DNA from: Candidatus Woesearchaeota archaeon CG10_big_fil_rev_8_21_14_0_10_37_12
GTDB taxonomy: Archaea; Nanobdellota; Nanobdellia; Woesearchaeales; ARS49
Assembly (NCBI GenBank): GCA_002762795.1
Contig: PCYA01000012.1
Location: 54,066 to 118,065 of the forward strand
Direction of reading: 5' to 3'
Length of the DNA stretch: 64,000 nucleotides
Part shown: positions 1 to 64,000 of the stretch, piece after piece
Layout of the letters: each line of letters begins with the position of its first letter
How positions within the stretch are numbered: the first letter of the stretch is position 1
Translations under genes and position numbers: made by a program
The notes under the pieces: model-generated
The model's input: only the letters and a program-made list of their open reading frames with translations
Database searches by the model: none
Told to the model about the DNA's origin: nothing

Positions 1-13
1 AAGCCCACTAATC

Positions 14-802
14 ATGATCGCACTAGGAGTATTTGTACTCGTCATAGTACTCGTTCAAGTCAACAAACTAGGAAGCTCAACAGACTACCAAGAAAACTTT
101 TACGCACGAGACTTAGCATTACACTTAGACAGCATATACGCAGTACGAAAAGACGTAAACTTAGCAACAACATATGAATTGCCAACACAATTTAATACAT
201 TATTCAATTCAGGAGAAATTAAACTCTACCAAGACTCCCCCCTTACAGGCAAAACATTCTGGTACAATCAAGATTACCAATACAAACCACTAAACAATCT
301 GAATATTGCAGGCAGAACAAGAGAATATTTACATTTTGCACGACAAGGAAACAAAATAAGCATATCAGCAGACAAACCAAAATTATCAAATAATCCTTAC
401 TGTGAACCAGACAACAAAAAATTCAATTTAGAAACAATACGATCACAAACAGCATTCGATAACATTGAAGAAGGAACAGAACTCGTAACAGGAGACCTAA
501 CAGTTTACGTAAAATTAACACAAGGAGAGCCAGAATTAACTGTTTATACAAGCCAACACACAAATACCATAATGATCGCATGCACAATCACACAAAAACT
601 ATATGGTACTTTGCCAAAAATAACTGAGCACGTAATTCTCCCAGTAAACAAAAAATACCTTTCTGCGGATGATATCAGAAGAAGCATTACTGATTCGGAA
701 GAACCAGCTCTTCTTATCATCATCAAGTATCCTGAAATAACAAACCAAGTCAAAAGTGTAATCGCAGCAGCACTCCAAGCAGAGGTGAACGAACGTGCAT
801 AA
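14..802 (+). CDS. hypothetical membrane-anchored protein, first of four pilin-like ORFs; the frame is open to the left window edge, so the start may lie upstream
   Basis: 262-aa ORF. The N-terminus MIALGVFVLVIVLVQV is a single hydrophobic helix and the rest is hydrophilic. The stop overlaps the next ORF by 8 nt. Confidence 0.5.
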   Translation: MIALGVFVLVIVLVQVNKLGSSTDYQENFYARDLALHLDSIYAVRKDVNLATTYELPTQFNTLFNSGEIKLYQDSPLTGKTFWYNQDYQYKPLNNLNIAGRTREYLHFARQGNKISISADKPKLSNNPYCEPDNKKFNLETIRSQTAFDNIEEGTELVTGDLTVYVKLTQGEPELTVYTSQHTNTIMIACTITQKLYGTLPKITEHVILPVNKKYLSADDIRRSITDSEEPALLIIIKYPEITNQVKSVIAAALQAEVNERA

Positions 803-1238
803 AAAAGCCAGTTCACAATTAACAGACGTACTCTTGTTCATATTTATTTACATTCCAATGACTATAGTTATTGTAGCATCTCTTGTAACAACACCCTCAA
901 AAATATTAACACAATCACTACAACCTATGCAGCTAGATGCAACAATCATGCATGAACGAATCATCCAACAAATAACCTATTATTCTCCATTAACTGGAAG
1001 CCACCAAAGAACAATTGAAGGCATACCACAATTTTATCCCACAAACAAAAGATACGCAAATAGAGCGAGTATTGGAGAGCAGCAATATTATTTTAACAAA
1101 CTATTTTTTGACACAGCATATCCTCTTGCTCCTGTTGTGTACAACAAACACTCATATTACCAACACATGAACGGAGAAAATGAAATACTCGTAGAAACAA
1201 TACATGTGTTCCCCAAAAACTATGATACATTCAACTAA
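795..1238 (+). CDS. type IV pilin-like protein (class III signal-peptide-like N-terminus)
   Basis: GTG start lies 6 nt after GAGGTGA (782-788). N-terminus is MHKKASSQLTDVLLFIFIYIPMTIVIVASLV: a short basic segment, a small residue, then a hydrophobic helix. Confidence 0.5.
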   Translation: MHKKASSQLTDVLLFIFIYIPMTIVIVASLVTTPSKILTQSLQPMQLDATIMHERIIQQITYYSPLTGSHQRTIEGIPQFYPTNKRYANRASIGEQQYYFNKLFFDTAYPLAPVVYNKHSYYQHMNGENEILVETIHVFPKNYDTFN

Positions 1239-1251
1239 AGGAGAAATACGC

Positions 1252-1665
1252 ATGCTAAACGTGCTCATTGTTATTATCTTAATAGCACTTATCCTATTCG
1301 TGCTTAACTTCTATCTGGCAGGAAAAGTAAAAGAAAGACAAACACAAGCAGAAAAAGAACTTGTCATGTTACGCGTAGACAAATTAACACTTGATTTTTT
1401 TTCAAGCATGCCAATTACACAAAACGCTGATGAACTAGAAACAGCACTCAACACGTTTTATACAAACAATGCGTTAGCACCAAACATTGACTGTAGCAAA
1501 ACAAACAAAATAACCTGTTCAGGAAACCTTAGATCAGACTGGAATGTAGTCCTTGGAACTACGTATCACAAAAAGTTTTACTTGCCAACAAACAAACCAG
1601 AGATACTACAAGAAATAGAACTAAACGCACTACTCATAAAAGCATTACCTAAAGAATTCATATGA
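1252..1665 (+). CDS. hypothetical N-terminally anchored small protein (pilin-like cluster)
   Basis: ATG at 1252 is preceded by AGGAG (1238-1242). N-terminus is MLNVLIVIILIALILFVLNFYLAG. The ORF-track start at 1204 was rejected because it lies inside the upstream gene. Confidence 0.5.
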   Translation: MLNVLIVIILIALILFVLNFYLAGKVKERQTQAEKELVMLRVDKLTLDFFSSMPITQNADELETALNTFYTNNALAPNIDCSKTNKITCSGNLRSDWNVVLGTTYHKKFYLPTNKPEILQEIELNALLIKALPKEFI

Positions 1666-2417
1666 TGAACAAAAAAGGATACTACGAACTCATCATGGTC
1701 ATCTTAGTCATAGCAGGAGCAATGATGATATTTGTCGCAACAAACAGACAACTCGCAACAACACACAATTACTTTGGAGACTCACAAAAACCACTTCTTG
1801 AAATAAACTCAGAAATAGGATACCATGAACTCTACCTGCGCGAAGCAGCAAAATACGCACTGAACAAAACAGCACAAGAACTAATTGAGAATATTGAATT
1901 ACAAGGCTTTCAAAAAAACATTATTGCAGCAACATACTGCCCAGTATTAAATGATCCTGAAAACCCAGAACAAAACATCTTCAAAATACATATTGATAAA
2001 GGAATCACACAATCATTTAACAAACACATGAACAAATATCTTGTTACATATTCACAAAAAAATGAGCTAACAATCCCCTTAAACAACTTTGAAACATATG
2101 CAACAAATGACCAATTCATTGCAAGCGCACGAAAACCAATCATAATTGGTGCAGAAGGACAAAGCATGGTAACTATTTCTTATCAACCAAAAATTAGCAT
2201 TAATCACAACTACCAATTTGACATTTATGCGGATAGCTATGACATCCTTGAAAACATCTTTGTAGATTGCAGCTTAATAGACCAACCAGAACAATGCGTA
2301 TTACAAAAAGCACCTGCTGCATGGACACTAGAAAACATCAATGACATGTACAAATTTACAATTCCTTATATGGATACTGTTCTTTGTTATCATTTGTATA
2401 TTCCGAGCAAGAAGTAA
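1662..2417 (+). CDS. type IV pilin-like protein
   Basis: ATGA start/stop overlap with the upstream ORF. N-terminus MMNKKGYYELIMVILVIAGAMMIFV resembles a KKG-cleavage class III signal followed by a hydrophobic helix. Confidence 0.55.
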   Translation: MMNKKGYYELIMVILVIAGAMMIFVATNRQLATTHNYFGDSQKPLLEINSEIGYHELYLREAAKYALNKTAQELIENIELQGFQKNIIAATYCPVLNDPENPEQNIFKIHIDKGITQSFNKHMNKYLVTYSQKNELTIPLNNFETYATNDQFIASARKPIIIGAEGQSMVTISYQPKISINHNYQFDIYADSYDILENIFVDCSLIDQPEQCVLQKAPAAWTLENINDMYKFTIPYMDTVLCYHLYIPSKK

Positions 2418-2463
2418 GATGTTTGAAGTTAGTAGTTAGCAGTTTACAGTAAGAAGTTCAAGG
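2411..2463 (+). repeat. purine-rich GTAARCAGT-type intergenic repeat, copy R1
   Basis: The sequence gaagtaagatgtttgaagttagtagttagcagtttacagtaagaagttcaagg starts at the stop codon of the upstream gene. It shares the CAGTAAGAAGTTCAAGG end with other copies. Confidence 0.5.
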
Positions 2464-2496
2464 CAAGAGATCAAATGTTCTTAGCTTTTTTGCCAG

Positions 2497-3072
2497 TTAT
2501 TTTTTTTTAATACGTTTGTTTAGCAAAGGATTGAAATGATGCTTATACCTTTTTTGAAGGTCAGACAATTGCCAATCTCTTCCTGTAACAATATGTCTGC
2601 ACAAGTTTGTTCCACACTTGCATTCGCTTGGCAGTTTATAATCTTCATCAAGAACAAACATAGCATAATCGATAGTTAGTTCTTCTCCCTGCGTTATAGC
2701 TCTTCTTGCAATTATTGTTACTTCATCTTTCATCCAAGCATTAGGATCACAGGAATGATTGTGGTTATAACTCGGATCATCATTTCGGGCAGTATAATCA
2801 AAAACCTCCCACAAAAACTCATCAATTTGCTGAATTGCTTTCCCTTCTTCTTTTGCTTTTCTAGCTTCAGATTCACTTACAAAATTTCCTCCCCACACAA
2901 CAACAATTTCTCCTTCAGCAATATTTTCTTTAGCAAAAAGACCTTTTCCATGAAAGTTAGAATCTTTAACTTCAACTTTCTGACTAATCCAAGACTCTCG
3001 TATATACTTTTTCCTCATCATAAAACCAATAAAAACAAACTTGCTTTTAAAGTTTATATTAATCGTCGACAT
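2497..3072 (-). CDS. SET-domain protein lysine methyltransferase-like
   Basis: Carries NHSCDPNA and ELTIDY motifs plus a C-terminal Cys cluster, CKCGTNLC (post-SET-like). The true start may be the internal MM at 3021/3018. Confidence 0.75.
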   Translation of the reverse strand: MSTININFKSKFVFIGFMMRKKYIRESWISQKVEVKDSNFHGKGLFAKENIAEGEIVVVWGGNFVSESEARKAKEEGKAIQQIDEFLWEVFDYTARNDDPSYNHNHSCDPNAWMKDEVTIIARRAITQGEELTIDYAMFVLDEDYKLPSECKCGTNLCRHIVTGRDWQLSDLQKRYKHHFNPLLNKRIKKK

Positions 3073-3190
3073 TTATTTTTCTTTATAACTGAGCAAGTTA
3101 TTCTCACGTAACCTTTATGATCATCGTCGATAAAATTACGTATTTTTAACCGAAAGGCTTCTTAAGAAGTAAGATACTAAGAATGATAAC

Positions 3191-3304
3191 GGCGGCGTCG
3201 GATAATCCGGTTATTCCGCTGAGTTGAGAGCTCAGTTCCCTAAGGGGTATCGGGGTTCAAAAAACTTTCGGTTTGCCGAGGTTATGAAAGTCCCCGCGCC
3301 GCCG
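3191..3304 (+). tRNA. tRNA-Leu(GAG), class II, with a ~29-nt intron inside the T-loop
   Basis: Acceptor stem GGCGGCG (3191-3197) pairs with CGCCGCC (3297-3303). Anticodon stem is CTGAG (3219-3223) / CTCAG (3231-3235), with loop TTGAGAG and anticodon GAG at 3226-3228. The long variable arm CCC-TAA-GGG fits Leu. T-stem CGGGG (3251-3255) / CCCCG (3292-3296) encloses TTCAAA + insert (about 3262-3290) + T. No CCA is encoded. Confidence 0.8.
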
Positions 3305-3374
3305 TTTCCTCTCTTTACAAGCACATAAATCTTTATAAAACAGTAAATTTTCTTAAACTGCAAGGGGGAATTAC

Positions 3375-4352
3375 ATGATACGAATGCCACTACCAGACAT
3401 GATAACAAAAATCAAAGAAGCCAGTGGGCTCAGCGACGAAGACATAAAAACAAAAATAGACGCCAAATGCACAGCACTATCGGGACTCATTTCTAAAGAA
3501 GGAGCAGCACACATTATTGCCAATGAACTTGGCATAAAACTTGTAGAAAGCAACGGCAAAATCAAAGATTTACTACCAGGCATGCGCAACATACAAGTAC
3601 TTGGACGAGTCACACAAGTATATGAAATCAGAGAATTCCAACGCGCAGACGGAACGCCAGGAAAAGTAGGCAACTTCCTCCTAGGAGACGAAACAGGAAG
3701 CACACGAATCGTCTGCTGGGGAAAACACGCAGACATACTCAACGAACTAAGCCCAGGAACTCCTGTAAAAGTCATGAGCGGACAAGTACGCGAAAACAGA
3801 GGCTACGCAGAAGTACACCTTAACGACTACAGTAAAATACAACTTAACCCAGAAGAACACATTCCAGAAGTAGCAGAACGAAAAATAGAACGAAAACAAC
3901 TCAACGAGCTACAAGAAAACGGACAAGAAGTAGAAGTCATGGGAACAGTCGTACAATTATTCGACCCAAAATACTTTGAAACCTGCCCACAATGCAGCAC
4001 CCGATTAAAAGACGTAGAAGGACAATGGAGTTGCGGACAGCACGGAACGGTAGAACCAGACTATAGCTATTTAGTCAACGTGTTTTTAGATGACGGAACA
4101 GAAAACATGAGAGTGGTTTTATTCAGAAACCAAGCAGAACAATTATTGAGCAAAACAAAAGAAGATATGCTCAATTATCGTCTTGAGCCAGCAAACTTTG
4201 AACCACTCAAAACAGAATTACTCGGAGAACAATTCAAATTCATCGGCAGAGCAAAACGAAACACATTCTTTGACAGAATAGAATTCATTGCCAACAAAGT
4301 ATACAAAGCGAATCCAGAAGAAGAAATAGCACGAATAGAAAACAATGGATGA
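3375..4352 (+). CDS. replication protein A-like ssDNA-binding protein (OB folds plus zinc ribbon)
   Basis: N-terminus has the LSGLISKEGAAHIIANELGI motif typical of archaeal RPA. OB-like blocks are present, and the zinc ribbon is CPQCSTRLKDVEGQWSCGQHG. TATA-like CTTTATAAAAC lies at 3331-3341. Confidence 0.65.
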   Translation: MIRMPLPDMITKIKEASGLSDEDIKTKIDAKCTALSGLISKEGAAHIIANELGIKLVESNGKIKDLLPGMRNIQVLGRVTQVYEIREFQRADGTPGKVGNFLLGDETGSTRIVCWGKHADILNELSPGTPVKVMSGQVRENRGYAEVHLNDYSKIQLNPEEHIPEVAERKIERKQLNELQENGQEVEVMGTVVQLFDPKYFETCPQCSTRLKDVEGQWSCGQHGTVEPDYSYLVNVFLDDGTENMRVVLFRNQAEQLLSKTKEDMLNYRLEPANFEPLKTELLGEQFKFIGRAKRNTFFDRIEFIANKVYKANPEEEIARIENNG

Positions 4353-4898
4353 AATCAAAAAAATTCAACACCTTTTCAAACTCAAAGAAGTATTCAGAAC
4401 AGCCTGCGAAATGGGCGACAGGCCAGAAAGCACAGCAGAACACACATACAGTGTTTTGATTTTAGCACAACACTTTCTTCCCAAGATATCCCAACAATTG
4501 GATAAACATAAAATTATGCAATGTTACTAGCACACGACATTGTTGAAATTGAATCAGGAGATGTATGTACGTATGACAAAGAAGCAAAAGCAAAACAAAT
4601 AGCAGAAGAACCTCGAGCATTTTTACGATTAAAAGACAAAATACCTTCACAACTGGGTGAAGAATTTCACTCCCTCTGGCTAGAGTATGAACAATGTCAG
4701 ACACTAGAAGCAAAATTCTGCAAAGCAATAGATGCACTAGACCCAGTTATCCACAACATATTCAGACCAGAAAACTCTCGAAAAATAGGAGTCACCTCAC
4801 AAAAAATACGCGACAAAAAAGAAAAATACTTCCACGACTTTCCAGAACTCCTTGCAACACTTAACACTTGTTTAGCCTACCTTGATAAAAATCTTTAA
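4345..4898 (+). pseudogene. HD-domain phosphohydrolase (YfbR-like 5-prime nucleotidase family) interrupted by a frameshift at about 4519-4521
   Basis: ORF 4345-4530 carries the first His (ESTAEHTYS) and ends ..HKIMQCY*. ORF 4521-4898, in another frame, starts MLLAHDIVEIESGD (the HD motif). Restoring one A in ATGCAA(A)ATGTTA would fuse them. Confidence 0.6.
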
Positions 4899-4910
4899 AC
4901 GCTAAAAATC

Positions 4911-5210
4911 CCACCATTCCGATGAAAATCAAAGATTTTCAGCGTGCAGCGAAAAATACATTTTTCGCGCACAGAAAACCTCAAGGTTTTCTTGTGCAAA
5001 AAATCTCTGATTTTTTAGCATATTGAATGGTGGTTTACTACGTAAACCACAGTTACATAGGTGGAATTTTGGCGTGATCAAGCCAAGAAAATGCTTTGCA
5101 TTTTCTGGCCCAGAAAATCCTCTGAATTTTCTTGGGAACCACTGGTCATTATAAGCGAAGATGAAGCTATCGCTTCATGCCACCCGTCTATTGACGGGTG
5201 GTTCTTGACA
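4911..5210. repeat. expanded copy (C3) of the nested-palindrome element family, containing six GAAAAT/ATTTTC hairpins
   Basis: Outer stem is CCACCATTC (4911-4919) / GAATGGTGG (5025-5033). Hairpins lie at 4924-4940, 4944-4972, 4973-4992, 4998-5016, 5082-5109 and 5109-5136. The 3-prime half (5073-5210) aligns to the copies at 8826-8985 and 15548-15691. Confidence 0.6.
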
Positions 5211-5260
5211 AGTTAATTTGATGGAGCGGCGAATCACCAGCAATTTATTTCTTAGGATCT

Positions 5261-5782
5261 TTACTCTTTAACAACCTCCTCAACACTCTTTAACTCAATC
5301 TCAGGTCTGGTTTCTTTCAAATCTTCTAACGTAAACTCATGCGTTTCTTCATCAAACGCAACACAAGTATTAGTTATTATTGTAATATCAAACCCTCTGT
5401 CATACGCATCAGAAACAGCACTACGAACGCACAAATTTGTCAAAATACCTGTTATCACTAATTCATTAACTTCAAGATCTGCTAAAATCTCATCTAAATC
5501 TGTATTGAAAAATGGTGAAACAGCATACTTTGTAATCAACGTATCTTTACCTTTCTGAAACTCAACACCATCCATTATTTCAACTGCTTTCGTGTTCTCT
5601 TTAAATCCAACATCATCTTCTTCAATATGACGCACAAAAATAACTGGCAAATTTTTCCCTCTAAAACTTTTGATTAACTGATTAAGCCTTGCTATCTTAT
5701 CAGAAATATCGCCAACAAAATACTCAGAATCCTTGTTAATCCATTCATTTTCATAATCTACGATAAGCAAGGCAGATGGCAT
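5261..5782 (-). CDS. isochorismatase-family cysteine hydrolase
   Basis: Carries ALLIVDYENEW (Asp), ITKYAVSPF (Lys) and GILTNLCVRS (Cys), the catalytic-triad context. Confidence 0.75.
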   Translation of the reverse strand: MPSALLIVDYENEWINKDSEYFVGDISDKIARLNQLIKSFRGKNLPVIFVRHIEEDDVGFKENTKAVEIMDGVEFQKGKDTLITKYAVSPFFNTDLDEILADLEVNELVITGILTNLCVRSAVSDAYDRGFDITIITNTCVAFDEETHEFTLEDLKETRPEIELKSVEEVVKE

Positions 5783-5814
5783 GTCATTGATAGCTTTTCT
5801 TTCAGTTAAATACT

Positions 5815-6147
5815 TTACGCTAACTTACTTCCATTCGGAACAGGACGTTCAGGAACAGCTAATACAACCTCTTCGTCCAGAATAAAACCTGTTGTTAACA
5901 CTTCAGACATGAAAGGACCAATTTGTCGCGGTGGAAAATTACACACGCACAACACTTGTTTGTTTAGAAGGTCTTCTTTTTTGTACAACTTTGTGAGTTG
6001 CGCACTTGATTTTTTAACACCTAACTCTCCAAGATCAATCTCTAACTTGTACGCGGGCTTTTTAGCCTCTGGGAAATCCGCTATTTTAATCACAGTTCCA
6101 ACTCTTAATTCTACTTTTTCGAAATCTGGCCATGAGATTGTTTCCAT
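5815..6147 (-). CDS. tRNA-binding domain protein (CsaA/EMAP-like OB fold)
   Basis: FEKVELRVGTVIKIADFPEAKKPAYKLEIDLG ... VLCVCNFPPRQIGPFMSEVL matches the CsaA/YgjH pattern. Confidence 0.7.
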   Translation of the reverse strand: METISWPDFEKVELRVGTVIKIADFPEAKKPAYKLEIDLGELGVKKSSAQLTKLYKKEDLLNKQVLCVCNFPPRQIGPFMSEVLTTGFILDEEVVLAVPERPVPNGSKLA

Positions 6148-6217
6148 ACCTTGTTTTTCTAAATAAGGATATATAAAATTAACTTTCCCCTAAGGAGGAA
6201 AGCAACAAGTCGATCTA

Positions 6218-6985
6218 TCAATCAATCGAATAAGCATTTCCAGCAACCGCACTTTGCTCATCAGAAACATCCAACAACACCTTTAATACTGCGTCATGCT
6301 TCTTCTTTGCATTTGTTACTGCATCATCAAGCGTGCTTCCTTTTACAAGTCCTTGCACTTGCAATTTTGTTTCAGCACGACCCTTTAACTCAGCAGGAAT
6401 AATAAGCTCATCAAGCTTCTCGTTATTAAGATAAAACACAATATTTTCTGACAAATGCTCATAAGGACCTTCAGGCAAATCCATTGTTAACATATCCAAA
6501 ACGCTGGTTGCTTGTGCAAGACGCTGTGCAGCATTAGGAGTTACTTCAACAGCAATACCAAACGTGCACAGAAACTGATTATTTTCCTCACTGCACAAAG
6601 TAGGAACAACGCCATTATTTGGAAGCATAGTTATTTGCAAAATATCAGGACCATTTGTGAAAACAACTTCATCACCAATCATTGCTTTAAACGTTCCTTC
6701 AGGCGTGTTTCCCTGATAATCAACCGGCAAATCAACATAGACCTCATTTGCATCTACTTGTTCAACGTCCACTTGCTGCTTAATTATGCCTGTTGAATCT
6801 TCTTCAGAACTAATTTCCGTTTGTTCAGAAACTGCAATAATTTTATCCTGCGTATCAATACCTGAGACTTGTTCAGGAATCTTTTCATCCACTGGAACAA
6901 TTTTTGGAGGAGCAAACGTAGCATACACCAAAAAACCAATAACGATAACAGCTATTGCAATAAAAAGAATATTTTTGTTCTTCAT
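6218..6985 (-). CDS. hypothetical secreted or membrane-anchored protein
   Basis: 255-aa ORF with a single N-terminal TM (ILFIAIAVIVIGFLVYATF), an acidic linker and a globular C-terminus. Confidence 0.55.
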   Translation of the reverse strand: MKNKNILFIAIAVIVIGFLVYATFAPPKIVPVDEKIPEQVSGIDTQDKIIAVSEQTEISSEEDSTGIIKQQVDVEQVDANEVYVDLPVDYQGNTPEGTFKAMIGDEVVFTNGPDILQITMLPNNGVVPTLCSEENNQFLCTFGIAVEVTPNAAQRLAQATSVLDMLTMDLPEGPYEHLSENIVFYLNNEKLDELIIPAELKGRAETKLQVQGLVKGSTLDDAVTNAKKKHDAVLKVLLDVSDEQSAVAGNAYSID

Positions 6986-7096
6986 CGCAACTGGTTTTTG
7001 TTTCTTGTTTAAAAATATGGCGGTTATGAAATCAAGAGTAAGAGCATAGTGTTTAGAGTAGGAAGTATTAAAAATAATACTTAAATTTGCAAACTT

Positions 7097-7828
7097 ATGA
7101 GATTCAAAGACAAAGTAGTACTCATAACTGGTTCAAGCAAAGGAATAGGAAAAGCAACAGCGTTATTATTTGCAAAGGAAGGAGCACATATTGTCATTAA
7201 TTGTTCAAACTCAGAAGAACAAGGGAAACAAACTGTTGAAGAAATCAAACAATTAGGCAGAAAAGCTATTTTCATCAAATGTGATGTTTCTCAAGAAGAA
7301 CAAGTCAAGAACATGATAGGTGAAGCAATCAAAAAATTCGGCAAACTCGATATTTTAGTCAATAATGCAGGAATCGTATTTGATGTTCCACTATTTGACA
7401 AAACTGAAGAACAATGGAACAAAACTTTTGCGGTTAACGTACGCGGCGTTTATTTGTGCTCAAAATATGCAAGCAAACACATGAAAAAAGGAGCTATTGT
7501 TAATGTATCCTCAACAAATGGCATTGACACAATCAGCCCAGAATCAGCAGATTATGACGCATCAAAAGCAGCAGTAAACAGTTTGACAAAAAACTTAGCA
7601 AAAAAACTAGGCCCTGCAATCAGAGTTAACGCAGTTGCACCAGGCTGGATTGATACAGAAATAAATAAAGACTTGCCTGCAGATCTTGTTGAAAAAGAAA
7701 AGAAACGAATCATCTTTAATAGATTCGGAAAACCAGAAGAAATAGGTCACGCAATATTATTTCTCGCAAGCGAAGAAGCAAGCTTTATTACAGGCAGTAT
7801 TTTAGTAGTTGATGGCGGGTATGAATGA
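7097..7828 (+). CDS. short-chain dehydrogenase/reductase (FabG-like)
   Basis: TGSSKGIG cofactor motif, NNAG, and the Y-x3-K motif (YDASKAAV). Confidence 0.85.
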   Translation: MRFKDKVVLITGSSKGIGKATALLFAKEGAHIVINCSNSEEQGKQTVEEIKQLGRKAIFIKCDVSQEEQVKNMIGEAIKKFGKLDILVNNAGIVFDVPLFDKTEEQWNKTFAVNVRGVYLCSKYASKHMKKGAIVNVSSTNGIDTISPESADYDASKAAVNSLTKNLAKKLGPAIRVNAVAPGWIDTEINKDLPADLVEKEKKRIIFNRFGKPEEIGHAILFLASEEASFITGSILVVDGGYE

Positions 7829-8027
7829 CCATTAAACCTTTTTCTCTAAATAATGTCAAAATGTTTTTGGCAGGCTCTATAGCCCGTTGTAATAATAAAA
7901 TATTATTTCCAAGAAACTCACCAAATCCTTTCGGAAGAAGAAAATCTTTTTGAAAATCAATAACTAACAAAGCAGTATGCTTTGGATCAAACTCATATTC
8001 GTAAGGTTTTGCTTTTATTTTTAGCAT
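7788..8027 (-). pseudogene. N-terminal remnant of an isochorismatase-family gene, truncated where it meets the SDR gene
   Basis: HTALLVIDFQKDF..GLMVIHTRH matches the first ~70 residues of the family. The Lys and Cys regions are missing, and the last 41 nt overlap the 3-prime end of the SDR gene. Confidence 0.5.
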
Positions 8028-8029
8028 AC

Positions 8030-8752
8030 TTACTTACTCATCGCCTGCTTTCTTAAATTTTGAGGCATCTTCTCAACAGCATAACGCAACGCAGTACGAG
8101 GCATTGTAGCTTTATTTTTCATTACAAAATCAAACACTTCTTTCTGAAAATTATCTGCCGCAACTTTTAACATCCAGCCATAACCTTTCTGCACCAAATC
8201 TTCTTTGTCGTGTAACAAAATTGTCGCAACGTCAAACACGTCTTTCAAATATGCATCATGCACGCTCCATGCACTGCCACCACGAATAAACCCAACAGCA
8301 GAAACACGACGCTTCCACATATTCTTGGATTTTGCCCACGATTTCACATTTGATTTGTACTCAGGAAACTTAACAATAAAATGACTCAACACACTCAAAC
8401 AAAAATCATCACACTTACCCCAATTATCAATATATTTATCAACCCATTTTTCTAACATCTTAAAATCAGCAGGTTCAAGCACTTCTTTGCAATATGAAAT
8501 CCACTGAATTGCAACAGTTGTTGTTTCTGTATAATTCTTTTTGAACAATTCTTCACAGAGCTTGAAAATTTCTTTCTTACTCTTATTTTTGACATCCTTA
8601 AAATACACTTTTGCAATCTTTCTTACAACAGGCGTTCTAACACTGAGCGAGGAAACATTCTGCTCTCCCTTAAAAAACACTAAACTATCTTCTTTATACT
8701 TCACATCAACATTCTTTTTCAAGTCAGCGATAATCTGGTTAATAAGAGACAT
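8030..8752 (-). CDS. DNA alkylation repair protein (AlkD-like HEAT-repeat family)
   Basis: WVDKYIDNWGKCDDFC, WKRRVSAVGF and QKGYGWMLK blocks are typical of the PF08713-type family. Confidence 0.7.
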   Translation of the reverse strand: MSLINQIIADLKKNVDVKYKEDSLVFFKGEQNVSSLSVRTPVVRKIAKVYFKDVKNKSKKEIFKLCEELFKKNYTETTTVAIQWISYCKEVLEPADFKMLEKWVDKYIDNWGKCDDFCLSVLSHFIVKFPEYKSNVKSWAKSKNMWKRRVSAVGFIRGGSAWSVHDAYLKDVFDVATILLHDKEDLVQKGYGWMLKVAADNFQKEVFDFVMKNKATMPRTALRYAVEKMPQNLRKQAMSK

Positions 8753-8825
8753 GATGTCTTTCTTTTCCCTTTATTATTAAAGGCTTTGCGCTTGTTGTTG
8801 TCCAATGGGAAGTGATACCTTTGAC

Positions 8826-8985
8826 ATGTCGGAATGCCACTCGTGTTTCTTCACGAGTGGCTTACTGGAGCGAGTGGCATTCCGAGCATGATCAAGAACC
8901 ACTGGACTATATTATCTTATGACTTTCTGAACAGTCATGCCACTGGTGTTGAGCACCGCAGTGCGATCACCAGTGGTTCTTGACA
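8826..8985. repeat. nested-palindrome element, copy C1
   Basis: CGGAATGCCACTCGTG..CACGAGTGG..CGAGTGGCATTCCG, followed by ATGATCAAGAACCACTGG...CCACTGGTG..CACCAGTGGTTCTTGACA. Confidence 0.6.
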
Positions 8986-9324
8986 AATCTACTCAAAAAC
9001 TTTTATTTTTTTGAATTCTTTATCCAATGTTGCTATGTTGCTCCTTTTTTCAACTTGCATTAATGCACACTTGTACAATCAGTGAACCTCAGTGAATGCT
9101 GTTTTTTGAATAATTCCCAGAACTTTATTGCTTTATCAAGATCTTTTACACAAACATAAATACACTCTAGCGCTGAAGTTGTCATAAACGACAATATGTA
9201 CAATTCATTTATTAACTCATTGTTGGCATAATTCAATAGTGAAAAATAAAAGATTATCAATTAGTTTATTTTTCTGATCTACAATTTTTACATAAATCAT
9301 AACAAATCAGAGGTAAAAACTGAA

Positions 9325-9798
9325 ATGATGGGAAGAACACACGCAATAATAGGACTACTGACTGCGTTAGTGCTATTTCCTTTCTTTGACATACACTGGG
9401 CGCTATTTATTCCATTAGTAGTGCTTGCAAGCTACTTGCCAGATGTTGATCATGAGAACAGTAAAATAAACAGAGTAATTCCATTAACACGATTAGTTCC
9501 AAAATTTTTCAAACACAGAGGATTCTTTCATAGTGCATTTCCGCCGTTACTTATTTACTTGATAGCATGGCATTACGGATATTTGCACATTGGAATACCA
9601 ATCACAATAGGATATTTGAGTCACTTGATATCAGATAGTTTAACAAAACTCGGCTGCAATTTTTTACATCCCATCAGCAACTTCAGAATATCCGGCTTTG
9701 TAACAACTGGCGGCAAAATGGAATATCTTGTTTTTGCAGGAGCAGCTATTCTTAGCCTCTTGGTAACGGCACGAGCGCTAGGTATACTCCACTTGTAG
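9325..9798 (+). CDS. membrane-bound metal-dependent hydrolase (YdjM/DUF457-like)
   Basis: GRTHAIIG, LPDVDH and SHLISDSLT motifs with 4-5 hydrophobic segments. Confidence 0.65.
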   Translation: MMGRTHAIIGLLTALVLFPFFDIHWALFIPLVVLASYLPDVDHENSKINRVIPLTRLVPKFFKHRGFFHSAFPPLLIYLIAWHYGYLHIGIPITIGYLSHLISDSLTKLGCNFLHPISNFRISGFVTTGGKMEYLVFAGAAILSLLVTARALGILHL

Positions 9799-10342
9799 AA
9801 CGACGACGGTGACGCGGTTGATCTGCTTTCGTAACCATTCCTTCTCGCTCTTCATACGTTATTGGACCAGACCTGCCAGACAACTCCTTAAGCAAACCAT
9901 CAAATTTTTCCTCCTGCTGCGCCTTAATAATAACACTTTCTTCAGTTAAACCTAACCTTTGTAGTACTTGATCATCATGGTCGCTTATAGCTCCTGTATA
10001 AAAGAAAAATCTTTCTAAATTAACACCACGATCACGCAAATGAACGTAAACTTGTTCAGGAGCATTAGATTCAAAATCAGTCAAATCAAGACAATTCTTT
10101 TTAAGTTTCATATCAACAAGATACGCACGAGGCAAACTCTCTTGTGCACAAGATCCTAAATAATCCAGCGCTTCTTTGCCTGTTGCAAACGCCCTTGCGC
10201 GCAAACCATACGATTCTGCACGAGCTACTGCACACTCTCTCACAAAATCAGTATCATCAACAATGAACAAATCAAGTGCACTCACACTCACAGAAATAGG
10301 CTCTGGGCATTCGGCCCGCTCAAGATCGCGGTCTAGCGCCAT
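9752..10342 (-). CDS. stand-alone receiver (CheY-like) domain protein
   Basis: DLFIVDDTDF, AYLVDMKL (acceptor Asp position), FFFYTG and IIKA. Visibly GC-richer than its surroundings. The 3-prime end overlaps the convergent gene by 47 nt. Confidence 0.5.
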   Translation of the reverse strand: MALDRDLERAECPEPISVSVSALDLFIVDDTDFVRECAVARAESYGLRARAFATGKEALDYLGSCAQESLPRAYLVDMKLKKNCLDLTDFESNAPEQVYVHLRDRGVNLERFFFYTGAISDHDDQVLQRLGLTEESVIIKAQQEEKFDGLLKELSGRSGPITYEEREGMVTKADQPRHRRRSTSGVYLALVPLPRG

Positions 10343-10477
10343 ACATCTACATATGATGAACTAACATATAAATATATTCCTATACATTTACGAAAAAAAG
10401 CCTCCTGTTACTATATCTTTAAATACCCCCTGATTTCTGCAATTAATACAAAATATAAATTAGTGAGGTAGATAATT

Positions 10478-10891
10478 ATGTACGGAGAATTCAACTATCT
10501 TGCTGTGTTAATCGCAGCAATCGTCAGCATTGCACTAGGAATGATCTGGTACGCACAACCAGTATTCGGCAAACTTTGGCTAAAACTAAACGGATACACA
10601 ACTAAAGACGCCAAAAAAATGAAAAAAGAATGCAGTGGAAAAACATACATTGCAGCAATCATCGCAGCACTTGTTACAGCAGCAGTTTTAGAACTAGCAA
10701 TGAATTACATCAATGCAGTAACATTCGCTAATGGATTATACGTAGGCTTTTTTGTCTGGCTCGGATTTGCTGCCCCAATCATGCTTGGAAGCGTACTCTG
10801 GGAACAAAAACCAGTCAAAGCATACTTGTTGAATGTTGCATTTTACTTAGTTAACCTCTTAATCATCAGCGGAATACTGGCTGCATGGTAA
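10478..10891 (+). CDS. DUF1761-like membrane protein
   Basis: N-terminus NYLAVLIAAIVSIALGMIWYAQPVFGKLW with four TM segments. TATA-like CTTTAAATACC lies upstream. Confidence 0.6.
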   Translation: MYGEFNYLAVLIAAIVSIALGMIWYAQPVFGKLWLKLNGYTTKDAKKMKKECSGKTYIAAIIAALVTAAVLELAMNYINAVTFANGLYVGFFVWLGFAAPIMLGSVLWEQKPVKAYLLNVAFYLVNLLIISGILAAW

Positions 10892-10896
10892 TATTT

Positions 10897-10943
10897 GGTA
10901 AGCAGTATACGGTAAACAGTAGGCAGTGAGCTGTAAGAAGTTT
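10897..10943 (+). repeat. GTAARCAGT-type repeat, copy R2
   Basis: The sequence ggtaagcagtatacggtaaacagtaggcagtgagctgtaagaagttt lies just after the stop of the upstream plus-strand gene. Confidence 0.5.
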
Positions 10944-10959
10944 ATTTTTGTTTTTCCTT

Positions 10960-11367
10960 TCAATCCAAACTTATTCTTTTTATTCCACTTATTCCTTCAA
11001 AGTCTTTGTCGTCACTAATAATTTCTTTTATTTCATGCTTGATGATTGTAGCGTAGTGAATAGCATCTCTTGGATCTAATTTTGCGTTTTCTTTTAAGAG
11101 AGTAATTGAAACTTGAATTATGTGTTTATCCATGGGGAGAATTTCTAAATTACTAATCTTGAGTATTCTTTCACATTCTCTAACTGCCAGACTTCGATCG
11201 CTTGTTTTCTTCCAAATTACGTGAAAAACCTCATCAATAGTCAACGCACTTGTTGCTGCGCGTTTGTTCACTTCAACAATTTCTCTCAGATATGTCCTTG
11301 CAACGTCACCTTTACTTCCGTCGTTCAAACAAGCAAAAATGAATACATTTGCATCTATATACTCCAT
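10960..11367 (-). CDS. vapC: PIN-domain toxin (VapC-like)
   Basis: MEYIDANVFIFA (first acidic residue), TIDEV, and DPRDAIHYA..SDDKDF. Start chosen at the internal ATG at 11367, overlapping the vapB stop by 13 nt. Confidence 0.7.
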   Translation of the reverse strand: MEYIDANVFIFACLNDGSKGDVARTYLREIVEVNKRAATSALTIDEVFHVIWKKTSDRSLAVRECERILKISNLEILPMDKHIIQVSITLLKENAKLDPRDAIHYATIIKHEIKEIISDDKDFEGISGIKRISLD

Positions 11368-11633
11368 TTTGCATATCTCCCTGAGTATTCTTCTTTCCAA
11401 TTCACTTGTTTTGGCCAAACAATCTTCTTCTTCCTTGCTACTTCAAGTCCGTCTTTAAACAACTCCTCAAGAACGTCTAGTCCACCCTGTTTTTTTTTAA
11501 CAATAATATTCTTATCCTCAACATCAAAGACAATTTCTGTGTTTGATGAAATATTAAACTGATCTCTAATGGGTTTTGGAATTACAACCTGACCTTTCTC
11601 ACCAACCTTTGCAGTTAACTGAATTCCTACCAT
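11355..11633 (-). CDS. vapB: AbrB/SpoVT-type antitoxin (VapB-like)
   Basis: KVGEKGQVVIPKPIRDQFNI looped-hinge-helix motif. TATA-like CTTATATAG lies ~27 nt upstream of the ATG at 11633. Confidence 0.65.
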   Translation of the reverse strand: MVGIQLTAKVGEKGQVVIPKPIRDQFNISSNTEIVFDVEDKNIIVKKKQGGLDVLEELFKDGLEVARKKKIVWPKQVNWKEEYSGRYAKWSI

Positions 11634-11691
11634 AAAGTATGAAAAGGTCATACTGCTATATAAGATTTATGGTTTTAAATTTCTTTAATCT

Positions 11692-11771
11692 CCTTCGGAG
11701 TCGTCAAAAACATAGTTTTTGAGCGTGATCAAAAATTCACACTATCATATTATTTTTGTGAATTTCTGACA
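11692..11771. repeat. degenerate short relative (C4) of the nested-palindrome element
   Basis: GAGCGTGATCAAAAATTCACAC..GTGAATTTCTGACA keeps the GAGCRTGATCAA...TTCTGACA frame of C1-C3, but with a different stem sequence. Confidence 0.3.
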
Positions 11772-11830
11772 TAAATAAATTTATTGGGTTTAAAACCCAA
11801 ACTTTTAGGTCTTTAATTAAAATAAAAAAA

Positions 11831-12598
11831 TTAAACAATATGTTTTCCAATCCAGCTTTTGTCGAGTATTTCACGAAGCGGACTTGTTGTATGGGCAAGT
11901 GCGTCCAGCCAGGTTTGAACTTTTAATTTATCTGTTTCGTTTTCTTGCTCGGTTGGATCCCACAATGTTCGTGCATCAAGAAGCCCTTTGCTCCTGCGTC
12001 CAAACGTATTTGGTGCTACTCCTTTGTATAACAAACTTTCAATGTTACACAAACTACTGTCTTCAGGTAGGCTATCGAGCGCATAACGTATATAGCCAAG
12101 TTTGCCTGCATGACGTTCGCCTTGCGAAACAATCACAACAGGAACATTGCGGTCTTTACAATAGTTTGCAACACCAAACCCATGCGGAAACTCACCTTCA
12201 TACATATTGCCACTCAATAAAGCATAGCCTCTATCTGCAGCATCACACATTTTTTCAAGAGATTCACGAAAATTGTCAGAACAACCGTCTAACGATGCTC
12301 GCATTTCATCAATTCCTGGTTTTATTTGTTCACAGATCGTTTTAATCCAACTCGTATGTTCTCTTGCACTGCCTTCAGAATCACCAAATGGGAAAAACAA
12401 ATCAGAGATAACTCCATCATATTTTTGTTTTTCTAATGTAATGATCGCGCTTGAAAAATCAGGAGCATATGTTACACTGAATTCAGGAAGCCCGTCCATT
12501 TTTGCTGTTCTATTTACTCTCCTGACTGCTGTTTCTGCAACAGTACGATACTCAGCATTGTCTTCAACGATCAATATTTTATAGTTTTCTTTTGTCAT
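11831..12598 (-). CDS. atypical receiver-like protein with a large insertion and a C-terminal extension (paralog 1)
   Basis: KILIVEDN, DGVISDLFFP and PVVIVSQGERHAGKLG. AGGTGA lies 5 nt upstream of the ATG at 12598. Clearly homologous to the next gene. Confidence 0.55.
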   Translation of the reverse strand: MTKENYKILIVEDNAEYRTVAETAVRRVNRTAKMDGLPEFSVTYAPDFSSAIITLEKQKYDGVISDLFFPFGDSEGSAREHTSWIKTICEQIKPGIDEMRASLDGCSDNFRESLEKMCDAADRGYALLSGNMYEGEFPHGFGVANYCKDRNVPVVIVSQGERHAGKLGYIRYALDSLPEDSSLCNIESLLYKGVAPNTFGRRSKGLLDARTLWDPTEQENETDKLKVQTWLDALAHTTSPLREILDKSWIGKHIV

Positions 12599-12645
12599 TG
12601 TCTTCACCTATACTCTCATTAAAACGGTCTTTTTGATACGCACCA

Positions 12646-13449
12646 CTATTCTACCAAATCAATTCGACTAATCCTGTTCTCCCAATACCCAACTGTCTTC
12701 TTCAGACCACTTGTTACATGGAATAACGCGTCAGCCCATACTTGTGGTTCTCTTTTATCTACTGTTTCTCTTGTTTCATGTTCACTAAATTTCAGTCCTC
12801 TATCTCTAGGTTCGTCAAAAAGACAGGGTACACTACCATGATAAAGAAAAGACGTCTCCATTCCAGGCACTCCTAAAGATTTGTCTATTCCATAAAGTGC
12901 ACTATGCAAATCGCCAAGCTTCCCTTTGTGACGTTCCCCTTGAGAGATTATAGTATAAGGGATTTCTCTTTCAGCACAATATCTGGCAATACTTAATCCA
13001 TGAGGAAATTCTCCAATATACTGATCTTGACTTAATAGCTCTAATCCTCTTTCAACTCTTGAAATAAGATCGGCTTTCGTTTGCCAAAACTCATCTTTGT
13101 TAGGATTACCGTCTAGTCCTACTCTTGATTTAGAAAGGTTGTTCACAATACTTTCCACTACTGGTCGTATCCAACCACTATACTCCTGCATAAGTTCACA
13201 CACTGCCGAACGATCAATAGAGGAATCGCTAGCGGGCATGAATAAATCAGAAGCTACACCATCAAATTTTTCAGTTTCAAGAGCGACAATACCATCCATA
13301 AATGTTGGAACATGTTTCACGTCAAACAATGGGACAGCAGGTTTGTTTTTCCCCATAAATTTGTTGATTCGAGCAAAAGAAGCTCTAGCTGCCTCAACAA
13401 ATTCTTCTGTGTCTTCTATTACTAATAATTTGTAATTTTCTTTCGTCAT
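12646..13449 (-). CDS. atypical receiver-like protein (paralog 2)
   Basis: KLLVIEDT, DGVASDLFMP and YTIISQGERHKGKLG. AGGTGA lies 6 nt upstream of the ATG at 13449. The ORF-track start at 13518 was rejected. Confidence 0.55.
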   Translation of the reverse strand: MTKENYKLLVIEDTEEFVEAARASFARINKFMGKNKPAVPLFDVKHVPTFMDGIVALETEKFDGVASDLFMPASDSSIDRSAVCELMQEYSGWIRPVVESIVNNLSKSRVGLDGNPNKDEFWQTKADLISRVERGLELLSQDQYIGEFPHGLSIARYCAEREIPYTIISQGERHKGKLGDLHSALYGIDKSLGVPGMETSFLYHGSVPCLFDEPRDRGLKFSEHETRETVDKREPQVWADALFHVTSGLKKTVGYWENRISRIDLVE

Positions 13450-13569
13450 AGTTTTCACCTTTGTTTTATTACTAAGAAGGAGTACACATTTGAAGCATAT
13501 AAATTTAGAGCCCCCCATAAGGGGTATTTTTAGAAAGCTTTAAGAGCCAAAGATATATTAAATAAAAAC

Positions 13570-14331
13570 ATGAATCTTTCACTCCTCAAAAATATTGGAC
13601 TAACAGACTCAGAAATCAAAGTCTACTTAGCACTTTTGGAACTTGGCTCAACAACAAAAGGACCAATTGTAGACAAATCAGGAGTTGCATCAAGCAAAAT
13701 CTATGAATTGTTAGAAAAACTGCAACAAAAGGGGCTTGTCTCTTCGGTTATTCGTTCAGGAGTTAAACATTTTGAATCAGCACCGCCAAGCAGATTACTT
13801 GATTATGTTAAACAAAAAGAAACAGAAATCAAAAAACAAGAAGAACAATTACAAAAACTCATACCATCATTAGAACTCAAACGAAGCCTTGCAGGAATAG
13901 GATCAGAAACACAAGTATTCAAAGGAATGAAAGGAGCAGAAACAAGCTTTGCAGACATACTTAACACTCTGAAAAAAGGAGATGAATACTATGTTCTTGG
14001 CATATCGAAATTTACACCACACTTTGAACGATTTGTAATACACTTTCATGAAAAAAGAGCAAAAGTAGGAATCAAATGCAAAATAATTGTTAATGAAACA
14101 GCAAAAGATATTGGCAAAAAACTCGAAAAAATACCACTTACAAAGATTCGGTATGTGCAAAAAGAATTATTCACACCAGTTGTGTTTATTATTTATGCAG
14201 ATAAAACACTCATCAGCATAGGACTGGATGAAATATTTATACAAGTCACATCCAAAAATCTGACAGGTGGAATGAGAGCTTATGCCAAATACATGTATGG
14301 GATCGGGAAAATTATGACTTTTTCTTTTTGA
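13570..14331 (+). CDS. TrmB-family transcriptional regulator
   Basis: N-terminal wHTH is IGLTDSEIKVYLALLELGSTTKGPIVDKSGVASSKIYELLEKLQQKGLV. Confidence 0.75.
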   Translation: MNLSLLKNIGLTDSEIKVYLALLELGSTTKGPIVDKSGVASSKIYELLEKLQQKGLVSSVIRSGVKHFESAPPSRLLDYVKQKETEIKKQEEQLQKLIPSLELKRSLAGIGSETQVFKGMKGAETSFADILNTLKKGDEYYVLGISKFTPHFERFVIHFHEKRAKVGIKCKIIVNETAKDIGKKLEKIPLTKIRYVQKELFTPVVFIIYADKTLISIGLDEIFIQVTSKNLTGGMRAYAKYMYGIGKIMTFSF

Positions 14332-14337
14332 GTTATA

Positions 14338-14913
14338 TTAGATTCCTAATATGTTTTGCTTTCTTTCGTTCACAAATTTTTCAAACCAGAGATAATTCTC
14401 CTGACTTTTTGAGCCTGTTTCATTATCACAACGATAAAAGATCAAGTACAATTGAGCATTATCTCTTAATTTTACAAGAAGCTTTTCTGCACGTGCCTTT
14501 GCAACTTCCCAATTTCCATCACGAGAACCTTTTTGCCATGCATTATACGCTTCATCATGCAATTCAAGCAGTTTTAACACCACTTTGTCTTTGATATATT
14601 TTTCAGCAAATCGCCTTGCTATCATCCCATGATGATTTTCTCCCATTTTAGGTTTTGTGATATCTACTTTATGCTTAAAAGTGTCATGAAGAAGCGCAAG
14701 AAAACGAAGCTGTTCTCTATTCTCAGAAAAGCCATACTTCTCAACATTATCCAGCACCTCTCTAATATGATACCCAACTTGTCCTTCCGGGTGACCTTGC
14801 CTAGGCTCTCCCCAAAATGCGCCTTCCATAAACTCTTTATCACTAATAATTTTTCTCTCTATATCAGTCTCTGGCAAAAGCAATTGAACTAATTGATCAT
14901 GTGTGCTGAGCAT
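14338..14913 (-). CDS. HD-domain phosphohydrolase
   Basis: HPEGQVGYH ... LALLHDTFK (H...HD). Confidence 0.6.
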   Translation of the reverse strand: MLSTHDQLVQLLLPETDIERKIISDKEFMEGAFWGEPRQGHPEGQVGYHIREVLDNVEKYGFSENREQLRFLALLHDTFKHKVDITKPKMGENHHGMIARRFAEKYIKDKVVLKLLELHDEAYNAWQKGSRDGNWEVAKARAEKLLVKLRDNAQLYLIFYRCDNETGSKSQENYLWFEKFVNERKQNILGI

Positions 14914-14943
14914 GCCTTAATAGAATAAACAAGAGTATTTTTA

Positions 14944-15528
14944 TTACTTTCTAAGTATCCAATAATTAGTATCATCGAAAGATCCGCTATCTATTATCTT
15001 TAGCTCTGGTTGTATTTCTAAAAACTGCTTTGCAGAACGTATTTGCCCTTTTTTTAAGTCAAGCTTTTTTTGGTCAAACTCAGGAGCTCCTTCAGTTAAT
15101 ACAGGATCTGCCCATTTTTTAATAAATTCATCAGGCTCAAGAACAATCACAAGCCCTTTATCTTTCAAATGGTTAATCACTTCACTCCACGCTTTCCCAA
15201 ACTTAGTAAAGTGAAAAGAATACGCAAACAAAACAACATCATATTTTTTATCAAAAGGAATTGACTCTGCAACACCTACAACATATTTTGCTTTTGAACT
15301 TTGAGATAAACTCCTTTTTGCTAACTCAACATACTCTTCATCAGGATCAAACCCATCATACGATTTAAATTTATTCGCTAAAAAACTTCCACAGCGACCA
15401 TTCCCAATACCAACTTCCAACAAATCAAGGTCTTTTGTTAACTTTATTTTCTTACACGCAGTAAGTATAAAATCTCTTTTCTTAGCATTACTCTCACTTA
15501 AACCAGTATTGAACAATACTTTCGTCAT
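14944..15528 (-). CDS. class I SAM-dependent methyltransferase
   Basis: LLEVGIGNGRCG (motif I), GFDPD and DVVLFAYSFHF. Confidence 0.7.
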   Translation of the reverse strand: MTKVLFNTGLSESNAKKRDFILTACKKIKLTKDLDLLEVGIGNGRCGSFLANKFKSYDGFDPDEEYVELAKRSLSQSSKAKYVVGVAESIPFDKKYDVVLFAYSFHFTKFGKAWSEVINHLKDKGLVIVLEPDEFIKKWADPVLTEGAPEFDQKKLDLKKGQIRSAKQFLEIQPELKIIDSGSFDDTNYWILRK

Positions 15529-15547
15529 GGACTGTAAATACTTCGAT

Positions 15548-15691
15548 ATGTCGGAATGCCACTCGTGTGTGTCACGAGTGGTTTACTGGAGCGAGAGGCA
15601 TTCCGAGCATGATCAAGAACCACTGGTCATTACAAGCGAAGATGAAGCTATCGCTTCATGCCACTGGTCTATTGACTGGTGGTTCTTGACA
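15548..15691. repeat. nested-palindrome element, copy C2
   Basis: Near-identical 5-prime half to C1. The 3-prime half (ATGATCAAGAACCACTGGTCATTACAAGCGAAGATGAAGCTATCGCTTCATGCCACTGGTC..GACTGGTGGTTCTTGACA) is near-identical to C3. Confidence 0.6.
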
Positions 15692-15843
15692 CTTTATAAA
15701 TTAAATCACTGGACACTGGACAACCTGCTTCTTGAAGTATTTAAACAAAACAGTGTATTAGCATAGTATTGCGAGCACCTCGCTCACAACAAAACCGTTG
15801 TGGGTGTGAAACAAAAAGCGAATAGCAAATGAGGTGAAATAAA

Positions 15844-16149
15844 ATGGAACAAAAAAACCAACCGGAAAAAAGATTTAGCACAGGAGCAATTGTAGCCACA
15901 CTGTGGAAAAACAACTTAATAGACAAACAAGGAAAACCTTTTGAAACTCACAGCGTGAGTCTTGAAAGACGCTACAAAGACAACCAAGGAAACTGGAAAG
16001 GAACCAGTAGCTTACGACTTAACGATCTGCCTAAAGCAGCCTTAGTGTTGGCTGAAGCCTACAAACATCTCGTTCTAGCGGCCAACACACCTCAACAACA
16101 CATGCCAACCCAAAGCCCAGCAGCGCAAGCTGCGGGCATTTCATACTAA
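15844..16149 (+). CDS. small hypothetical protein, tentatively a PC4/YdbC-like ssDNA-binding fold
   Basis: GAGGTGA lies 6 nt upstream of the ATG. The pattern [10 protein letters not shown] / [11 protein letters not shown] / [23 protein letters not shown] looks like beta-beta-beta-alpha. The function guess is weak. Confidence 0.45.
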
Positions 16150-16151
16150 CA

Positions 16152-16190
16152 AGAGGTGCTGTTAAAGTTGAAAACTTTACCAGCACCTCC
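16152..16190 (+). promoter_or_regulatory. extended hairpin between the small ORF and radA, whose 3-prime arm is complementary to the radA SD
   Basis: GAGGTGCTG (16153-16161) pairs with CAGCACCTC (16181-16189), with an inner stem TAAAGTT/AACTTTA. CACCTCC (16184-16190) is also complementary to GGAGGTG (16201-16207). Confidence 0.45.
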
Positions 16191-16214
16191 TCGTTTCAAT
16201 CGGAGGTGAACCAA

Positions 16215-17246
16215 ATGGCCAAAACATATAAAGAAGATACGGAAATATTAGAGATAGAAACCCCAGAAGGATTAGTACAAATAGAGAAAAAAATGGAAGA
16301 AAAGAAAGTACAAAGCTTAAACGACTTGCCGGGCGTAGGACCAGCAACAATAGAAAAACTAGCAAGCGCAGGATTCAACGACCTACTAAGTATTGCAGTA
16401 GCAACACCAGGAGAACTCGTAGGCGCAGCAGAAATGAGCGAAGTAACTGCAAAAAAAGTAATTGCAATAGCACGAGCAAACCTCGAAATGGAATTCACAT
16501 CAGGAACAGACATGATGAGACGAAGAGAAAAAATGATCAAAATAACAACAGGAAGCAAAGAATTTGACAAACTCCTTGGTGGAGGAGTAGAAACAGGAGC
16601 AATCACAGAATGCTACGGACAATACGGGAGCGGAAAAAGCCAGCTTGCACACACATTAGCTGTTACTACGCAACTTCCACGAGAAAAAGGTGGAGCAGAA
16701 GCAACAGCAGTTTACATAGACACAGAAGGAACATTCAGACCCGAAAGAATCGTAGAAATTGCAAAAGAACATGGATTAGACCCTGAAACAGCACTTGCAA
16801 ACATCAAAATTGCACGCGCATTTAACTCTGATCACCAAATGTTGCTTGCAGAAAAAATCGATGACTTAGTACAACGAGGAACAAATGTAAAACTTGTCGT
16901 AATAGACAGTTTAACATCTCATTTCCGCGCTGAATTTATCGGACGAGGAACACTTGCAGACAGACAACAACGAATTAACAAACACTTACACGCGCTAATC
17001 AGGGTAGCTGAAAAACACAACGTGGCAGTGTACGTAACAAACCAAGTCATGTCAAAACCAGACCAATTCTTTGGAGACCCAACAGAAGCAATTGGCGGGC
17101 ACGTTGTAGCGCACGCAAGCACATACAGAATATATTTACGCAGAGGCAAAAAAGGAACAAGAGTAGCAAAAATGATAGACGCGCCAAGCCTGCCAGAAAG
17201 CGAAATAGTATTCGTACTTGCAGAAGGCGGAATTAAAGACGCTTAA
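16215..17246 (+). CDS. radA: DNA repair and recombination protein RadA
   Basis: HhH motif ([18 protein letters not shown]), Walker A ([10 protein letters not shown]) and Walker B (LVVIDSL). GGAGGTGA lies 6 nt upstream of the ATG at 16215. Confidence 0.92.
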
Positions 17247-17288
17247 TTTTTTTTTATGATATTTTACAAAGATTGCTTTTTTTTTTTT
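17247..17288 (+). terminator. two oligo-T tracts downstream of radA
   Basis: T9 at 17247-17255 and T12 at 17277-17288. Oligo-T is the known archaeal termination signal. Confidence 0.5.
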
Positions 17289-17334
17289 AATAGCTAGAAA
17301 TAATTATAAGTTACCTGAGCCCAGAGCTTTCAAA

Positions 17335-17727
17335 ATGGACAAAGTTGTAAATAAAAAACCAGTAGATGTGATATACATAGAAGTACCAAGCCCCCAACAA
17401 TCAAAAGAAGCATTTATACAATTGGAATCAAAGTTACCAAGTCTTAAAGGAAGAAAATTTTATGGCATTGCTTTTTCTGACAAATACTTTGTTGCAGTAG
17501 AAATACACGATGAACAAGAACCAAAAAAATATGGTTTGCCAACATACATCATTCCAGGAGGAAAATACGCGAAAACAGAAGTAAAAGATTATATGCAAAA
17601 TCTTCACAAAATACCAACAACATTCGAAAAACTTGAAAAGGAATATCCGCGAGATGAAACAAGACCGGCAATTGAATTTTATGAAAGAGGAGACAAACTG
17701 ATTTGTTTATTGCCTCTTAAAAGTTAA
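17335..17727 (+). CDS. hypothetical protein, possibly a GyrI-like small-molecule-binding domain
   Basis: 130-aa ORF with IIPGGKYAKTEVKDY...PAIEFYE, resembling the C-terminal half of GyrI-like domains. Confidence 0.4.
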   Translation: MDKVVNKKPVDVIYIEVPSPQQSKEAFIQLESKLPSLKGRKFYGIAFSDKYFVAVEIHDEQEPKKYGLPTYIIPGGKYAKTEVKDYMQNLHKIPTTFEKLEKEYPRDETRPAIEFYERGDKLICLLPLKS

Positions 17728-17738
17728 CGGACTGAATT

Positions 17739-18200
17739 CTAATCAAAAGCATACTCTTCAAACTTATAACACTTAAGATTGATCACGCTTTGCCAATCTG
17801 CAATCAAGTCCTTGAATTTATGTCGAATTGTTAAATATGTTTTTTCTAATTCTTGAGTGTTTTTTGCAATAATCACACAAGTAAAATCAAAATGACCAAG
17901 CGTTGTTAATAAGGACGTAACATTAGGATGCTCTTTAAGATATGAAAGAAACTCATTTAACTCTTTTTCACTAACATTTTGAAGCTTTATCTGAACATTT
18001 GCAACAAGGTCATAGCCTGCTTTTTTTGGATCAATAAAAACGCTAAACCTTCCAATCGTTCCATTTTCATACAATTTCTTAATGCGCTTATTTGTAGAAT
18101 CTATGGAGAGGCTCACTATTTTTGCAAGAGTTGTTAATGAGGCTCTGCCATCCATTTGAAGTTTTCGCAGAAGCTTCTTGTCTTTATCATCGAGTCCCAT
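17739..18200 (-). CDS. Lrp/AsnC-family transcriptional regulator
   Basis: DKDKKLLRKLQMDGRASLTTLAKIVSLSIDSTNKRIKKLYENG HTH plus an RAM-like C-terminal domain. Confidence 0.8.
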   Translation of the reverse strand: MGLDDKDKKLLRKLQMDGRASLTTLAKIVSLSIDSTNKRIKKLYENGTIGRFSVFIDPKKAGYDLVANVQIKLQNVSEKELNEFLSYLKEHPNVTSLLTTLGHFDFTCVIIAKNTQELEKTYLTIRHKFKDLIADWQSVINLKCYKFEEYAFD

Positions 18201-18263
18201 AAGTCTTAAATCTTAAGATGTATATATAAAGTTTTCTTAAAAAATTAAGTTTTTTTGGCATAA

Positions 18264-18857
18264 ATGCTTATTAATTACCATTTACATTTTTTTCTTATGA
18301 ATAGAGCACTAATTCTATTGATATTGGCCAGTATATTTGGCAATGCAGCAGGAGCGCTTTACACGCCAATTCATGCAGCATTTGTTGATAAAGTTGGAGG
18401 CAGCCTAGTTGATGCCGGCTTGACGAGTAGCGTCTATTTTATGACAGTTGGATTTTTAATATTCGTATTTGGAAAATTAGCTGATAAATTCGGAAAATAC
18501 AAACTCTTAATTACAGGGTTCATACTTCTAACTGTTGGAGATGTTTATTTTATTTTCATACAAAACACAACAATGCTAATAGTTGGGCAAATAATTTTAG
18601 GCACTGGTCTTGCAATGACAAATCCCTCATGGAACGGGCTATTCTCGTTGCTTCTTGAAAGCGGAAAAGAATCAACGTGGTGGGGAACGTGGGAGTTATG
18701 CATAAGCTTAAGTATCGCGATCGCGGCGTTATTTGGAGGTTTAATCGCAACAAATCTTGGATTTGCTGCGGTTTTCATCGGAAAAGCAATCCTTCACACG
18801 GGATCAACAATTGCAGCATTTGCTTTGGGAAGTGAAACATGCAACAAAAAATACTAA
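18264..18857 (+). CDS. MFS-like membrane protein, half-size (about 6 TM); start uncertain (ATG at 18297 is an alternative)
   Basis: Hydrophobic profile with a GKLADKFGKYK loop typical of MFS TM2-3. Only ~190 aa. Confidence 0.45.
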   Translation: MLINYHLHFFLMNRALILLILASIFGNAAGALYTPIHAAFVDKVGGSLVDAGLTSSVYFMTVGFLIFVFGKLADKFGKYKLLITGFILLTVGDVYFIFIQNTTMLIVGQIILGTGLAMTNPSWNGLFSLLLESGKESTWWGTWELCISLSIAIAALFGGLIATNLGFAAVFIGKAILHTGSTIAAFALGSETCNKKY

Positions 18858-19744
18858 ATCATTATTTACAAACTGGAATATTTACCAACGCAGGATGTTA
18901 TGCCAACTATTTCAAAACACTTCCTGATGATATCAAACAAACAGGACTGCTCATTAGAAAACAACTTATTCATCGAACAACACTCAAAGCAGGGAATGTT
19001 GGAACTAACAAAGACTTACGATTTGGGGACATGAAACGCGTTCCCTGGTGGAGATTGCGCTGTGAAGATGATATCTTGCCAACAGCAGCGTCAATGCTAG
19101 CAGAGCTTTTCAGAAGAGACCCAAAAGGGATCCATTCTGCACGAAAAGCAGAACACAAATTAGTGGTAACGTGCAGATACACAACAATTCTTGTTGCAGC
19201 AATCTTAAAATCAAAAGGCATTCCATGCCGAGCAAGATCGGGATTTGCATCATACTTTTTAATCGGAGATGGAAGAAGTTGGGACCATTGGATTAATGAA
19301 TATTGGAACGTAAAAGAAAAACGATGGGTAGCAATAGATATTGATGGCTGTATGAGCATGCAAGAAAAATACAACCCTTTTGACTTACCACAAAACAGTT
19401 TTGATTACGCAGCACCAACATGGCTTGCGATACGAAACAAAAAAACAGATGAAAAACAATTTGTTAATGCAAGCGGACATGCAGGCTGGAGACCAGTCAT
19501 GTGGGCAGTATTCTACGACTTTCATTGTCTAATGAACAATGAACTTATTTACAATCAATGTCCAGCATATGTTAGCGGATTTGATACAAAAATACCAGAA
19601 AAAGAACTCAAAGAAATAGATGAACTAGCGAAGCTTATGCTAAATCCAGATGAAAACTTTGACAAACTTAAACATATCTGGGAAACAAAGAAAAAATACA
19701 GAAAACTTGTAAGCCCGTTAGTAAGTGCAAAGGATTGGAAATAA
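18839..19744 (+). CDS. transglutaminase-like cysteine peptidase superfamily protein
   Basis: Contains a VVTCRYTT (Cys) ... WDHWINEYW (His) ... WVAIDID (Asp) arrangement. Confidence 0.6.
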   Translation: MQQKILNHYLQTGIFTNAGCYANYFKTLPDDIKQTGLLIRKQLIHRTTLKAGNVGTNKDLRFGDMKRVPWWRLRCEDDILPTAASMLAELFRRDPKGIHSARKAEHKLVVTCRYTTILVAAILKSKGIPCRARSGFASYFLIGDGRSWDHWINEYWNVKEKRWVAIDIDGCMSMQEKYNPFDLPQNSFDYAAPTWLAIRNKKTDEKQFVNASGHAGWRPVMWAVFYDFHCLMNNELIYNQCPAYVSGFDTKIPEKELKEIDELAKLMLNPDENFDKLKHIWETKKKYRKLVSPLVSAKDWK

Positions 19745-19787
19745 AAACCCTTAACTTTTATAAAGATCATATTTAATCTCACACTTC

Positions 19788-20912
19788 ATGCCATATCATC
19801 ATAACCCATTCCATTTTGTATTCAACAAAGAACTGGATGAACTTTATCTCAGCCTTGCAATACGAAACCTTGCATTATCAATGATAGGAATATTTGTTCC
19901 AATATACTTGCTAAACCTAAATTATTCTTTATCATCAATACTCTTTTTTTATGCAATAGTTTACGGAGTGCACACGATCATAACACCAGTCACAGGAAAG
20001 TTCGTCTCAAAATACGGATTCAAACATAGCATGTTAGTAAGCATACCATTACTCATAACATTTTTCTTACTGCTCAACACCCTCGAAAATCAACAATGGC
20101 CACTCTGGCTTCTCGGAATATTCTTAGGAACACAACTTGCATTCTTCTGGACAGGCTACCACGTAGATTTTTCAATAAACAGCAGTAAGAAAAAAAGAGG
20201 AACACAAATAAGCATGGCAACATTATCGTCAGCAATCGCCAAAGCAGCAGGACCATTATTAGGAGGACTGCTCATCGCCTTTGTCAGCTTTCATTTTGTA
20301 TTCATTCTCGTCATATTCTTGCTAGCAATAACAACACTGCCGTTATTTTTTACAAAAGATGAACACAAACCAATAAAGTTTTCATTCAAACAATTACTCA
20401 AAATACAAAAACCAACCGAAACACTCAGCATATTCTCCTTCGGAGCAGACAATGCAATGAACGGAATAGTTTGGCCCATTTTCATTTACATGACAATACT
20501 TAACAGTTATGTCGCCTTGGGATTCACATCATCACTTGCACTCCTGTTCTCACTAGGATTCATACTTATTTCAGGCAAATTTGCAAACAAAAAACCAAAA
20601 AAAACACTCAAACTAGGAAGCATATTCTCATCGATCATATGGATCGTCAGAAGTTTTGTCATAACACCCTTTCAAGTATACGTTATCGATGCAATCGCAG
20701 GATCAGCACGAGAACTCATGAACGTATCATTTGACGTCAGAACATACGAAAACGCAAACAAAACAGACATAGTAGGGTTTGTGATATACAGAGAAATTTT
20801 ACTCAGCGCATCACGAACACTATTGTTCATCTCATTAGGATTATTTACTGCACTCGCAACAAAGTTTTTCTACATTGGCGCAATATTATCTCTCATGCAA
20901 TTACTGATTTGA
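19788..20912 (+). CDS. MFS-type transporter
   Basis: 374 aa with about 10-12 TM segments and a GKFVSKYGFKH loop. Confidence 0.55.
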   Translation: MPYHHNPFHFVFNKELDELYLSLAIRNLALSMIGIFVPIYLLNLNYSLSSILFFYAIVYGVHTIITPVTGKFVSKYGFKHSMLVSIPLLITFFLLLNTLENQQWPLWLLGIFLGTQLAFFWTGYHVDFSINSSKKKRGTQISMATLSSAIAKAAGPLLGGLLIAFVSFHFVFILVIFLLAITTLPLFFTKDEHKPIKFSFKQLLKIQKPTETLSIFSFGADNAMNGIVWPIFIYMTILNSYVALGFTSSLALLFSLGFILISGKFANKKPKKTLKLGSIFSSIIWIVRSFVITPFQVYVIDAIAGSARELMNVSFDVRTYENANKTDIVGFVIYREILLSASRTLLFISLGLFTALATKFFYIGAILSLMQLLI

Positions 20913-21983
20913 TCAAGTTAATTCAACAAATTTTCCATTTCTTACAGTTTTCATAATATACTCCTTCCCAACATCCCAAGTTTCCTTGTTAAACGTCATT
21001 GTTCCAGAAGCACCTTCATACTCTTTTAACTGTTGGATTTTTTCTGAAGCGCACTCGCTACTGAAGTTTTTGCACTGTTCGAAGACATAATCCAGAATAT
21101 TCAATGCATCATACGCACCTGCAGCAGCATTCACTGGCAAATCACCATATTGTTCAACATATGTTTCTTTGAATTTATCAGCTATTGTTACTCTCGGAAA
21201 CGAATACAGAAAACCTTCTGCATTTTCTTTTGCAATACGTAGCATTTCAGGATTTTCTGCACCACTTTGGCCTAATACAGTTACATTTATGTTCAATTCA
21301 GCTAACTGATTCAAAATTTCACCAGGATTACTATATGCGATAAACAAAACATCAGCTTCCTTTGTCTTTAGTAAGGAACTTCTAAAATCAAGATCGCTAT
21401 CGGTAAACGCTTCACTTACTAACAATTTGCCACCTTTTTCTTCAAAATACTTTTTGAATGCATCTCTATGGAACACTCCGAAAAAATTATCATGATACAA
21501 AATTGCAGCAGTACTCGCATTTAACTCTTCAATTGCAAACTCTGCAAGAAGTTTATCTTCACTCTCAACAAGACCAAGCATATTAAAAAAATACGTGCTC
21601 AACAAACCAAAATTAACATTCGGACTTACACCAACTAATTTATTTTCATCACTAAACTTTGACGCAACTTGTATAGGCGAACCACAAAATGGGCCAATAT
21701 ACGCCACAATATTATCAAAATTCTTTAATTTATTCAAACTACTAATTGTCTTTTCACCCTTACACTGCGTATCTTCATAAATAAGCTCAACAAACTGTCT
21801 GTTAATTCCGTCTTGACTGTTAACATCAAATTTTGCTAACTCCAAAGCATTTTGAATTCGCTCTCCAAAATCAGCAAACGGACCAGAAAGAGGAATAACA
21901 ACACCAATTTTCACTGTCTCTGTTTTCTCTGCACAAGCTGTAAATAACAGCGCTATTGCTATTATAGTCATTATCTTATTCAT
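20913..21983 (-). CDS. ABC substrate-binding lipoprotein, LivK/PBP1-like (paralog 1)
   Basis: Lipobox LLFTAC. VKIGVVIPLSGPFADFG and YIGPFCG blocks are typical of branched-chain amino-acid binding proteins. Confidence 0.75.
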   Translation of the reverse strand: MNKIMTIIAIALLFTACAEKTETVKIGVVIPLSGPFADFGERIQNALELAKFDVNSQDGINRQFVELIYEDTQCKGEKTISSLNKLKNFDNIVAYIGPFCGSPIQVASKFSDENKLVGVSPNVNFGLLSTYFFNMLGLVESEDKLLAEFAIEELNASTAAILYHDNFFGVFHRDAFKKYFEEKGGKLLVSEAFTDSDLDFRSSLLKTKEADVLFIAYSNPGEILNQLAELNINVTVLGQSGAENPEMLRIAKENAEGFLYSFPRVTIADKFKETYVEQYGDLPVNAAAGAYDALNILDYVFEQCKNFSSECASEKIQQLKEYEGASGTMTFNKETWDVGKEYIMKTVRNGKFVELT

Positions 21984-22001
21984 TTTACCACCCCATGAAA
22001 C

Positions 22002-22021
22002 TTATATTCTCAAGAATATAA
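22002..22021. promoter_or_regulatory. perfect 9+2+9 palindrome in the divergent SBP/TrmB intergenic region (candidate operator overlapping TATA-like sequence)
   Basis: TTATATTCT-CA-AGAATATAA. Confidence 0.4.
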
Positions 22022-22061
22022 TAGGAAAATATAAATATTCATCCTCCAGCACTGTAGGAGT

Positions 22062-22775
22062 ATGAATGCAAAAATACTGGAAGATCTTGGATTAACACCA
22101 GGCGAAGTAAAAGTATATCTGGCTTTATTGGAACTCGGGCCAAGTAGCGCAGGGGATATTATAGATAAATCTCATTTACAGAACTCAGTTGTGCACTTTT
22201 GTCTCAACAAATTACGTGAACTTGGGTTAGTGAGCTATATTAAAAAAGGGAAAAACAGAGTGTATCAATCAGCAAACCCAGAAAATTTATTGATTATGCT
22301 TGAAGACAAGAAAAAATCACTCAAACAAATTATGCCTGAGCTCAAAACAAAACAAACACTTGCAAAACAAAAACAAAGCGTAGAACTCTTTGAGGGAGTA
22401 AAAGGAATAACAAACATGCTCAACCAGCTCATCGTAGATGGCAGAAAAGGAGACGAATTTCTCTTCTTTTCAACAGATGTAGCAGAACATAACGAAGAAA
22501 TACAACAATACTACGAACGATACGATGCAAAAAGATCAGCTAAAAAACTTGTTGTAAAAGGCATTGCAAGGGATTACATGAAACAATTTTATGTGCATAG
22601 AAAGACCATCACTATGAAGTATGTTGACAGCCCGATACCGGCCAATGTTGCGTTATTTAAAGACAAAATCGCATTAATGACTTGGGGAGAATACCCACAA
22701 GGAATATTAATTAAGTCAAAACAACTCGCAGAAAAACAAAAAGCTTTTTTTAATGAAGTATGGAAGAAAAATTAA
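22062..22775 (+). CDS. TrmB-family transcriptional regulator
   Basis: LGLTPGEVKVYLALLELGPSSAGDII wHTH. Confidence 0.75.
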   Translation: MNAKILEDLGLTPGEVKVYLALLELGPSSAGDIIDKSHLQNSVVHFCLNKLRELGLVSYIKKGKNRVYQSANPENLLIMLEDKKKSLKQIMPELKTKQTLAKQKQSVELFEGVKGITNMLNQLIVDGRKGDEFLFFSTDVAEHNEEIQQYYERYDAKRSAKKLVVKGIARDYMKQFYVHRKTITMKYVDSPIPANVALFKDKIALMTWGEYPQGILIKSKQLAEKQKAFFNEVWKKN

Positions 22776-23506
22776 GCCTTTGCAACTTTATCCCACAAAT
22801 ATTGATGATATTTTCTGTAACTATCAGCAAGCTCTTTACTCTCAATGACAAAAGCAAAAAATTCTTCTGTGAATAATAAATTTGCAACTTTATCACCATA
22901 AATAAAAATAACATTTGGACTTCCGTTGAACTCTTTTGGCAGAAATTTAATCGTTTCATATTTCATCGCTTTTGTTTTACCGCGCAAATCATCTCTTATT
23001 AAGTTTAACCAACGAACTCGTTTTTCAATTCTTCTTCTGTTAAAACTTGCAAAATAATGCGGCATCTTAATCGGAACATATCTGCCAGAACCAATAAATC
23101 TATTTTCTTTGTAATTTAACATATCGTCCCAAACAGCCTTAATACCTTCTTTTCCCCTATAAATTTCAGCATTAATATTCAGTTTATTGAAATCAAACTG
23201 CTTTATGATATTTGGCAGTTCTTTTTCAACATCTTTTTTTATCCGCTCAACATTTTGCGCTTTTTCATCAAGATAACCAAAAAGCTTAGAAGGATGTGCA
23301 AGCTTGAAAAAACGCTTCTTGTTTTCTTTAACGTATGTTATTACTCCTTTTTCTATCAATTTATTTAAAATATCATAAATGTTCCTTCGTTCAATGCCTA
23401 CTTTCTCATGAATCTTGTTAACAGGAGCTCTTCCAAGGTCTAACAAAGCAAGATAAACTTTGATTTCACCTTCTGACAAGCCGATTTTTCTTAAAAGATC
23501 CTTCAT
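22772..23506 (-). CDS. TrmB-family transcriptional regulator
   Basis: IGLSEGEIKVYLALLDLGRAPVNKIHE wHTH. Start chosen at the internal ATG at 23506. There is a 4-nt convergent overlap with the previous gene. Confidence 0.75.
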   Translation of the reverse strand: MKDLLRKIGLSEGEIKVYLALLDLGRAPVNKIHEKVGIERRNIYDILNKLIEKGVITYVKENKKRFFKLAHPSKLFGYLDEKAQNVERIKKDVEKELPNIIKQFDFNKLNINAEIYRGKEGIKAVWDDMLNYKENRFIGSGRYVPIKMPHYFASFNRRRIEKRVRWLNLIRDDLRGKTKAMKYETIKFLPKEFNGSPNVIFIYGDKVANLLFTEEFFAFVIESKELADSYRKYHQYLWDKVAKA

Positions 23507-23544
23507 AGCAAAAGTGTTTCTTTTTAACATTTATAAATTTAATG

Positions 23545-23559
23545 GTATTGTAACAATAC
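23545..23559. promoter_or_regulatory. 7+1+7 palindrome between the TrmB gene and the SBP gene, flanked by two TATA-like boxes
   Basis: GTATTGT-A-ACAATAC. TATA-like TTTATAAATTT (23530-23540) and TTATAAAAAA (23569-23578) flank it. Confidence 0.4.
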
Positions 23560-23597
23560 TACAAAATGTTATAAAAAATATCTTTGGCTTAACATCT

Positions 23598-24641
23598 ATG
23601 AAATATGGGTTGGTGGTAATTGCACTCTTAGGCATGGTTTTGCTTTCTTGCACACAAAAAGAAGAAATCTCAATAGGAGCAATATTGCCTTTAACGGGAA
23701 ACGTCGCCTACGTAGGAGAAGATGCGCGAAATGGAATGAACTTAGCATTAGAAGAAATAGGAAATCTATTCACCATTATTTATGAAGATAGTGCAGGAGA
23801 AAATCAACAAGCCATAGCAGCCTTTCAAAAAATTACGCAAGCAAACAATGCCAATATTATAGTTACTAGCACAAGTTGGATAAGCAACGCACTTTATACT
23901 GAAGCAAAAGAAACAGAAACATTACAATTAGTTATTGCAAGCGCAGTATTTCATCGCGAACAGAACGATAAAGCAATTAGATTTACTGTTGATGTTCTCA
24001 ATGAAGCAATATTCATTGCAGAATACTTGCAACAATTTGAACGCGTTGGACTCCTTTACATGAACAACGATTTTGGACAAGGATGGGCAGAACAACTCGG
24101 GAATAAATTAACCAATCTTATTGTAAGTGAAGCATATGAACTTACAGAATTAGATGTTTCAACGCAACTCTCAAAAATTAAAGCAGCAAATGTTGATGCT
24201 CTGATGCTTGCAAGCGGTGGCAGAGAAACAGCATTATTTGCAAGAAAAGCAAGAGAAATAGGAATAACTGCACAACTTGTCAGCGCACGACCAGCAGAAT
24301 CAAAAGAATTACAAGATGAACCTGCAACAGAAGGAATAATTTATAGTTATCCTGCATACGATATTGAACATCCTTTTGTTGAGAACTACGTTACTAAGTA
24401 TGGAAAACAACCAACAATATTCTCAGCAGAAGCATACGATTTAATCATAACACTTAATGAAGCCATAAAAGAATGCAAAGAAAACACAAAATGCATACAC
24501 GATTGGTACAAAAATAATTCTTACAAAGGAGCACTCGGCACAGTAACATTTGACTCACTTGGAGATGCCAGCTATTCATTTACACTAAAAGAAGTAAGTA
24601 ATGGTAAATTTGAACTTTATGAGGAAAAAAATGCTAAGTAA
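23598..24641 (+). CDS. ABC substrate-binding lipoprotein, LivK/PBP1-like (paralog 2)
   Basis: Start at MKYGLVVIALLGMVLLSC (lipobox), with TATA ~25 nt upstream. ISIGAILPLTGNVAYVG block present. Confidence 0.75.
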   Translation: MKYGLVVIALLGMVLLSCTQKEEISIGAILPLTGNVAYVGEDARNGMNLALEEIGNLFTIIYEDSAGENQQAIAAFQKITQANNANIIVTSTSWISNALYTEAKETETLQLVIASAVFHREQNDKAIRFTVDVLNEAIFIAEYLQQFERVGLLYMNNDFGQGWAEQLGNKLTNLIVSEAYELTELDVSTQLSKIKAANVDALMLASGGRETALFARKAREIGITAQLVSARPAESKELQDEPATEGIIYSYPAYDIEHPFVENYVTKYGKQPTIFSAEAYDLIITLNEAIKECKENTKCIHDWYKNNSYKGALGTVTFDSLGDASYSFTLKEVSNGKFELYEEKNAK

Positions 24642-25725
24642 ACATCAAACTGTCATCTTCTTAATTTTAAGTCTTCCCATGCTAACAAGCTGCAACTCTG
24701 CAAGCGAAGAAACCTACAAATTCGGCTTTGTTTTACCATTAACAGGAACAAACACCTTCTACGGACAATTCGCAAAAACAGGAGCAGAACTTGCCATTGA
24801 AGATATTAACACAGCAGGAGGAATCAACGGCAAACAAGTAATTGGAATATATGAAGACAGTGGAGGAGACAAAACACGCGCAACAAACTCAGCACAAAAA
24901 CTCGCACAAATAGATGAAGTTAATGGACTATTTACAGTCACAGGACCAATGGGAGGAGCAATATCGCCAATAGGCGAAGAAAACCAAATACCAACAATAT
25001 ACAATGCAGCAACAGACGCATTTGCTGAAAACAAAAAATACGTGTTTAAAGACTATCCAGACTCAACAGACATCTGCCAAACTCTTATGAAACAAGCAAT
25101 CAAAGACGGACATCAAAAAGTAGCATTATTTGGAACAAACGCAGAATTCACACAACTCTGCAATCAAGGAATGGAACGAGAACAACCAGTTACCATCTTC
25201 GAAACATACGAAATTGGAGAAGCAGACTTTAGAACACAATTCACAAAAATCAAAAATTCAGAAACCACAGTTTTAGTTTTGTACATGTTCTCAGAAGACT
25301 GCTTGAACGCATACAAACAAATACGCGAACTTGACATGAATGTTACAATTTATGTCGGATTTCAAAGTTTAACCTGTGGAACACCAGAACACTTGCAAGA
25401 ACACTCAGACTTATTTATTGGCGCATACGGTTCTGACGTTGCTCTTGATGAAACACGAACAGATAAAGAATTCTTATCGTTCAAACAGCGAGTACTTGAG
25501 AAAGGAAGCTCACAAATCAAAGGCAGCGCAATGATGTATGACAGCGTCAGAGAACTAGCTTTTGCATACGAAGGATGTGAAATTGCAGAATGTGCAACGA
25601 ATAATATTCGTGACTTGCAAAACTATCAAGGAATGTCTGGGCTGATAAGTTATGAAGGACAATACGTACAACGAGAAGTGATGCTGCTTAGATTTGAGGA
25701 TGGAACATGGATTTCAGCAGAGTAA
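24631..25725 (+). CDS. ABC substrate-binding lipoprotein, LivK/PBP1-like (paralog 3)
   Basis: GAGG lies 7 nt upstream of the ATG at 24631. Lipobox PMLTSC. YKFGFVLPLTGTNTFYG block present. Confidence 0.75.
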   Translation: MLSKHQTVIFLILSLPMLTSCNSASEETYKFGFVLPLTGTNTFYGQFAKTGAELAIEDINTAGGINGKQVIGIYEDSGGDKTRATNSAQKLAQIDEVNGLFTVTGPMGGAISPIGEENQIPTIYNAATDAFAENKKYVFKDYPDSTDICQTLMKQAIKDGHQKVALFGTNAEFTQLCNQGMEREQPVTIFETYEIGEADFRTQFTKIKNSETTVLVLYMFSEDCLNAYKQIRELDMNVTIYVGFQSLTCGTPEHLQEHSDLFIGAYGSDVALDETRTDKEFLSFKQRVLEKGSSQIKGSAMMYDSVRELAFAYEGCEIAECATNNIRDLQNYQGMSGLISYEGQYVQREVMLLRFEDGTWISAE

Positions 25726-25917
25726 CCTTTCTGACCCTGACTTGTGTTCTTTTTATTCAAGCAGCCATTTCCAAACAGGCTTAATAATGATCTTTTTACC
25801 TTCAACAATCTCTTCACCTTCCTCGTTATATGTTAGAAAAAAACTTCGTTTGATTTGACAAGTTTCTATTTGTAATGGGAATTATTGGCCTAAAATTCCT
25901 ATTCCGAATGGAGATTT

Positions 25918-26325
25918 TTAATGGGAACTTACTTTCAATTCCCTAAAACCAGTTATTTTATCAAATTCTCTGATATACTCAATATTATCAAGTTCGCCAA
26001 TAACAATTTCAGCAGTGCTGTAAATTATACAATTTTCTTTTAAATGACCACCAATAGCAATTCCTTTTTTATTTGCAAGAGTTATATGAATATGATTTCC
26101 ATCTGCTGATAACGTTCCAGAAAGACCAGTAATTTCAAACTTTTCATTAAATGTTTTTGTAACAGACTCATCTGCCAAGCGAATTGTTGCTTGTTTTAAG
26201 CTTCCCACACAAGTTAAAATAACTCCTGCCCTGATTTTTCTTTCTTGTACAAATTTTTCAATTTCAGCTTTCAAATCCTGCTCAGGAACCAATCTTAACG
26301 TATGTATTTCACTTAATTTTGTCAT
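25918..26325 (-). CDS. PPC (DUF296) domain protein
   Basis: ILTCVGSLKQATIRL ... GLSGTLSADGNHIHITLANKKGIAIGGHL matches the PPC/PCC fold pattern. Confidence 0.6.
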   Translation of the reverse strand: MTKLSEIHTLRLVPEQDLKAEIEKFVQERKIRAGVILTCVGSLKQATIRLADESVTKTFNEKFEITGLSGTLSADGNHIHITLANKKGIAIGGHLKENCIIYSTAEIVIGELDNIEYIREFDKITGFRELKVSSH

Positions 26326-26415
26326 ATGCTCATTTCAAATTTATTCTATTTAACCCTTTCTGAACCAAAACTTAATAAAAACACTCAACTAAACAACCAG
26401 TAAAGAGGTGAACAC

Positions 26416-26673
26416 ATGGCAAAACATGCAAAACTTCACGTTATCAGCTTTGGACTTGCACTCGGAATTATCTGCGCAATAGCAATATTCTTAACAGGAA
26501 CACTTGCTGGCATATTCCAAAAAGGATTCCCAATCGTTAACGCAATCGCAGAATGGTACATTGGTTACGCACCAACACTACTTGGAAGCATCATCGGTGC
26601 AATGTATGCATTTGTAGACGGATTTATAGGCGGAACATTATTTGCATGGATTTACAACAAACTGCAAAACTGA
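26416..26673 (+). CDS. small membrane protein (2-3 TM)
   Basis: 85-aa hydrophobic ORF with GAGGTGA upstream. Confidence 0.5.
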   Translation: MAKHAKLHVISFGLALGIICAIAIFLTGTLAGIFQKGFPIVNAIAEWYIGYAPTLLGSIIGAMYAFVDGFIGGTLFAWIYNKLQN

Positions 26674-26674
26674 T

Positions 26675-27532
26675 ATGCAAAACTGGCTATTACTGGGACT
26701 CATCGGATACTTATTTTATGCCATCTCAACAACTATTGACAAATACATTCTCAAACACAAATTTGGATTTGTTCGCATGGAAGCATTCAAAATGTTTTTT
26801 GACGGAATGGTGTTGCTCATTATTGGCATCATCTTTTTTGATCTTTCACTTAACAAAGAATTATTGTACTGGACAATACCCTTAGGAGCAGTTAACGCAG
26901 GAGCAGGACTCTTCTATTACAAAGCATTACAACAAAGAGACTCAGAAGAAATAACACCAGCACACAGATCAGGATCAATACTCTTGGTCTTTCTTGCATC
27001 CATACTATTCTTATCAGAAACAATACATCCTGCCAACTATCTTGGACTAATACTCTTGCTTGCCGGAATTTATGTAATTCGTTCAAAAGACGGATTTCAC
27101 TTTCCACCTATAGACAAAGTGTTTGTTCTTGTCATGCTTGTTGTATTTTTTGACGTTATTTATGCACTAACTGCAAAACAAGCACTCGCAACAATACAAC
27201 CAATAAACCTTGCAATACTCATGTACTTCATGACAGCACTCACAGTTATTATTTACGACACACTGAACAAAAAACACAGACTGAACCACTTTTACCACTT
27301 CAGAAAAAACATCAAACTAACATCATTCTCAGCACTATTTGCAGCAACAGGAACGCTCCTCATATACACTGCTCTAACATACGGAAACGCATCACAAGTA
27401 TTCCCACTAGCTGCAGCAGAACCAGCAGTTCTATTCATTTTTGCAACAATTTTTCTAAAAGAACAATTCTCATGGCACAGACTATTAGGAACACTTTTTG
27501 TACTTGCAGGCATTATTTTTGTAGCTATATGA
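26675..27532 (+). CDS. EamA/DMT-family transporter
   Basis: About 10 TM segments in a two-repeat organisation. The ATG at 26675 lies 1 nt after the upstream stop. Confidence 0.65.
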   Translation: MQNWLLLGLIGYLFYAISTTIDKYILKHKFGFVRMEAFKMFFDGMVLLIIGIIFFDLSLNKELLYWTIPLGAVNAGAGLFYYKALQQRDSEEITPAHRSGSILLVFLASILFLSETIHPANYLGLILLLAGIYVIRSKDGFHFPPIDKVFVLVMLVVFFDVIYALTAKQALATIQPINLAILMYFMTALTVIIYDTLNKKHRLNHFYHFRKNIKLTSFSALFAATGTLLIYTALTYGNASQVFPLAAAEPAVLFIFATIFLKEQFSWHRLLGTLFVLAGIIFVAI

Positions 27533-27578
27533 CTCCCAAAACATAAAGTAATTAAATACCATTCAAATAACAAACAAT

Positions 27579-27896
27579 ATGATTCTAACAACAACGCCGG
27601 ATTTGCCTGGAAAGAAAATCAAAGAAGTACTAGGATTAGTCAAAGGCAACACTGTCCGCGCAAAACACATTGGCAGAGACATACTTGCAGGACTAAAACA
27701 ACTCGTCGGCGGAGAAATTAAAAGTTACACAGACATGATTACTGAAGCACGCGAAGAAGCACTCAAACGCATGGAACAAGACGCAAAGAAAAAAGGCGCA
27801 AATGCAGTTGTGAACGTTCGCTTTGTCACAGCAGAAGTCATGCCAGGAGCAGCCGAAGTACTAGCGTATGGGACTGCGGTTAAATTAGGAAAATGA
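27579..27896 (+). CDS. YbjQ/UPF0145-family protein
   Basis: TTTPDLPGKKIKEVLGLVKGNTVRAKHIGRDILAGLKQLVGGEI...GANAVVNVRF is highly typical of the family. Confidence 0.8.
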   Translation: MILTTTPDLPGKKIKEVLGLVKGNTVRAKHIGRDILAGLKQLVGGEIKSYTDMITEAREEALKRMEQDAKKKGANAVVNVRFVTAEVMPGAAEVLAYGTAVKLGK

Positions 27897-28646
27897 TCAT
27901 GGCTTTGCAATCTTCCAAGTAGCATAAAAATAATTCCTGAAATTATCCGCAACGTCTTTTGACTGGATTAAAATACCAATTGGTTTATCACTCCAAGAAA
28001 TGATTAGGACTTTGTCGTTAAGAATATCAATATTTCCTGGAACTGGATAATTTACATACCTCTCATCAACCCAAGAAGGATAGTTTTTTGTCATCTCAGC
28101 ACCTTTATGTTCTCTATTTGCAATCCCTAACGCTTTAATTTCGATCTTGCTCATCCACGTCCATGTTTTTCCATAAAAAATAGTTGCTGGTTCAATGTAT
28201 TTTGGGCTGCTCATGTAAAAATAAAGATCAATATCTTCTTTTTTTGCATCTTTCAATAATATCTTGTACGCGGTTGTAATGCCTTTCATACCAACAAAAA
28301 CTTCAGCATCTAATTTGCTGCCAGTCAAAGCCTTAATGTTTTCCAACGAAGGCAAAATATTCGTAAGAGCTTTTTTACTTCTCTCGATTTCCTCTTCCTT
28401 CTTATCAAGAAATTCTTGTAATCTTGATGGTTCGACAGCCTGAAAAATCTTGGTTTTTTCTCTTGTAATAAAACTCACAAGACCCTTCTCAGTTAACCTT
28501 TGCAACACTTCATAAATATTAGAATATGCAATTCCAGACTTTTTAACAATAGGACCAACTTTTGACGCACCAATAACAATTAATGCTTCATAAACTTTCG
28601 CTTCTCCGTCAGTTAAACCAAATTGCTGCAATTCTCTTTCAAACAT
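27897..28646 (-). CDS. TrmB-family transcriptional regulator
   Basis: FGLTDGEAKVYEALIVIGASKVGPIVKKSGIAYSNIYEVLQRLTEKGLV. Confidence 0.75.
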   Translation of the reverse strand: MFERELQQFGLTDGEAKVYEALIVIGASKVGPIVKKSGIAYSNIYEVLQRLTEKGLVSFITREKTKIFQAVEPSRLQEFLDKKEEEIERSKKALTNILPSLENIKALTGSKLDAEVFVGMKGITTAYKILLKDAKKEDIDLYFYMSSPKYIEPATIFYGKTWTWMSKIEIKALGIANREHKGAEMTKNYPSWVDERYVNYPVPGNIDILNDKVLIISWSDKPIGILIQSKDVADNFRNYFYATWKIAKP

Positions 28647-28741
28647 GCTTTTGATTTGCTTATTTTCTATAAAAATCTTGTGTTATATACCCTGTACAAG
28701 GGTGATGAATTATAAAAATTAGTTGTTACTTTTTGGTAGCA

Positions 28742-29812
28742 ATGAAACAAATAATTGTTGCTACGAGCATTTTGCTCTTACTACTTTCCTGCACGATAAC
28801 AGGGCAGACAACGCTAGAAACAGAAAATATCCCAATCGGAGGACTTTTTTCCTTAACAGGCGACGGTGCAAGCTGGGGAGGTGATGAACTCAAAGCAGTG
28901 CAGCTTGTTATAGATGAAACAAATGAAGAAGGAGGAATAGATAGAAAACAAATTGATTTTGTATTTGAAGATGCAAAAACAACATCACGAGATGCAGTTA
29001 CAGCATATAATGCACTAAAAAGCAAAGCGGATGTTACTGTTGTTATTGGCAGCACATGGGAACAAACAACAGAACCAATAGCACCACTTGCAGAACAAGA
29101 TCAAATAGTCCTAATATCGCCAAGCATATCTGGAGTTATTGAAGATGACAAGAATTATAACTACTTGTTTACAACATGGTACTCAGAACTTTCTGGAACT
29201 AAACGCGTTTTGCAAGAAATGAACAAACAAAACATTGGACGCGCAGTCATAATTCACAATACAGGCATCTGGCCAACATTTGTGAGCAATTTATTTGAAA
29301 AACACTCGGAAGAATACAACATAGAAGTGTTACAAGCAAAAGAAATGAAACCAGATGCAATATACACAGGCTTCTCACTAGATGAATACTTACAGTCATT
29401 CATGAAACAAGCACAAGAGTTAGGATTAACTGTCCCAATATACAGTGCATCTGCGACAGAAAACGAACTTTTGCTTGAATGGTATGGACAATACAAATAT
29501 GGAGTCTATCATCCAGTGCCAAAAATAACTGAAAGACATACAGAGTTTATTGCAAAATACAAAGCCAAATACGGAGAAGAACCAACAAGCCCATCAGCAG
29601 CACCAGCATACGACGCAGCAAAACTTGTTATTGCAGCACTCAAAGACGGAGCACGAACAGGAGAAGAAATAAAAAATTGGCTGGATAACGTACAAGACTT
29701 CCCCGGAACCGTAGTGGAAAAAATAACATTTGACGAAAAAGGACTACTGGATGTAGGAACAGACGCATTTGTCATCAGAACAGTCAAAAACAGAACATTC
29801 AAAGACATATAG
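28742..29812 (+). CDS. ABC substrate-binding lipoprotein, LivK/PBP1-like (paralog 4)
   Basis: MKQIIVATSILLLLLSC lipobox. TATA-like AATTATAAAAATT is centred ~27 nt upstream of the ATG at 28742. IPIGGLFSLTGDGASWG block present. Confidence 0.75.
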   Translation: MKQIIVATSILLLLLSCTITGQTTLETENIPIGGLFSLTGDGASWGGDELKAVQLVIDETNEEGGIDRKQIDFVFEDAKTTSRDAVTAYNALKSKADVTVVIGSTWEQTTEPIAPLAEQDQIVLISPSISGVIEDDKNYNYLFTTWYSELSGTKRVLQEMNKQNIGRAVIIHNTGIWPTFVSNLFEKHSEEYNIEVLQAKEMKPDAIYTGFSLDEYLQSFMKQAQELGLTVPIYSASATENELLLEWYGQYKYGVYHPVPKITERHTEFIAKYKAKYGEEPTSPSAAPAYDAAKLVIAALKDGARTGEEIKNWLDNVQDFPGTVVEKITFDEKGLLDVGTDAFVIRTVKNRTFKDI

Positions 29813-29900
29813 ATTTCTGATTACAAACCTTTAAATACCTATCAAAATAGCATTTTCTTTGTGGATAACCACAAAAATATACAGAAGGTGAAGTAAAAAC

Positions 29901-30317
29901 ATGAATAGATTTGGAAGTAGAGGGTCTCACGGAGGAGGCAATATGACACCACCAGTAGAGGTTGGTGAAGAAATCGACGTTACCATCGAAGCGGTGGGAG
30001 AAAAAGGCGATGGAATAGCCAAAAAGAACGGTTTTGTGTTATTCGTGCCAAATGTCAAAGAAGGACAACGTGTACGCATAAAAATTACAAAAGTGTTACG
30101 CAAAGTCGGATTTGCAGAAGTTGTTGGCGAAGCACAAACAGCATCAGAAGAAACAGCTGAGACATCAGAAGAACCTGCAGAAGAAGACAGATATTCTGAA
30201 CCAGCGCCTGCAGAAGAAGACAGCGAAGATTTTGGTGAAGAATCAGAAAACTTTGAAGAAGATTCTGAAAATGCAGGAATAGAATCAACACAAGAAGAAG
30301 ACGAAGATAAACAATAA
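29901..30317 (+). CDS. TRAM-domain protein with an acidic C-terminal tail
   Basis: VEVGEEIDVTIEAVGEKGDGIAKKNGFVLFVPNVKEGQRVRIKITKV, followed by a Glu/Asp-rich tail. Confidence 0.7.
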   Translation: MNRFGSRGSHGGGNMTPPVEVGEEIDVTIEAVGEKGDGIAKKNGFVLFVPNVKEGQRVRIKITKVLRKVGFAEVVGEAQTASEETAETSEEPAEEDRYSEPAPAEEDSEDFGEESENFEEDSENAGIESTQEEDEDKQ

Positions 30318-30349
30318 ATTTTTAATTTTTCATTTTATTTTTCACTTTT

Positions 30350-30892
30350 ATGACATTATTTATTTCAATACGATTACCTGATGAAATTCAGCAGTATGTG
30401 CAAACAATACATAATTTGTTGCCTAAGCAACACAGCACCTTTGTTCTTTCAAAACAATATCATATTACTCTAAAATTTCTTGGCGATGTCGACAAGGAAA
30501 AACTTGAACAGATTAAAACAAGATTAAGCAGCATTTTTTTGAAACCTTTTACTCTCCATCTTGCCCCTATCGGATACTTTCCAGACACTCAAAAAATAAG
30601 AGTCATCTGGCTAGGTGTAGAACCACAAAAAGAAGTAGGGCAATTACATGAAGAACTTGAGAAAATACTGAAAGACCTATTTACAAAAGATGAGCGATGG
30701 CATCCACACATCACCTTAGCACGCGTAAAAACCATACAAAACAAGAAATTATTTGCAAATATGATGCAACAAATACAAATAGAGCCAAAAGTATTTACAG
30801 TGCACGAATTTGTTCTAATGGAAAGCAAACTTGAAAATGGAAAATACAATCATTATGAAATAGAAAAGTATAAAGTAAACGGTAGCAGTTAA
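30350..30892 (+). CDS. RNA 2-prime,3-prime-cyclic phosphodiesterase (2H family, LigT/ThpR-like)
   Basis: Two H-x-T motifs: HITLKFLG and HITLARV. Confidence 0.8.
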   Translation: MTLFISIRLPDEIQQYVQTIHNLLPKQHSTFVLSKQYHITLKFLGDVDKEKLEQIKTRLSSIFLKPFTLHLAPIGYFPDTQKIRVIWLGVEPQKEVGQLHEELEKILKDLFTKDERWHPHITLARVKTIQNKKLFANMMQQIQIEPKVFTVHEFVLMESKLENGKYNHYEIEKYKVNGSS

Positions 30893-30926
30893 CAGTATGA
30901 AGTAGAGAGTAAAGAGTTTAGAGTTT
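30874..30926 (+). repeat. GTAARCAGT-type repeat, copy R3
   Basis: The sequence agtaaacggtagcagttaacagtatgaagtagagagtaaagagtttagag supplies the last codons and the stop of the upstream gene. Confidence 0.45.
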
Positions 30927-30939
30927 TCTACCTGTATAT

Positions 30940-31617
30940 TTGATTGGCGGAATAAATAAAAAGAATAGCTCGCTTGCTTTATTTGTGACAAAAAGACTCA
31001 TAGTTCTTGCTGCAGGTGCAAGCGGCGGTGGTAAAACAACTATTGTTGACAGATTAATTGCTGAACTCGGAGTAGGAATAAAAATTCCTCTCGACGAGTT
31101 TTATCATGACCAAGGACCTATTGATACGAATAGAGCCGAGCTAGACATACGAGCACGAGTAAATTATGATCACCCTAGCGCGATAGATTTTGAATTAGCG
31201 AATAAACTTCTTGCAGAACTTTATTCTGGACAAACAATAAATTTACCACAATATTCTTTTGAAAGACACACGAGAAAACCTATTACTCTAAAAGTAGAAC
31301 CAAATAAATTGATTTTTGTAGAAGGCATATTTGTCCTACGAGATGAATTGAAGGTTCCCGAAGCATACCGCGTTTTTGTCCAGACAGACCTAGCCATAGC
31401 ATGTACAAGACGACTTGTAAGAGATGTTAATGAAAGAGGCAGACGACTTGAACAAGCAGCAGGACAACTAGAAAGAACAGTCATTCCAGGATACAGGCGA
31501 TTTGTAGAACCAACGCGTCATGATGCAGATTACGTTCTAAGCTGGACAGGAGAAGTAGATGGCAAATTCAAAGATTTGTGTCACATAATTCGTGCACGCA
31601 TGAATGGGGAACATTAG
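30940..31617 (+). CDS. udk: uridine kinase
   Basis: P-loop GASGGGKTT, YDHPSAIDF and VEGIFVL. The start is uncertain: TTG at 30940 or GTG at 30985. Confidence 0.75.
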   Translation: MIGGINKKNSSLALFVTKRLIVLAAGASGGGKTTIVDRLIAELGVGIKIPLDEFYHDQGPIDTNRAELDIRARVNYDHPSAIDFELANKLLAELYSGQTINLPQYSFERHTRKPITLKVEPNKLIFVEGIFVLRDELKVPEAYRVFVQTDLAIACTRRLVRDVNERGRRLEQAAGQLERTVIPGYRRFVEPTRHDADYVLSWTGEVDGKFKDLCHIIRARMNGEH

Positions 31618-31728
31618 CACAAGCTTTATAAATCCCCATTTTTGCTTTATTCTCAGAGCCGAATGGGTTGTTTGACTATAGACTATCCAAGTACAACGTG
31701 AGGCGAAAAAAAACGTTGGAGGAAAAAC

Positions 31729-32325
31729 ATGACAGAACAATTATTAGTACCACAAGACCAGTACTTAAAATCAGGCATACACATAGGAACAAAATTCAAA
31801 ACAAAACACATGGATAAGTTCATCTACAAAACAAGACCAGATGGACTTAGCGTTTTAAACCTACAAAAAATTGATGAACGATTAGGATACGCAGCAAACT
31901 TACTCAGTAAATACACGCCAGAAGACATTCTTGTTGTCAGCAGACGAGAAAATGGATGGAAATCAGTCAAAGCATTCTCAAAATTCATAGGAGCAAAAGC
32001 ATTTGCAGGAAGATATCCTCCAGGCATATTAACAAACCCAAAATTGGACACTTACACAGAAGCAAAAATTATTGTAGTAACAGACAGCTGGCCAGACAAA
32101 AACGCAGTAAATGACGCACTCAAATTGGGCCTTCCAGTCATCGCACTTTGCGACACAAACAATCAAGTAAACGATGTTGACTTAATTGTTCCATGCAATA
32201 ACAAAGGCAAAAAAAGTTTAGGATTAATATTTTACATCCTCGCACGAGAATACCTAAGAAAAACAGGAAAACTAGGTAAAGACGAAGAACCAAAATTCAC
32301 AGCAGAGGATTTTACAGAAGAATAA
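31729..32325 (+). CDS. rps2: 30S ribosomal protein uS2
   Basis: YLKSGIHIGTKFKTKHMDKFIYKTRPDGLSVLNLQKIDERL. GGAGG upstream, and TATA-like CTTTATAAAT at 31623-31632. Confidence 0.9.
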   Translation: MTEQLLVPQDQYLKSGIHIGTKFKTKHMDKFIYKTRPDGLSVLNLQKIDERLGYAANLLSKYTPEDILVVSRRENGWKSVKAFSKFIGAKAFAGRYPPGILTNPKLDTYTEAKIIVVTDSWPDKNAVNDALKLGLPVIALCDTNNQVNDVDLIVPCNNKGKKSLGLIFYILAREYLRKTGKLGKDEEPKFTAEDFTEE

Positions 32326-32358
32326 GTTTTTATTTCTCTTATGTGTTTCTCTTTTCGT

Positions 32359-32904
32359 ATGGCAGATTTTATTCCACGAGTAAAACCACTTCAGTATATT
32401 ACTAAATCTGAAAACAATCAGTGCGGCGTCTACTCACTTGCGAACATCATTAAAACCTACACAAAACAACCATTTTCAGACCCAAAAACACTTCACACAT
32501 CTTTTCTTGGCAGAATCTTCGGTTGGACATTACCCTCTGAAATGATCAAAACACTCCGTATGTACAACATTGAGGCTTTTTGGTCATCAGCACGAAAAAA
32601 ACAAGCAAAAATTGTTTTTCTCAAAACACTCATTCGGAAAGGCCCAGTAATAATCCGCATAGACCTCATAGAAAAAGAAATCAACCCGCTCTGGGGAAGA
32701 ATATCAGGACATTGGATTGTTCTCTGGGGCTTTTCCGATAAGCAAAACAGTTTCTACACCTATGATTCTCGAAAACAAAATAAAAACAGCTTGCTTGTTG
32801 GAAACTGTTTATACTCTTATGCAGATATAGAAAGACTATGGAACGGACAACGTTTACCAATCTATTTCAAATATATTTTTGTAGCAGTTAAAAAACAAAA
32901 TTAA
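32359..32904 (+). CDS. papain-like cysteine peptidase, C39-like
   Basis: NQCGVYSLANIIK (Cys) and GHWIVLWGF (His). Confidence 0.5.
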   Translation: MADFIPRVKPLQYITKSENNQCGVYSLANIIKTYTKQPFSDPKTLHTSFLGRIFGWTLPSEMIKTLRMYNIEAFWSSARKKQAKIVFLKTLIRKGPVIIRIDLIEKEINPLWGRISGHWIVLWGFSDKQNSFYTYDSRKQNKNSLLVGNCLYSYADIERLWNGQRLPIYFKYIFVAVKKQN

Positions 32905-33572
32905 GTTTTCTCAACCTTCTTAACACCTTTATCATAAATCTCAAACAAAACCTGCTGGCCAGACGGGACACTTCTGTGCTTGTGTAAAGTTAACTTTCTT
33001 CTTCCATTATGCAACTGTTCAACTTCAAGTAAACACTTGCTCGCATACGTCAAAATATCTCCGCCAACAATCTTCACTTTATTCGAATCAAAAGAAGAAT
33101 AAACCTGCGAAGTCAACAAAACAGGAATATTATGCTTTCTTGCAATCTCATTCAGTTGCAACATCTGTACGCCTAAATCACGATTGTATTCCTCATCTTT
33201 AAAACTTCTTTCCAAGCGATACAACATAGTCATTGTATCAACAACAATCAGACCAATCTTGGTGTTAACTAACTCCTTTAATTTTTCTATTGTCTGTTTT
33301 TGCTCTTCAAACGTTGTAGGATTAAGAAACATAATGCGGTCAAATAAACGCTTATAATCAGGCATAATCTGCTTCAACCTATCAACACTAAAGCCACCTT
33401 CAGTATCAACAAAAATAACTTTTTTGCCAGATTTTGCAATTTCAACAGCAGCAAGCAAAGCAAAATTTGTCTTGCCAGCACCTGCAGGACCATAAATAGT
33501 AGTAATCGCATCAGTTTCTAAACCACCAACTAAGTCATCAACTATTTTTGCTCCACAAGACACTTTTTTCAT
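32901..33572 (-). CDS. radB: RadB-like recombinase paralog
   Basis: GGLETDAITTIYGPAGAGKTNFAL, VIFVDTEG and LIVVDTM. Lacks the RadA N-terminal HhH domain. Confidence 0.8.
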   Translation of the reverse strand: MKKVSCGAKIVDDLVGGLETDAITTIYGPAGAGKTNFALLAAVEIAKSGKKVIFVDTEGGFSVDRLKQIMPDYKRLFDRIMFLNPTTFEEQKQTIEKLKELVNTKIGLIVVDTMTMLYRLERSFKDEEYNRDLGVQMLQLNEIARKHNIPVLLTSQVYSSFDSNKVKIVGGDILTYASKCLLEVEQLHNGRRKLTLHKHRSVPSGQQVLFEIYDKGVKKVEKT

Positions 33573-33624
33573 AGAGCATTTTATACAACAAAGATTTATA
33601 AACCCTCCTCTTTAAGATCATAAT

Positions 33625-35085
33625 ATGGAAAAACAGTGGATGTGGCTCGCCCTATTAGTTTTTCTTATCTTAGGAGTGCGCCTTTACTTTGCATACGAAA
33701 CACAACATTTTGCAACAAGCGAATCTTACTTACACATAAGATCAATAGAATCGTTAAGTACAGGCAAACTACTTGTTAATGATCCACTTGGCTACGGCGG
33801 AAGATTGCTTATTGAAAGTCCGCTCTTCAATATGATCATCACATTCTTTACACTTTTTCTCCCATTCAACTTTGCACTAAAATTTATCCCCAACCTTTTT
33901 GCAAGCATATTGATTATTCCAATATATCTTATTTCATACAGACTAACACAACAAAAAATAATAAGCTTTTTTACAGCACTCTTGGCCAGCATTATTCCAG
34001 CATATCTTGCACACACATATAATCACGTTATCCCTCTTACAATTGCAATACCCTTATTTTTTACCATTATTTACTTATGGATGCGTGCACTTGACAACAC
34101 ACTGACATACCTCTTTGTGCTGCTGCTTTTAGCTTTTTTACATCTCTTATCGCTAGTGTTTGTTCTATCAATAGGAATTTACATTATTATTGCACTAATA
34201 GAAAAAATACAGGTGACTTTAGCAGAACGTGAACTTGCAATATTCACATTCTTTTTTATGATCTGGGCACAATTTATCATCTACAAAAAACTAATTCTCT
34301 TTCATGGCCCGAGTGTTGTATGGCAGAATCTTCCAGATCAAATATTAACAACATATTATTCAGGAATAACTCTTTTTGGAGCCATACTACACATAGGAAT
34401 TTACCCTTTATTTGAGGGAACCTATGCACTCTACAGAACGGCATTCAAAAAGCCAGACAAAGACACACACATATTACTAAGCTTAACACTAGCTTCAGCA
34501 ATTTTACTTGTATTCAAACTCATAGACCCTATAACTGGATTCATTCTGCTTGGAATTACCCTTGCAATATTATTCGCAAAATCAGTAGTGCTGTTAGATA
34601 ATTATTTCAAAAAAACCAAACTTAAAAAATACACTATTGCAATAGCATCAATAAGTATTTTTCTTGCAATATTAACTACAGCATACCCAGCATACACTGC
34701 CATACAATCAGAAACTGCAAACACAATCACAAACGAGGAAATCTCAGCCCTTAAAGAACTACAAGAAACTAACGCAACAATAGCTTCACCTGCTGATTAC
34801 GGACATTACATAACAGCAATTACGCACCAAAAAAACGTAATAGACTCTTATTATTTCCTCAGACCAAAAATTAATGAACGATACGACGATATTTCCAGGC
34901 TATACAAAACAACATTTGAAACAGAAGCAGTAGAGATTGCTGACAAATATAACATCACATATATTGTTGTACCCCCAAAAATTTCAGACCTTCGTTATGG
35001 AGATAAAGAATGCTTCAAACGAATACACGCAACAAACATTAAAATCTACAAAAAAAATGATGAATGCCATTTGGTAATTGTATGA
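33625..35085 (+). CDS. polytopic membrane protein, GT-C-fold glycosyltransferase-like
   Basis: 486 aa with about 11-13 TM segments plus a C-terminal soluble domain. No WWDxG motif was seen, so it is not called AglB. Confidence 0.5.
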   Translation: MEKQWMWLALLVFLILGVRLYFAYETQHFATSESYLHIRSIESLSTGKLLVNDPLGYGGRLLIESPLFNMIITFFTLFLPFNFALKFIPNLFASILIIPIYLISYRLTQQKIISFFTALLASIIPAYLAHTYNHVIPLTIAIPLFFTIIYLWMRALDNTLTYLFVLLLLAFLHLLSLVFVLSIGIYIIIALIEKIQVTLAERELAIFTFFFMIWAQFIIYKKLILFHGPSVVWQNLPDQILTTYYSGITLFGAILHIGIYPLFEGTYALYRTAFKKPDKDTHILLSLTLASAILLVFKLIDPITGFILLGITLAILFAKSVVLLDNYFKKTKLKKYTIAIASISIFLAILTTAYPAYTAIQSETANTITNEEISALKELQETNATIASPADYGHYITAITHQKNVIDSYYFLRPKINERYDDISRLYKTTFETEAVEIADKYNITYIVVPPKISDLRYGDKECFKRIHATNIKIYKKNDECHLVIV

Positions 35086-36431
35086 ACTTTGAACTCACAA
35101 CCAAACAAATCATAGGTATATTTATTATAGCGATCGCTCTTTTATTATTGCCTATACATCTAAGATTTCAAGCAGACAACACTGCACTCCCTGGAACAGA
35201 ACCCTACTATCATGCACGAATTGCGCAACAAATACAGCATCAAATACCTTCTAAAGATGAATACATTCTTCAGTCACGCGAGTACATTCTTAATCCGTAT
35301 CATCTATTTCTCGCATCATGCTTCTTTCTATTTGGAGAAAAATCATTTGTGTTTATTCCAGTAATCCTTGCAGCTATTTCAATCATACTTCTCATAGTTA
35401 ATTTACAAATCTATAGCGTTCCTGAACATATGCAACCATGGATACTTATTGCATATGCATTATCGCCAGCATTACTCACAATAGGAGTTCTCACAACGCC
35501 TTACGCATTTATACTTGTATTATTCCTTGCAGCAACTGCACTGGCTCGCACAAAGTTCTGGACATTCAGCATAATTTTTTATGCAATAGCAAGCTTACAC
35601 GGAATAACACATATCATATTAACATTCTTAGTCATTATTGCAACTTTCTTATCTCACAGACAAAAATTCCGCACTATTTACTATGCAATACCAAGCATAC
35701 TTATATTATTAGCAGGAAAACTACCATTACTCCCATCAATAGATTACTCATTAACCGCAATAACTGATTTTGGGGCATTATACGGGTATAGTATCTTCGC
35801 AGCACTTCTTGCAATTGTAGGCATAGCCAATTTATGGAAATACAAAAAAAAGCATTACGCTGCGTATGTATGCACACTTGTTATCCTTATTTTGAGCTTC
35901 TTTTTCCAAGAACTTATTCCATACACAAATATTATTGTATCTGCACTTGCAGGAATAGCTCTCGCAATCCTAGCAAAACGAAAATGGCACATTAAATATT
36001 TAAGAAACGCAGCACTCCTTGTTTTATTCTGCGGACTTTTATTTAGCAACATCGCGCATGCCAAACATCTTGCAGAACTGCCACCAACACAGGAATTTTT
36101 TAAATCCCTTGAGATAACTCAAGGAAACATCCTTACGCATAAAAACTATGCATTCTGGGTCCAAGCAGCAGGACACAAAACACTCATAGACCCAATAACT
36201 ACACAACCTAAAGAAGCAGACGTAAACCAAATATTTTACTCAACAGATATTGAAAAAACCAAACAACTTTTGTACAAAAATCAAATAACGCACATTTTGA
36301 TCACAAAAGAAATGAAAACAGGGTTAACATGGGAACGAGATGAAACAGGATTAGCATTTCTCGTCAGAAACAACGAAACATTTAAAAGAATTTCATCAGT
36401 AAATGATTTTAACATATGGAAGGTAAACTGA
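35082..36431 (+). CDS. polytopic membrane protein, GT-C-like (paralog of the previous gene)
   Basis: ATGA overlap with the upstream stop. Architecture is similar, and the C-terminal domain resembles that of the upstream gene. Confidence 0.5.
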   Translation: MNFELTTKQIIGIFIIAIALLLLPIHLRFQADNTALPGTEPYYHARIAQQIQHQIPSKDEYILQSREYILNPYHLFLASCFFLFGEKSFVFIPVILAAISIILLIVNLQIYSVPEHMQPWILIAYALSPALLTIGVLTTPYAFILVLFLAATALARTKFWTFSIIFYAIASLHGITHIILTFLVIIATFLSHRQKFRTIYYAIPSILILLAGKLPLLPSIDYSLTAITDFGALYGYSIFAALLAIVGIANLWKYKKKHYAAYVCTLVILILSFFFQELIPYTNIIVSALAGIALAILAKRKWHIKYLRNAALLVLFCGLLFSNIAHAKHLAELPPTQEFFKSLEITQGNILTHKNYAFWVQAAGHKTLIDPITTQPKEADVNQIFYSTDIEKTKQLLYKNQITHILITKEMKTGLTWERDETGLAFLVRNNETFKRISSVNDFNIWKVN

Positions 36432-36434
36432 TCA

Positions 36435-37058
36435 ATGAGCAAAAAACAAACCGTATTAATTACAGCATTACTTGTATGCATTGTTTTCGCACTGGGAGTT
36501 ATAGTAGGCAATTCATTAACTCTCGATGATGCAGCAATATCAAAATTCATACGCCAATCAGAACTAAACTCAGAAAGTTTTCTTATAGAACAAGATTTAT
36601 TCCAAGAATTCGAGACAAGATGCCCACTTGCAGAAGAAAGACTAGCAGCATTAAGCTCTGATCTCTGGAAACTAGGAAAACTCCTTGAAACACCAGACTC
36701 AAAGACCACTCTTGGAGAAGAAACCTTTGATTATCTTAAACGCAAATACCACCTTCTACAAATCAGAGCATATACACTTCACTACAAACTATCAAAAGAC
36801 TGCTCTGGAGCAGCAAACGTCATACTTTACTATTTCAAAAAACAAGATGCGGCAAGCCAGCAACAGGGACAAATACTGGACGAGTTAGTAAACGAATATG
36901 ATTTACACATATTTGCCATAGAGCATAACTATTCTCCAGAACTGTCTTTCCTAGAAGAATATTATGATGTGAAGCAAGCCCCAACCATTATTGTCAACTT
37001 CCAACAAAAACTAACAAGCCTTTCAAACAAAGAACAAATCAAGGCAGTTCTCAAATGA
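36435..37058 (+). CDS. membrane-anchored protein with a conserved ~170-aa two-Cys module
   Basis: N-terminal TM. FDYLKRKYHLLQIRAY...KQAPTIIVN is homologous to the N-terminal part of the next gene. Confidence 0.5.
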   Translation: MSKKQTVLITALLVCIVFALGVIVGNSLTLDDAAISKFIRQSELNSESFLIEQDLFQEFETRCPLAEERLAALSSDLWKLGKLLETPDSKTTLGEETFDYLKRKYHLLQIRAYTLHYKLSKDCSGAANVILYYFKKQDAASQQQGQILDELVNEYDLHIFAIEHNYSPELSFLEEYYDVKQAPTIIVNFQQKLTSLSNKEQIKAVLK

Positions 37059-39181
37059 AACAAAATAAAATAATTTGGCAATCACTCTTTCTTACGATAC
37101 TGATTTTTGCTGCAGGCATACTTATTAATCACGCACTTGATTATTATAGAATATCAACAATTACAAAAGTTATGACTGAGCATGACCTTAACACAGAAGC
37201 ATATCAAACAGAGCATTTTTTTGCAAAAACATTTCAAGAAGAAAGCTGTAATATCATGACGACCCGAGTAGCACAACTCAAAGAACAAGTAAGAAAAGTA
37301 GGGGAAGACCTCGGCACATATTCAAGATTCAGCATCTTCAAAAAAAAAGATTATGACTACCTCAAAAGAAAATACTTTCTGCTTCAGTTAAGATTCCTAG
37401 CTCTTGTCCAGGAAGTAAATAAAGAATGCAACAAACCATACTTGCCAATACTATTCTTCTATGAAATAGACCAAGATGACAGCGAAAAACAAGGATATGT
37501 GCTGCAACAATTAAGCAAAGAGTACGAGCAACAAATAATCATTCTTACCTTGGACAAAAATTACAAAGACGAACCGCTTGTACAACTCTTAGCACAAACT
37601 TATAATATAACACGAGCACCAACAATAATCCTTGAAAACACAGTTTACTCAGGATTAACTTATACAGGACAGCTTAACCAAACAATTATTGATTACTTAC
37701 GCAGACCAGATCCATATGCACAAGAACTTGATTTTAGTTTTACTCCAAAAGCAGCAGGAATTAACATAACATTACTCATTGAACAAATGGAAAATATAGC
37801 AAAAAATGAAACTGTGGATCCTTTTGCACGAGGAGACGCAACACTTATTCTTGGCAGATTAACGAATAAAAAAAGAATATGTGACAGCTTACAATTTTAT
37901 GATTTAGTTAATGCACGGAACCATGAAGAACAAGCACTTATTCATGAAACAAGCGCATCACTTGGATGCGGAAGAAACAGAAACACATTCCTACGCGCAG
38001 CAGCAAAAGAATGGAAACTTGCAGGCAACGCATACCGAGCTGATCTATTGGAGAAATTAGCAAACGGGCAAAGATTAAATCTTAAATTTGACCAACAAAC
38101 TATCAATGCAAATAATACTGTAATAAGCGGTTACAGAACATCAATCACGCCAATTCTTCCAGAAAATGCAACAACAGTAACAATTGGAAATACTACAATA
38201 ACACTCAGTTCAGGAGATATTCTTATTTCTCAAACAGACAGAGTGTACAGAGACTGGCTTGGAGGACAAATTGCCAATCCTTACGGTCCTGAAATTTTAG
38301 TTACATTCTCAGAACGATTGAAATATGATGAAACAGAATTGTTACCAGAAATCGGATGGCACGAAGGAGCACGAACAAAAGACATTAAAAAAGCTATTAA
38401 CATAACACATATCCCTGCAGTCGGAACATTGGTTGCAAAAAAAGGAAACTCATGGTATGCATCAGATGAACAAGGAATTTTTAGATTCGAAGTTCCAATT
38501 GATAAACTAATGTATCCAACAACAAGATTCTTAAGATCAGACATTGCAGTAATAATTGATTCTCACGGAGTCAACATGTTAGTTGAACAAGCAGTGCGCT
38601 ACAATGCAACTGTTGTTTTGAGTGATTGTGATCATCCAGGAAAAGTTTACGCTGCAAAATACTTAAGTGAGAAAAACATTTCAGTTATCTGCTACCCAGA
38701 CAAATACATCTATTTAGCAATCGGGCACAATTTATCTTTAATAGGAAGCCCACCAACAACACTTGGAAATGAAACAATAACTTTAGGAGGAAGACCAATA
38801 CAAATAACAACATCTGATATTATTCTTGCAGTTAATTCAACATCAGAACAATACGCATTATGGTATTACCAAACACCAACATCGTACTTTGAAGTAATTG
38901 GAGATGCAGTTCCGATTAACATACAATATTATCAATTAACAGACTTTAACCAAATGCAAAACGCAACAAAATATGCACGATCAATTAACGCAAACATTAT
39001 TGCCACGCGTGTTTTCAACAGCAACGATTACTATGCATTAACCATTTGGCTCCAAGAAAGACCAGAAAATAAAGCAATACTCTTCCACACAGCAAGTTAT
39101 CCATATGGACAGAAATTATTTAATGAATACGTAAATCAAACAAGCTTTGATGATCCGAATCCGGTGTTTGGTGAGCAGTAA
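37055..39181 (+). CDS. large membrane-anchored extracellular protein, rich in N-x-S/T sequons
   Basis: 4-nt overlap with the upstream gene and an N-terminal TM. It carries the same YDYLKRKYFLLQLRF...TRAPTIILEN module. By my count there are about 15 N-x-S/T sequons. Confidence 0.55.
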   Translation: MKQNKIIWQSLFLTILIFAAGILINHALDYYRISTITKVMTEHDLNTEAYQTEHFFAKTFQEESCNIMTTRVAQLKEQVRKVGEDLGTYSRFSIFKKKDYDYLKRKYFLLQLRFLALVQEVNKECNKPYLPILFFYEIDQDDSEKQGYVLQQLSKEYEQQIIILTLDKNYKDEPLVQLLAQTYNITRAPTIILENTVYSGLTYTGQLNQTIIDYLRRPDPYAQELDFSFTPKAAGINITLLIEQMENIAKNETVDPFARGDATLILGRLTNKKRICDSLQFYDLVNARNHEEQALIHETSASLGCGRNRNTFLRAAAKEWKLAGNAYRADLLEKLANGQRLNLKFDQQTINANNTVISGYRTSITPILPENATTVTIGNTTITLSSGDILISQTDRVYRDWLGGQIANPYGPEILVTFSERLKYDETELLPEIGWHEGARTKDIKKAINITHIPAVGTLVAKKGNSWYASDEQGIFRFEVPIDKLMYPTTRFLRSDIAVIIDSHGVNMLVEQAVRYNATVVLSDCDHPGKVYAAKYLSEKNISVICYPDKYIYLAIGHNLSLIGSPPTTLGNETITLGGRPIQITTSDIILAVNSTSEQYALWYYQTPTSYFEVIGDAVPINIQYYQLTDFNQMQNATKYARSINANIIATRVFNSNDYYALTIWLQERPENKAILFHTASYPYGQKLFNEYVNQTSFDDPNPVFGEQ

Positions 39182-39255
39182 GTAGTTTGAGGTAAGCAGT
39201 ATAAGGTGAGTGGTGAACAGTAATTGGTTCGTAGCTTGCGGTAAGAATTTAGAAC
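39171..39255 (+). repeat. GTAARCAGT-type repeat, copy R4
   Basis: The sequence gtgagcagtaagtagtttgaggtaagcagtataaggtgagtggtgaacagtaattgg...gcggtaagaatttag includes the stop codon of the upstream gene. Confidence 0.45.
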
Positions 39256-39389
39256 GTTAGCAAATTAGAAAGTGTGCATCTAATTATTATTCTTAACTGT
39301 AGATGCAACACATAAAACATCACGCTGTTATGTGGTGAACCTGCAAGGCGAACGAGGGAGCAAAGCGACCGACAGTATGACGCAGAGGA

Positions 39390-40064
39390 TCACAGACTAT
39401 CTATCATTTTAAGAATTTCAACAGCTTTTTTAGGGTCTCCTCTTCCTACTGGAAAATAACAAGGTATTATTTTTGTCTTGAAACCATTATAATCTATATC
39501 AAAAAATCTCAGTTTTCGGTTTTCCATAATTTCGAAATAATAATCCACTAATTTAATTTTTTGATTGGTCATATTTTCAAATGGAATGAGTCCAAAAGTC
39601 ACAATATATTGAGGTTGAACAATCTCAATTTCTCTTTTCAAAATTGGCAAGAACAGCTTAATTTTCTCTGAATTTGGCAAAGCAGCATCAGAGCCAGTCC
39701 ATTTTACAATATTAGTAAGATAAAATGATTTTGACTTGAGAAAATTAAGCACTTTGCCGGTAAATTCTAAAGACCAAGATTTTGAATTATTTATCTCTCC
39801 AATGAGCTCATCATTAAACATTCCAGCACGATGAAAAATTCTCCAAACAGGCTTTGTTCCAATAAAGGGAAATCTTGGTCCTTGCCAATTTTGGTCTGAA
39901 CTAATGTTTGCACGTGTTGGATTTATGAATACAAACATGATTTTTGGACGAAACATTTTGCCATTGCCCAAAATCGGTTTCAAGCTATTCTCCGGAAAAT
40001 GTTTTTGATTCAGCTCATCAACAATATTCCATAATTCGTCTAATGTTTGATGCTTTTGATACAT
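39390..40064 (-). CDS. uracil-DNA glycosylase superfamily protein
   Basis: IMFVFINPT (motif-1-like position), IVTFGLIPF and the size fit. The family subtype was not determined. TATA-like TTTATATAAAA lies ~30 nt upstream. Confidence 0.5.
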   Translation of the reverse strand: MYQKHQTLDELWNIVDELNQKHFPENSLKPILGNGKMFRPKIMFVFINPTRANISSDQNWQGPRFPFIGTKPVWRIFHRAGMFNDELIGEINNSKSWSLEFTGKVLNFLKSKSFYLTNIVKWTGSDAALPNSEKIKLFLPILKREIEIVQPQYIVTFGLIPFENMTNQKIKLVDYYFEIMENRKLRFFDIDYNGFKTKIIPCYFPVGRGDPKKAVEILKMIDSL

Positions 40065-40240
40065 ATATAATTAAGGAGAGGAGACCATTTTATATAAATT
40101 TCTGTGAGTCCCGAGAATATTGCATATAACAAGTGTTAAGAGTATACTTGATAATAAAAGCACAATTAATAAAAAAAATTATCTCCCGAATTAACATTTT
40201 CTCCAAAAACCTTAAAACCATCAACTTTATCAAAAAGTTC

Positions 40241-41653
40241 ATGTCAAAAAAACACCCTTACATAATCTTAATTATTCTGCTTCTGGCATTAATATCAAGA
40301 CTTATTTTCGTATTTACAGTCGAAGAAACATTGTGGGATTCCGGCGTTTACATTGGCATGGGAAAATACATTTACTCAGGAGGAGAAGCCGGATTATTCG
40401 AGCACATACGACCATTATTCGTGCCATTTGTACTTGGAGGAATTTGGAAACTCGGTTTTGACCCAGTGTTATTTGGCAGGCTGTTTGAAATACTATTAAT
40501 GCTGGGCATTATTTGGTTAACGTGCCAACTTGCAAACCATTGGTTTAATGAAAAAACAGGAGTTATTGCAGCAGCATTACTCGCATTCAGTCCAATTTTC
40601 TATTACTTGAGTTTTCACCAATACACAGAAATTCCAGCAGTATTTTTTAGCTTACTCGCACTCTATCTTTACACAAAAAATCGACCGATACTTACAGGAA
40701 TAACAGTAGCACTTGCATTTTACTCAAAATTTCCAGCAGGAATATTTATTATCGTATTAGGACTTATGTATTTTTCTAACAAACAATACAAACAAAGCAT
40801 CAAAACAGGAGTCACGTTTGGACTTTGTTTACTTCCTTACGTTATCTGGAATGTTATAGCTTATGGCAACCCATTCGCAACTCTTATTGCAGCAAGCAAC
40901 ACAATGAAACTAGCACTCGGATGCAATGTACTTCGCGCACAACCTTGGTGGCAATATTTTTACTGGCTGATTTTTTCTGAAACAAAAATCCACTTATTTT
41001 CAATCATAGGATTATTCTCACTTGCAAAGCAATGGAAGAAAAAACATATCTTGCTTGCAACAAGCATTATTTTGCCACTTCTTTATTTCATACAACTCCC
41101 GTGCAGAGATTACAGATATATAACCTTATTTTTGCCATTCGTCATCATTCTTACTGGACTTGGACTAGCGTGCACATACGATCTCATTACAAAAAAATTA
41201 AAAAACAAAACAAAAAACAAATTATTTATTGTGATGCTATTTGTTATACTTTTCTTAACAGCATACACAAGCTATTTGTTCTTCATAAAAAATAACCAAA
41301 CAGTAAACCCAGCAGAAAAAGGATATTATGAATATGCAGAACAAAACAACATTACGGGAGGAATATGGATAGCAAACCCAATTATTGCAGTACACACAAA
41401 CGCAAAACTTGAAAAAATATACTATCCCATTTACAAAGCAGAACTATCGCTCTCTTTTTACAATTACATAGCACAAAATCAACAAAACATTGGAGCAGTG
41501 TTTCTAGATAACTGCGGAGGCGGCATGATCTGCCCACCAAACGATGCTGTGTGTGAACAGCAAACACAACGCATTTTGTCTTCACTAAATGACAAATTTG
41601 AGCGCGTTCATGATGCAACGCATGGCAGGTGTTGGTATAGAATATGGCAGTAA
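40241..41653 (+). CDS. GT-C glycosyltransferase (family 39/ArnT-like)
   Basis: MSKKHPYIILIILLLALISRLIFVF, then the loop EETLWDSGVYIGMGKYIYSGG, about 11 TM segments and a Cys-containing C-terminal domain. The upstream GTG at 40133 is possible. Confidence 0.6.
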   Translation: MSKKHPYIILIILLLALISRLIFVFTVEETLWDSGVYIGMGKYIYSGGEAGLFEHIRPLFVPFVLGGIWKLGFDPVLFGRLFEILLMLGIIWLTCQLANHWFNEKTGVIAAALLAFSPIFYYLSFHQYTEIPAVFFSLLALYLYTKNRPILTGITVALAFYSKFPAGIFIIVLGLMYFSNKQYKQSIKTGVTFGLCLLPYVIWNVIAYGNPFATLIAASNTMKLALGCNVLRAQPWWQYFYWLIFSETKIHLFSIIGLFSLAKQWKKKHILLATSIILPLLYFIQLPCRDYRYITLFLPFVIILTGLGLACTYDLITKKLKNKTKNKLFIVMLFVILFLTAYTSYLFFIKNNQTVNPAEKGYYEYAEQNNITGGIWIANPIIAVHTNAKLEKIYYPIYKAELSLSFYNYIAQNQQNIGAVFLDNCGGGMICPPNDAVCEQQTQRILSSLNDKFERVHDATHGRCWYRIWQ

Positions 41654-41713
41654 GTCATTTTTTCGCAGATTTTCAGAGAAGTATTTATATTTCATTCTCT
41701 TTTTAGTTAATTA

Positions 41714-42229
41714 ATGCGAAACTTAACAACAGTCGCAATAGCACTAGCAGCAACAGGATGTACAGAACCAGAAATAGAACGAGAAAAACCTCCTGTTGTT
41801 ATCGCACCAGCTCCACTAACACTGGAACAAGCTGCTTTTACTCTTGACGCAAATCCTCCACAAATTGTTGAACACGGAGGTTATTTCTTCCACCAAGATG
41901 ATAGACAAATATTCGATCACGCTTCGAATTATTACAGCGGACAAATAACTTCACAAAACACACCATCATTTTTGAACTTTTACGGAAGCCCAAAACACAG
42001 TGCTGCAATGAGAAAACTTCTTCCACATGCAGATGATGATGGTAATAAAATAGTTAGCAGAGCAGAAGCAAGAAGATATAGAGAGCAAATAACCGATTTG
42101 GAAGAACAATTTATACGCGAAGGCACTCCTGACGGAAAACTTACTTTTGTTTCTGCTCCAAACCTAAAAAGAGCAACAACACTTCTTGGCGTTTCAGAAG
42201 ATAAGCATTCCACCCAGGAGGCTATGTAA
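41714..42229 (+). CDS. lipoprotein with an EF-hand-like loop
   Basis: Lipobox LAATGC. DDDGNKIVSRAE fits the D-x-D-x-[DN]-x-x-[ILV]-x-x-x-E spacing. Confidence 0.5.
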   Translation: MRNLTTVAIALAATGCTEPEIEREKPPVVIAPAPLTLEQAAFTLDANPPQIVEHGGYFFHQDDRQIFDHASNYYSGQITSQNTPSFLNFYGSPKHSAAMRKLLPHADDDGNKIVSRAEARRYREQITDLEEQFIREGTPDGKLTFVSAPNLKRATTLLGVSEDKHSTQEAM

Positions 42230-42318
42230 GCCTAAGAATTCATGAATATATCCTTTATTTAGGAGCAGCAATACATGCAGAACTAATTGATCTGGAAACA
42301 GTACGCAAAGAAAGAATT

Positions 42319-42492
42319 ATGCGAGTTAAACTTCCTGAGTTTCCATTAGACCAAAGACCTACATATGCAGCATTCCTCAAATCAATAGACAGACACGGAG
42401 ACAAAATAATAACCTGGGATGAGGCAAATACGTATGAACAAAAATTAAAAACTAAACTTGAACAAATCTCATTAGTGCGCGCCAGAAATTAA
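42319..42492 (+). CDS. possible small ORF (57 aa) with a second EF-hand-like loop
   Basis: MRVKLPEFPLDQRPTYAAFLKSIDRHGDKIITWDEANTYEQKLKTKLEQ resembles the C-terminal part of the upstream lipoprotein. It falls below the ORF-track cutoff and no SD was seen. Confidence 0.3.
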   Translation: MRVKLPEFPLDQRPTYAAFLKSIDRHGDKIITWDEANTYEQKLKTKLEQISLVRARN

Positions 42493-42953
42493 TTCTTCTT
42501 GATACGGATAATATCCCCAATAGTTAATCCAGAACCTTTGTCTTTCTCTTTACTGGAAAATAATTCGCCTTCCTTGTTTTCTTCGATTTTAATTAATTTC
42601 ACATGCAACAATTTCTCAAGTTTTTTGGCTAACATCAATGATGGGTGAAATGTACCATGTTCAAGCTTTTGCACCAGACTTTCTTTCTCATTTAATTTTC
42701 CAGCAAACTCTTTTTGCGTCAATCCGGCTTTTTCTCTTGCTTTTAAAATAATATTACCAAAATCAGAAACAATAGTTTCAACAGGGCCATCTTCGACCAG
42801 GTCTTTCTTCTTTTTTGCGGAAGCGTAAACAAATTTAGGAGCTGTAACAACTATGCCAAATTTACTACATTCTCTGCACAAAGTCATCAATATTCCTTCT
42901 ACTTTTGCTGAACACAATTCAGATGAAGCTCCGCACATATCACAGGAAGTCAT
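42489..42953 (-). CDS. mbf1: multiprotein bridging factor 1 (aMBF1)
   Basis: N-terminal zinc ribbon CDMCG...CRECSKFG and a C-terminal XRE-type HTH, LKAREKAGLTQKEFAGKLNEKESLVQKLEHG. Confidence 0.85.
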   Translation of the reverse strand: MTSCDMCGASSELCSAKVEGILMTLCRECSKFGIVVTAPKFVYASAKKKKDLVEDGPVETIVSDFGNIILKAREKAGLTQKEFAGKLNEKESLVQKLEHGTFHPSLMLAKKLEKLLHVKLIKIEENKEGELFSSKEKDKGSGLTIGDIIRIKKN

Positions 42954-42992
42954 AACTTTTCATAATCAAAAGAAATATAAAAAGATTTATGG

Positions 42993-43073
42993 TTTGAAGT
43001 AAGCGTAGACAGTAAACAGTATGCGGTAAACAGTATGAAGTAAGCGATATACAGTAAACTGTAAGAGGTTAAG
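42993..43073 (+). repeat. GTAARCAGT-type repeat, copy R5 (longest, internally duplicated)
   Basis: gaagtaagcgtagacagtaaacagtatgcggtaaacagtatgaagtaagcgatatacagtaaactgtaagaggttaagg. Confidence 0.5.
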
Positions 43074-43251
43074 GATATTGCCTATTTGTTGTCTTCTCCA
43101 AAAGCTAAACTGGCAAGGAATGCCTAACTCAAAGGTCATGCGTATTGATTTACCACTTTTTAATGACTTGAGAAATCTTTTATCGCTTTTTAGTTGACCA
43201 CTCTTAAATAGTCACGTTTGTTTTTAAACATAAATCCTCTAAAAAAAATCT

Positions 43252-44331
43252 ATGGATGAAATTCTTCAAGAACACATAAAACTCAACGCAGAACGAGGGA
43301 TGACACGCAAAGAAATACAAGAACTTTTGCTCAAATCAGGATGGACAGCAAAACAAGTAAACAAATACATAGAAAAAACATTCAAGCACCTTGAAACAGG
43401 AGTTCTTGTACGCATTCACGGTATAGCAAAAAAATTCGCAGAAAACCAAGTGCTGGAAGATGTTAATTTTGATGTTCGCGCAGGAGAAATACTTGGCTTA
43501 ATAGGCATGAGCGGCTCAGGAAAAACAACTTTGCTCAACATTCTTGTAGGATTTATCAAACCAGACAGAGGAGACGTGCTCCTTGCACTCAACAAAACAA
43601 ACCATAGCGTTGTAACAGATCCAGACACAGTAAAAAAACACATGGGCTTTTCAACACAAACACCAAGCTTTCACCCAAAACTCACAATCCGAGAAAACAT
43701 AGAACACTTCGCAACACTTTATGGATTCACAGAAGCACAACTCAACAAAAAATGCAACTCATTACTTGAACTCGTAGGACTCACATACGCACGAGACATA
43801 GAAGCATCAAAACTCAGCGGAGGAATGCAAAAAAGACTGGACATTGCCTGCGCCCTCATTCATGACCCACAAATACTAATTTTAGACGAGCCAACAGCAG
43901 ATTTAGACCCAGTCATGCGCAAACAATTATGGCAACTCATCAAAGAAATAAACAACAAAGGAACAACAATAATCTTAGCATCACATTTCCTTGCAGAAAT
44001 AGAACTGCTATGCCATAGAATAGCAATACTCCAAAACAAAAAAATTCTTGAATTAGGAACAGCCAAAGAACTACGAGACTTATACTCCAAAAATTATGAA
44101 ATATACATACAAACAGCAACAAAAGATTATCGTGAACTTATAGAGCTGCTTAAACAAAATGAACTGGTCGTAAATATTAAAAAAGATGACGATGAGCTAG
44201 TCATACAAACAACACAACCACAAAAATTACTACCAATACTCGCAAAACAACTTGCCAATGAACAAATACAAACACTGCACATTACAAGACCAACACTAGG
44301 CAACGTATTTGAAAAGGCGGTGAGCTTATGA
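43252..44331 (+). CDS. ABC transporter ATP-binding protein with N- and C-terminal extensions
   Basis: Walker A GMSGSGKTT, signature LSGGMQKRL and Walker B ILILDEPT. Confidence 0.85.
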   Translation: MDEILQEHIKLNAERGMTRKEIQELLLKSGWTAKQVNKYIEKTFKHLETGVLVRIHGIAKKFAENQVLEDVNFDVRAGEILGLIGMSGSGKTTLLNILVGFIKPDRGDVLLALNKTNHSVVTDPDTVKKHMGFSTQTPSFHPKLTIRENIEHFATLYGFTEAQLNKKCNSLLELVGLTYARDIEASKLSGGMQKRLDIACALIHDPQILILDEPTADLDPVMRKQLWQLIKEINNKGTTIILASHFLAEIELLCHRIAILQNKKILELGTAKELRDLYSKNYEIYIQTATKDYRELIELLKQNELVVNIKKDDDELVIQTTQPQKLLPILAKQLANEQIQTLHITRPTLGNVFEKAVSL

Positions 44332-46109
44332 TCTGGCCACTGGTACAAAAAAACCTAAAAAATCTACTTCGCGCAAAAACAGGAAGCTTGATCATCATTC
44401 TCGGGCCATTGCTTGTTATATTACTTGCAGGACTCGCATTTGACAACAGCAACACATACTCAGTAAAAATTGGAATACACAGAGAAGCAACAAGTACAAC
44501 AAATATGCTTGTCAACCAATTAGAAAAAACATTTGTTATCACAGAATATAAGACCCAAGAAGAATGCATTGCAGCAATAAAAAATACTGACATTAATGCT
44601 TGCATGTTATTTTCACCAGAATTCTCAATAGGCATACCAACAAAAAACCAAATTACATTCTACGTTGATTATTCACGAGTGAACTTGGTGTGGACGATAA
44701 TGAACACAATGACAGAAGAAGTAGGAGAAAAAACACTAGAAGCAAGCCAAGATCTGACCAAAGTACTTCTCAAAACAATAGATACATCGCAAAAACAAAT
44801 AACAGAACAACGTAAAACCCTTGTACAATTATCAACACAAAACGAGCTTATTGCAAAAAACACGAGAAACCTCATAGCTGAACTAACAGATATCAACCTT
44901 GAATTTGATGACGGCGAGTACCCTGTAGAAGAATTAACCAGCGCAACAACACAAGTCAAACAATGGGTAGACAACGCATTACAAATCGGCCAAGAAGGAG
45001 TAAACGAAGCAAACACTTTCTTAAGCGTAGCAGAAGAATTTTCTGCAAACGCAGCACTTACACAAGCGCAAAAAACAGCATTAGAAGAGTTCAAAGCAGA
45101 TGTAGATGATCTTAAAAAACTCAAAGAAGATCTTGCAACAACAAAACAATTAACGCAAGAATCATTTGAAAATTTCCAAGAACAAATAAATTCCCTAGTT
45201 ACAGGAATAACAAACACAAAAAACAGACTCCTTGAAGCAGACACAAGCAGAGAATACAGCATACGAATACTTGACTCAATAATACAACTACTTGATCAGA
45301 CACTAATAAATCTACTGGCAGTACAACACGCATTTAACACAATAGATACTGATATTAATAATATTCAAATAACAGATCCTAACGCAATAACACAACCAAT
45401 AGTTACAAACATCAAGCCAATAGTACAAGAAGAAACATATCTAAATTATTTGTTTCCTGTACTTATCGTTCTTATCGTTATGTTCACAGCATTGCTTGTA
45501 ACACCAACACTTATTTTAATAGAAAAACACAGCCCTGCAAACTTCAGAACATACATGACCCCTATTAAAGATGCAAGCTACATTGCTGCAACTTTTATTA
45601 CGGCAAGCATTATATTATTCTTACAAATAATAATTGTTCTTGCAATATCAAGCATATTTTTCTCAGGACAAGTATTATCAAACGCGCTCGGAGCAATAAT
45701 TCTTCTTATTATCATTAACTCGGTGTTCATCTTAATAGGCATGATCCTTGGCTACTTGTTCAACAGCGAAGAAACAGCAACACTTGCAGCAGTAAGCATC
45801 GGAGCAATACTATTGTTCATCAGCGACGTAATTATACCAATAGAAAGCATGCCAAAAATAATAGGAACGCTCGCAAATTTCAATCCATACGTCATTTCAA
45901 GCACAGTATTACGAAAAGTATTATTGTTTGATATTGGAATATTAAACGTTATACCAGACATACTAGCACTCATAGGATACATAATACTCTTTAGCCTGCT
46001 TGCAACAGGAACTTACATGATAATGAGACAATACTCGCTCCAACAACTCAGCAAGAAATTTGCACCAGTAATGGCATACGTGCATTTACCAAAAAGAAGT
46101 AAACGGTAA
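44328..46109 (+). CDS. ABC-2-type permease with a large coiled-coil extracytoplasmic domain (YhgE/Pip-like architecture)
   Basis: 4-nt overlap with the ATPase gene. One N-terminal TM, a ~330-aa Q/E/K-rich helical region, then 5 C-terminal TM segments. Confidence 0.6.
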   Translation: MIWPLVQKNLKNLLRAKTGSLIIILGPLLVILLAGLAFDNSNTYSVKIGIHREATSTTNMLVNQLEKTFVITEYKTQEECIAAIKNTDINACMLFSPEFSIGIPTKNQITFYVDYSRVNLVWTIMNTMTEEVGEKTLEASQDLTKVLLKTIDTSQKQITEQRKTLVQLSTQNELIAKNTRNLIAELTDINLEFDDGEYPVEELTSATTQVKQWVDNALQIGQEGVNEANTFLSVAEEFSANAALTQAQKTALEEFKADVDDLKKLKEDLATTKQLTQESFENFQEQINSLVTGITNTKNRLLEADTSREYSIRILDSIIQLLDQTLINLLAVQHAFNTIDTDINNIQITDPNAITQPIVTNIKPIVQEETYLNYLFPVLIVLIVMFTALLVTPTLILIEKHSPANFRTYMTPIKDASYIAATFITASIILFLQIIIVLAISSIFFSGQVLSNALGAIILLIIINSVFILIGMILGYLFNSEETATLAAVSIGAILLFISDVIIPIESMPKIIGTLANFNPYVISSTVLRKVLLFDIGILNVIPDILALIGYIILFSLLATGTYMIMRQYSLQQLSKKFAPVMAYVHLPKRSKR

Positions 46110-46140
46110 ACAGTATACGATACGCAGTAGGAAGTTCAAA
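46097..46140 (+). repeat. GTAARCAGT-type repeat, copy R6
   Basis: The sequence gaagtaaacggtaaacagtatacgatacgcagtaggaagttcaaa provides ..SKR plus the stop codon of the permease gene. Confidence 0.5.
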
Positions 46141-46143
46141 ACG

Positions 46144-46152
46144 TTTATATAT
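46144..46152 (+). promoter_or_regulatory. TATA-like box positioned for a leaderless transcript starting at the cysS leader mini-ORF
   Basis: TTTATATAT is centred ~26 nt upstream of the ATG at 46174. Confidence 0.5.
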
Positions 46153-46173
46153 TTCAGGCATACTTTAATTTTT

Positions 46174-46215
46174 ATGCAAACACAAACTAAAAACGTAAAA
46201 TGTTGTTGTTGCTAG
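46174..46215 (+). CDS. candidate leader peptide MQTQTKNVKCCCC upstream of cysS
   Basis: ATG CAA ACA CAA ACT AAA AAC GTA AAA TGT TGT TGT TGC TAG: four consecutive Cys codons directly before the stop, 75 nt upstream of the cysS ATG. Confidence 0.65.
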   Translation: MQTQTKNVKCCCC

Positions 46216-46242
46216 TTCTTAGACCATACATAAAATTCACTG

Positions 46243-46253
46243 TTTTTCTTTTT
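46243..46253 (+). terminator. T5-C-T5 tract between the leader mini-ORF and cysS (candidate regulated terminator)
   Basis: TTTTTCTTTTT. Oligo-T is the archaeal intrinsic termination signal. Confidence 0.4.
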
Positions 46254-46290
46254 GCCAAGATTAATAAACACATAATGAGGTACGAGTAAC

Positions 46291-47733
46291 ATGCCACTAA
46301 AAATATACAACACACTAACAAGAAAAAAAGAAACATTCAAACCTGTTAACGACGAGCTTGTGAGAATGTACACTTGCGGACCAACAGTTTACAACTATGC
46401 ACACATAGGGAATTTCAGAACTTACCTCTTTGAAGACTTGCTCAGAAGATGGCTAAAGTACAAGGGATACAAAGTAAAACAAGTGATGAACCTTACAGAC
46501 GTAGATGACAAAACAATCAGAGACAGCCAAAAAGAAGGAAAAACTCTCAAAGAATTCACAGAATTCTACTCTCAGGCGTTCTTTGAAGATGTTGATGCAT
46601 TAAACATTGAACGAGCAGAAGAATACCCCAAAGCAACAGAACACATCAATGAAATGATAACAATGATCAAACTACTCCTCCAAAAAGAACTTGCGTACAA
46701 AACAGAAGACGGAATTTATTTCTCAATAAATAAATTTAAAACATACGGAGAACTTGCGCACGTAGATACAACACAACTCAAAGCAGGTGCATCAGGGAGA
46801 ATACGCGCAGATGAATACGAAAAAGACAACGTAGCAGATTTTGTATTATGGAAGTTCTGGGACGAAAACGACGGAGCTGTCTTTTGGGAAATGGAATTAG
46901 GAAAAGGAAGACCAGGATGGCACATTGAATGTTCAGCAATGAGCGCAAAACATCTAACAAAAGCATTTCAAAACTCGACATTTTACCCTGACAAATTTGA
47001 AACAATAGACGTACACACAGGAGGAGTAGACAACCTGTTCCCCCACCATCAAGACGAAGTAGCACAAACAGAAGGAATAGTAAACAAACAATTCTCAAAA
47101 TACTGGATGCACTCAGAACATTTATTGGTTGATGGCAAAAAAATGGCAAAATCAACAGGAAACTTCTATACACTCAGAGACCTTGCAACCAAAGGACACA
47201 ACCCAATAGCCATACGATATCTATTGCTATCTGCACATTACAGACAAAAACTCAACTTTACCTTTGAAAGCCTCGAAGCTGCAGCAACAGCAGTCCAAAG
47301 AATAAACGATTTCGTTCTACGATTAGAAGAAGCAACTGGAAATAAAGATCACAAAGAAATAACAAGAATAATTAACCGTGCACAAAAAGAATTTGAAAAA
47401 GCATTAGATGATGATCTTGAAATAAGCAGAGCACTCGCAGCAGTGTTTGAGCTTATGAATGAAATAAACAAATTTCTGCAAGATACATCATTAAGCCAAA
47501 AAGATGCAAAACAAGTTATCGCATTTATGAAAACTGCTGATTCAATACTAGGAATATTGACACAACAAGAACAACTAACACCAGAAATACAAAAATTAAT
47601 AGATGAACGAGAACGCGCCAGACAAATCAAAAATTGGTCACGTGCTGATGAAATACGAGACGAATTAGCACAAAAAGGAATAGCAGTAGAGGATACACCA
47701 CATGGACAACGCTGGAAAAAAATTCTTTCTTAA
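46291..47733 (+). CDS. cysS: cysteinyl-tRNA synthetase
   Basis: CGPTVYNYAHIGNFRT (HIGH region) and KMAKSTGN (KMSKS). GAGGT lies 9 nt upstream. Confidence 0.95.
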   Translation: MPLKIYNTLTRKKETFKPVNDELVRMYTCGPTVYNYAHIGNFRTYLFEDLLRRWLKYKGYKVKQVMNLTDVDDKTIRDSQKEGKTLKEFTEFYSQAFFEDVDALNIERAEEYPKATEHINEMITMIKLLLQKELAYKTEDGIYFSINKFKTYGELAHVDTTQLKAGASGRIRADEYEKDNVADFVLWKFWDENDGAVFWEMELGKGRPGWHIECSAMSAKHLTKAFQNSTFYPDKFETIDVHTGGVDNLFPHHQDEVAQTEGIVNKQFSKYWMHSEHLLVDGKKMAKSTGNFYTLRDLATKGHNPIAIRYLLLSAHYRQKLNFTFESLEAAATAVQRINDFVLRLEEATGNKDHKEITRIINRAQKEFEKALDDDLEISRALAAVFELMNEINKFLQDTSLSQKDAKQVIAFMKTADSILGILTQQEQLTPEIQKLIDERERARQIKNWSRADEIRDELAQKGIAVEDTPHGQRWKKILS

Positions 47734-48595
47734 CCGATATAAACAACTCGGAGAAGAAATACAAGACAGTCAGATAAAATCAGCAATAAGAATCAACACA
47801 CTAAAAACAACAGCCAGCGAACTGCTGCCAAGACTGGAAAAACTTGGAATAAAATTAGAAAAAATACCCTACACAACACAAGGATATTTTGTTAAAAAAA
47901 CTAATTTTTCCCTCGGAGCAATCACAGAACACTTGCTTGGCTATTATTACCTTCAAGAAGCAGCAGCACAAATACCAGTAGAAATACTCAATCCAGAACC
48001 AACAGATACAGTATTAGATTGCTGCGCAGCACCAGGCGGCAAAACAACACAACTTGCAGCACTCATGAACAACCAAGGAAAAATAATATCATATGAACTA
48101 AAACCACACAGAATAACGAGCCTGATTATGAATCTAGAAAGATGCGGAGTCACTAACACAACAGTATTCTCCGCAGACGCAACAGACGCAAAAAAATTAG
48201 GAATACAATTTGACAAAATATTACTAGACGCTCCTTGCTCAGGAAACTACGCACTAGAAAAAGACTGGTTTGAAAAAAGAGACTTAAACGGAATCAAACA
48301 ATCAAGCAGAATACAAAGAAAAATACTGCGAACAGCAATAGATGTGCTTAAACCAAACGGCAGTCTTGTGTACAGCACATGCAGCTTAGAACCAGAAGAA
48401 AATGAACTAAACATACAATGGGCACTTGACAACCTGCCTGTACACATTGAGAAAATAAATTTGCCTGTTGGAGATGAAGGAATAACAAACATATTTGAAC
48501 AAAAACTAAACGATCAAATAAAAAACTGCAAAAGGTTCTGGCCACACAAAACAAACACTCAAGGATTCTTTGTAGCACGATTGGTGAAAATATGA
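47702..48595 (+). CDS. NOL1/NOP2/Sun-family RNA m5C methyltransferase
   Basis: DCCAAPGGKT, LLDAPCSGN and VYSTCSLEPEENE. Overlaps the cysS 3-prime end by 32 nt. Confidence 0.85.
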   Translation: MDNAGKKFFLNRYKQLGEEIQDSQIKSAIRINTLKTTASELLPRLEKLGIKLEKIPYTTQGYFVKKTNFSLGAITEHLLGYYYLQEAAAQIPVEILNPEPTDTVLDCCAAPGGKTTQLAALMNNQGKIISYELKPHRITSLIMNLERCGVTNTTVFSADATDAKKLGIQFDKILLDAPCSGNYALEKDWFEKRDLNGIKQSSRIQRKILRTAIDVLKPNGSLVYSTCSLEPEENELNIQWALDNLPVHIEKINLPVGDEGITNIFEQKLNDQIKNCKRFWPHKTNTQGFFVARLVKI

Positions 48596-49035
48596 TCAAG
48601 AAGTTATACGCACAATTTGGACTAACAAAACAACAACACATACACAAACTTGGAAGAAGCTATTTCACCCACTCAAACGAACAATTACTTAAACACAGAC
48701 CAGTATATGCTGGCAGGTGCATAGGACACGAACGAAAAGAAGGACCCATACCATCAATAAATGAACTCCAATGGATAGGAAAAAACACAAAAGAAAAAAT
48801 AACAATAGATGAAAAAGGAGAATGGTTATTCATCTGCGGCAGAGACTTATTTGGCAAAACAATTGTTAAACATAACAAACAAGAAAAAAACACAATCGTA
48901 GCAGTACTAAACAAACACCAAGAATGCATAGGTTACGGAAAAGTTATCGGCAACTTATACACAAACAAAATAGCCATTCAAAGAATATTTGACATAGGAG
49001 ATTTATTAAGACGAGAAAGAAAAAGTAAACGGTAG
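48592..49035 (+). CDS. PUA-domain protein (Nip7-like)
   Basis: 4-nt overlap with the methyltransferase gene. C-terminal IVAVLNKHQECIGYGKV pattern. Confidence 0.5.
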   Translation: MIKKLYAQFGLTKQQHIHKLGRSYFTHSNEQLLKHRPVYAGRCIGHERKEGPIPSINELQWIGKNTKEKITIDEKGEWLFICGRDLFGKTIVKHNKQEKNTIVAVLNKHQECIGYGKVIGNLYTNKIAIQRIFDIGDLLRRERKSKR

Positions 49036-49060
49036 GAAGTTTGAAGTAAGAAGTTTGTAG
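49023..49060 (+). repeat. GTAARCAGT-type repeat, copy R7
   Basis: The sequence aagtaaacggtaggaagtttgaagtaagaagtttgtag provides ..SKR plus the stop codon of the PUA gene, as at R6. Confidence 0.5.
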
Positions 49061-49062
49061 AA

Positions 49063-50088
49063 TTATTTTTTCTCTGATTTAAGTTGATTGTAAATTCCAT
49101 CACTAAACTGTTTCCAATAATGAACTTTATCCTGAACCAATAAATCATAATGAACAATATACGGACCAATATCTTTTTTGAACAACTCTATGCTATCATT
49201 TAATTCTTTTGGATTGCGTGCATTAAGATAAAGCAACAAATCGTAATTTCCTAACGTGTTCCCTGCATAAAAAATATTTCTGAGTTGTTGAAAAGGTTTT
49301 TTTCTAATGTTTAAAGGAGTATCTTGAATTAACCTGACAAGAATATAGTATGTTACAAATCCAAGCTCAGAAAGATTTGGAATACCTCCAAAACTTAATA
49401 TTATTTTATTTTTAATAAGATTATTGATTTTTCTTTTAACTGTTTGTCTATCTATTTTTAACATTTTAGACATACTAATCAGAGATTCATTTGGATTGTC
49501 TGCTAGCACTTTAAGAATTTCAACTTCATAACTTGTTGGAGAATATATATTAAATTCTCTATCAACAGGAAATTTTCGCGTAGTAAGCATACTACTGAAT
49601 GAATGGTCGGATTTTTTCTCGAATTTAGTTCCTAAATCCAAAACTGGATTAAGCTGAGTAAATTCAAAATCTGAGATGTGCGTGAGCATAATGTAATCTT
49701 TTACTTTATTATTACATAATACAAACAACTCTTGACGTATTTTATCCAAATGAAAACTATTAGTTGCATCAACAATTATTTGAATGTCAAAACGACCTAT
49801 GAACGTGTTTATCCACATTACAAACTCGTGTTTTCTTAAGAGATCATAGATTTTTTCTTTGTTATCAAGACCTTCTTCAAATTGTAATAACAAATGATAT
49901 CTTGTGAAACCTAGCTTTCTAGCATCAATAAAAAGAACATATTGGCTTAGAACATCTGCTTTTTCTAACTGTTTTATTTTATACGCAACGGTATCTTTTG
50001 AAACATTAAGAGCTTTTGCTAAAGTTGTATGGGCTATTCTGCAATTCTGCGCCAACACCTCCATTATTTGCAAGTCCCTTTTATCCAT
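49063..50088 (-). CDS. tandem-duplicated Lrp/AsnC-type regulator (two HTH plus two ligand-domain repeats)
   Basis: The first repeat is DLQIMEVLAQNCRIAHTTLAKALNVSKDTVAYKIKQL and the second is EVEILKVLADNPNESLISMSKMLKIDRQTVKRKINNL. TATA-like TTTATATAG lies ~27 nt upstream of the ATG at 50088. Confidence 0.7.
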   Translation of the reverse strand: MDKRDLQIMEVLAQNCRIAHTTLAKALNVSKDTVAYKIKQLEKADVLSQYVLFIDARKLGFTRYHLLLQFEEGLDNKEKIYDLLRKHEFVMWINTFIGRFDIQIIVDATNSFHLDKIRQELFVLCNNKVKDYIMLTHISDFEFTQLNPVLDLGTKFEKKSDHSFSSMLTTRKFPVDREFNIYSPTSYEVEILKVLADNPNESLISMSKMLKIDRQTVKRKINNLIKNKIILSFGGIPNLSELGFVTYYILVRLIQDTPLNIRKKPFQQLRNIFYAGNTLGNYDLLLYLNARNPKELNDSIELFKKDIGPYIVHYDLLVQDKVHYWKQFSDGIYNQLKSEKK

Positions 50089-50193
50089 ATTTCGCATAAT
50101 GTTGTTTTTACTATATAAATATGCTACTTTTTTCTTATTTTGTATTGAATTATTTATTATATTGTTTTATCTTTATTTTTCTTAGTGATAACA

Positions 50194-50859
50194 ATGAAAA
50201 TACAAGCGACGCAAGGAGAACTATTTGACAACAGCAAAAAACTACAAAAAAACAGTGGAGCAGCGATAATATGGATGAGTGTTGGAAACAGTTACTTCAA
50301 AAGAGAAACCATTACTCAACTTATTAAATTTGCTTCAACCAACTTTTCAAAAGTATTTGTATTAATGCCTGACAAACCAGCTGTACACACATACAAAGCA
50401 ATAGGCTATTCACAAAATAAAGCAGAGAAAAAAGCCAGATTAACTGGCAATAACCTAAAAAATCACGCTCTGCACGCTATTCAAACTACAAAAACAAATA
50501 ACACGTACATTATTGATTGGCAAACTGAGATATCGACAAAAAATATTTATCAACAGGAATTGAAAAAAATTCATGATTTATATGAAACAAATGCTTTATT
50601 CAGACAAAAAGTTCGTAGAACAACTTGTGAAGTACTCGAAGGAAAACTAAAACCTGACGTAACTTTAACTGCTGCTATTAATGAAGGAACACACTATTTG
50701 CTTAGCGAAATAGCTTTTCTTTCAGCAAGCCCAAAAATATTAAAAATAAACAGCACAATTTACATATATCACAAAAAATGGGAAATCTATGAACAATTCA
50801 TTAAAGGAACTTTCACAGGATTGCCAAGAAATAATTTAGGATTTTTAGTTGTTAAATAA
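50194..50859 (+). CDS. tRNA-dependent cyclodipeptide synthase (CDPS), NYH-type
   Basis: IIWMSVGNSYF compares with GISxGNSYF around the catalytic Ser. KAEKKAR is present, HYLLSEIAFL matches the Y..E pair and IYIYHKKW matches the YH pair. Size ~220 aa. All recalled from AlbC/YvmC/Rv2275. Confidence 0.8.
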   Translation: MKIQATQGELFDNSKKLQKNSGAAIIWMSVGNSYFKRETITQLIKFASTNFSKVFVLMPDKPAVHTYKAIGYSQNKAEKKARLTGNNLKNHALHAIQTTKTNNTYIIDWQTEISTKNIYQQELKKIHDLYETNALFRQKVRRTTCEVLEGKLKPDVTLTAAINEGTHYLLSEIAFLSASPKILKINSTIYIYHKKWEIYEQFIKGTFTGLPRNNLGFLVVK

Positions 50860-50886
50860 ATAAAAAATAAAAAAACAAAACAGAAA

Positions 50887-51585
50887 TTACTCAGCTAGTG
50901 CTGCATCAATAACCTGCTTAAATGCTGCGAACGGTTGCGCACCAGACACTAAACGGCCGTTGATAATAAAGCCAGGAGTTCCCTGAACACCAGCAGCACT
51001 ACCATCAGCCATATCCTTTTGCACTTCATCAGCAAACTGGTCAGAATCAAGACAACTGTTAAAATCAGCGGTTTTCAAACCAAGATCTTTTGCGAACTTT
51101 TTGAACGAATCAACACCGCCAGCTACACCTGTTTCAAACAGTTTATCATGCATTTCCCAGTATTTGCCCTGTTCACCAGCACACTCAGCAGCCTCAGCAG
51201 CTTTTTGCGCTTGCGGATGGAAAGGCAAAGGATAATCTCTGTACACCAACTTTAACTTGCCGGTTTCAATGTATTCTGACTCGATTTGCGGCAATGTTTG
51301 CTCAAAAAATCGCGTACAGAACGGACATTCAAAGTCGCTAAACTCAACCATCGTTACAGGTGCATCTTCATTGCCTTTTACTGCATCATCATCAACAAGA
51401 GCAGCCATATCAATATCAGCAGGTTCTGGTACACTAGGAGCAGACGGTGTAGGTGTTGGCTGCGAAGGAGCAGCAACAGGAGCACCAAGCTTATCACTAA
51501 TAACGGTTAACTGCACAACAAGCACAATCAACAAAACTGTTTGCAGCCCAAGAAGCCACAATTTAACATCATTACTTTTTTTCAT
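50887..51585 (-). CDS. DsbA-like thioredoxin-fold oxidoreductase, membrane-anchored
   Basis: FECPFC active site, an N-terminal TM and a Pro/Ala/Ser linker. GGAGGGTGA lies 5 nt upstream of the ATG at 51585. Confidence 0.8.
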   Translation of the reverse strand: MKKSNDVKLWLLGLQTVLLIVLVVQLTVISDKLGAPVAAPSQPTPTPSAPSVPEPADIDMAALVDDDAVKGNEDAPVTMVEFSDFECPFCTRFFEQTLPQIESEYIETGKLKLVYRDYPLPFHPQAQKAAEAAECAGEQGKYWEMHDKLFETGVAGGVDSFKKFAKDLGLKTADFNSCLDSDQFADEVQKDMADGSAAGVQGTPGFIINGRLVSGAQPFAAFKQVIDAALAE

Positions 51586-51700
51586 ATATTCACCCTCCAA
51601 TACACCCAAAAAACAGTATTCTCCTTTTAAAAGATTTATGTACTGTAAAGGCAGGAAAGTCCAGTTCCAATAACTTTTTTTTTCTCGATGGATTATTAAT

Positions 51701-51790
51701 AAAGAGAGGAAAGAGGCTCTTCTGGCTTGCTACTTTAAGCGAAGTCCTCTCCTTACACCTCACCTGTGATTCTAAAATTAGAAAGCCAGA
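51701..51790 (+). ncRNA. candidate structured RNA or DNA element, copy A (stem, hairpin, pseudoknot potential)
   Basis: AAAGAGAGGA..GCTCTTCTGGCTTGC..TCCTCTCCTT..CTCACCTGTGATTCT..TAGAAAGCCAG. About 75 percent identical to 57636-57724, with compensatory changes in the inner stem. Confidence 0.4.
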
Positions 51791-51895
51791 CAGATGATTT
51801 GCGCTTTGATGTTGTTCGAACCATATGTTTTGTTGTCTCCCTTGAGTGATTTAGAAAGGAAAGAGTTATATAAGTCCTATTTAATCTTAAACGCT

Positions 51896-53296
51896 ATGAG
51901 CAAAGAATCACCGCTTGATGGATTAGTTGCAGATTTCTTACCAGAAAATGTTGGAACGTGGGCTTACAAGCGACCTGACGGAGCTACTTTACCATACGCA
52001 AAAGCAGTTCATTATTCACGAGGACAAGAAGGAAGTTCATTAACTCCAGAACAGCTTGATGAGAGAAATAACAGAGCTGCAAGAAGCGCACAAATAATTG
52101 GTGATGAGCAACTGTTACGCGCTAATGGACTATCAGTAGGACTTGCTGCAAAACTTGAAAGTGCAGATAAGGGACATACTCATCTTACATTCAAACCACC
52201 AGTGCCAATGGATGATGCACTCAGCGGAGAACAACCACCAATAACAGGACAATACCCATACGTAACATTTCCTGCACAAGGAGAAGTTCCATACGCAATT
52301 GTAGTAATGTATGAAGAAGGCGAACAATTTGGAACAGCACAAGAAATAGCAACAATAGAACTTGATAAAGACACTTGGTATTTGAGTGCGTCCCAACTAC
52401 CTGAAGACACAAAACACAAAAAAGAAATCGAACAAGCAGTAAACATATTCAGAGAACGAGGCGATAGGTGTTTACACCCCGGAACATATAAACTCAACAT
52501 TACTGTAGAAAGATCACCAGCAATAGCAATACGCATAGACGGGTACAGACCACTAACAGCACAACTATTATACGACGGACCAATAAGACAAGAAATACCA
52601 ATCGGGGGTTTACACGAAATTATCAGCAGCAGTATTGCTAAATATGTTTCAGGTATTAAAATTCCAAACGAAATGAGCCCACTCGAACAAAAACCACCAA
52701 AACAACAAACAGAAACTCCAAAACCAGAAAAAAAATTAAGACCAAAATATGCAGAAATGTCACTTGTATTGCCCAGCGATGAACCAAACAAGCCATTCGG
52801 AATGTCACAAGCAACACTTGAATATCAAGGAAGAGAAGACAGAGCAGACTTAATATACGTAGCAACAAGACGCACAGACTCAGTCGGAGAAACTGATGCA
52901 AACCCTAATTTTGGATTAGTAGAAGTACAAATAAGCCAATTTTCCAAAGTAACAAACGTAGATATTGATTACAAACCAAAAAAAATAGAAGAGCCAGAAC
53001 CACGAGAAACTACAGGTACTCCGTTAACGGGTAGCTTTTCAAGCGACAGGCCAAGATCATTTCCTTTGATGGGAGGAGGTTCTTATTCAGGTGGAAACTC
53101 TTATTTAGGCGGAGGAGGATATAGCGGTCTTCGTTCAGCTGGAGGTATTTCAGGGAATATGGGCACAAGAGGCGAAGATTTTGGAGGGGGATTTGATTGG
53201 GATAGTTTAGGCAGTCCATCAACATCACCACCATTAGTATCAACAGGCAGAACAAAACTTGGAACACCAAGAACAGGAAGTGTTTCACAAAAGTAA
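51896..53296 (+). CDS. hypothetical protein (no recognisable domain) with a Gly/Ser/Tyr-rich C-terminal tail
   Basis: Start moved to MSKESPLDG because TATA-like GTTATATAAG (51864-51873) lies ~27 nt upstream. No TM segment. The tail reads GGGSYSGGNSYLGGGGYSGLRSAGG. Confidence 0.55.
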   Translation: MSKESPLDGLVADFLPENVGTWAYKRPDGATLPYAKAVHYSRGQEGSSLTPEQLDERNNRAARSAQIIGDEQLLRANGLSVGLAAKLESADKGHTHLTFKPPVPMDDALSGEQPPITGQYPYVTFPAQGEVPYAIVVMYEEGEQFGTAQEIATIELDKDTWYLSASQLPEDTKHKKEIEQAVNIFRERGDRCLHPGTYKLNITVERSPAIAIRIDGYRPLTAQLLYDGPIRQEIPIGGLHEIISSSIAKYVSGIKIPNEMSPLEQKPPKQQTETPKPEKKLRPKYAEMSLVLPSDEPNKPFGMSQATLEYQGREDRADLIYVATRRTDSVGETDANPNFGLVEVQISQFSKVTNVDIDYKPKKIEEPEPRETTGTPLTGSFSSDRPRSFPLMGGGSYSGGNSYLGGGGYSGLRSAGGISGNMGTRGEDFGGGFDWDSLGSPSTSPPLVSTGRTKLGTPRTGSVSQK

Positions 53297-53415
53297 AAGG
53301 AACACTTGAAGCACACCTCGCAACATTCAGATTCTGTCTCACAAACGAAACAACCTAATTCCACAAACTTTTTTCTTGAGAAAAACTTAAATACTTGTAC
53401 AAAATTCCAAGCAAT

Positions 53416-53466
53416 ATGATATCACAACAACAAACAAAATCAACAGCGGTTGTTGTAGTGGTATAA
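53416..53466 (+). CDS. candidate leader peptide MISQQQTKSTAVVVVV upstream of valS
   Basis: ATG ATA TCA CAA CAA CAA ACA AAA TCA ACA GCG GTT GTT GTA GTG GTA TAA: five consecutive Val codons directly before the stop. TATA-like CTTAAATAC lies ~26 nt upstream. Confidence 0.65.
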   Translation: MISQQQTKSTAVVVVV

Positions 53467-53494
53467 GTACGCTCCTTTATTCAGGAGAACGTAC
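53467..53494 (+). promoter_or_regulatory. hairpin starting at the first nucleotide after the leader stop codon
   Basis: GTACG-CTCCT (53467-53476), loop TTATTC, then AGGAG-AA-CGTAC (53483-53494). Confidence 0.45.
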
Positions 53495-53535
53495 ACATCA
53501 ATTCTTCTGAAATACAGGAACTAACTGAGGATATT

Positions 53536-56028
53536 ATGACAGAAAAATATAACCCACACGAAGCAGAAATTAAATGGATGAACTACTGGGAAAAACAAAA
53601 CACATACAAATTTGATCCAAAAAGCAACAAGCCAGTTTACGCAATAGACACACCACCACCAACAGTATCAGGCAAAATGCACGTTGGACATTCATTCAGC
53701 TACTCACGTACAGACTTCATTGCACGATTCCACAGAATGATCGGCAAAAACGTATTCTATCCATTCGGAACAGATGACAATGGCTTAGCAACAGAAAGAC
53801 TCGTAGAAAAACTCAAAGGCGTAAACAGCAAAAAAATGAAAAGAGAAGAATTCGTAAAACTCGTACTCGAAACACTCAAAGAAATCACACCAGAATTTAT
53901 CAGCGATTGGAAACGCATAGGCGTTTGTGCAGATTATTCAATTTATTACTCTACTATTGATAATCACTGCCAAAAACTAAGCCAACTAAGCTTTATAGAT
54001 CTATACAAAAAAGGCAGAGCATACCGCGCAGAAAAACCAATCATCTTTTGCCCAAACTGCAAAACAGTCATCGCACAAGTAGAAATGGAAGACAAAGAAC
54101 TCCAAAGCACACTCAACTACATCAAAGCAAAACTCGAAGACGGCAGATACATCATCTTTGCAACAACAAGACCAGAACTCATGCCGGGCAATATTGGGTA
54201 TAGCATAGACGAGAAAGGCAAATATGTTGATGTAAAAAAAGAAAATGAAACATGGATTATTGCAGCAGACGCATACGAAAAATTCAAAGACGAATGGCAA
54301 TTGGAACAACCAAGCAAACCATACCTAGGCAAAGAATTAATTGGCAAAAAAGTAACAACACCAATCATTAACAAAACATTCACAATAACACACGACCAAA
54401 GCGTAAAAACAAACTACGGAACAGGAATAGTATACTTTTGCAGCTACGGAGGACTAGACTGCGTAGAATGGTTAACAAGACACAAAGAAGCAGAACCCAT
54501 ACACATCATGGGATTAGACGGAGTATACAATGAAAAATGCGGCGAATACCAAGGAATGAACACGCAAGAAGCACGATCAGCAATACTTGAAGACCTTGAA
54601 CAACTCAGAGTACTTATCAAAAAAGAAAAAATCAATCATACAGTAAACGTACACGAACGATGTGGAATAGAAATAGAATACATCAGCACAGCACAATGGT
54701 TCATCAAAATACTTGACCTAAAAGATGATTTGCTGAAACGAGGAAATGAACTAAACTGGCATCCAGAACACATGAAAAACAGATACGACAACTGGACAAA
54801 AGGACTACACTGGGACTGGTGCATCAGCAGACAAAGACACTACGGAATACCAATACCAGTATGGTATCACAAAAAAACAGGAGAAGTACTCATAGCAGAC
54901 GAACAAAGCATACCAATAGACCCAACAACACACAAACCACCAAAACACCTAACAGAAAACCCAGATGATTACATCGGAGAAAAAGATGTATTGGATACGT
55001 GGGCAACAAGCAGCTTAACACCACAAATCGCTATTGAACTCATTAATGATGAACACATGAAGAAAAAATTATTCCCAATGGATGTACGACCACAAGCACA
55101 CGACATCATAACATTCTGGCTATTCAACACAGTAATCAAATCACACTTGCACTACAACAAACTACCATGGAAAGACACAATCATATCAGGCTGGGTATTA
55201 GACCCAAAAGGCAGAAAAATGAGCAAAAGCAAAGGCAACATTATCGACCCAAGAGAACAAATACAAAAATACTCAGCAGATGCACTTCGCTATGCCGCAG
55301 CAAACAGCAAATTAGGACAAGACAACCCCTACAAAGAACAAGAACTCACAGCAGGAATAAAATTAACTACCAAGTTATCGAATGCAAGCAAATTTGTGTT
55401 TATGAATTTAGAAGGATACGACTTCACAGGTAAAACAATAGATGTACTAGACAAATGGATTTTAACAAAGCTTGCAAAAACAATCCACGAAACAACAATA
55501 GCATTTGAAAACTACGATTACAGCAAAGCGCGCGCATTGGCAGATGAATTTTTCTGGCACGACTTCTGCGATTATTATTTAGAACTCGTTAAAGGAAGAA
55601 TCTATGAAGGCAATGCCGAGCATAAATCAAGCGCACAAGAAACACTCTACCACTGCATGTATGCTATTCTACGATTATACGCTCCAATCATACCATTCAT
55701 CACAGAAGAACTCTATCACAAACACTTCAAAACACAAGAACAAACTGATAGTATTCATTTAACCAGTTGGCCAACACAACCTGAAATACATGAAGACGCA
55801 GAAAAAATAGGAGATACTATAGTAACAATACTCGCAGACATACGCAAAAGAAAAACAGCAGCACAAAAAGGAATGAACGCACCAATCAAAAAACTAACCA
55901 TTGAAAGCAAACTTGACTTAAGTCTGGCATTGGATGACTTGAAAGCAGCAACTTGTGCAGAAACAATTGAAATAGGAAAAGCACAAGAAGAAATTAATGA
56001 AGGATTGAAGATTAGTGTTGAATTCTGA
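53536..56028 (+). CDS. valS: valyl-tRNA synthetase
   Basis: PPPTVSGKMHVGH (HIGH region) and KMSKSKGN. 830 aa. GAGGA lies 4 nt upstream. Confidence 0.95.
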   Translation: MTEKYNPHEAEIKWMNYWEKQNTYKFDPKSNKPVYAIDTPPPTVSGKMHVGHSFSYSRTDFIARFHRMIGKNVFYPFGTDDNGLATERLVEKLKGVNSKKMKREEFVKLVLETLKEITPEFISDWKRIGVCADYSIYYSTIDNHCQKLSQLSFIDLYKKGRAYRAEKPIIFCPNCKTVIAQVEMEDKELQSTLNYIKAKLEDGRYIIFATTRPELMPGNIGYSIDEKGKYVDVKKENETWIIAADAYEKFKDEWQLEQPSKPYLGKELIGKKVTTPIINKTFTITHDQSVKTNYGTGIVYFCSYGGLDCVEWLTRHKEAEPIHIMGLDGVYNEKCGEYQGMNTQEARSAILEDLEQLRVLIKKEKINHTVNVHERCGIEIEYISTAQWFIKILDLKDDLLKRGNELNWHPEHMKNRYDNWTKGLHWDWCISRQRHYGIPIPVWYHKKTGEVLIADEQSIPIDPTTHKPPKHLTENPDDYIGEKDVLDTWATSSLTPQIAIELINDEHMKKKLFPMDVRPQAHDIITFWLFNTVIKSHLHYNKLPWKDTIISGWVLDPKGRKMSKSKGNIIDPREQIQKYSADALRYAAANSKLGQDNPYKEQELTAGIKLTTKLSNASKFVFMNLEGYDFTGKTIDVLDKWILTKLAKTIHETTIAFENYDYSKARALADEFFWHDFCDYYLELVKGRIYEGNAEHKSSAQETLYHCMYAILRLYAPIIPFITEELYHKHFKTQEQTDSIHLTSWPTQPEIHEDAEKIGDTIVTILADIRKRKTAAQKGMNAPIKKLTIESKLDLSLALDDLKAATCAETIEIGKAQEEINEGLKISVEF

Positions 56029-56029
56029 A

Positions 56030-57106
56030 TTATCTATACACAGCTTTAAACTTTTGAGTGTTTGACTCCACAACATCTGTTGAATCACAAAACTGATTTA
56101 TAGACCCTATTTCCAATTTTATTGCTTTTATTCTTTTATCTTTAATCTGTTTTTTAATCTCTTGAGCAAATAGCTTCCCATTAATAACTAAAAAAGGCCT
56201 GTCGTGAAATTGTTCAACAGTTGTTTTCAGAGGCTTTGTAATCTTTAAAGAGTTATGCAGCTTTGCAAGATACTCATATGCTTTAGAAAGATATTTCTCC
56301 CGTTTTTTCCAATTATTAGCTCTAAGTATTTTATTAAGAATTGGTTTTAGTTCTTTTGCAGATTTTAGTTTACTGAATCCAGTTCCAAACCATTTTATGT
56401 AAGGCGTATATTTTCGTTCCATCAAAAAACATAATCTCATTATGTCTTTAACGAGTCTTGTTGCAACAATTTTTGATCCAATTTCATCATTTAACTCGCC
56501 ACATCTACCCATAAAATGTTCCTCTTGAGAAATTCTTTTCCATTGGCACTCAAGAAGATATAACCAAACATCCCTTGGATAATACTTGAATCTTGCTAGC
56601 TTTTTATTCAATTCTAAATCATCATGAAAAACGTTTCCTTCCGAAATAGTCAATAGTTTATGTTCTGGAAAAATAAGCCAGTCATAAATTGAAATTTTTT
56701 TGTTAATATCAAAATGAAGATACTCTTTGAAAAAATATTCAATAGAATATATCTCGATTCTATGGCGAATTATTCCTTTGTTTATTTTTTTAGCTACCTT
56801 AACGCCTTTTTTATCAAGCGGTGTAAAATGAGTTGAAAAACCTCTGAATTCATAGGGCAGTTCTCTACTAAACACTTTAGATATTTCGGTTTTTTTATTT
56901 ATGTCTTTTTTTGATAAGAATAACAATATTCTTGGCCCCCAATCATGATCCATTGATCGTTCAGTGTCGAAACCAATAACATCAGAACCAGGACCTAGTA
57001 ATCCTGCAGAATATTTAAGATTTGGATAGAGTTTCTTTAAAGAAGGTTTAATTAATTCCTTAAAAAATAATTCGCTTAATTTTTTTCCTTTAACGAAGGA
57101 GATCAT
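56030..57106 (-). CDS. hypothetical protein, DUF4037/nucleotidyltransferase-like
   Basis: The block GLLGPGSDVIGFDTERSMDHDWGPR, recalled from DUF4037-type proteins. Confidence 0.4.
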   Translation of the reverse strand: MISFVKGKKLSELFFKELIKPSLKKLYPNLKYSAGLLGPGSDVIGFDTERSMDHDWGPRILLFLSKKDINKKTEISKVFSRELPYEFRGFSTHFTPLDKKGVKVAKKINKGIIRHRIEIYSIEYFFKEYLHFDINKKISIYDWLIFPEHKLLTISEGNVFHDDLELNKKLARFKYYPRDVWLYLLECQWKRISQEEHFMGRCGELNDEIGSKIVATRLVKDIMRLCFLMERKYTPYIKWFGTGFSKLKSAKELKPILNKILRANNWKKREKYLSKAYEYLAKLHNSLKITKPLKTTVEQFHDRPFLVINGKLFAQEIKKQIKDKRIKAIKLEIGSINQFCDSTDVVESNTQKFKAVYR

Positions 57107-57163
57107 ATTTTTGAAAGATCTTAAAGCGATATAAACTTTTTGTTTACTGCTTCTTTTAAGAAG

Positions 57164-57553
57164 CTACAATTTCACACTAAACCCAACAACCTTCTTCTGC
57201 CAATCTAAATAACTCAACTTTGCAAGCTTGCCAGAACGAATACGCTCACTCACCTGCCCAAGAAAACGAGTTAAACGTTCAAGAATCACATCTTCATCCT
57301 GCTTAAACCTGATTACCAAAGCATTTGCCAAAGGATGATTATCCAACGAATTTGGCTTATGCGAATCTTTTAACTTTTGCCGTAATTCTTTAAACCAATC
57401 AGTGGCTAACTGCTGCGGATCCTTAATCTCCAAATGCTTCACTAACGCTTTCTGCGAACCATCATCAACAAGCAACTGAATTTTAACGTAACTCGTCTGC
57501 GGATCAAAATCTTTCACTTCAAAAGACTTAATGGATACGTCAATGGTTTTCAT
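57164..57553 (-). CDS. hypothetical protein
   Basis: 129-aa ORF. TATA-like ATATTTATAAAC lies ~30 nt upstream. Confidence 0.5.
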   Translation of the reverse strand: MKTIDVSIKSFEVKDFDPQTSYVKIQLLVDDGSQKALVKHLEIKDPQQLATDWFKELRQKLKDSHKPNSLDNHPLANALVIRFKQDEDVILERLTRFLGQVSERIRSGKLAKLSYLDWQKKVVGFSVKL

Positions 57554-57593
57554 AATAAAAAATGAGCAGTTCCTGTTTATAAATATTATAGCA

Positions 57594-57635
57594 GAGAAGT
57601 ATACAGTAAGCAGTTGACAGTTTGCAGTTCAAAGT
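57594..57635 (+). repeat. GTAARCAGT-type repeat, copy R8, abutting element B
   Basis: gagaagtatacagtaagcagttgacagtttgcagttcaaagt. Confidence 0.45.
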
Positions 57636-57724
57636 AAAGAGAGGACTGTGCTCTTCTGGCTTGCAGTCTCTCGATGAGGTCCTCTCTTTAGAACTCACCT
57701 GTGAATCTTAACATAGAAAGCCAG
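57636..57724 (+). ncRNA. candidate structured RNA or DNA element, copy B
   Basis: 11-bp stem AAAGAGAGGAC (57636-57646) / GTCCTCTCTTT (57679-57689). Inner stem is GACTG/CAGTC. The loop CTGGCTT (57656-57662) is complementary to AAGCCAG (57718-57724). Confidence 0.4.
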
Positions 57725-57782
57725 TAAATGTTGACTTTTCTGAAGCTAAAAACATATAAACCAAACAAAACCCTAAAAACAC

Positions 57783-58970
57783 ATGCTCTGGCTCGACAAA
57801 TACAAACCGAAACTGGAAGAAGTACCGCAAAATACAACCTTATTGGAAAACTACGTCTTAAACTATCTGAAACAAAAGAAAAAAGCACTCTTAATTCACG
57901 GACCAGCAGGCACAGGAAAAACTGCAGCAGTGTATGCACTCGCAAAAAAACATAATCTCGAATTAGTAGAAATAAACGCATCAGATTATCGAACAGCAAA
58001 AGAAATAGAAGCAAAAATAGGAACAGCAATGAAACAACAAAGCCTGTTCGGAGGCAGCAAACTTATTCTTGTCGATGAACTGGACGGTATATCCGGCGTT
58101 AAAGACAGAGGAGGAATCACCGAGCTTGTCAAACTCTTTCAAAAATCAACATTTCCATTCATTCTCATCGCAAACGATGCATGGGACAAAAAATTCAATT
58201 CATTACGAACAAAAAGCCAACTTTTGGAATACTCTGCAATCGAAACAAACAATATGCTGCCTGTTTTATTGAACATTGCAACAAAAGAAAACTTGCCTGT
58301 TGACGAAATTGTTCTCAAAACAATAGCGCGACGAAGCGGAGGAGACTTGCGAGGAGCAATAATTGATTTACAAATTCTTGCTGCAGCAGACGAACTCACT
58401 ATTGATGGAATCAACACGTTAAGTGAACGAGAACAAAGCGAAACAATCAAAAATGCCCTCGTAAAAATCTTCAAAACAACAGACCCTTCAGTCGCATTAG
58501 GTGCTCTAAACCTAGTAGACCAAAACATAGACGAAAGCATGCTCTGGATAGATGAAAACTTGCCAAAAGAATACTATGGAACAGACTTAGCACGAGCATA
58601 TAACGCACTCGCAAAAGCAGACGTGTATAAAGGAAGAATTATGCGCTGGCAATACTGGAGATACTTATCATATGTCAACGTTTTAATTACAGCAGGAATA
58701 GCAGTAGCAAAAGACCAAAAAAATCCAAAAATGATCGACTACGAAAGAACACAACGAATTTTAAAAATATGGATGGCAAACCAAAAATATGCCAAACGAA
58801 AAAGAGTAGCAGCAAAAATAGCACACGCAACACACTGTTCTCATAAGAAGGCTTTGCAAGAAACACTACCAAACATACAGTATTTATTCAAACAAGGACA
58901 TACAACCACAGATTTAATTGCAGAAGAATTAGACTTGGATGAAGAAGAGTTGGAGTGGTTGAGGAAATAG
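57783..58970 (+). CDS. rfcL: replication factor C large subunit
   Basis: WLDKYKPK and LIHGPAGTGKTA, followed by an LVDELDG-type box. TATA-like ACATATAAAC lies ~27 nt upstream (leaderless look). Confidence 0.9.
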   Translation: MLWLDKYKPKLEEVPQNTTLLENYVLNYLKQKKKALLIHGPAGTGKTAAVYALAKKHNLELVEINASDYRTAKEIEAKIGTAMKQQSLFGGSKLILVDELDGISGVKDRGGITELVKLFQKSTFPFILIANDAWDKKFNSLRTKSQLLEYSAIETNNMLPVLLNIATKENLPVDEIVLKTIARRSGGDLRGAIIDLQILAAADELTIDGINTLSEREQSETIKNALVKIFKTTDPSVALGALNLVDQNIDESMLWIDENLPKEYYGTDLARAYNALAKADVYKGRIMRWQYWRYLSYVNVLITAGIAVAKDQKNPKMIDYERTQRILKIWMANQKYAKRKRVAAKIAHATHCSHKKALQETLPNIQYLFKQGHTTTDLIAEELDLDEEELEWLRK

Positions 58971-58971
58971 A

Positions 58972-59718
58972 TTACTTCTCATGACCGCCCAAATAAATTT
59001 TCTTAATCTTATCACTTTTCAAAATTTCTCTGCCGCCGTGCATTGCAACACGACCTTCTTCCAACACATAAATTTTATCCGCAAACTCACACGCAGCTTT
59101 TGCATTTTGCTCAACCATTAAAATAGCAGTGCCTTCATCACGAATCTCTTTTACTTTCTCAAACACTTCCTGCATTGTTTTTGGAGCCAAACCAAGAGAC
59201 GGTTCATCTAACAATAAAAGCTGAGGGTCTTGCATTAACCCTCTGCCCATTGCCAACATTTGCTGCTGGCCACCAGACAAAGAATATGCATTATCATATA
59301 ATTTTTTTCTTAACACAGGAAAATGACCAAGCACTTCATCCATTCTAGTGTTGATTAATTCTTTTTCTTTAGTCATAAAAGCGCCCATCTCAAGATTTTC
59401 TTTAACAGTTAAACCAGAAAATACTTGCCTGCCTTGCGGAACAATTGCAATACCCATCTTAATCCGGTCATGCGTTGGCAATTTTGTAATATCTTTGCCT
59501 TTGTACATAACTTTGCCTTTATACACATCACACAAATTAAACATTGACTTCAAGATGGTACTTTTTCCTGCACCATTTGGACCAATAATCAGCGTAATAT
59601 CACTCGGATTAATATCCATGTCAACACCAAACAAAATTTGCAACTTACCATAACCAGACTCAACACTACGAAGCTGCAAAAATTTACTAGTGTCCTTCAC
59701 TGATTTTTTCTTTGCCAT
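58972..59718 (-). CDS. livF: branched-chain amino acid ABC transporter ATP-binding protein LivF
   Basis: GPNGAGKST, LSGGQQQML and LLLLDEPS. Last gene in the canonical livHMGF order. Confidence 0.85.
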   Translation of the reverse strand: MAKKKSVKDTSKFLQLRSVESGYGKLQILFGVDMDINPSDITLIIGPNGAGKSTILKSMFNLCDVYKGKVMYKGKDITKLPTHDRIKMGIAIVPQGRQVFSGLTVKENLEMGAFMTKEKELINTRMDEVLGHFPVLRKKLYDNAYSLSGGQQQMLAMGRGLMQDPQLLLLDEPSLGLAPKTMQEVFEKVKEIRDEGTAILMVEQNAKAACEFADKIYVLEEGRVAMHGGREILKSDKIKKIYLGGHEK

Positions 59719-59719
59719 T

Positions 59720-60403
59720 TTACTTACCCAAATATGCCTCTAACACGCGCTTATCTTTTTGAACTTGCTTCGGAGTGCCCCTCATCAAAACTCTGCCTTC
59801 AGCCATAACAATAACTTCATCACTAATACTCATCACAAAATCCATATCGTGCTCAATAAACATAATTGTTTTTCCTTCTTTGTTTAACTGCTTTAAAATC
59901 TTCTTCAACTCTTGACGAACACTAGGATTCACACCTGCAGTTGGCTCGTCAAGCATTAACAACTCATGCGGGTGAAGCAAAGCTCTTGCAATTTCCAACA
60001 ACCGCATCTGACCATAACTCAACGCACTCCCTTTTGTATCAATTGGTAATTTAAATGCAACCTTCTCTAACACATCCCTGATTTCTTTTTCTGAACAAGG
60101 ACGAGAAATCGTCAAATTTTCTTTAACTGTCAAATTTTTGAATAACCTCGCTTGCTGAAACGTCCTACTAATTCCAACACGCGCAATCTTGTGCGTTGGA
60201 AGCCGAGTTATGTTTTCTTTTTTGAAATAAACAGAACCATCATCAGCACTAATAATATTACAAACTAAATTAAACATAGTTGTTTTCCCCGCACCATTTG
60301 GGCCAATAACACTTGTGATCTTACCTGGCTTAATATCAAAGGAACAATCCTTTACAGCATACACGCCACCAAAATGCTTTGCAAGATTCTTAACGCGTAT
60401 CAT
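59720..60403 (-). CDS. livG: branched-chain amino acid ABC transporter ATP-binding protein LivG
   Basis: GPNGAGKTT, LSYGQMRLL and LLMLDEPT. Confidence 0.85.
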   Translation of the reverse strand: MIRVKNLAKHFGGVYAVKDCSFDIKPGKITSVIGPNGAGKTTMFNLVCNIISADDGSVYFKKENITRLPTHKIARVGISRTFQQARLFKNLTVKENLTISRPCSEKEIRDVLEKVAFKLPIDTKGSALSYGQMRLLEIARALLHPHELLMLDEPTAGVNPSVRQELKKILKQLNKEGKTIMFIEHDMDFVMSISDEVIVMAEGRVLMRGTPKQVQKDKRVLEAYLGK

Positions 60404-61257
60404 GAAAAATCCACCTTCCCAAACAAACCTTTCGGCCTGTAAATTAATATGAGCAATAAGATCAGTGCAAAAATCATTTCCCGCATCGGACCAAGCACAG
60501 AACTTGGGAACCCAATAAATCTGAGGGGTTCAGGAATTAAGAACAAAACAATCGTACCAATAGCAGAACCTTTCACAGACGCAAGACCACCAACAATCAA
60601 CATACTAAACATCAAAATCAAATCATTAATGCCAAAAATAGATGGATCAATAAACGTAATGTAATGCGCAAACAAACCACCAGCAAAACCAGCAAACAAC
60701 GCAGAAAAACCCAACATCAACGCCTTATGTGCGAACGTATTCTTGCCAAGCATTTTCGCAGCAAGCTCATCATCACGAATTGCTTCACAAGTTAACCCAA
60801 ACCGCGATCTGGAGATGTACCACATCGCTAAATAGCTTACCACTGCAAGGACCACAACAACAAACAAAAACTCAGTGTTTCCTTTCACAATCTTAGGAAT
60901 GCCTGGAATGCCTAACGCGCCTCTTGTCACATCAGTCCAATTTCGCGCAACACTGCCGAGAATAAAAGTAAATCCTAATGTGGCTAAAGCGAGATAGTCA
61001 CCTTTTAATCGTGTTGTAGGCATTGCAAGAATAATGCCCATTACCATTGCAGCCAACGCTCCAAGAGGAATGCTAATCCATAACGAAACACCCTGCACAG
61101 CTAACAACGCACTCACATATGCACCAATACCAAAAAATCCAACATGACCAAGATTCAACAAGCCAGTGAAACCCACTGCGAGATTCAATGAAAAGGTTAC
61201 AATACTATAAATTCCTATGAGAATTGCCAAATGAATCACATAATTAATGAACGCCAT
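60400..61257 (-). CDS. livM: branched-chain amino acid ABC permease LivM
   Basis: GLLNLGHVGFFGIGAY is the typical LivM block. 4-nt overlap with livG. Confidence 0.85.
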   Translation of the reverse strand: MAFINYVIHLAILIGIYSIVTFSLNLAVGFTGLLNLGHVGFFGIGAYVSALLAVQGVSLWISIPLGALAAMVMGIILAMPTTRLKGDYLALATLGFTFILGSVARNWTDVTRGALGIPGIPKIVKGNTEFLFVVVVLAVVSYLAMWYISRSRFGLTCEAIRDDELAAKMLGKNTFAHKALMLGFSALFAGFAGGLFAHYITFIDPSIFGINDLILMFSMLIVGGLASVKGSAIGTIVLFLIPEPLRFIGFPSSVLGPMREMIFALILLLILIYRPKGLFGKVDFS

Positions 61258-62130
61258 TTATGCCTCCCTCACTTTCTTACCAAGCAAACCAGACGGTTTG
61301 AACAACAGGAAAATGAATAATAGTACAAATGCAATCGCATCTTTATAACCAGAAGGCAACCACCAAATACCAATGTTTTCTACTAAACCAAGAATAAACG
61401 AGCCCAATACTGCACCTGGAATACTTGCCAAGCTCCCAATAACTGCACCAGTAAATCCTTTGATTACTAATGAAACACCCATTTGAGGATAGAGATTCTG
61501 CTCGATACCTATTAACACGCCCGCAACACCTGCAAGAAAACTTCCAATAATAAACGTGTACGTGTAAATCTTCTCAGGATTAATGCCAACAGTCTGCGCA
61601 ACTTCTTTATTATCAGCAACAGCACGCATAGCCTTGCCAAGCTTTGTACACTTCATCAACCACCACAAAGCAAGCAAAAGCAAAATTGATACTACAATGA
61701 TAATAACCTGAATAAACGTAACTCTCGCACCAAGCGCATCAAACACAGGATTCACAGTAGGAACAGTCTTAACATCAGCACCCCAAATAGCAAGCACAGC
61801 AGCATTAATAAAAGTCATCAAAGCAATACTTGCAATCAACAACACTGCACTCGAAGCTTTAATCTTTCTCAACGGCTTGTACACAACCCAATTCATCACA
61901 GCACCAAACAAACTTGTCACCATAATAGCTAATACTACAGCAAGCCAAAAGTTAAGCCCAGCCATCACTGCAAAAGTATAAAGCAAATACGCACCTGTAG
62001 CAAGCACAGCACCATGCGCAAAATGCATAAACTTCGTCACACCATAAATTAACGAAAAGCCAGACGCAACTAACGCATAAATCGCCCCTGCAATAATCCC
62101 ATTCAAAATCAGTTGTGTTGCAATACTCAT
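61258..62130 (-). CDS. livH: branched-chain amino acid ABC permease LivH
   Basis: QLILNGIIAGAIYALVASGFSLIYGVTKFMHFAHG is the typical LivH N-terminus. Confidence 0.85.
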   Translation of the reverse strand: MSIATQLILNGIIAGAIYALVASGFSLIYGVTKFMHFAHGAVLATGAYLLYTFAVMAGLNFWLAVVLAIMVTSLFGAVMNWVVYKPLRKIKASSAVLLIASIALMTFINAAVLAIWGADVKTVPTVNPVFDALGARVTFIQVIIIVVSILLLLALWWLMKCTKLGKAMRAVADNKEVAQTVGINPEKIYTYTFIIGSFLAGVAGVLIGIEQNLYPQMGVSLVIKGFTGAVIGSLASIPGAVLGSFILGLVENIGIWWLPSGYKDAIAFVLLFIFLLFKPSGLLGKKVREA

Positions 62131-62546
62131 TTTAATTCTCCGCAGTATTTTGTTAATTCTCTCGTTAACTTGGGAATTTCTATTAATGCCTCATTCACGG
62201 TTTCTTTGGAAACATCATCACCATAATAATTAATACCATTTCGCAGTTTTCTATACCTATCAAACTTATTGGCTGTTGTGTCCTCAGCAAGTATTTCCTT
62301 AAGGAATGCAGCAATACAATCATGAGAATTAAATTTATACCCTTTAATAAAACCAATTGCTTCACAACACTGTCTTAAACCCTCGTATAATTCTCTGACT
62401 ATGGACTTGAACGTGCTTTCAGTTTTAGGAATTTTTGATGCAGTTAAAATTGCTTGTTGTGAAGCTTTTAATAAACTCTTTGCTCGCAATTTATCTACTG
62501 ATACTTTTTTAACAAGCTCATTTTGCAACGCGTTTTCGAACTTCAT
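62127..62546 (-). CDS. HEPN-like domain protein
   Basis: 139-aa all-helical ORF with a KFDRYRKLRNGINYYG block. 4-nt overlaps with both neighbours, and paired with an NTase gene. Confidence 0.5.
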   Translation of the reverse strand: MKFENALQNELVKKVSVDKLRAKSLLKASQQAILTASKIPKTESTFKSIVRELYEGLRQCCEAIGFIKGYKFNSHDCIAAFLKEILAEDTTANKFDRYRKLRNGINYYGDDVSKETVNEALIEIPKLTRELTKYCGELK

Positions 62547-63076
62547 GCAACCTCTAATTGTCCTGACAAGGTCATACCATTTACAATATTATTAACTAAT
62601 TCTTTATTTTTCTTCTTTGCAGTTTCCCACTGCTTTTTTGTGAACTGATGAATGCTTAACTGTTTTCCTATTTTTTTTTCATACTCGTTAAGATTTAATT
62701 TCTTTGAAATATTTGAGATAATGCAAAAGTCAACATCGCTATTTTTGTCATCTTCTGCACGAGCAAAACTTCCAAATAAGATTATTGGAGGGTATTCGTA
62801 TACTTTTTCCAAACATTCAACGATTTCTGACATCCTTAACAACTCCAAATTGTAATACAACTTTATGTTTTTATATTTTTTTGATTCCTGATTTGCAAGG
62901 AAAACTGAATAAGGCTTTCCTTTTTTCTGAACTAAAACCCCTTCTTTTAAATAATATAATATATACTTTCTGACTGTTGTATGATTGATAATTGTTTTCT
63001 TTGCAAGCTCTCGAATCAAAAACCCTTGATTGGGACTTTCGAAAAAGCTCTTCAAAATGCCAATATTTACTTCCAT
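62543..63076 (-). CDS. minimal nucleotidyltransferase (MNT-like) with an N-terminal wHTH
   Basis: GSFARAEDDKNSDVDFCII is the G-S-x(n)-D-x-D NTase motif. Confidence 0.65.
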   Translation of the reverse strand: MEVNIGILKSFFESPNQGFLIRELAKKTIINHTTVRKYILYYLKEGVLVQKKGKPYSVFLANQESKKYKNIKLYYNLELLRMSEIVECLEKVYEYPPIILFGSFARAEDDKNSDVDFCIISNISKKLNLNEYEKKIGKQLSIHQFTKKQWETAKKKNKELVNNIVNGMTLSGQLEVA

Positions 63077-63117
63077 GTGGAAACTTTAATTTACGCATGT
63101 ATATAAATGTTTCCAAA

Positions 63118-64000
63118 TTACTCGGTTTCAAATTGGCTCACAATCAACGGAATAATAACATCCCCTTGCTCAGTAATACTCATTTGTTCGTACTTTCCAT
63201 CAAAAGAACCCATCGCTTTTATTTTATCTACAACAACTGCAGGATTTTCGCTATTTGATTGTGCAATAACGTTCACCATTAACTCAATACTACCATAGGA
63301 AACAGGGTGAAATTGCACAGGCTCTTTGTTAAACTTTGCTTTAAATTTCTCAGCAAAACCATCATAACTTGTAAAATGTGAATAAGGATAATCAACAGAA
63401 TAAACACCATCAACAAGCGCTCCTAGCGTGTACAGTTTCATAATTGGAAAAGCAATACCAACAACAAGATCGCCTTTGAAATTCAACTCTCTTGTTTGCC
63501 TTATTGCCAAAGGAACTGCAGGACCAAAACCGCCAATCACAAAAACATCAACATCATTTGTTAATTTTGTAATTTCAGAACGCAAATCAACAGCAGTCAA
63601 ATCATACAACTCGCTTTTAACTTCAACACTTGATGCTTTGAGATTTCTTGTCAATTCATCATTAAAAACTCTTCCGTAATCATCATCACCAGAAAGAATA
63701 CTGACTTTTTTTGCGCTTAGCTCAATAATTTTATCAGCCAATATTCTTGCTTCATCAGGCGCAACATTTGAATGACGCAAAACAAAATCAGCATTATCAG
63801 TTATTTGCGGATGGGCTGCATCAGCAAACAAAAGAACACTGTTTTTTTCAGCAACAGGCTTTAAAGCCAAAGCATGAGAACTTGTAATTGTTGCAAAAAA
63901 TTTGATGTTGTCAACACTAATCATTTTTTGCATTGCAGACACAGCACGCTTCGGATCAGAAGCAGTATCCTCAACAACCAACTCAATTTGTTTATCAAGA
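63118..64000 (-). CDS. ABC substrate-binding protein, LivK/PBP1-like (paralog 5); 5-prime end lies beyond the right window edge
   Basis: The ORF-track M at 63981 is a TTG inside an open frame (..IELVVEDTASDPKRAV). FATITSSHALA and VFVIGGFGP blocks are present. Confidence 0.75.
   Translation of the reverse strand, partial: LDKQIELVVEDTASDPKRAVSAMQKMISVDNIKFFATITSSHALALKPVAEKNSVLLFADAAHPQITDNADFVLRHSNVAPDEARILADKIIELSAKKVSILSGDDDYGRVFNDELTRNLKASSVEVKSELYDLTAVDLRSEITKLTNDVDVFVIGGFGPAVPLAIRQTRELNFKGDLVVGIAFPIMKLYTLGALVDGVYSVDYPYSHFTSYDGFAEKFKAKFNKEPVQFHPVSYGSIELMVNVIAQSNSENPAVVVDKIKAMGSFDGKYEQMSITEQGDVIIPLIVSQFETE

Follow-up and report, generated by a model that had tools for sequence, protein, structure and literature searches.

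The 64,000 nt stretch of DNA analysed here (the window), from an uncultured DPANN archaeon, contains the gene for cysteinyl-tRNA synthetase, cysS, which is preceded on the same strand by a mini-ORF reading ATG CAA ACA CAA ACT AAA AAC GTA AAA TGT TGT TGT TGC TAG. A spacer of 75 nt separates its stop (46215) from the cysS ATG (46291). A preliminary description of this DNA had reported the mini-ORF with its four terminal Cys codons and its distance to cysS, a TATA-like box at the spacing seen for other leaderless genes, the T5-C-T5 tract and the Shine-Dalgarno (SD) sequence GAGGT (46277-46281, within TGAGGT), and all of these features were confirmed (Table 1). The 22 nt between the TATA box and the ATG is the modal spacing among those 21 genes of the window in which a TATA-like 8-mer is located as expected for leaderless transcription, and the pyrimidine at -1 together with the A at +1 fits the expected transcription start. 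Cys codons make up 4/13 codons of the mini-ORF as compared with 0.97% Cys in the proteins of the window's 72 ORFs, and both TGT and TGC occur in the run, in agreement with what had been said about the rarity of Cys in this region.

Table 1. Features of the two leaders in the window, and Cys leaders at distant DPANN loci (peptides are each followed directly by a stop codon).
Feature	Position	Strand	Remarks
TATA box TTTATATA of cysS leader promoter	46144..46151	+	22 nt before ATG; perfect match to window TATA consensus
Leader ORF MQTQTKNVKCCCC, 13 codons, leaderless-type	46174..46215	+	pyrimidine at -1, A at +1
Four Cys codons TGT TGT TGT TGC, candidate sensor	46201..46212	+	TAG stop (46213-46215) adjoins
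Pyrimidine-rich post-stop stretch TTCTTAGACCATAC	46216..46229	+	conserved among Cys leaders
T5-C-T5 tract, candidate pause/termination site	46243..46253	+	28-38 nt past stop; putative function
TATA-like TTAATAAA, relic or second promoter	46261..46268	+	22 nt before cysS ATG, the ancestral leaderless position
Shine-Dalgarno TGAGGT of cysS	46276..46281	+	same form as in the window's other SD-led genes
cysS, cysteinyl-tRNA synthetase, 480 aa, proposed regulated gene	46291..47733	+	Pfam PF01406 (1e-99), PF23493, PF09190
TATA box CTTAAATA of valS leader	53386..53393	+	22 nt before ATG at 53416
Leader ORF MISQQQTKSTAVVVVV, leaderless-type	53416..53466	+	Val run 53449-53463 (GTT GTT GTA GTG GTA)
Post-stop hairpin GTACGCTCCT..AGGAGAACGTAC of valS leader	53467..53494	+	contains pyrimidine run CTCCTTT
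SD-like TGAGGA of valS	53526..53531	+	valS at 53536-56028
L098, MLKAVCCC			then SD, cysK/M, cysS
L040, MLAKQSCCC			then SD, cysK/M, cysS; cysKM above NCBIfam cut-off
L003, MSKMLSAVREYCFCCRCCC		-	then SD, serine acetyltransferase-like gene (cysE)
L016b, ..GCCCY			then ORF163 (unknown ORF), cysS
L003, MKTSSPCCCW		+	then tRNA-Cys
L016a, MIRQDYYRCSCCC			then tRNA-Cys
L091, MIDAICCC			then tRNA-Cys
L172, MINIFCCW			then tRNA-Cys

A terminator is a plausible, putative role for the T5CT5 tract, which overlaps the position of an ancestral BRE-like sequence. The TATA-like 8-mer TTAATAAA has the spacing and flanks found in the cysS promoters of loci L081, L082 and L163-L165, and cysS is the only one of the 72 window genes in which a leaderless-spaced TATA and an SD are found together. 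Given that this 8-mer has been retained, the route through the mini-ORF may not be the sole one for cysS expression, and the T5CT5 tract may in part be a promoter relic.

The other aminoacyl-tRNA synthetase (aaRS) gene of the window, valS, carries a sister leader in which 5/16 codons are Val codons. The presence of this Val-run analogue had been pointed out before and holds, so that both aaRS genes of the window (2/2, a count that covers the window only) are preceded by a TATA-spaced mini-ORF with a run of cognate codons and a stop. A search of the window's ORFs with at least 300 aa revealed no further aaRS, and none is present in L161 and L162, which extend the window to the left and right and are identical copies; the source genome has a third aaRS, GlyRS P0360 (PIN75356.1), on a 784-kb contig. 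The N-termini of the Val and Cys leaders are alike (QQQTK versus QTQTK). Homology of the two leaders at the DNA level was considered and rejected, their alignment reflecting compositional similarity only. The terminal Val-run mini-ORF is a single case in about 2.2 Mb of sequence scanned, and 10 other ValRS loci, the best ValRS homologues included, were without one.

Background rates were obtained from all ATG mini-ORFs of 5-40 codons on both strands of the window (n = 1299), four of which end in at least four identical residues. Two of these four are the cysS and valS leaders and the remaining two are LLLL runs located antisense inside genes. In 2.13 Mb of loci plus the window, only seven terminal-run mini-ORFs are located at most 200 nt upstream of a long ORF, both leaders included. 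A TATA-like 8-mer at the spacing of leaderless genes precedes only six intergenic mini-ORFs of the window, among which the cysS and valS leaders have the best TATA matches. A chance origin of the cysS and valS mini-ORFs is excluded.

The five nearest syntenic relatives, with CysRS proteins 70-74% identical, have neither the Cys nor the Val mini-ORF, and in these relatives cysS and valS are leaderless and have no SD. SD and mini-ORF thus co-occur, being present together at cysS (TGAGGT) and valS (TGAGGA) in the window and absent together from the leaderless orthologues. Given that the five closest relatives are without it, the leader element is dispensable and patchy in its distribution. No Gly run was found before the GlyRS gene of L164, the P0111 and P0115 loci had either no usable upstream region or no element, and P0002 proved to be the contig of L081. 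The expectation that the upstream regions of related genomes should carry such mini-ORFs was therefore not borne out among the nearest relatives, but Cys-run mini-ORFs were found elsewhere in DPANN, at cysS, cysK-cysS, cysE and tRNA-Cys genes (Table 1).

These distant loci were obtained by upstream scans covering the first 400 nt and runs of at least three TGY codons, followed by relaxed scans in which the few matches were recognised as elements; L003, L016 and L040 came from a pattern scan of contigs based on the CysRS alignment, among the matches listed at up to 56% identity. The lineages with look-alike leaders have CysRS proteins that are 51-66% identical to one another, and their leaders are TATA-spaced mini-ORFs ending in CCC, CCCW, CCW or CCCY and then a stop; an enrichment of Cys codons at Cys genes was seen in six lineages besides the window. 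At L172, the tRNA-Cys gene is followed after 10 nt by cysS, whose start is some 900 nt away from the mini-ORF. The loci with a GC content of at most 50% (1.36 Mb) contain 692 TATA-spaced mini-ORFs, and all those ending in a Cys run of at least three (or CCW) adjoin such a Cys locus. The downstream genes of L098, L040, L016b and the L003 minus-strand leader are SD-led and lack a TATA at the spacing of leaderless genes, and a strong SD is located 53-75 nt past the leader stop at all five other protein-linked leaders and at both window genes.

The leaders always start 22-23 nt from the TATA box, the run always abuts the stop and the peptides are 8-19 residues long. The peptide N-termini are unrelated across lineages, the order of TGT and TGC varies and the Val run mixes GTT, GTA and GTG, leaving the terminal Cys run and the stop as the sole conserved coding feature among the nine Cys leaders. 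Judging from these patterns, selection acts on the codons and not on the peptide. A run, a stop and a post-stop motif that are kept while N-termini diverge and Cys codons are exchanged synonymously are the signature of a regulatory leader ORF.

By sequence comparison, the stretch after the stop is the most conserved part of the leaders. The one in the window is nearly identical to TAGTTCTTTTAGACTAT of L016b, and those of L091 and L172 are identical at 20/20 positions although the coding parts have diverged. TTCTY is present at most 9 nt from the stop in 8/9 Cys leaders, and a pyrimidine run of at least 5 nt within 12 nt of the stop in 9/10 leaders when Cys and Val leaders are taken together, the L003 minus-strand leader having no such run. 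In its extended form, TTCTY-N0-2-CATT[GT], the motif occurs at a background frequency of 0.058 per kb. Further downstream, a tract of at least four T ends at +31 to +49 past the stop in 6/7 protein-gene-linked leaders, a range that was chosen after looking and in AT-rich spacers where T4 tracts are common; the valS spacer has no tract of at least four T. In the pre-termination complex with FttA, U-rich RNA occupies positions -30 to -36 relative to the RNA 3' end (PMC11616081), a distance similar to that of the leader T tracts, although a role of FttA at these leaders is purely conjectural.

Predicted RNA structure differed between the two window leaders. The cysS leader has a minimum free energy of -13.7 kcal/mol as compared with -17.7 for shuffles (z = +1.33), in line with the earlier remark that convincing alternative hairpins were not apparent, and at cysS neither a GC stem before the T5CT5 tract nor an intrinsic terminator consisting of a stem plus U run was found. 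The valS leader folds with z = -2.97 and has alternative hairpins but no U run, and in fold simulations its post-stop hairpin gives way to an alternative pairing, CAGGAGAA/TTCTTCTG, once the 5' arm is masked. When the post-stop stretches were paired with the translation initiation regions (TIRs) of the downstream genes, the duplex energies were ordinary in 9/10 cases as compared with 600 control TIRs, and a specific anti-TIR role of the post-stop motif, which did no better than with control TIRs, was not supported. In the fold of a longer transcript the Cys tract pairs with the early cysS coding region and not with the SD. No Rfam family, T-box included, reached the gathering score in the window, and the only matches in the other loci were to tRNAs.

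The cysS mini-ORF is very probably a cis-acting leader ORF that senses its cognate aminoacyl-tRNA, Cys-tRNA(Cys), as its counterpart at valS would sense Val-tRNA(Val). The ribosome-mediated sensor of Cys-tRNA charging suggested in the preliminary description thereby gains from the recurrence of the element at Cys loci, while its hold on cysS may be incomplete if the mini-ORF is not the sole route to the gene. In the model that we propose, the transcript would start about 22 nt past the TATA box, at or beside the AUG at 46174, translation would be leaderless and the four terminal Cys codons would gauge the supply of Cys-tRNA(Cys). With ample supply the ribosome would get to the TAG and depart, and the exposed post-stop stretch would serve as an entry or recognition site for abortion of the nascent transcript a few tens of nt downstream, either by oligo-U termination or by cleavage through FttA/aCPSF1, which binds U-rich RNA, with RNA polymerase at the T5CT5 tract. 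With short supply the ribosome would halt on the last codons with its leading edge covering the first 10-15 nt past the stop (46216 onward), and the shielded site would permit read-through into the SD-led cysS and hence production of more CysRS when charged tRNA(Cys) is scarce. At valS, the device would be present in a Val-coded version. That the output step consists in shielding a site of termination or cleavage is suggested tentatively, and the combination of a sensing leader ORF with a shielded post-stop site is, on balance, probably the best explanation of the whole. A wider reading, rather unlikely at present, is that hairpin-free attenuation, with a stalled ribosome shielding a U/C-rich post-stop site from FttA/aCPSF1 or oligo-U termination, operates in DPANN as a modular device, governs aaRS genes, biosynthesis genes and tRNA-Cys itself, and has been re-coded from Cys to Val here; if this were true, tRNA-Cys would set its own transcription via translation, in its own 5' leader, of the codons that it reads.

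The main rival to shielding is unmasking of the translation start, in which transcription is constitutive, the post-stop RNA or the Cys tract pairs with the cysS SD/AUG and a stalled ribosome releases it. Translational attenuation of this type is known from ermC and has an experimental precedent in mycobacteria (10.1101/834739), and it agrees with the strong SD at all seven protein-linked leaders, with the competing 1:2 and 2:3 pairings of the valS leader and with a post-stop stretch at L098 that is complementary to the cysK start (-9.3 kcal/mol, top 6% of controls). At cysS, GUUCUU..ACC (46216-46226) is predicted to pair with GGU..GAG.UAAC (46279-46290), and the unpaired probability of the SD increases from 0.18 to 0.37-0.39 once the final Cys codon or the stop is occupied by a ribosome. 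However, ribosome-masking simulations at cysS and valS gave small or ambiguous shifts in TIR accessibility overall, with the valS TIR barely moving (0.62 to 0.65), the cysS leader folds no better than shuffles, the post-stop:TIR duplexes are ordinary and the conserved post-stop motif is also present before tRNA-Cys genes, which have no TIR. We consider this alternative to be quite unlikely. Control at the transcript level is favoured because the motif is also found ahead of tRNA genes, for which control of translation initiation is no option, because of the long distance between mini-ORF and cysS at L172, because significant structure in the cysS leader and post-stop:TIR pairing above control level were not found, and because the geometry of the T tracts at +31 to +49 resembles that of FttA.

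The retained 8-mer TTAATAAA also raises the question of whether there are two separate units, with the mini-ORF transcript ending at T5CT5 and cysS transcribed from its own leaderless promoter, so that the mini-ORF acts by occlusion or interference or has no effect. The exact ancestral spacing of the 8-mer, its similar flanks and the T5CT5 tract just upstream of it would fit such an arrangement, but cysS and valS have both gained an SD, which a leaderless transcript would not contain, no window gene except cysS combines such a TATA with an SD, the equivalent site at valS, CTGAAATA, is a poor TATA, and the four SD-led genes at L098, L040, L016b and L003 minus are without a leaderless-spaced TATA, all of which makes two units very improbable. 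An explanation confined to the window is a starvation-induced -1 frameshift, in which Lys-tRNA slips from AAA (46198-46200) to A-AA (46197-46199) while Cys-tRNA is awaited at TGT; ribosomes in the resulting 29-codon frame (46200-46289), which ends 1 nt before the cysS ATG, would cover the spacer and couple initiation to leader translation. GTA AAA TGT permits perfect -1 re-pairing and the frame is open until TAA-C-ATG at cysS, an arrangement with a chance of roughly 1-2% by a rough estimate, but it was noticed after the fact, no comparable slippery sequence or reading frame is present in the valS leader or the other Cys leaders examined (at L098 the -1 frame is closed well ahead of cysK) and the tRNA-linked leaders would be left unexplained; both the slippage and the coupling are accordingly given very little weight. 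Hardly more credible is that the mini-ORFs are not sensors at all but by-products at the nucleic acid level (a GTTGTTGT string, a simple repeat or the CAACAAC/GUUGUUG hairpin of valS) or encode Cys- or Val-rich micropeptides. GTTGTTGT is found in both window leaders, read in different frames, and with 11 copies versus 7 expected it is no rarity in the window; the valS mini-ORF also folds on itself. Against this, the runs vary synonymously across lineages, in the order of TGT and TGC as well as among GTT, GTA and GTG, the frame always yields the amino acid that matches the neighbouring gene, position relative to stop and TATA box is constant, a common protein function is unlikely for peptides so short whose N-termini are unrelated, and no Rfam family is present in the window.

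The shielding model has elements in common with several known systems. Classical leader-peptide attenuation is represented by trpL, hisL, pheL and the pheM-pheST operon of E. coli, the last being the textbook case of an aaRS operon. As in the leaders described here, a short ORF carries a run of regulatory codons and what becomes of the downstream transcript depends on where the ribosome stands, but these attenuators work through hairpins that exclude one another and through an intrinsic terminator that requires a hairpin, which were not found at cysS. To our knowledge, archaeal RNA polymerase uses no hairpin-dependent terminators. In the tnaC-tnaA operon of E. coli, the Rho entry site beside the stop is hidden by a ribosome that has become arrested on reaching the end of the leader ORF. 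The terminal position of the sensor in the leader ORF, the conserved post-stop sequence and the blocking of a termination factor by the ribosome, as proposed here, are shared with tnaC, whereas tnaC senses free tryptophan via the nascent peptide and blocks Rho, in place of which FttA/aCPSF1 or oligo-U termination would act in the archaeal case. T-box riboswitches, which are not known outside bacteria and bind tRNA directly through a large structured leader without a ribosome, do the same job of switching aaRS genes on when the cognate tRNA is uncharged.

The closest parallel in design is provided by the polycysteine leaderless short ORFs of the mycobacterial 'Cys ribulon' (Canestrari et al. 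2020, bioRxiv 10.1101/834739). These are likewise leaderless first cistrons in which 2-4 or more consecutive Cys codons sense charged tRNA(Cys), they are found at several independent Cys-related loci within an organism or clade, and they have poorly conserved peptides and SD-led downstream genes (10.1101/834739). They differ in being bacterial, in the mechanism demonstrated for them, whereby the Cys tract pairs with the SD of the downstream gene, and in their targets, which are Cys metabolism genes and include neither cysS nor tRNA-Cys, 'cysS' and 'tRNA synthetase' being absent from that paper (10.1101/834739). In the DPANN leaders, unlike the mycobacterial ones, the run extends right up to the stop, after which comes a conserved pyrimidine-rich motif. 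Leader peptides of aaRS genes are also present in the bacterium Deinococcus deserti, where the one before cysS has 10 aa, two of them Cys (de Groot et al. 2014, PMC4007540). There the transcript begins at the AUG of a short peptide in which the cognate residue is abundant, the aaRS is SD-led and several aaRS and biosynthesis genes are involved, but terminator/antiterminator hairpins are predicted, the two Cys codons are located away from the stop and the transcription starts were mapped, whereas the start in the window is deduced from the DNA (PMC4007540). A tandem-Cys uORF before cysS that is read as ribosome-mediated attenuation is also found in uORFC-8-2 of Rhodobacterales (Breaker lab 2021, PMC8632094); it is restricted to alpha-proteobacteria and has two stems plus an intrinsic terminator, with Cys codons 14-15 inside a stem.

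The principle is known in bacteria, and the archaeal setting and the tRNA-Cys gene as target appear to be new, given that a full-text literature search revealed no precedent for leader-peptide attenuation in archaea and none with a tRNA gene as target. If the elements work as proposed, they would be a concrete case of archaeal signalling from ribosome to polymerase or from ribosome to mRNA, and would give a first hint of how tRNA charging regulates archaeal aaRS, and possibly tRNA, genes. The leaders would also be a natural substrate for the interplay of transcription-translation coupling with FttA-type termination. For genome-reduced DPANN cells this would amount to regulation that has evolved with little besides a promoter, a handful of codons and a short motif past the stop. 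ORFs of this kind, with 8-27 codons, are never called by gene finders.

The mini-ORF ahead of cysS was as the preliminary description had it: it reads ATG CAA ACA CAA ACT AAA AAC GTA AAA TGT TGT TGT TGC TAG (MQTQTKNVKCCCC), ends 75 nt before the start of a cysteinyl-tRNA synthetase gene (480 aa, PF01406, 1e-99), and is preceded by a TATA element and followed by the T5-C-T5 tract and the SD. Cysteine is rare, as claimed, accounting for 0.97% of the residues in window ORFs, with valine at 5.9%. The VVVVV analogue ahead of valS (identified by Pfam) was likewise present, its run reading GTT GTT GTA GTG GTA and a TATA (CTTAAATA) lying 22 nt upstream of its ATG; valS was also the only other aaRS gene, none further being found among window ORFs of at least 300 aa. 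Since GTT, GTA and GTG are typically decoded by different isoacceptors, the common factor of the Val run would be valine and ValRS.

The leader mini-ORFs of cysS and valS are not chance occurrences. Among 1299 ATG mini-ORFs in the window (5-40 codons, both strands) only four end in at least four identical residues, namely the Cys leader, the Val leader and two LLLL runs antisense within genes. Across the window and 2.13 Mb of fetched loci, 59 mini-ORFs carry such terminal runs, and 7/59 are followed by a long ORF at a distance of at most 200 nt, both window leaders among them. A TATA-like 8-mer was found 19-25 nt before the ATG in 21/72 window genes (mode 22) and an SD-like motif in 18/72. The spacing is exactly 22 nt at both leaders, which are also the two best TATA matches among the six intergenic window mini-ORFs that have a TATA at the leaderless distance.

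A relaxed scan of loci from other genomes (terminal runs of at least three, one extra codon allowed, TATA at leaderless spacing or SD required) detected further Cys leaders in distant DPANN lineages, ahead of cysteine synthase, serine acetyltransferase-like and tRNA-Cys genes as well as cysS (see table). The CysRS proteins of the leader loci are 51-66% identical to one another and to that of the window; the CysRS of L172/173/174 is 75% identical to that of L091. Every mini-ORF ending in CCW or in a Cys run of at least three, out of 692 TATA-spaced mini-ORFs (1.36 Mb, loci with GC up to 50%), was located at a Cys locus. Comparison loci free of leaders exist as well, including the leaderless cysS genes of the nearest relatives and locus L094, where tRNA-Cys begins about 25 nt after the TATA. 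The remaining matches of the run scan were Lys-rich, SD-led small proteins. The element is a member of a formerly unannotated, patchily spread DPANN leader-ORF family tied to Cys decoding and biosynthesis, which in this genome reaches Val and valS, and the recurrence at distant Cys loci supports the proposed Cys-tRNA charging sensor on the cysS transcript.

Coordinates and 5' to 3' arrangement of leaders and neighbouring features (L-numbers are comparison loci from other genomes; L161 is from the same genome)
Locus	Position	Strand	Feature
Window	46144-46151		TATA TTTATATA, 22 nt before Cys leader ATG
Window	46174-46215	+	Cys leader ORF
Window	46243-46253		T5-C-T5 tract
Window	46261-46268	+	TATA-like TTAATAAA at leaderless spacing, aligned with promoter of leaderless orthologues
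Window	46277-46281		cysS SD GAGGT
Window	46291		cysS ATG
Window	49063-50097	-	HTH regulator
Window	50185-50859	+	tRNA-dependent cyclodipeptide synthase
Window	50887-51609	-	DsbA-like thioredoxin
Window	51794-53296		500-aa protein, no family
Window	53416-53466		Val leader ORF MISQQQTKSTAVVVVV
Window	53536-56028		valS
Window	20913-29812, 58972-62130		four Liv-type binding protein genes; branched-chain amino-acid ABC transporter operon
L098			TATA, 22 nt, MLKAVCCC, 71 nt, SD, cysteine synthase, cysS
L040			TATA, 22 nt, MLAKQSCCC, 53 nt, SD, cysteine synthase, cysS
L003 (Woesearchaeota UBA9638)		-	TATA, 23 nt, MSKMLSAVREYCFCCRCCC, 65 nt, SD, serine acetyltransferase-like gene
L003		+	TATA, 23 nt, MKTSSPCCCW, 37 nt, tRNA-Cys (ARAGORN, Rfam), cysS
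L016 (Nanoarchaeia), a			TATA, 23 nt, MIRQDYYRCSCCC, 25 nt, intron-containing tRNA-Cys
L016, b			SD-led MEKTRKNEIKYLDNVSQVVASSGCCCY, 53 nt, ORF163, cysS
L091			TATA, 22 nt, MIDAICCC, 22 nt, tRNA-Cys with intron, cysS
L172/173/174			TATA, 22 nt, MINIFCCW, LAGLIDADG endonuclease ORF, tRNA-Cys, cysS (start 10 nt past tRNA)
Window	46213-46215		leader stop TAG
L016	7791-7793, 8082-8084		leader stops TAG
L098	9035-9037		leader stop TAG
L003	3308-3310, 3084-3086		leader stops TAG
L016	7819-7940		tRNA-Cys, intron of 47 nt after position 38
L091	8970-9072		tRNA-Cys, D-arm intron
L172	3889-3990		tRNA-Cys, anticodon-stem intron
L094	~9800-9905		tRNA-Cys with intron
L091; L172	8693-8767; 2815-2889		TATA-spaced 24-aa ORF (MVSQYKMFKMFSILTSHTAKCLTC; MANKYMFKVFCILTSHTTTTCLKC)
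L091; L172	8813-8881; ~2930-3000		SD-led 22-aa ORF (MSFLENIQIIDLDDREDEFRDK; MSLLDELKIIDLDDREDEFRDK)
L161	131-196	+	TATA-spaced MAAITKIQTTICHDKSPFFFI
L087	1225-1260		SD-led Lys/Arg mini-ORF
L102	1863-1913		SD-led Lys/Arg mini-ORF
L105	2562-2591		SD-led Lys/Arg mini-ORF
L110	1731-1766		SD-led Lys/Arg mini-ORF
L115	2956-3036		SD-led Lys/Arg mini-ORF

The cysteine synthases of L098 and L040 scored above the NCBIfam cysKM cut-off. The intron positions of the tRNA-Cys genes beside cysS differ and are partly non-canonical, and most of these genes were overlooked by ARAGORN and Rfam at default settings. Two small ORFs upstream of the poly-Cys leader, the longer ending in C-L-x-C, are kept between L091 and L172. 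The SD-led mini-ORFs consisting almost entirely of Lys/Arg (e.g. MAAKKKKKK and MAKKKKKRVVRRKKRRVVKKKKKRRR) resemble tiny basic ribosomal proteins (L41e-like) and not leaders. A mini-ORF with a near-terminal Phe run about 8.2 kb to the left of the window (L161) is probably spurious, since it runs antisense to annotated genes and no evident target follows it downstream.

The leader peptides have unrelated N-termini and the order of TGT and TGC varies, and where a terminal W or Y codon occurs it is one nucleotide from a Cys codon. In all leaders the run is separated from the stop by zero or one codon, and the best-conserved part is the segment after the stop. In L091 and L172 it is identical at 20/20 nt (TAAAGAATTCTCATTGTTAG) despite changed codons just before, and the window and L016b, one of two Cys leaders in that locus, have TGTTGTTGTT(G/A)CTAGTTCTT(TT)AGAC(C/T)AT in common. 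TTCTY lies at most 9 nt from the stop in 8/9 Cys leaders, the fuller motif TTCTY-N0-2-CATT[GT] having a background of 0.058 per kb, and a pyrimidine run of at least 5 within 12 nt of the stop was found in 9/10 leaders, including that of valS (CTCCTTT). The stop is TAG in 6/10 leaders but in 18% of the long ORFs from these loci (p ~0.003, the leaders being partly non-independent), possibly reflecting a selected termination context. TAG is the least used stop among the long ORFs of the window (5/59).

Whether orthologous cysS upstream regions carry the element received a divided answer: it is lacking in the five nearest relatives, and Cys-run leaders occur in more distant DPANN lineages. The five relatives (L081/L170, L082, L163, L164 and L165; CysRS 70-74% identical) were obtained by metagenome scan and exact-protein look-ups. 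The gene order ABC, ABC-2, cysS, rsmB-like, PUA ... valS, RFC is common to the window and the four with enough flank, L081/L170 being too short and left out. In 5/5 relatives cysS is preceded by a GC-rich hairpin and, some 21-22 nt from its ATG, by a promoter (e.g. TTCTCGCAAACTATATAAAC), with no mini-ORF, Cys run or SD; neither mini-ORF, Val run nor SD was found at valS of the same loci, and no leader or SD at eight further ValRS loci (47-50% identity) or the best ValRS homologues (57-58%). The intergenic region before the window cysS is about 90 nt longer than in the relatives and the ancestral promoter can still be made out (TTTTTGCCAAGATTAATAAAC + 21 nt + ATG), with the T5-C-T5 tract overlapping the position of the ancestral BRE-like sequence and the SD, in the form TGAGGT, lying between this promoter and the ATG. 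At valS, TGAGGA is present where orthologous leaderless valS genes have nothing SD-like. Given the leader-free relatives, the longer spacer and the new SD, the mini-ORFs are lineage-specific insertions, with which the aaRS genes went over to SD-dependent initiation; gain of an SD would be expected if both genes have become internal cistrons within a leadered transcript. Among 72 window genes cysS alone combines a TATA at leaderless spacing with an SD, and since this TATA is plausible, a basal cysS transcript independent of the leader is possible.

The two window leaders have an A/C-rich start in common (QTQTK and QQQTK) followed by GTTGTTGT in different frames, which suggests that one was derived from the other via duplication and frame change, the DNA alignment being not decisive. 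The window ValRS (830 aa) is about 47% identical to that of L082 (797 aa), the sole syntenic relative compared, and its identity to the ValRS of other lineages of Woesearchaeota is 57-58%; ValRS of the syntenic relatives L163-L165 has 795-796 aa. That ValRS is far less alike than CysRS in comparison with syntenic relatives suggests that valS, perhaps together with its leader, was replaced or separately acquired.

The output mechanism and functional roles of the leaders are proposed here from sequence. Their anatomy fits a sensor that monitors where the ribosome stands as it finishes the leader ORF. With its A site on one of the final codons or on the stop codon, a ribosome would cover the next ~12-15 nt, i.e. 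the conserved post-stop stretch, and if stalled could shield a site required for premature transcript termination or cleavage; stalling would then give more downstream expression, a sign that we infer from homeostatic logic and bacterial precedents. Such shielding is favoured because the post-stop motif also stands ahead of tRNA-Cys genes, which have no translation initiation region (TIR), because cysS of L172 lies about 900 nt downstream, behind a tRNA, and is taken as co-transcribed, because archaeal termination requires no hairpin, and because of the T-tract geometry. In 6/7 protein-linked leaders, tracts of at least four T end between +31 and +49, counted from the stop (window: +32, +38). 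For RNA polymerase positioned at the tract, the U/C-rich stretch past the stop would lie upstream of the RNA 3' end by ~30-36 nt, matching the FttA/aCPSF1 pre-termination complex, in which U-rich RNA is bound at that distance (PMC11616081; cf. PMC8716108). This match is post hoc, T4 tracts occur often in AT-rich spacers and the valS spacer contains no tract of at least four T, so that the geometric argument stays a tentative one.

Unmasking of the translation start, as demonstrated for mycobacterial polycysteine leaderless sORFs (10.1101/834739), was considered as well. Weak pairing is predicted at cysS (46216-46226 with 46279-46290), simulated SD accessibility rises from 0.18 to ~0.38 once a ribosome is placed where the leader ORF ends, and the L098 post-stop stretch has 12 bp complementary to the cysK start. 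However, predicted structure in the cysS leader falls short of that in shuffled sequences (z = +1.33), in agreement with the earlier failure to find convincing alternative hairpins, and post-stop/TIR duplex energies are ordinary relative to 600 control TIRs; at valS the ribosome-masking simulations were ambiguous. A starvation-induced -1 frameshift could also be envisaged in the cysS leader (46197-46289), as GTA AAA TGT would let Lys-tRNA re-pair in the -1 frame if the Cys codon goes unread, and the slip enters a 29-codon frame (46200-46289) ending 1 nt before the cysS ATG (TAA-C-ATG), but the other leaders have no such arrangement and this explanation is therefore rated low.

Bacterial attenuation of aaRS genes by leader ORFs is exemplified by pheM-pheST. 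Leaderless leader peptides precede cysS and other aaRS genes in Deinococcus deserti (PMC4007540), and a structured motif, uORFC-8-2, precedes cysS in Rhodobacterales (PMC8632094). The DPANN elements have the leader-ORF principle in common with these and the mycobacterial sORFs but differ in belonging to the archaeal domain, in being without terminator/antiterminator hairpins, in the run placed strictly against the stop, in the conserved post-stop motif and in having tRNA-Cys genes among the targets. No archaeal leader-ORF case and no leader ORF before a tRNA gene was found in the full-text library searched, and no Rfam family matched in the window.

The window of this DPANN archaeon also codes for RadA, RPA and RFC. 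The named proteins that best match its CysRS, its ValRS and a GlyRS encoded outside the window on the source contig come from Woesearchaeota. Between cysS and valS lies a four-gene block that is missing in the syntenic relatives; besides the HTH regulator, the DsbA-like thioredoxin and the 500-aa protein it includes the cyclodipeptide synthase gene (Pfam CDPS 4.7e-38; NCBIfam TIGR04539 9e-43). This enzyme uses up aminoacyl-tRNAs, and its gene is a neighbour of two candidate charging-sensor leaders. The Liv-type periplasmic binding protein genes (Peripla_BP_6), four in number and paralogous to one another, together with an ABC transporter operon for branched-chain amino acids (gene calls on L162, an identical copy), are in keeping with a lifestyle of amino-acid scavenging, under which it would matter to sense tRNA charging.

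What the first reader, a model, noticed from the sequence alone, without database searches (positions are those of the whole stretch)
50098..50859. Cyclodipeptide synthase gene in an archaeal context, divergent from a tandem-Lrp regulator and with no obvious tailoring genes
The 222-aa product shows the hallmark blocks I recall from characterised CDPSs (AlbC, YvmC, Rv2275):
- IIWMSVGNSYF, with the catalytic Ser and the N of the NYH subtype
- FSKVFVLMPDKPAVHTYKAIGYSQNKAEKKAR, comparable to [32 protein letters not shown] in YvmC
- HYLLSEIAFL, carrying the Y/E pair
- IYIYHKKW, carrying the YH pair

CDPSs hijack aminoacyl-tRNAs to make diketopiperazines. They are overwhelmingly bacterial, and archaeal examples are scarce.

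The neighbours here are a 342-aa regulator built from two complete Lrp/AsnC repeats (divergent, 105-bp shared promoter region with two TATA-like boxes) and a membrane-anchored DsbA-like oxidoreductase. No cyclodipeptide oxidase, P450 or methyltransferase is adjacent, so the product may be an untailored cyclodipeptide with an unknown role.
Basis: partly seen in the sequence, partly recalled or inferred. Interest (0 to 1): 0.72.

Follow-up and report, generated by a model that had tools for sequence, protein, structure and literature searches.

The report
Archaeal cyclodipeptide synthase with paired regulator
A tiny symbiotic-type archaeon (Woesearchaeota) carries a genuine cyclodipeptide synthase gene locked back-to-back with a fused double-Lrp regulator; the pair recurs in dozens of related archaea with no tailoring genes, so it is a real but uncharacterised small-molecule module of a known enzyme family.

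Summary
Window 50194-50859 (+) encodes a 221-aa protein that passes the curated CDPS models, and its AlphaFold model matches solved CDPS structures (TM 0.82-0.85). It keeps all catalytic and NYH-signature residues. The host is a DPANN archaeon: its RadA is 72-77% identical to Woesearchaeota MAGs.

- **Conserved pair.** The divergent 341-aa gene is a fused double Lrp (two wHTH+RAM units). It sits next to a CDPS in about 27 of 32 non-redundant regulator loci.
- **Co-inheritance.** The two proteins' divergences track each other (r=0.86). The regulator is more conserved (66%) than the enzyme (45%).
- **Promoter cassette.** The 105-bp spacer holds two inverted TATA boxes at fixed spacing around a conserved central block. 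It survives even where the cargo gene is not a CDPS.
- **No third gene.** No tailoring or export gene is shared among 17 archaeal loci.
- **Unusual pocket.** Trp replaces the near-universal pocket Gly35, a trait shared by a coherent subgroup.

The product, the regulator's ligand and its binding site are inferred, not shown. Verdict: a new member of the CDPS family in a barely described archaeal clade, with a new regulatory pairing. Interest is moderate.

The parts
50194..50859 (+). Cyclodipeptide synthase gene (221 aa plus stop), NYH subtype, with Trp27 at the AlbC-Gly35 pocket position
   Evidence: Pfam PF16715 131.6 bits and TIGR04539 146.4 bits. AF2 model pLDDT 95; Foldseek matches to YvmC, BtCDPS and 6ez3 at TM 0.82-0.85. 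Catalytic and pocket residues were mapped on verified AlbC numbering. The start at ATG 50194 is supported by homologue N-termini and by the identical database protein P0001.
49063..50088 (-). Fused double Lrp/AsnC (FFRP-type) regulator, 341 aa: wHTH-RAM, a ~40-aa linker, then wHTH-RAM. The ORF can be extended to ATG 50097 (344 aa), but that start is probably not used.
   Evidence: HTH_AsnC-type 46.2 bits and HTH_24 58.2 bits with 2 stretches. PDB sequence hits: PH0061 and LrpA on residues 1-111, FL11 on 191-311. The AF2 model (pLDDT 88.6) shows two complete units. Foldseek: the halves match archaeal Lrps (target TM 0.82-0.84) and the whole protein matches the fused NirDL. All homologues start at MDKKDL/MNKKDL (A3). 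The regulator TATA box is 24 nt from ATG 50088 but only 15 nt from ATG 50097.
50089..50193 (.). 105-bp bidirectional promoter cassette shared by the two genes
   Evidence: Alignment of 13 loci (A4). Across 62 ungapped columns, mean pairwise identity is 0.656 against 0.362 +/- 0.006 for shuffles. GC is 17%. The cassette is also kept in L075, L088 and L089, where the cargo gene is not a CDPS.
50112..50119 (-). TATA box of the regulator gene (reads TTTATATA on the - strand), 24 nt upstream of ATG 50088. This implies a leaderless or near-leaderless transcript (inference).
   Evidence: Columns 30-36 of A4 are identical in 12 or 13 of the 13 sequences. Coordinates. It forms an inverted repeat with the CDPS TATA box.
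50124..50137 (.). Conserved central block (window CTACTTTTTTCTTA; clade consensus CnCATTnTTCTTA) between the two TATA boxes. Candidate operator of the double-Lrp protein (inference).
   Evidence: In A4 columns 41-54, C44, T46 and A54 are invariant and C51 and T52 are present in 12 of 13 sequences. There are no indels between the TATA boxes in 13 loci.
50153..50164 (+). TATA box of the CDPS gene (TTTATTATA, followed by a conserved TTG), 32 nt upstream of ATG 50194
   Evidence: In A4 columns 70-81, 8 of 12 columns are invariant. Coordinates.

Best explanation
This is a functional, stand-alone cyclodipeptide synthase of a Woesearchaeota (DPANN) archaeon. It is expressed from a conserved two-gene cassette together with its own transcription factor.

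**Enzyme mechanism (by homology with AlbC and YvmC).** Two aminoacyl-tRNAs are diverted from translation.
1. The first aminoacyl group is transferred to Ser29, with its side chain in pocket P1.
2. The second aminoacyl group, held in pocket P2, attacks to give a dipeptidyl-enzyme.
3. Tyr168, Glu172 and Tyr192 assist catalysis and the final intramolecular cyclisation to a 2,5-diketopiperazine.

The product is released untailored. Trp27 replaces the usual pocket Gly, so P1 is probably narrowed. The product is therefore likely to contain a small residue (Gly or Ala). This is a low-confidence prediction.

**Regulation (inferred).** The divergent 341-aa protein is a covalent Lrp 'dimer'. It probably binds the conserved block between the two back-to-back TATA boxes. 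From there it would control both its own leaderless transcript and the CDPS promoter.

Its two RAM domains most likely sense amino acids, in feast/famine logic. Draining aminoacyl-tRNAs into a secreted cyclodipeptide would then be coupled to amino-acid supply.

**What is shown.** Family membership, catalytic residues, fold, archaeal host, conserved synteny, co-divergence of the pair, and promoter conservation.

**What is inferred.** Product identity, operator, ligand, the sign of regulation, and the biological role (host or community interaction).
For: **Enzyme.** Curated HMMs are passed by wide margins. The AF2 model has pLDDT 95 and pTM 0.91. The top 40+ Foldseek hits are all CDPS structures. 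S37/N40/Y178/E182/Y202/H203 are all kept after alignment to an AlbC sequence verified against 3oqv.

**Trp subgroup.** Trp at position 35 recurs in 13 of 132 representative clusters. These share the P1 motif [IL]W[LIM]P.F[LV]Y and have intact catalytic residues, so the substitution is selected rather than decay.

**Host.** RadA is 72-77% identical to Woesearchaeota MAGs. The same gene is found on contigs up to 784 kb. No viral relative was found.

**Pairing.** The regulator lies divergently beside a CDPS in:
- 12 of 16 GTDB regulator loci;
- 17 of 19 evaluable metagenome loci.

Across 23 unique loci, CDPS and regulator distances correlate with r=0.86, Mantel p<=0.0005.

**Promoter.** Spacer identity is 0.656 against 0.362 for shuffles. 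The two TATA boxes keep a fixed spacing and flank a conserved central block.

**Regulator nature.** Both HTH units match AsnC-type DNA-binding motifs above Pfam cut-offs. The halves match archaeal Lrp/FFRP structures.

**No third partner.** No tailoring or export gene is conserved among the loci.
Against: - No member of this DPANN clade has been characterised, and its pocket motifs (P1 IWLPQFLY, P2 TEVGKWE) match none of the specificity motifs listed in Table 2 of PMC5816076. The product is therefore unknown.
- Trp in place of Gly35 could impair rather than retune P1.
- The regulator is more conserved than the enzyme. It also occurs without an adjacent CDPS in L075, L088, L089, L175 and L191, with other small cargo genes behind the same promoter cassette. 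It is therefore not a CDPS-specific regulator in the strict sense.
- CDPSs of the clade also occur without it, in L005 and L012.
- No clear palindromic Lrp-type operator could be defined in the AT-rich central block.
- DNA binding, the ligand and the direction of control are untested.
Confidence: 0.7

Rival explanations
1. **Signal synthase and receptor pair.** The CDPS makes a diketopiperazine signal. The double-Lrp protein is its receptor, with the RAM domains binding the cyclodipeptide. Together they form a positive or negative autoregulatory loop, comparable in logic to LuxI/LuxR, used for DPANN-DPANN or DPANN-host communication.
For: - The divergent two-gene architecture has a shared, highly conserved bidirectional promoter.
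- The pair co-diverges strongly.
- No tailoring or export genes are conserved, so the plain, diffusible cyclodipeptide is the end product.
- RAM domains are small-molecule sensors (established knowledge of Lrp/FFRP proteins).
- Regulator copies without a CDPS would resemble 'solo' receptors.
Against: - CDPS pocket residues vary widely between loci: position 35 is G, W, A or F, and position 119 is Q, D, K, E or T. The regulator meanwhile stays about 66% identical. This is unexpected if receptor and product co-specify.
- In genomes where the cargo slot holds a membrane protein or lipoprotein, no CDPS of this clade was detected by the genome scan.
- No ligand evidence exists.
Confidence: 0.15
2. 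**General regulator with a variable cargo slot.** The double-Lrp protein is a lineage-wide general regulator carrying its own autoregulated promoter cassette. The gene in the divergent slot is interchangeable cargo. The CDPS is simply the commonest occupant, and its expression may be only loosely controlled by the regulator.
For: - The same promoter cassette drives a 134-aa membrane protein in L075 and L089, and a 145-aa lipoprotein in L088.
- The regulator is far more conserved than the CDPS.
- 113 regulator clusters are found across Woesearchaeota and Nanoarchaeota.
Against: - About 84% of regulator loci carry the CDPS.
- The two genes' divergences are tightly correlated.
- The TATA box on the cargo side and its spacing are as conserved as those on the regulator side. 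This argues that the cargo promoter is part of the regulated unit.
Confidence: 0.3
3. **The double-Lrp protein is not a transcription factor.** Instead it is an enzyme or binding protein built on the Lrp fold, like the fused siroheme decarboxylase NirDL, and acts on the cyclodipeptide as a cryptic tailoring or carrier partner.
For: The best full-length structural match is NirDL (4ch7/4czc), with Foldseek E=4e-15 and TM 0.60-0.65. It is the only solved fused double-Lrp architecture. There are weak NCBIfam hits to AhbA/AhbB.
Against: - AhbA and AhbB score about 25 bits against cut-offs of 125-140, with 12% identity to NirDL.
- Both HTH units pass DNA-binding HTH models. Each half matches bona fide archaeal regulators better (target TM 0.82-0.84, about 20% identity).
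- The protein occurs without a CDPS.
- The conserved promoter cassette fits autoregulation.
Confidence: 0.05
4. **The CDPS homologue no longer makes a cyclodipeptide.** With P1 plugged by Trp27, it could be inactive. Or it could have drifted to another aminoacyl-tRNA-dependent role, such as deacylation or aminoacyl transfer to another acceptor.
For: - Gly35 is the majority residue: 95 of 132 representatives.
- Pocket motifs match no known specificity group.
- Degenerate copies exist in the clade: L087 has Cys for the catalytic Ser and Gln for Glu, and L185 and L186 are split.
Against: - All six catalytic and signature residues are intact in the window copy.
- The Trp variant forms a conserved subgroup of 13 clusters with a coherent P1 motif.
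- The AF2 model is confident and canonical.
- A characterised CDPS with a bulky Phe at the same position is active and makes cGE (Table 2 of PMC5816076).
Confidence: 0.1

Closest known systems
NYH-subfamily cyclodipeptide synthases: YvmC (B. licheniformis, 3oqh), BtCDPS (6ztu), Shae-CDPS (6ez3), AlbC (3oqv), Rv2275 (2x9q)
   Same: Same fold (TM 0.72-0.85), same length class, and the same catalytic Ser/Tyr/Glu/Tyr plus the N..YH signature. The presumed ping-pong aminoacyl-tRNA mechanism is also the same.
   Different: - Sequence identity is only 19-24%.
- The host is a DPANN archaeon rather than Firmicutes or Actinobacteria.
- Trp sits at the Gly35 pocket position.
- The pocket motifs are unlike any characterised specificity group.
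- There is no P450, CDO or methyltransferase partner.
Pulcherrimin locus of Bacillus (yvmC-cypX with the MarR-type regulator YvmB and the transporter YvmA; described in PMC11610984)
   Same: A CDPS gene placed next to a dedicated winged-helix regulator that binds the CDPS promoter region.
   Different: Here the regulator is a fused double Lrp/AsnC protein rather than MarR. No tailoring P450 or MFS exporter is conserved. The promoter cassette is archaeal, based on TATA boxes.
Archaeal Lrp/AsnC feast/famine regulatory proteins (FL11/PH1519, PH0061, LrpA, Ss-LrpB)
   Same: Each half has the wHTH plus RAM (beta-alpha-beta-beta-alpha-beta) unit, at about 20% identity and target TM 0.82-0.84. Divergent, autoregulated promoters are typical of the family (established knowledge).
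   Different: Two complete units are fused in one 341-aa chain. Solved members are ~150-aa single units that dimerise. No 13-bp abcde[AAT/ATT]edcba palindrome, as described in the abstract of PMC2715240 (listed), could be identified in the spacer.
Siroheme decarboxylase NirDL / AhbA-AhbB
   Same: It is the only solved protein with the same fused double-Lrp architecture, and it is the best full-length Foldseek hit.
   Different: It is an enzyme of heme d1 / alternative heme biosynthesis. Identity is 12%, and the equivalog HMMs are failed by about 100 bits. The HTH motifs here are canonical.
CPR/Patescibacteria-type CDPSs, including the characterised Parcubacteria RAAC4_OD1_1 CDPS (7qb8; cHP/cHE, XYP type)
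   Same: These are also CDPSs of ultra-small, probably symbiotic organisms. Uncharacterised CPR/Melainabacteria CDPSs are the next-closest relatives, at 36-43% identity.
   Different: The characterised Parcubacteria enzyme is XYP type and structurally more distant (TM ~0.64). A 91%-supported NJ split separates a grouping that contains the DPANN clade (together with L038, L086, L004 and the actinobacterial/AlbC sequences) from the CPR-type clade; support for the DPANN clade itself is only 38%. The CPR-type clade lacks the double-Lrp partner. Some related representatives (taxonomy not determined) carry a C-terminal SBP_bac_3 fusion instead.

Membership tests
Cyclodipeptide synthase (CDPS; PF16715 / TIGR04539) | Scores above the curated family thresholds over the full domain length | tested here: met
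   PF16715 scores 131.6 bits against 27, covering profile positions 10-219 of 220. TIGR04539 scores 146.4 bits against 45.
Cyclodipeptide synthase (CDPS; PF16715 / TIGR04539) | Class-Ic aaRS-like Rossmann fold of about 220-240 aa | tested here: met
   AF2 model pLDDT 95, pTM 0.91. The 50 listed Foldseek PDB hits are all CDPS structures, with TM 0.82-0.85 to YvmC, BtCDPS and 6ez3.
Cyclodipeptide synthase (CDPS; PF16715 / TIGR04539) | Catalytic Ser37 plus Tyr178, Glu182 and Tyr202 (AlbC numbering) | tested here: met
   These correspond to S29, Y168, E172 and Y192 after MAFFT alignment with an AlbC sequence verified as identical to 3oqv_A. They are invariant or nearly invariant in the 28-sequence alignment A1.
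Cyclodipeptide synthase (CDPS; PF16715 / TIGR04539) | Consumes two aminoacyl-tRNAs and releases a cyclodipeptide | not testable with these tools
   This needs expression plus LC-MS, or an in-vitro assay with aa-tRNAs.
NYH subfamily of CDPSs | Asn40, Tyr202 and His203 (AlbC numbering) | tested here: met
   N32, Y192 and H193. The subfamily definition is taken from PMC5816076.
NYH subfamily of CDPSs | Pocket motifs matching a known specificity group (P1 positions 33-35-65-67-119-185-186-200; P2 positions 152-155-156-159-204-206-207) | tested here: not met
   P1 is IWLPQFLY and P2 is TEVGKWE. No match was found in Table 2 of PMC5816076. The specificity is therefore unpredictable. This does not affect family membership.
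Lrp/AsnC (FFRP) transcription factors | N-terminal AsnC-type winged HTH | tested here: met
   HTH_AsnC-type scores 46.2 bits against 27. HTH_24 scores 58.2 bits against 21.9, with two stretches. AF2 shows three-helix HTH units at residues 6-46 and 189-229.
Lrp/AsnC (FFRP) transcription factors | C-terminal RAM (beta-alpha-beta-beta-alpha-beta) ligand-binding domain | tested here: met
   Pfam PF01037 is below cut-off in the window protein (17.9 against 25), but it is listed for many homologues. AF2 shows the beta-alpha-beta-beta-alpha-beta unit twice. The halves superpose on Lrp structures at target TM 0.82-0.84.
Lrp/AsnC (FFRP) transcription factors | Single ~150-aa unit that assembles non-covalently into dimers or octamers | tested here: not met
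   Two complete units are fused in one 341-aa chain with a ~40-aa linker. It is a tandem variant of the family.
Lrp/AsnC (FFRP) transcription factors | Sequence-specific DNA binding modulated by a small ligand | not testable with these tools
   Only indirect support is available: a conserved central block between the two TATA boxes.
Siroheme decarboxylase NirDL / AhbAB | Equivalog-level sequence match to AhbA or AhbB | tested here: not met
   NF040707 and NF040708 score about 25 bits against cut-offs of 125 and 140. Identity to NirDL is 12%.
Siroheme decarboxylase NirDL / AhbAB | Fused or heterodimeric double Lrp-like architecture | tested here: met
   The best full-length Foldseek hit is 4ch7, E=4e-15, TM 0.60-0.65. 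The resemblance is in architecture only.

The most novel reading that the evidence does not exclude
The CDPS and the fused double-Lrp protein form a diketopiperazine signal-synthase and receptor pair. This would be an archaeal, aminoacyl-tRNA-fed analogue of LuxI/LuxR. Genome-reduced DPANN archaea would use it to sense their own density or to talk to their hosts. Regulator copies that lack a CDPS would act as 'solo' receptors that eavesdrop on the signal.
Probability: 0.15. Interest if true: 0.85.

Novelty: new member of a known kind. Interest (0 to 1): 0.52.

Why it matters
DPANN archaea have genomes of about 1 Mb and are thought to depend on hosts. Any conserved small-molecule biosynthesis gene they retain is therefore a candidate mediator of that interaction.

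This locus gives a compact, directly testable handle:
- one 666-bp gene to express for the product;
- one 341-aa regulator and a 105-bp spacer for DNA- and ligand-binding assays.

It also has value for CDPS enzymology:
- It adds an archaeal NYH-type clade absent from the 2018 family census.
- It provides a natural Gly35-to-Trp pocket variant, which bears on specificity prediction.
- It provides a naturally fused double-Lrp protein, an architecture solved so far only for an enzyme (NirDL), not for a regulator.

If the pair proves to be a signalling unit, it would be the first genetically defined chemical-communication module in DPANN archaea.

Tried and rejected
- **Word-indexed homologue search with the CDPS.** It returned only 3 relatives, which understates the family. 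The exhaustive phmmer run found 559.
- **The search for related loci with the 28-sequence alignment.** It failed because no conserved stretch was available. A 6-sequence alignment worked.
- **tRNA and Rfam scans of the window.** Nothing was found, so there is no dedicated tRNA or riboswitch near the CDPS.
- **Recent bacterial transfer or contamination.** Rejected. The gene lies on long archaeal contigs. GC (0.31) and GC3 (0.23) are only slightly below those of neighbouring genes. The partner regulator is confined to Woesearchaeota/Nanoarchaeota-type MAGs.
- **Virus-borne origin.** No relative was found in IMG/VR.
- **Conserved tailoring or export partner.** All-against-all clustering of ORFs from 17 archaeal loci found none. 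The DsbA-like neighbour has a homologue in only one other locus (L035), about 4 kb from the CDPS there.
- **CysRS and ValRS flanking the CDPS as a functional link.** This arrangement is not conserved in other loci.
- **Palindromic Lrp operator in the spacer.** Only the TATA-TATA inverted repeat was detected. Dyads seen by eye in single loci (for example TATTC-N4-GAATA in L006) are not consistent across the alignment. No operator is claimed.
- **First NJ tree with Biopython.** It timed out and was redone with a numpy implementation. Support for a monophyletic DPANN clade is weak (38%).
- **Literature searches.** Searches for CDPS together with Woesearchaeota, DPANN or Nanoarchaeota found no description of this module.
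Full report
**1. Observation**

The ORF listing shows an ORF at 50185..50859 (+), 224 aa from a GTG, between a 344-aa ORF on the minus strand (49063..50097) and a 240-aa ORF on the minus strand (50887..51609).

The ATG at 50194 gives 221 aa. That form is identical to a database protein found on contigs up to 784 kb (P0001). Its N-terminus, MKIQ, aligns with the M-x-I-Q starts of homologues (A1). The finding's start coordinate, 50098, falls in the spacer.

**2. Identity of the enzyme**

- Pfam CDPS (PF16715) scores 131.6 bits against a gathering score of 27, E=4.7e-38, over profile positions 10-219 of 220.
- NCBIfam TIGR04539 scores 146.4 bits against 45.
- By sequence, the nearest solved structures are YvmC (E=1.7e-15), BtCDPS, a cLL synthase, AlbC and Rv2275.
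- An AlphaFold2 model built on 28 relatives has pLDDT 95 and pTM 0.91. The 50 listed Foldseek PDB hits are all CDPS structures, with TM 0.82-0.85 to YvmC, BtCDPS and 6ez3.

I wrote the AlbC sequence from memory and checked it. It is identical to 3oqv_A over residues 2-239. Aligned to it, the window protein keeps S37, N40, Y178, E182, Y202 and H203, which are S29, N32, Y168, E172, Y192 and H193 here. It is therefore a complete NYH-type CDPS.

**3. Pockets**

Pocket positions were taken from PMC5816076. P1 is IWLPQFLY and P2 is TEVGKWE. Neither matches any specificity motif listed in Table 2 of that paper.

The most unusual feature is Trp27 at the position of AlbC Gly35.
- Gly occupies that position in 95 of 132 representative relatives.
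- Trp recurs in 13 of them, which share the P1 motif [IL]W[LIM]P.F[LV]Y and intact catalytic residues.
- It is therefore a selected subtype, not decay.

In Table 2 of PMC5816076, the CDPS with a bulky Phe at this position accommodates Gly in P1 (cGE). By analogy, I predict with low confidence a small first substrate.

**4. Host**

The window encodes:
- RadA (Rad51 family, 319 bits);
- an RFC-type clamp-loader subunit;
- an RPA-like OB-fold protein;
- a Nip7-like PUA protein;
- a NOL1/NOP2/Sun methyltransferase.

RadA is 72-77% identical to Woesearchaeota/Nanoarchaeota MAGs. GC is 36% throughout. The CDPS (GC 0.31) and the regulator (0.29) are only slightly more AT-rich than their neighbours. 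The gene is resident in a DPANN archaeal genome.

**5. Relatives**

An exhaustive phmmer search against 1.84 billion representatives gives 559 hits at E<=1e-3 and 56 at E<=1e-30. The best is only 46% identical.

In GTDB species representatives:
- the closest are DPANN MAGs (Woesearchaeota, Nanoarchaeota, Parvarchaeum; 42-48%);
- next come CPR/Patescibacteria, Melainabacteria/Obscuribacterales and Bdellovibrionota (36-43%);
- then Actinobacteria (24-28%).

A bootstrapped NJ tree separates, with 91% support, a grouping that contains the DPANN sequences (together with L038, L086, L004 and the actinobacterial/AlbC sequences) from the CPR-type clade. Support for the DPANN clade itself is only 38%. 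No relative was found in IMG/VR viral contigs.

**6. The partner gene**

The divergent ORF has two AsnC-type winged HTH motifs (HTH_AsnC-type 46.2 bits; HTH_24 58.2 bits with two stretches). By sequence it matches single-unit archaeal Lrps: PH0061 and LrpA on residues 1-111, and FL11/PH1519 on residues 191-311.

AlphaFold2 (pLDDT 88.6) shows wHTH-RAM, a ~40-residue low-confidence linker, then wHTH-RAM. In Foldseek, the halves superpose on Lrp/FFRP regulators (target TM 0.82-0.84, about 20% identity). The best whole-chain hit is the fused siroheme decarboxylase NirDL (TM 0.60-0.65, 12% identity). The AhbA/AhbB equivalog models are failed by about 100 bits. I therefore read it as a covalently fused Lrp dimer acting as a transcription factor. 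An enzyme role is a minor rival.

Homologues all begin MDKKDL or MNKKDL (A3). The regulator's TATA box is 24 nt from ATG 50088 but only 15 nt from ATG 50097. The likely product is therefore 341 aa from a leaderless mRNA (inference).

**7. The pair is conserved**

tblastn found the regulator divergently, 100-190 bp upstream of the CDPS, in seven distinct archaeal loci. Regulator identity was 56-68%, higher than the 42-48% of the CDPS.

Starting from the regulator instead:
- 113 homologous clusters exist, all about 340 aa; the source names that are given are Woesearchaeota or Nanoarchaeota-type MAGs;
- 12 of 16 GTDB loci carry a CDPS in the divergent slot;
- 17 of 19 metagenome loci with enough upstream sequence carry one.

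This comes to roughly 27 of 32 after removing duplicates and one chimeric contig. One of these loci, L170, comes from the same sample as the window but from a different population.

Over 23 unique loci, mean identity is 44.8% for the CDPS and 65.6% for the regulator. Their pairwise distances correlate with r=0.86, Mantel p<=0.0005. The pair is inherited and diverges as a unit.

All-against-all clustering of neighbouring ORFs in 17 archaeal loci found no third shared gene family. The absence of tailoring and export genes is therefore a property of the module, not of this window alone.

**8. The spacer**

An alignment of 13 spacers (A4) has 62 ungapped columns. Mean pairwise identity is 0.656, against 0.362 +/- 0.006 for composition-preserving shuffles. 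This holds although the flanking CDPS proteins are only about 45% identical.

The conserved blocks are:
- the regulator TATA box (window 50112-50119, TTTATATA on the minus strand);
- a central block (window 50124-50137; clade consensus CnCATTnTTCTTA, with C44, T46 and A54 invariant);
- the CDPS TATA box (window 50153-50164, TTTATTATATTG, 8 of 12 columns invariant).

The two boxes are inverted copies at a fixed spacing, with 38 nt between the arms of the repeat. I infer that the central block is the regulator's operator, but I could not define a consistent Lrp-type palindrome.

**9. The cassette outlives the CDPS**

In L075, L088 and L089 the regulator and the whole promoter cassette are intact, but the divergent gene is different. 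It is a 134-aa membrane protein in L075 and L089 (alike at the N-terminus by eye), and a 145-aa lipoprotein-like ORF in L088.

Conversely, clade CDPSs occur without the double Lrp:
- L005 lacks it;
- L012 (Parvarchaeum) instead has a divergent, membrane-anchored wHTH protein.

The regulator is thus not strictly CDPS-specific. This fact, together with the variable CDPS pockets set against an invariant regulator, makes amino-acid (feast/famine) sensing more likely than sensing of the enzyme's own product. The signal-receptor reading is not excluded, and I give it 0.15.

**10. Literature**

The 2018 census of 765 CDPSs reports a single sequence from a metagenomic archaeon, of XYP type. It puts NYH enzymes at 72% Actinobacteria, 19% Firmicutes and 8.5% Proteobacteria (PMC5816076). 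Full-text searches for CDPS together with Woesearchaeota, DPANN or Nanoarchaeota found no description of this clade or of the Lrp pairing.

The closest described arrangement is the Bacillus yvmC-cypX locus with its MarR-type regulator YvmB (PMC11610984). That locus has a P450 and an exporter.

**11. Verdict**

The enzyme is a full member of the CDPS family (NYH type), so it is a new member of a known kind.

What is new:
- an archaeal (DPANN) clade;
- the Trp35 pocket subtype;
- the tight, co-evolving pairing with a fused double-Lrp regulator through a conserved bidirectional archaeal promoter cassette.

The product, ligand, operator and biological role are inferred. Interest is moderate (about 0.5). 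It would be high only if the pair proves to be a chemical-communication module.

Noticed in passing
P0036, P0048, P0054, P0057, P0068, P0130, P0153 (relatives); L057 3069-4514: Several related CDPSs (444-500 aa) carry a C-terminal SBP_bac_3 domain, the amino-acid-binding periplasmic-protein fold, fused to the synthase. A Woesearchaeota MAG locus (L057) has a 482-aa CDPS ORF of the CPR-type clade; its C-terminal part was not scanned. This may be a built-in amino-acid sensor, parallel to the Lrp pairing in the DPANN clade.
   Followed up: partly
L088 4444-4881 (-); L012 2460-2960 (+): A small lipoprotein-like ORF appears in two places (41% identity over 109 aa, E=1e-20; motif DGIF[DE]xGTYP[FY]R...MSR). 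In L088 it occupies the CDPS slot next to the double-Lrp regulator. In Parvarchaeum L012 it lies 38 bp downstream of a CDPS that lacks that regulator. It is absent from the window. It may be an alternative or additional cargo of the same circuit.
   Followed up: partly
L075 4506-4907 (-); L089 4549-4953 (-): A ~134-aa small membrane protein, with similar N-termini by eye in the two loci, replaces the CDPS as the divergent cargo behind the same conserved promoter cassette.
   Followed up: partly
L085 (OZ252091.1, 'Gammaproteobacteria' chromosome); L086 (JBIKWF01, 'Bdellovibrionota' MAG): The archaeal double-Lrp gene occurs in records labelled as bacterial. In L085 the flanking ORFs look bacterial by eye, and the regulator is merged into a 557-aa ORF. 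This suggests an assembly chimera or mis-binning rather than transfer.
   Followed up: partly
L006, L079, L095-L102 and others (GTDB 'MAG TPA_asm: uncultured Methanosarcinales archaeon'): Many MAGs titled 'uncultured Methanosarcinales archaeon' carry RadA, the double-Lrp gene and the CDPS at the same identity levels as Woesearchaeota MAGs. The record titles look like mislabels of DPANN genomes.
   Followed up: no
L087 4187-4990 (-); L185 39-854 (-); L186 2-362 (-): Some CDPS copies beside the regulator look degenerate. L087 has Cys for the catalytic Ser and Gln for Glu182. L185 and L186 are split into two reading frames. These may be decaying copies or sequencing errors.
   Followed up: no
window 46291-47733 (+) and 53536-56028 (+): The cysteinyl-tRNA and valyl-tRNA synthetase genes flank the CDPS module within about 3-4 kb. 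This is suggestive for an aminoacyl-tRNA-consuming enzyme, but the arrangement is not conserved in any other locus.
   Followed up: yes
window 51794-53296 (+); window 33625-39181 (+): A 500-aa ORF next to the DsbA-like gene has no Pfam hit and a Gly/Ser-rich, low-complexity C-terminus. Three further large ORFs (486, 455 and 708 aa) also have no Pfam hit.
   Followed up: no
window 23460-25725 (+); window 58972-62130 (-): There are two tandem Peripla_BP_6 (branched-chain amino-acid-binding type) genes. Elsewhere in the window lies a Liv-like ABC transporter set: two ABC_tran genes plus one called BPD_transp_2 permease gene that runs off the end of locus L001, with a further 290-aa ORF downstream (61258-62130) that was not scanned. 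This amino-acid uptake capacity may be relevant to an Lrp-type, amino-acid-sensing regulator.
   Followed up: no
L170 (Ga0066639_10015165): The same metagenome sample as the window's contig holds a second, distinct population with the same module, CDPS plus double Lrp. Its regulator is 68% identical to the window's.
   Followed up: partly

Follow-up and report, generated by a model that had tools for sequence, protein, structure and literature searches.

A putative leader ORF ending in a run of valine codons upstream of the valyl-tRNA synthetase gene of a woesearchaeal archaeon

In a 64-kb stretch of archaeal DNA (hereafter the window), we identified a 16-codon mini-ORF that ends in five valine codons and lies upstream of valS, the gene for valyl-tRNA synthetase (ValRS). 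On the basis of current results, this region is probably a cis-acting leader ORF (uORF) of the valS mRNA, whose translation would sense Val-tRNAVal and set valS expression. The initial annotation had proposed a charged-tRNA-sensing leader peptide on an archaeal aminoacyl-tRNA synthetase (aaRS) gene, and this proposal was supported by promoter spacing, a Shine-Dalgarno (SD) sequence, a parallel element at cysS and recurrence in other genomes; what we infer is that charged tRNA is sensed, in which direction valS is regulated and what the hairpins do. In bacteria, leader peptides that sense charged tRNA are textbook knowledge, and full-text literature searches returned no report of them in archaea.

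The codons of the mini-ORF are ATG ATA TCA CAA CAA CAA ACA AAA TCA ACA GCG GTT GTT GTA GTG GTA TAA (coordinates of all features are given in Table 1). This agrees in full with the peptide and the three different Val codons originally described, GTT and GTA being used twice each and GTG once. To estimate rarity, 200,000 sequences of 240 nt were simulated with a first-order Markov model trained on intergenic DNA of the window; an ATG mini-ORF with five Val codons occurred in one of them and with four in 18. A chance origin of the five-Val mini-ORF is thus all but excluded (p ~5e-6). Over all six frames of the window, only two runs of at least four Val were present, one in the valS leader and the other within a membrane protein. 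Translation of the mini-ORF is suggested by its promoter geometry and by the synonymous codon variation.

Table 1. Features of the valS and cysS leader regions (positions in the window)
Feature	Position	Strand	Basis
Predicted promoter P1, TATA box CTTAAATAC; A-rich BRE-like GAAAAA on its 5' side at 53380-53385	53386..53394	+	8-mer spacing
valS-leader mini-ORF, 16 codons + TAA, MISQQQTKSTAVVVVV*, leaderless	53416..53466	+	sequence; TATA-to-ATG spacing
Five-Val run GTT GTT GTA GTG GTA, directly 5' of the stop; presumed stalling/sensing site	53449..53463	+	sequence
Hairpin 1, 5' part of mini-ORF AUAUCAC.ACAACA x Val codons + stop U, UGUUGU.GUGGUAU	53419..53464	+	MFE structure; -13.3 kcal/mol alone
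Hairpin 2, GUACGCUCCU / AGGAGAACGUAC, from the first base 3' of the stop	53467..53494	+	MFE fold; -11.4 kcal/mol
Hairpin 3 (alternative), UCAGGAGAAC (53480-53489) x U/C-rich GUUCUUCUGA (53502-53511)	53480..53511	+	centroid + constrained folds; -9.4 kcal/mol
Candidate residual/secondary promoter P2, weak TATA-like CTGAAATAC, 20 nt before valS ATG	53507..53515	+	sequence reading
valS Shine-Dalgarno GAGGA	53527..53531	+	sequence
valS, valyl-tRNA synthetase, 830 aa, ATG at 53536; presumed regulated gene	53536..56028	+	Pfam; homologues
cysS-leader TATA TTTATATA, ending 22 nt before mini-ORF ATG	46144..46151	+	sequence
cysS-leader mini-ORF MQTQTKNVKCCCC*	46174..46215	+	sequence
cysS-leader Cys run TGT TGT TGT TGC	46201..46212	+	sequence
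cysS-leader T5CT5 tract, 28 nt 3' of mini-ORF stop	46243..46253	+	sequence
cysS SD GAGGT	46277..46281	+	sequence
cysS start (whole cysS leader element 46144..46290)	46291	+	sequence

The TATA-like element that had been noted upstream of the mini-ORF is present, and its spacing matches that of the leaderless genes of the window: the TATA 8-mer TTAAATAC ends 21 nt 5' of the mini-ORF ATG, and a similar 8-mer ends 19-23 nt 5' of the ATG in 15 real leaderless genes. Thus, the mini-ORF ATG is placed as the leaderless gene starts of this genome are. In related valS genes, CTTTAAATAC is found at the same distance from the ATG, and the leaderless valS genes of relatives have no SD, unlike valS of the window, whose SD and start codon lie exactly where they had been annotated. 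An SD motif was detected in 9 of the 10 leader-bearing valS loci versus 12 of 79 other DPANN valS loci (Fisher p = 4e-6). Such a motif fits a gene inside a longer transcript, in which mini-ORF and valS would be co-transcribed. The 830-aa ORF is ValRS (Pfam tRNA-synt_1, 2.6e-91; Anticodon_1, 4.9e-40); its homologues are named valine--tRNA ligase of Candidatus Woesearchaeota, and the organism is a DPANN/Woesearchaeota-like archaeon. It should be noted that the weak TATA-like motifs just upstream of valS and of cysS (TTAATAAA, 22 nt before the cysS ATG) could give rise to leader-independent transcripts; at the L087 locus, a canonical TTTTATATA is located 25 nt before the valS ATG.

The parallel that had been drawn with a cysS leader holds: a mini-ORF encoding MQTQTKNVKCCCC shows the same layout, including the TATA spacing. 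The probability of a mini-ORF with four Cys codons arising by chance in 181 nt is ~1e-5. valS and cysS are the only aaRS genes among the annotated ORFs of the window and both have cognate-run mini-ORFs; an additional ~3.8 kb to the right of the window contained no aaRS gene. When ~600 kb of archaeal loci were searched for TATA-positioned mini-ORFs with a run of at least four, only CCCC (cysS), VVVVV (valS) and two others were found, namely an IIII run that is spurious and antisense inside valS of L045, and an LLLL run in L014, a bacterial locus included in the set. Pairwise alignment of the valS and cysS leaders revealed only shared promoter geometry and A/C-rich composition, and a common origin was not convincing.

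Recurrence was analyzed by a pattern scan of 185,579 GTDB species genomes (TTTAWAWA-N19-23-ATG-N3-33-(GTN)5), which gave at least 120 matches. Among the matches listed, at least three were archaeal in-frame five-Val mini-ORFs of up to 10 aa (MICVVVVVA, MSGVVVVVA and MAPVVVVVRA), all three directly 5' of valS. The short bacterial five-Val ORFs among the matches listed were considered background, since none was near valS and the readable downstream ORFs were unrelated to valine. Overall, Val-run mini-ORFs precede valS in at least nine other genomes or loci from three valS lineages (L087/L233, L074, L227, L216 and L323-L327). One Woesearchaeota clade (L227) has kept the element in seven loci, with two to seven consecutive Val codons and one degenerate member; the peptides in these relatives, whose valS genes are 69-95% identical, include MSVVVVVVVA, MSRAVVVVRA, MKTVVVVVVGE, MWTEVVVVVVA and the degenerate MPIAVVAMA. 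The 48 Val codons in the 10 valS leaders comprised 17 GUC, 13 GUA, 10 GUU and 8 GUG, the first two positions being fixed. Comparison of these sequences supports the view that selection acts on the Val codons as codons.

The question of whether relatives conserve the mini-ORF received a mixed answer. It is found in the genomes listed above and conserved within the L227 clade, but absent from the closest sampled relatives (L198, L201 and L330, syntenic, with cysS 72-74% identical), in which both cysS and valS are leaderless without a mini-ORF. Approximately 100 other DPANN valS loci also had no Val run. Thus, the element appears to be dispensable and patchily distributed. For cysS, the close comparison set consisted of the same three relatives only, as an alignment-based GTDB scan gave almost exclusively bacterial loci and not one upstream region of an archaeal cysS. 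Two other assemblies (L037 and L202) were 100% identical to the window DNA and hence offered no strain variation. A tRNA-like sequence 5' of valS in L092 was discarded, as ARAGORN made no call there.

The 145-nt RNA starting at 53416 had a folding energy of -29.7 kcal/mol (z = -3.2), and none of 200 shuffles was equally stable. Within hairpin 1, which overlaps the Val codons, the pairing described earlier is exact, ACAACAAC (53424-53431) being the reverse complement of GTTGTTGT (53449-53456). The second hairpin reported (GTACGCTCCT / AGGAGAACGTAC in the DNA) indeed starts at the first base past TAA; in its stem, CUCCU, which resembles an anti-SD, is paired with the SD-like AGGAG. Hairpins 2 and 3 are mutually exclusive, and a simulated ribosome footprint switches the former to the latter. 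The predicted melting was reproduced by constrained folding, in which hairpin 2 was lost when the footprint was placed on the stop or on the final Val codon and persisted when it was placed on the first. In these simulated folds, no consequence of the melting follows for the valS ribosome-binding site. The valS SD and AUG were unpaired with a probability of 0.52 in the free RNA versus 0.35-0.41 once a footprint masked the run or the stop, and footprint-constrained partition functions for 11 leaders revealed no consistent change in SD/AUG accessibility, so ermC-like SD unmasking was rejected. Bacterial-type terminator attenuation was also rejected, because no intrinsic terminator (hairpin plus U-run) was found between the mini-ORF and valS (+ strand, 53250-53650). 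Neither hairpin 2 nor hairpin 3 is tied to a terminator or an SD; the sequence 3' of hairpin 2 is ACAUCAAUUCUUCUG, and the valS spacer has short T tracts only (TTTATT and TTCTTCT).

Among the 11 leaders, single-sequence folds placed the stop codon in the loop of a local hairpin in eight (-8.6 to -11.9 kcal/mol), each only weakly better than shuffles. RNAalifold recovered this stop-codon hairpin and a pyrimidine:purine helix in the L227 clade; as to covariation of the hairpin, an ungapped alignment gave no consensus. The cysS (z = +1.1) and L074 leaders had no significant structure. Thus, no single RNA mechanism appears to be common to all members. U/C-rich tracts were noticed by eye within ~35 nt 3' of the run.

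Archaea couple transcription and translation, and terminate transcription by oligo-U tracts and FttA. In the model that we consider, sequence and comparison support transcription starting ~22 nt past the TATA box, such that the mRNA would begin at or next to the mini-ORF AUG; the mini-ORF would be translated leaderless, and valS from its own SD on the same transcript. How long the first ribosome dwells on the five Val codons before the stop could then depend on Val-tRNAVal, the product of ValRS, and the position or persistence of this ribosome might decide the fate of the downstream RNA. The mechanism that we prefer, while holding considerable doubts about it, is protection of the downstream RNA by a ribosome parked at the stop. 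If Val-tRNAVal is ample, the ribosome would terminate and leave, hairpins 1 and 2 would form, and the naked U/C-rich spacer would be exposed, so that a factor such as FttA/aCPSF1, which binds U-rich RNA, could terminate transcription prematurely or cleave the transcript there. If it is scarce, the ribosome would be parked on the last Val codons by the stop and would cover or remodel hairpin 2 and the U/C-rich tract; the switch from hairpin 2 to hairpin 3 would accompany a higher yield of full-length, translatable valS mRNA. The outcome would be negative feedback on ValRS activity, like that of bacterial tnaC or pheM-pheST. The placement of the run against the stop, with a hairpin and U/C-rich tracts behind it, is in line with a model of the tnaC-like or FttA-related kind. 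Binding of FttA to U-rich nascent RNA occurs up to ~36 nt from the RNA 3' end, and the factor has been proposed to police transcription-translation coupling (PMC11616081). Its involvement at the valS leader is purely our conjecture, and termination could just as well be favored by a ribosome that stalls a long way behind RNA polymerase.

A different possibility, which we regard as rather unlikely, is that the mini-ORF enhances translation by loading ribosomes that, whole or as small subunits, reinitiate at the SD-led valS once they have terminated, so that output follows translation flux and the Val run lowers valS output when Val-tRNA is scarce. A leaderless start followed by an SD-led main ORF would fit such coupling, as would the stalled-ribosome folds, which leave the valS SD unopened; moreover, in the window RNA folded with the run masked, AUGAUAUC at the released 5' end is able to pair with the valS ribosome-binding site GGAUAUUAU, which would lower initiation on stalling. 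A pure loading role, however, needs no cognate homopolymeric run, and producing less synthetase when its product is scarce amounts to positive feedback, opposite to characterized aaRS control; to our knowledge, none of the characterized systems (pheST, thrS, T-box) shows positive feedback of this kind. In a variant of the same idea, a stalled ribosome uncouples from RNA polymerase and premature FttA-type termination ensues. Since FttA prefers U-rich RNA (PMC11616081), a polymerase that has become uncoupled would be expected to terminate at the strong T5CT5 tract of the cysS leader. For bacteria, reinitiation has been suggested to occur at leader genes, but with an upper limit of ~12 nt for the gap, which equals the ribosome coverage 3' of the codon being translated (PMC4833913), whereas the stop-to-AUG distances in the leaders are 38-145 nt (69 nt in the window).

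It is also conceivable, if improbable, that the element acts as RNA only, its GUN repeats being kept for pairing with A/C-rich partners (ACAACAAC in the window; CGACGAC or CGACAAC downstream in the L227 clade) within a structured 5' UTR to which tRNAVal or a protein would bind, ValRS itself being one candidate by analogy with thrS autoregulation. The perfect complementarity and stability of hairpin 1 are consistent with this, and so are the greater structure of the leader RNA relative to shuffles, the complementarity of the Val codons of the L227 clade to a downstream segment and the change of both sides in L323 (GUCGUCGCC x GGCGAUGAC). However, the side on which the pairing partner is found changes between lineages, the G-U-N pattern has a period of three with a freely varying third base, and the cysS element has its Cys run but no significant structure. 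In all 11 leaders, the ATG follows a TATA box at the spacing of leaderless genes, the run is in frame with this ATG and the stop comes 0-2 codons past the run, which argues against a role as RNA only. In addition, Rfam searches gave no family at gathering score in the window, T-box included, and only noise matches at E <= 10 in the region 53300-53600.

The least probable explanation, to which we give very little weight, is that the mini-ORF is a chance ORF, an independent gene for a tiny hydrophobic peptide or a relic of a horizontally acquired valS, with no regulatory role: it is missing from the nearest relatives, its N-terminal peptide sequence differs between lineages and valS of the window is only 45-48% identical to that of syntenic relatives versus 72% for cysS, which suggests gene replacement, but the low chance probability, the independent recurrences only upstream of valS among the matches listed, the cognate pairing seen twice in one window and the unlikelihood that a variable peptide of 9-16 residues is a functional protein all speak against it. 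Stop-codon readthrough to an N-terminally extended ValRS was also examined, as the mini-ORF is in frame with valS (23 sense codons between them, no stop). This was judged coincidental: the chance for 23 codons at this composition is ~0.2, the cysS leader has an in-frame stop six codons on, and the frames differ in 7 of the 11 loci.

Tentatively, the favored leader-ORF reading may be extended to ribosome-mediated attenuation in Archaea through portable cassettes, each made of a TATA box and a leaderless cognate-run mini-ORF, that act on aaRS genes co-transcriptionally via exclusion of FttA/aCPSF1. Such cassettes would be carried by the window organism and by scattered other Woesearchaeota, at valS and cysS here and possibly at further aaRS genes of the 784-kb contig. 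While the leaderless RNA is being made, its first ribosome would read out how well one tRNA is charged and decide synthetase transcription via its coupling to RNA polymerase. Gain and loss of cassettes would occur, and horizontal replacement of an aaRS gene might also bring its cassette along. DPANN archaea depend on hosts and are believed to lack the capacity for making most amino acids; the elements point to a way in which these cells could adjust each synthetase to the available amount of its own amino acid. A leader ORF of this natural, cognate-codon type would also provide a concrete system for testing control of archaeal expression by the lead ribosome, as well as the proposed ribosome/FttA exclusion model. 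Finally, the signature of a TATA box, ~22 nt, an ATG and up to ~16 codons with a run of one codon family by the stop could be searched for in all archaeal genomes.

Several known systems resemble the valS leader in part. T-box riboswitches occur upstream of valS and other aaRS genes in Firmicutes (cited in PMC1262725). They share the target, an aaRS gene, and the presumed input, charging of the cognate tRNA, but a T-box is a 200-300-nt untranslated RNA that binds tRNA directly, and the window contains no Rfam T-box match. Translational attenuation is known from the ermCL, cat and cmlA leaders (PMC5499644). The valS leader likewise has hairpins 3' of a short ORF, one of them pairing an anti-SD-like CUCCU with an SD-like AGGAG, and the partner of the pyrimidine tract in L087 is the true SD of valS. 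In contrast, the SD of valS in the window lies 40 nt past hairpin 2 and is not exposed by simulated stalled ribosomes, and the erm and cat leaders sense drugs rather than tRNA charging.

Ribosome arrest at the 3' end of tnaC, the leader ORF of the Escherichia coli tna operon, keeps a Rho site beside the stop codon blocked. The presumed stall site of the valS leader is likewise at the extreme 3' end of the ORF, by the stop, an apparently unstructured pyrimidine-rich tract and a long spacer to the regulated gene follow, and a factor-dependent terminator is plausible given that FttA binds U-rich nascent RNA (PMC11616081). However, tnaC arrest needs free tryptophan and the nascent peptide, not codon starvation.

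The leader-peptide transcription attenuators include pheM (E. coli pheST), trpL, hisL, pheL, leuL, thrL and ilvL/ivbL. Comparative work on them is available (PMC1262725, PMC2965389). The valS leader differs from this type in being archaeal and leaderless, with a TATA box and no SD, in having its run abut the stop, and in showing neither a GC-hairpin-plus-U-run terminator nor a set of alternative hairpins common to its members. Bacterial-type terminators are not the rule in archaea, where termination works differently. On the other hand, the 5' leader contains a tiny ORF in both cases, and many codons of this ORF specify the amino acid handled by the downstream gene; pheM controls an aaRS, and ilvL/ivbL use Val codons. 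In both, charged tRNA would be read through ribosome speed, and here as in pheM the downstream gene charges the very amino acid of the run, Val with ValRS and Cys with CysRS.

The valS leader of the window lies in AT-rich DNA (G+C 36%) of archaeal origin; the top matches of the valS and cysS products are named Candidatus Woesearchaeota or Nanoarchaeia. The 830-aa valS product combines a class I synthetase with a ValRS-type anticodon-binding domain. All sequence features that the initial annotation had listed here (the ORF, its Val codons, the TATA-like box, the internal complementarity, the hairpin, the Shine-Dalgarno (SD) motif and the ATG) were found in place; coordinates are collected in the table below.

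Features of the cysS and valS leaders and of the genes between them
Feature	Position	Strand	Details
cysS leader, whole element	46144-46290		
cysS leader mini-ORF	46174-46215		MQTQTKNVKCCCC, then stop; follows TATA TTTATATA
T5CT5	46243-46253		28 nt after cysS mini-ORF stop; archaeal terminator-like tract
SD GAGGT			3' of T5CT5, ahead of cysS
cysS start	46291		
cysS-valS island	49063-53296		absent from syntenic loci L198 and L201
AsnC/HTH regulator	49063-50097	minus	
Cyclodipeptide synthase (CDPS)	50185-50859		Pfam CDPS, 4.7e-38
DsbA-like thioredoxin	50887-51609	minus	
500-aa Gly-rich protein	51794-53296		no Pfam match
TATA-like CTTAAATAC	53386-53394		upstream of mini-ORF ATG
valS leader mini-ORF	53416-53466		MISQQQTKSTAVVVVV, then stop; 16 codons; three kinds of Val codon
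8-nt complementarity	53424-53431 with 53449-53456		
Hairpin 1	nt 4-17 with Val codons		-13.3 kcal/mol
Hairpin 2	53467-53494		starts directly 3' of mini-ORF TAA; -11.4 kcal/mol
Hairpin 3 (alternative)	53480-53489 with 53502-53511		-9.4 kcal/mol; mutually exclusive with hairpin 2
SD GAGGA	53527-53531		4-nt gap to valS ATG
valS ATG	53536		

Promoter position was analyzed by comparing all TATA-like 8-mers in non-coding DNA of the window with ATGs 14-29 nt downstream. For 15 ordinary window genes the 8-mer ended 19-23 nt before the ATG, a spacing characteristic of leaderless transcripts, and the mini-ORFs of valS (21 nt) and cysS (22 nt) both fit this range. Related valS genes from other Woesearchaeota are leaderless in their own right: CTTTAAATAC precedes them by an equal distance, and they have no SD site. 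Unlike them, window valS carries GAGGA ahead of its ATG, which fits an ORF within a longer mRNA. An SD-like motif was present at 9 of 10 DPANN valS loci with a Val-run mini-ORF versus 12 of 79 without one (Fisher p = 4e-6). On the basis of this enrichment, which is good indirect evidence, the window mini-ORF and valS are taken to share one transcript. Weak TATA-like motifs also occur 3' of the mini-ORFs at leaderless distance before the main synthetase starts (46261-46268 and 53507-53515 in the window), and one valS locus from another genome, L087, has a canonical TATA, TTTTATATA, in this position (1467-1500); such motifs may be a second promoter or a remnant of an ancestral leaderless promoter.

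The arrangement would rarely arise by chance. When sequences were drawn from a first-order Markov model based on intergenic DNA of the window (200,000 per test), an ATG mini-ORF with five consecutive Val codons appeared once in sequences of 240 nt and one with four Cys codons twice in sequences of 181 nt. A six-frame scan of the window found two runs of at least four Val and three of at least four Cys.

Among about 76 usable DPANN valS upstream regions, two carried Val-run mini-ORFs at the leaderless TATA distance, encoding MICVVVVVA (L087) and MKTYLEMVVVF (L074). We also scanned one genome per GTDB species with the pattern TTTAWAWA-N19-23-ATG-N3-33-(GTN)5, which gave at least 120 matches. The 120 matches listed included three in-frame archaeal mini-ORFs of at most 10 residues: L233 (the L087 genome), L227 (MSGVVVVVA) and L216 (MAPVVVVVRA). 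Searches by tblastn with the window ValRS placed valS in exactly these three, immediately 3' of the mini-ORF, and found it in none of the other 117 listed. Short five-Val ORFs in the bacterial matches listed had no link to valS, and readable ORFs downstream of them had none to valine; they thus serve as background. Among valS relatives of L227 the leader was kept (MSVVVVVVVA, MSRAVVVVRA, MKTVVVVVVGE, MWTEVVVVVVA and the degenerate MPIAVVAMA), and no leader element was found at L328 and L329, where valS shares 67-68% identity with the L227 gene. The documented members comprise at least 10 valS loci and one cysS case, and the valS leaders span three valS lineages that are mutually 55% identical or less. 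The 48 Val codons of 10 valS leaders (GUC 17, GUA 13, GUU 10, GUG 8) were invariant at positions 1 and 2 and drifted at position 3, which is the pattern predicted by selection on decoding. Sequence comparison therefore strongly supports selection on them as codons.

The initial annotation had also pointed to a parallel cysS leader, and a Cys-run mini-ORF with the proper TATA spacing is indeed present. The annotated window ORFs include two aminoacyl-tRNA synthetase genes, cysS and valS, and each is preceded by a mini-ORF with the cognate run at a leaderless position. The cysS leader RNA is unstructured (fold z = +1.1), and its mini-ORF was not found in the three closest cysS relatives. Taken together, these sequences strongly support a promoter-proximal, in-frame, cognate-run mini-ORF co-transcribed with an SD-led synthetase gene.

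The 11 elements (10 valS leaders and the window cysS leader) share a strong TATA box 21-25 nt before the ATG, an ORF of 9-16 codons, a cognate run ending 0-2 codons before the stop and a spacer of 38-145 nt, followed in most of them by an SD ahead of the main ATG. Eight of the 11 have their stop codon within the loop of a local hairpin (-8.6 to -11.9 kcal/mol) whose 5' arm is formed by the last sense codons, although each of these hairpins beats shuffled sequences by only a modest margin (z = -0.5 to -2.0). Read directly from the sequences, a U/C-rich tract follows within about 35 nt of the stop in all 11, and it usually pairs with a purine-rich, SD-like tract. This pairing corresponds to hairpin 2 in the window (CUCCU:AGGAG), to a long-range helix recovered by RNAalifold with weak covariation in the L227 clade (seven Woesearchaeota loci), and to pairing with the true valS SD in L087. 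The Val codons of the L227 clade are complementary to a downstream segment (in L323 both sides have changed together), whereas those of the window find their partner in the 5' portion of the mini-ORF.

The 145-nt window valS leader RNA has a folding energy of -29.7 kcal/mol (z = -3.2), a value that none of 200 shuffles reached. When a ribosome was simulated as a 28-nt footprint, hairpin 2 persisted in constrained folds that placed it at the first Val codon and gave way to hairpin 3 when the footprint was placed at the last Val codon or the stop; these folds match the earlier idea that a ribosome near the stop would melt hairpin 2. Accessibility of the valS SD and AUG did not rise in any footprint state of the window leader, and no consistent footprint effect on the main SD/AUG was observed across the 11 leaders. 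No bacterial-type terminator was found between mini-ORF and valS, and no Rfam family matched the leader. The presumed mRNA 5' end (53416-53423, AUGAUAUC) and the valS ribosome-binding region (53529-53537, GGAUAUUAU) are complementary, and this pairing forms in folds with the ribosome masked on the Val run; it could tie leader state to valS initiation in a repressing direction.

On evidence that is comparative and thermodynamic throughout, codon use, promoter position and recurrence upstream of valS favor the reading of the initial annotation, in which the leader senses charged tRNA: the mini-ORF is probably a functional cis-regulatory leader ORF reading Val-tRNAVal. When Val-tRNAVal is scarce, ribosomes would slow or stop on the Val run, and valS expression would be altered. 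Because the run adjoins the stop, stalled and terminating ribosomes occupy nearly the same RNA, and the signal would thus be how long the ribosome stays rather than where it stands. While parked there, it would cover both the hairpin near the stop and the U/C-rich tract and shield the nascent transcript from being terminated early or cleaved, which would give negative feedback on ValRS activity. U-rich nascent RNA is bound by the factor FttA at up to about 36 nt from the polymerase, and the authors of that work proposed that FttA competes with the coupled ribosome (PMC11616081). This specific protective mechanism is put forward tentatively, and it may well not be the one in use. Opposite polarity is possible, with stalling uncoupling the ribosome so that valS falls; another possibility is that the mini-ORF does no more than load ribosomes for valS. 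In the window, valS is in frame with the mini-ORF (53467-53535, 23 sense codons, zero stops), and readthrough of the TAA to extend the ValRS N-terminus was rejected because the frame relation, judged coincidental, fails at cysS and most other loci.

Conservation of the leader depends on which relatives are considered: it holds in other valS lineages, including the L227 clade, but not in the nearest syntenic loci. Relatives with cysS at 72-74% identity are syntenic (cysS, rsmB, UPF0113, valS), and in L198, L201 and L330 both synthetase genes are plainly leaderless, with no mini-ORF upstream of either. Thus, judging from these loci, the leaders are not ancestral to this group. Window valS shares 45-48% identity with valS of these relatives, though their cysS reaches 72%, which suggests xenologous replacement; the leader perhaps moved together with it. 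The best full-length match of window valS in the collections was 58% identical, leaving no close relative. The closest valS relative, in L038 (JAFGSP010000024.1), shows 61% identity across the first 480 residues, and a TATA-positioned mini-ORF without a Val run, MINMLIQSS (~1338-1494), lies ~157 nt upstream of the SD-led gene. Just 3' of it, GTTAGTAGTGGTGTG resembles a decayed GTN repeat, and this mini-ORF may be a degenerate leader. At another valS locus, L092, the gene is closely preceded by a tRNA-like sequence (GGGGCGGTAGCTCAGTCTGGGAGAGC...TTCAAATC...CGCCCCA, ~1320-1470) that seems to contain a long insertion; ARAGORN made no tRNA call there.

Since CDPS enzymes use up aminoacyl-tRNAs, the island's CDPS could conceivably be linked to special control of the synthetases on either side. 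The window also holds numerous paralogs of Peripla_BP_6 binding proteins (branched-chain amino-acid type) and a liv-like ABC transporter operon (20913-29812 and 59720-64000), a region continuing beyond the window in L037 and L202 and consistent with an organism importing amino acids. No run-containing mini-ORF was found at these transporter genes.

The class was described initially as characterized mainly in bacteria, and in agreement with this our full-text literature search turned up no account of archaeal leader ORFs specific for an amino acid; hits that seemed pertinent proved not to be. Like the valS leader, the pheM leader peptide of the pheM-pheST attenuator controls a synthetase, and the ilvL and ivbL leaders use Val codons. 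The proposed parked ribosome resembles that of tnaC, where an arrested ribosome hides a Rho site next to the stop, and the erm and cat leaders (translational attenuation) are among the functionally closest systems. T-boxes have the same input and target but work without translation. Alternative hairpins (2 versus 3) switch under the simulated footprint and leader conservation is patchy; from the bacterial attenuator family the valS leader differs in having no classical terminator and a leader ORF that is not SD-led. It would therefore carry a known logic into a new domain of life, on a distinct leaderless architecture and without the classical terminator.
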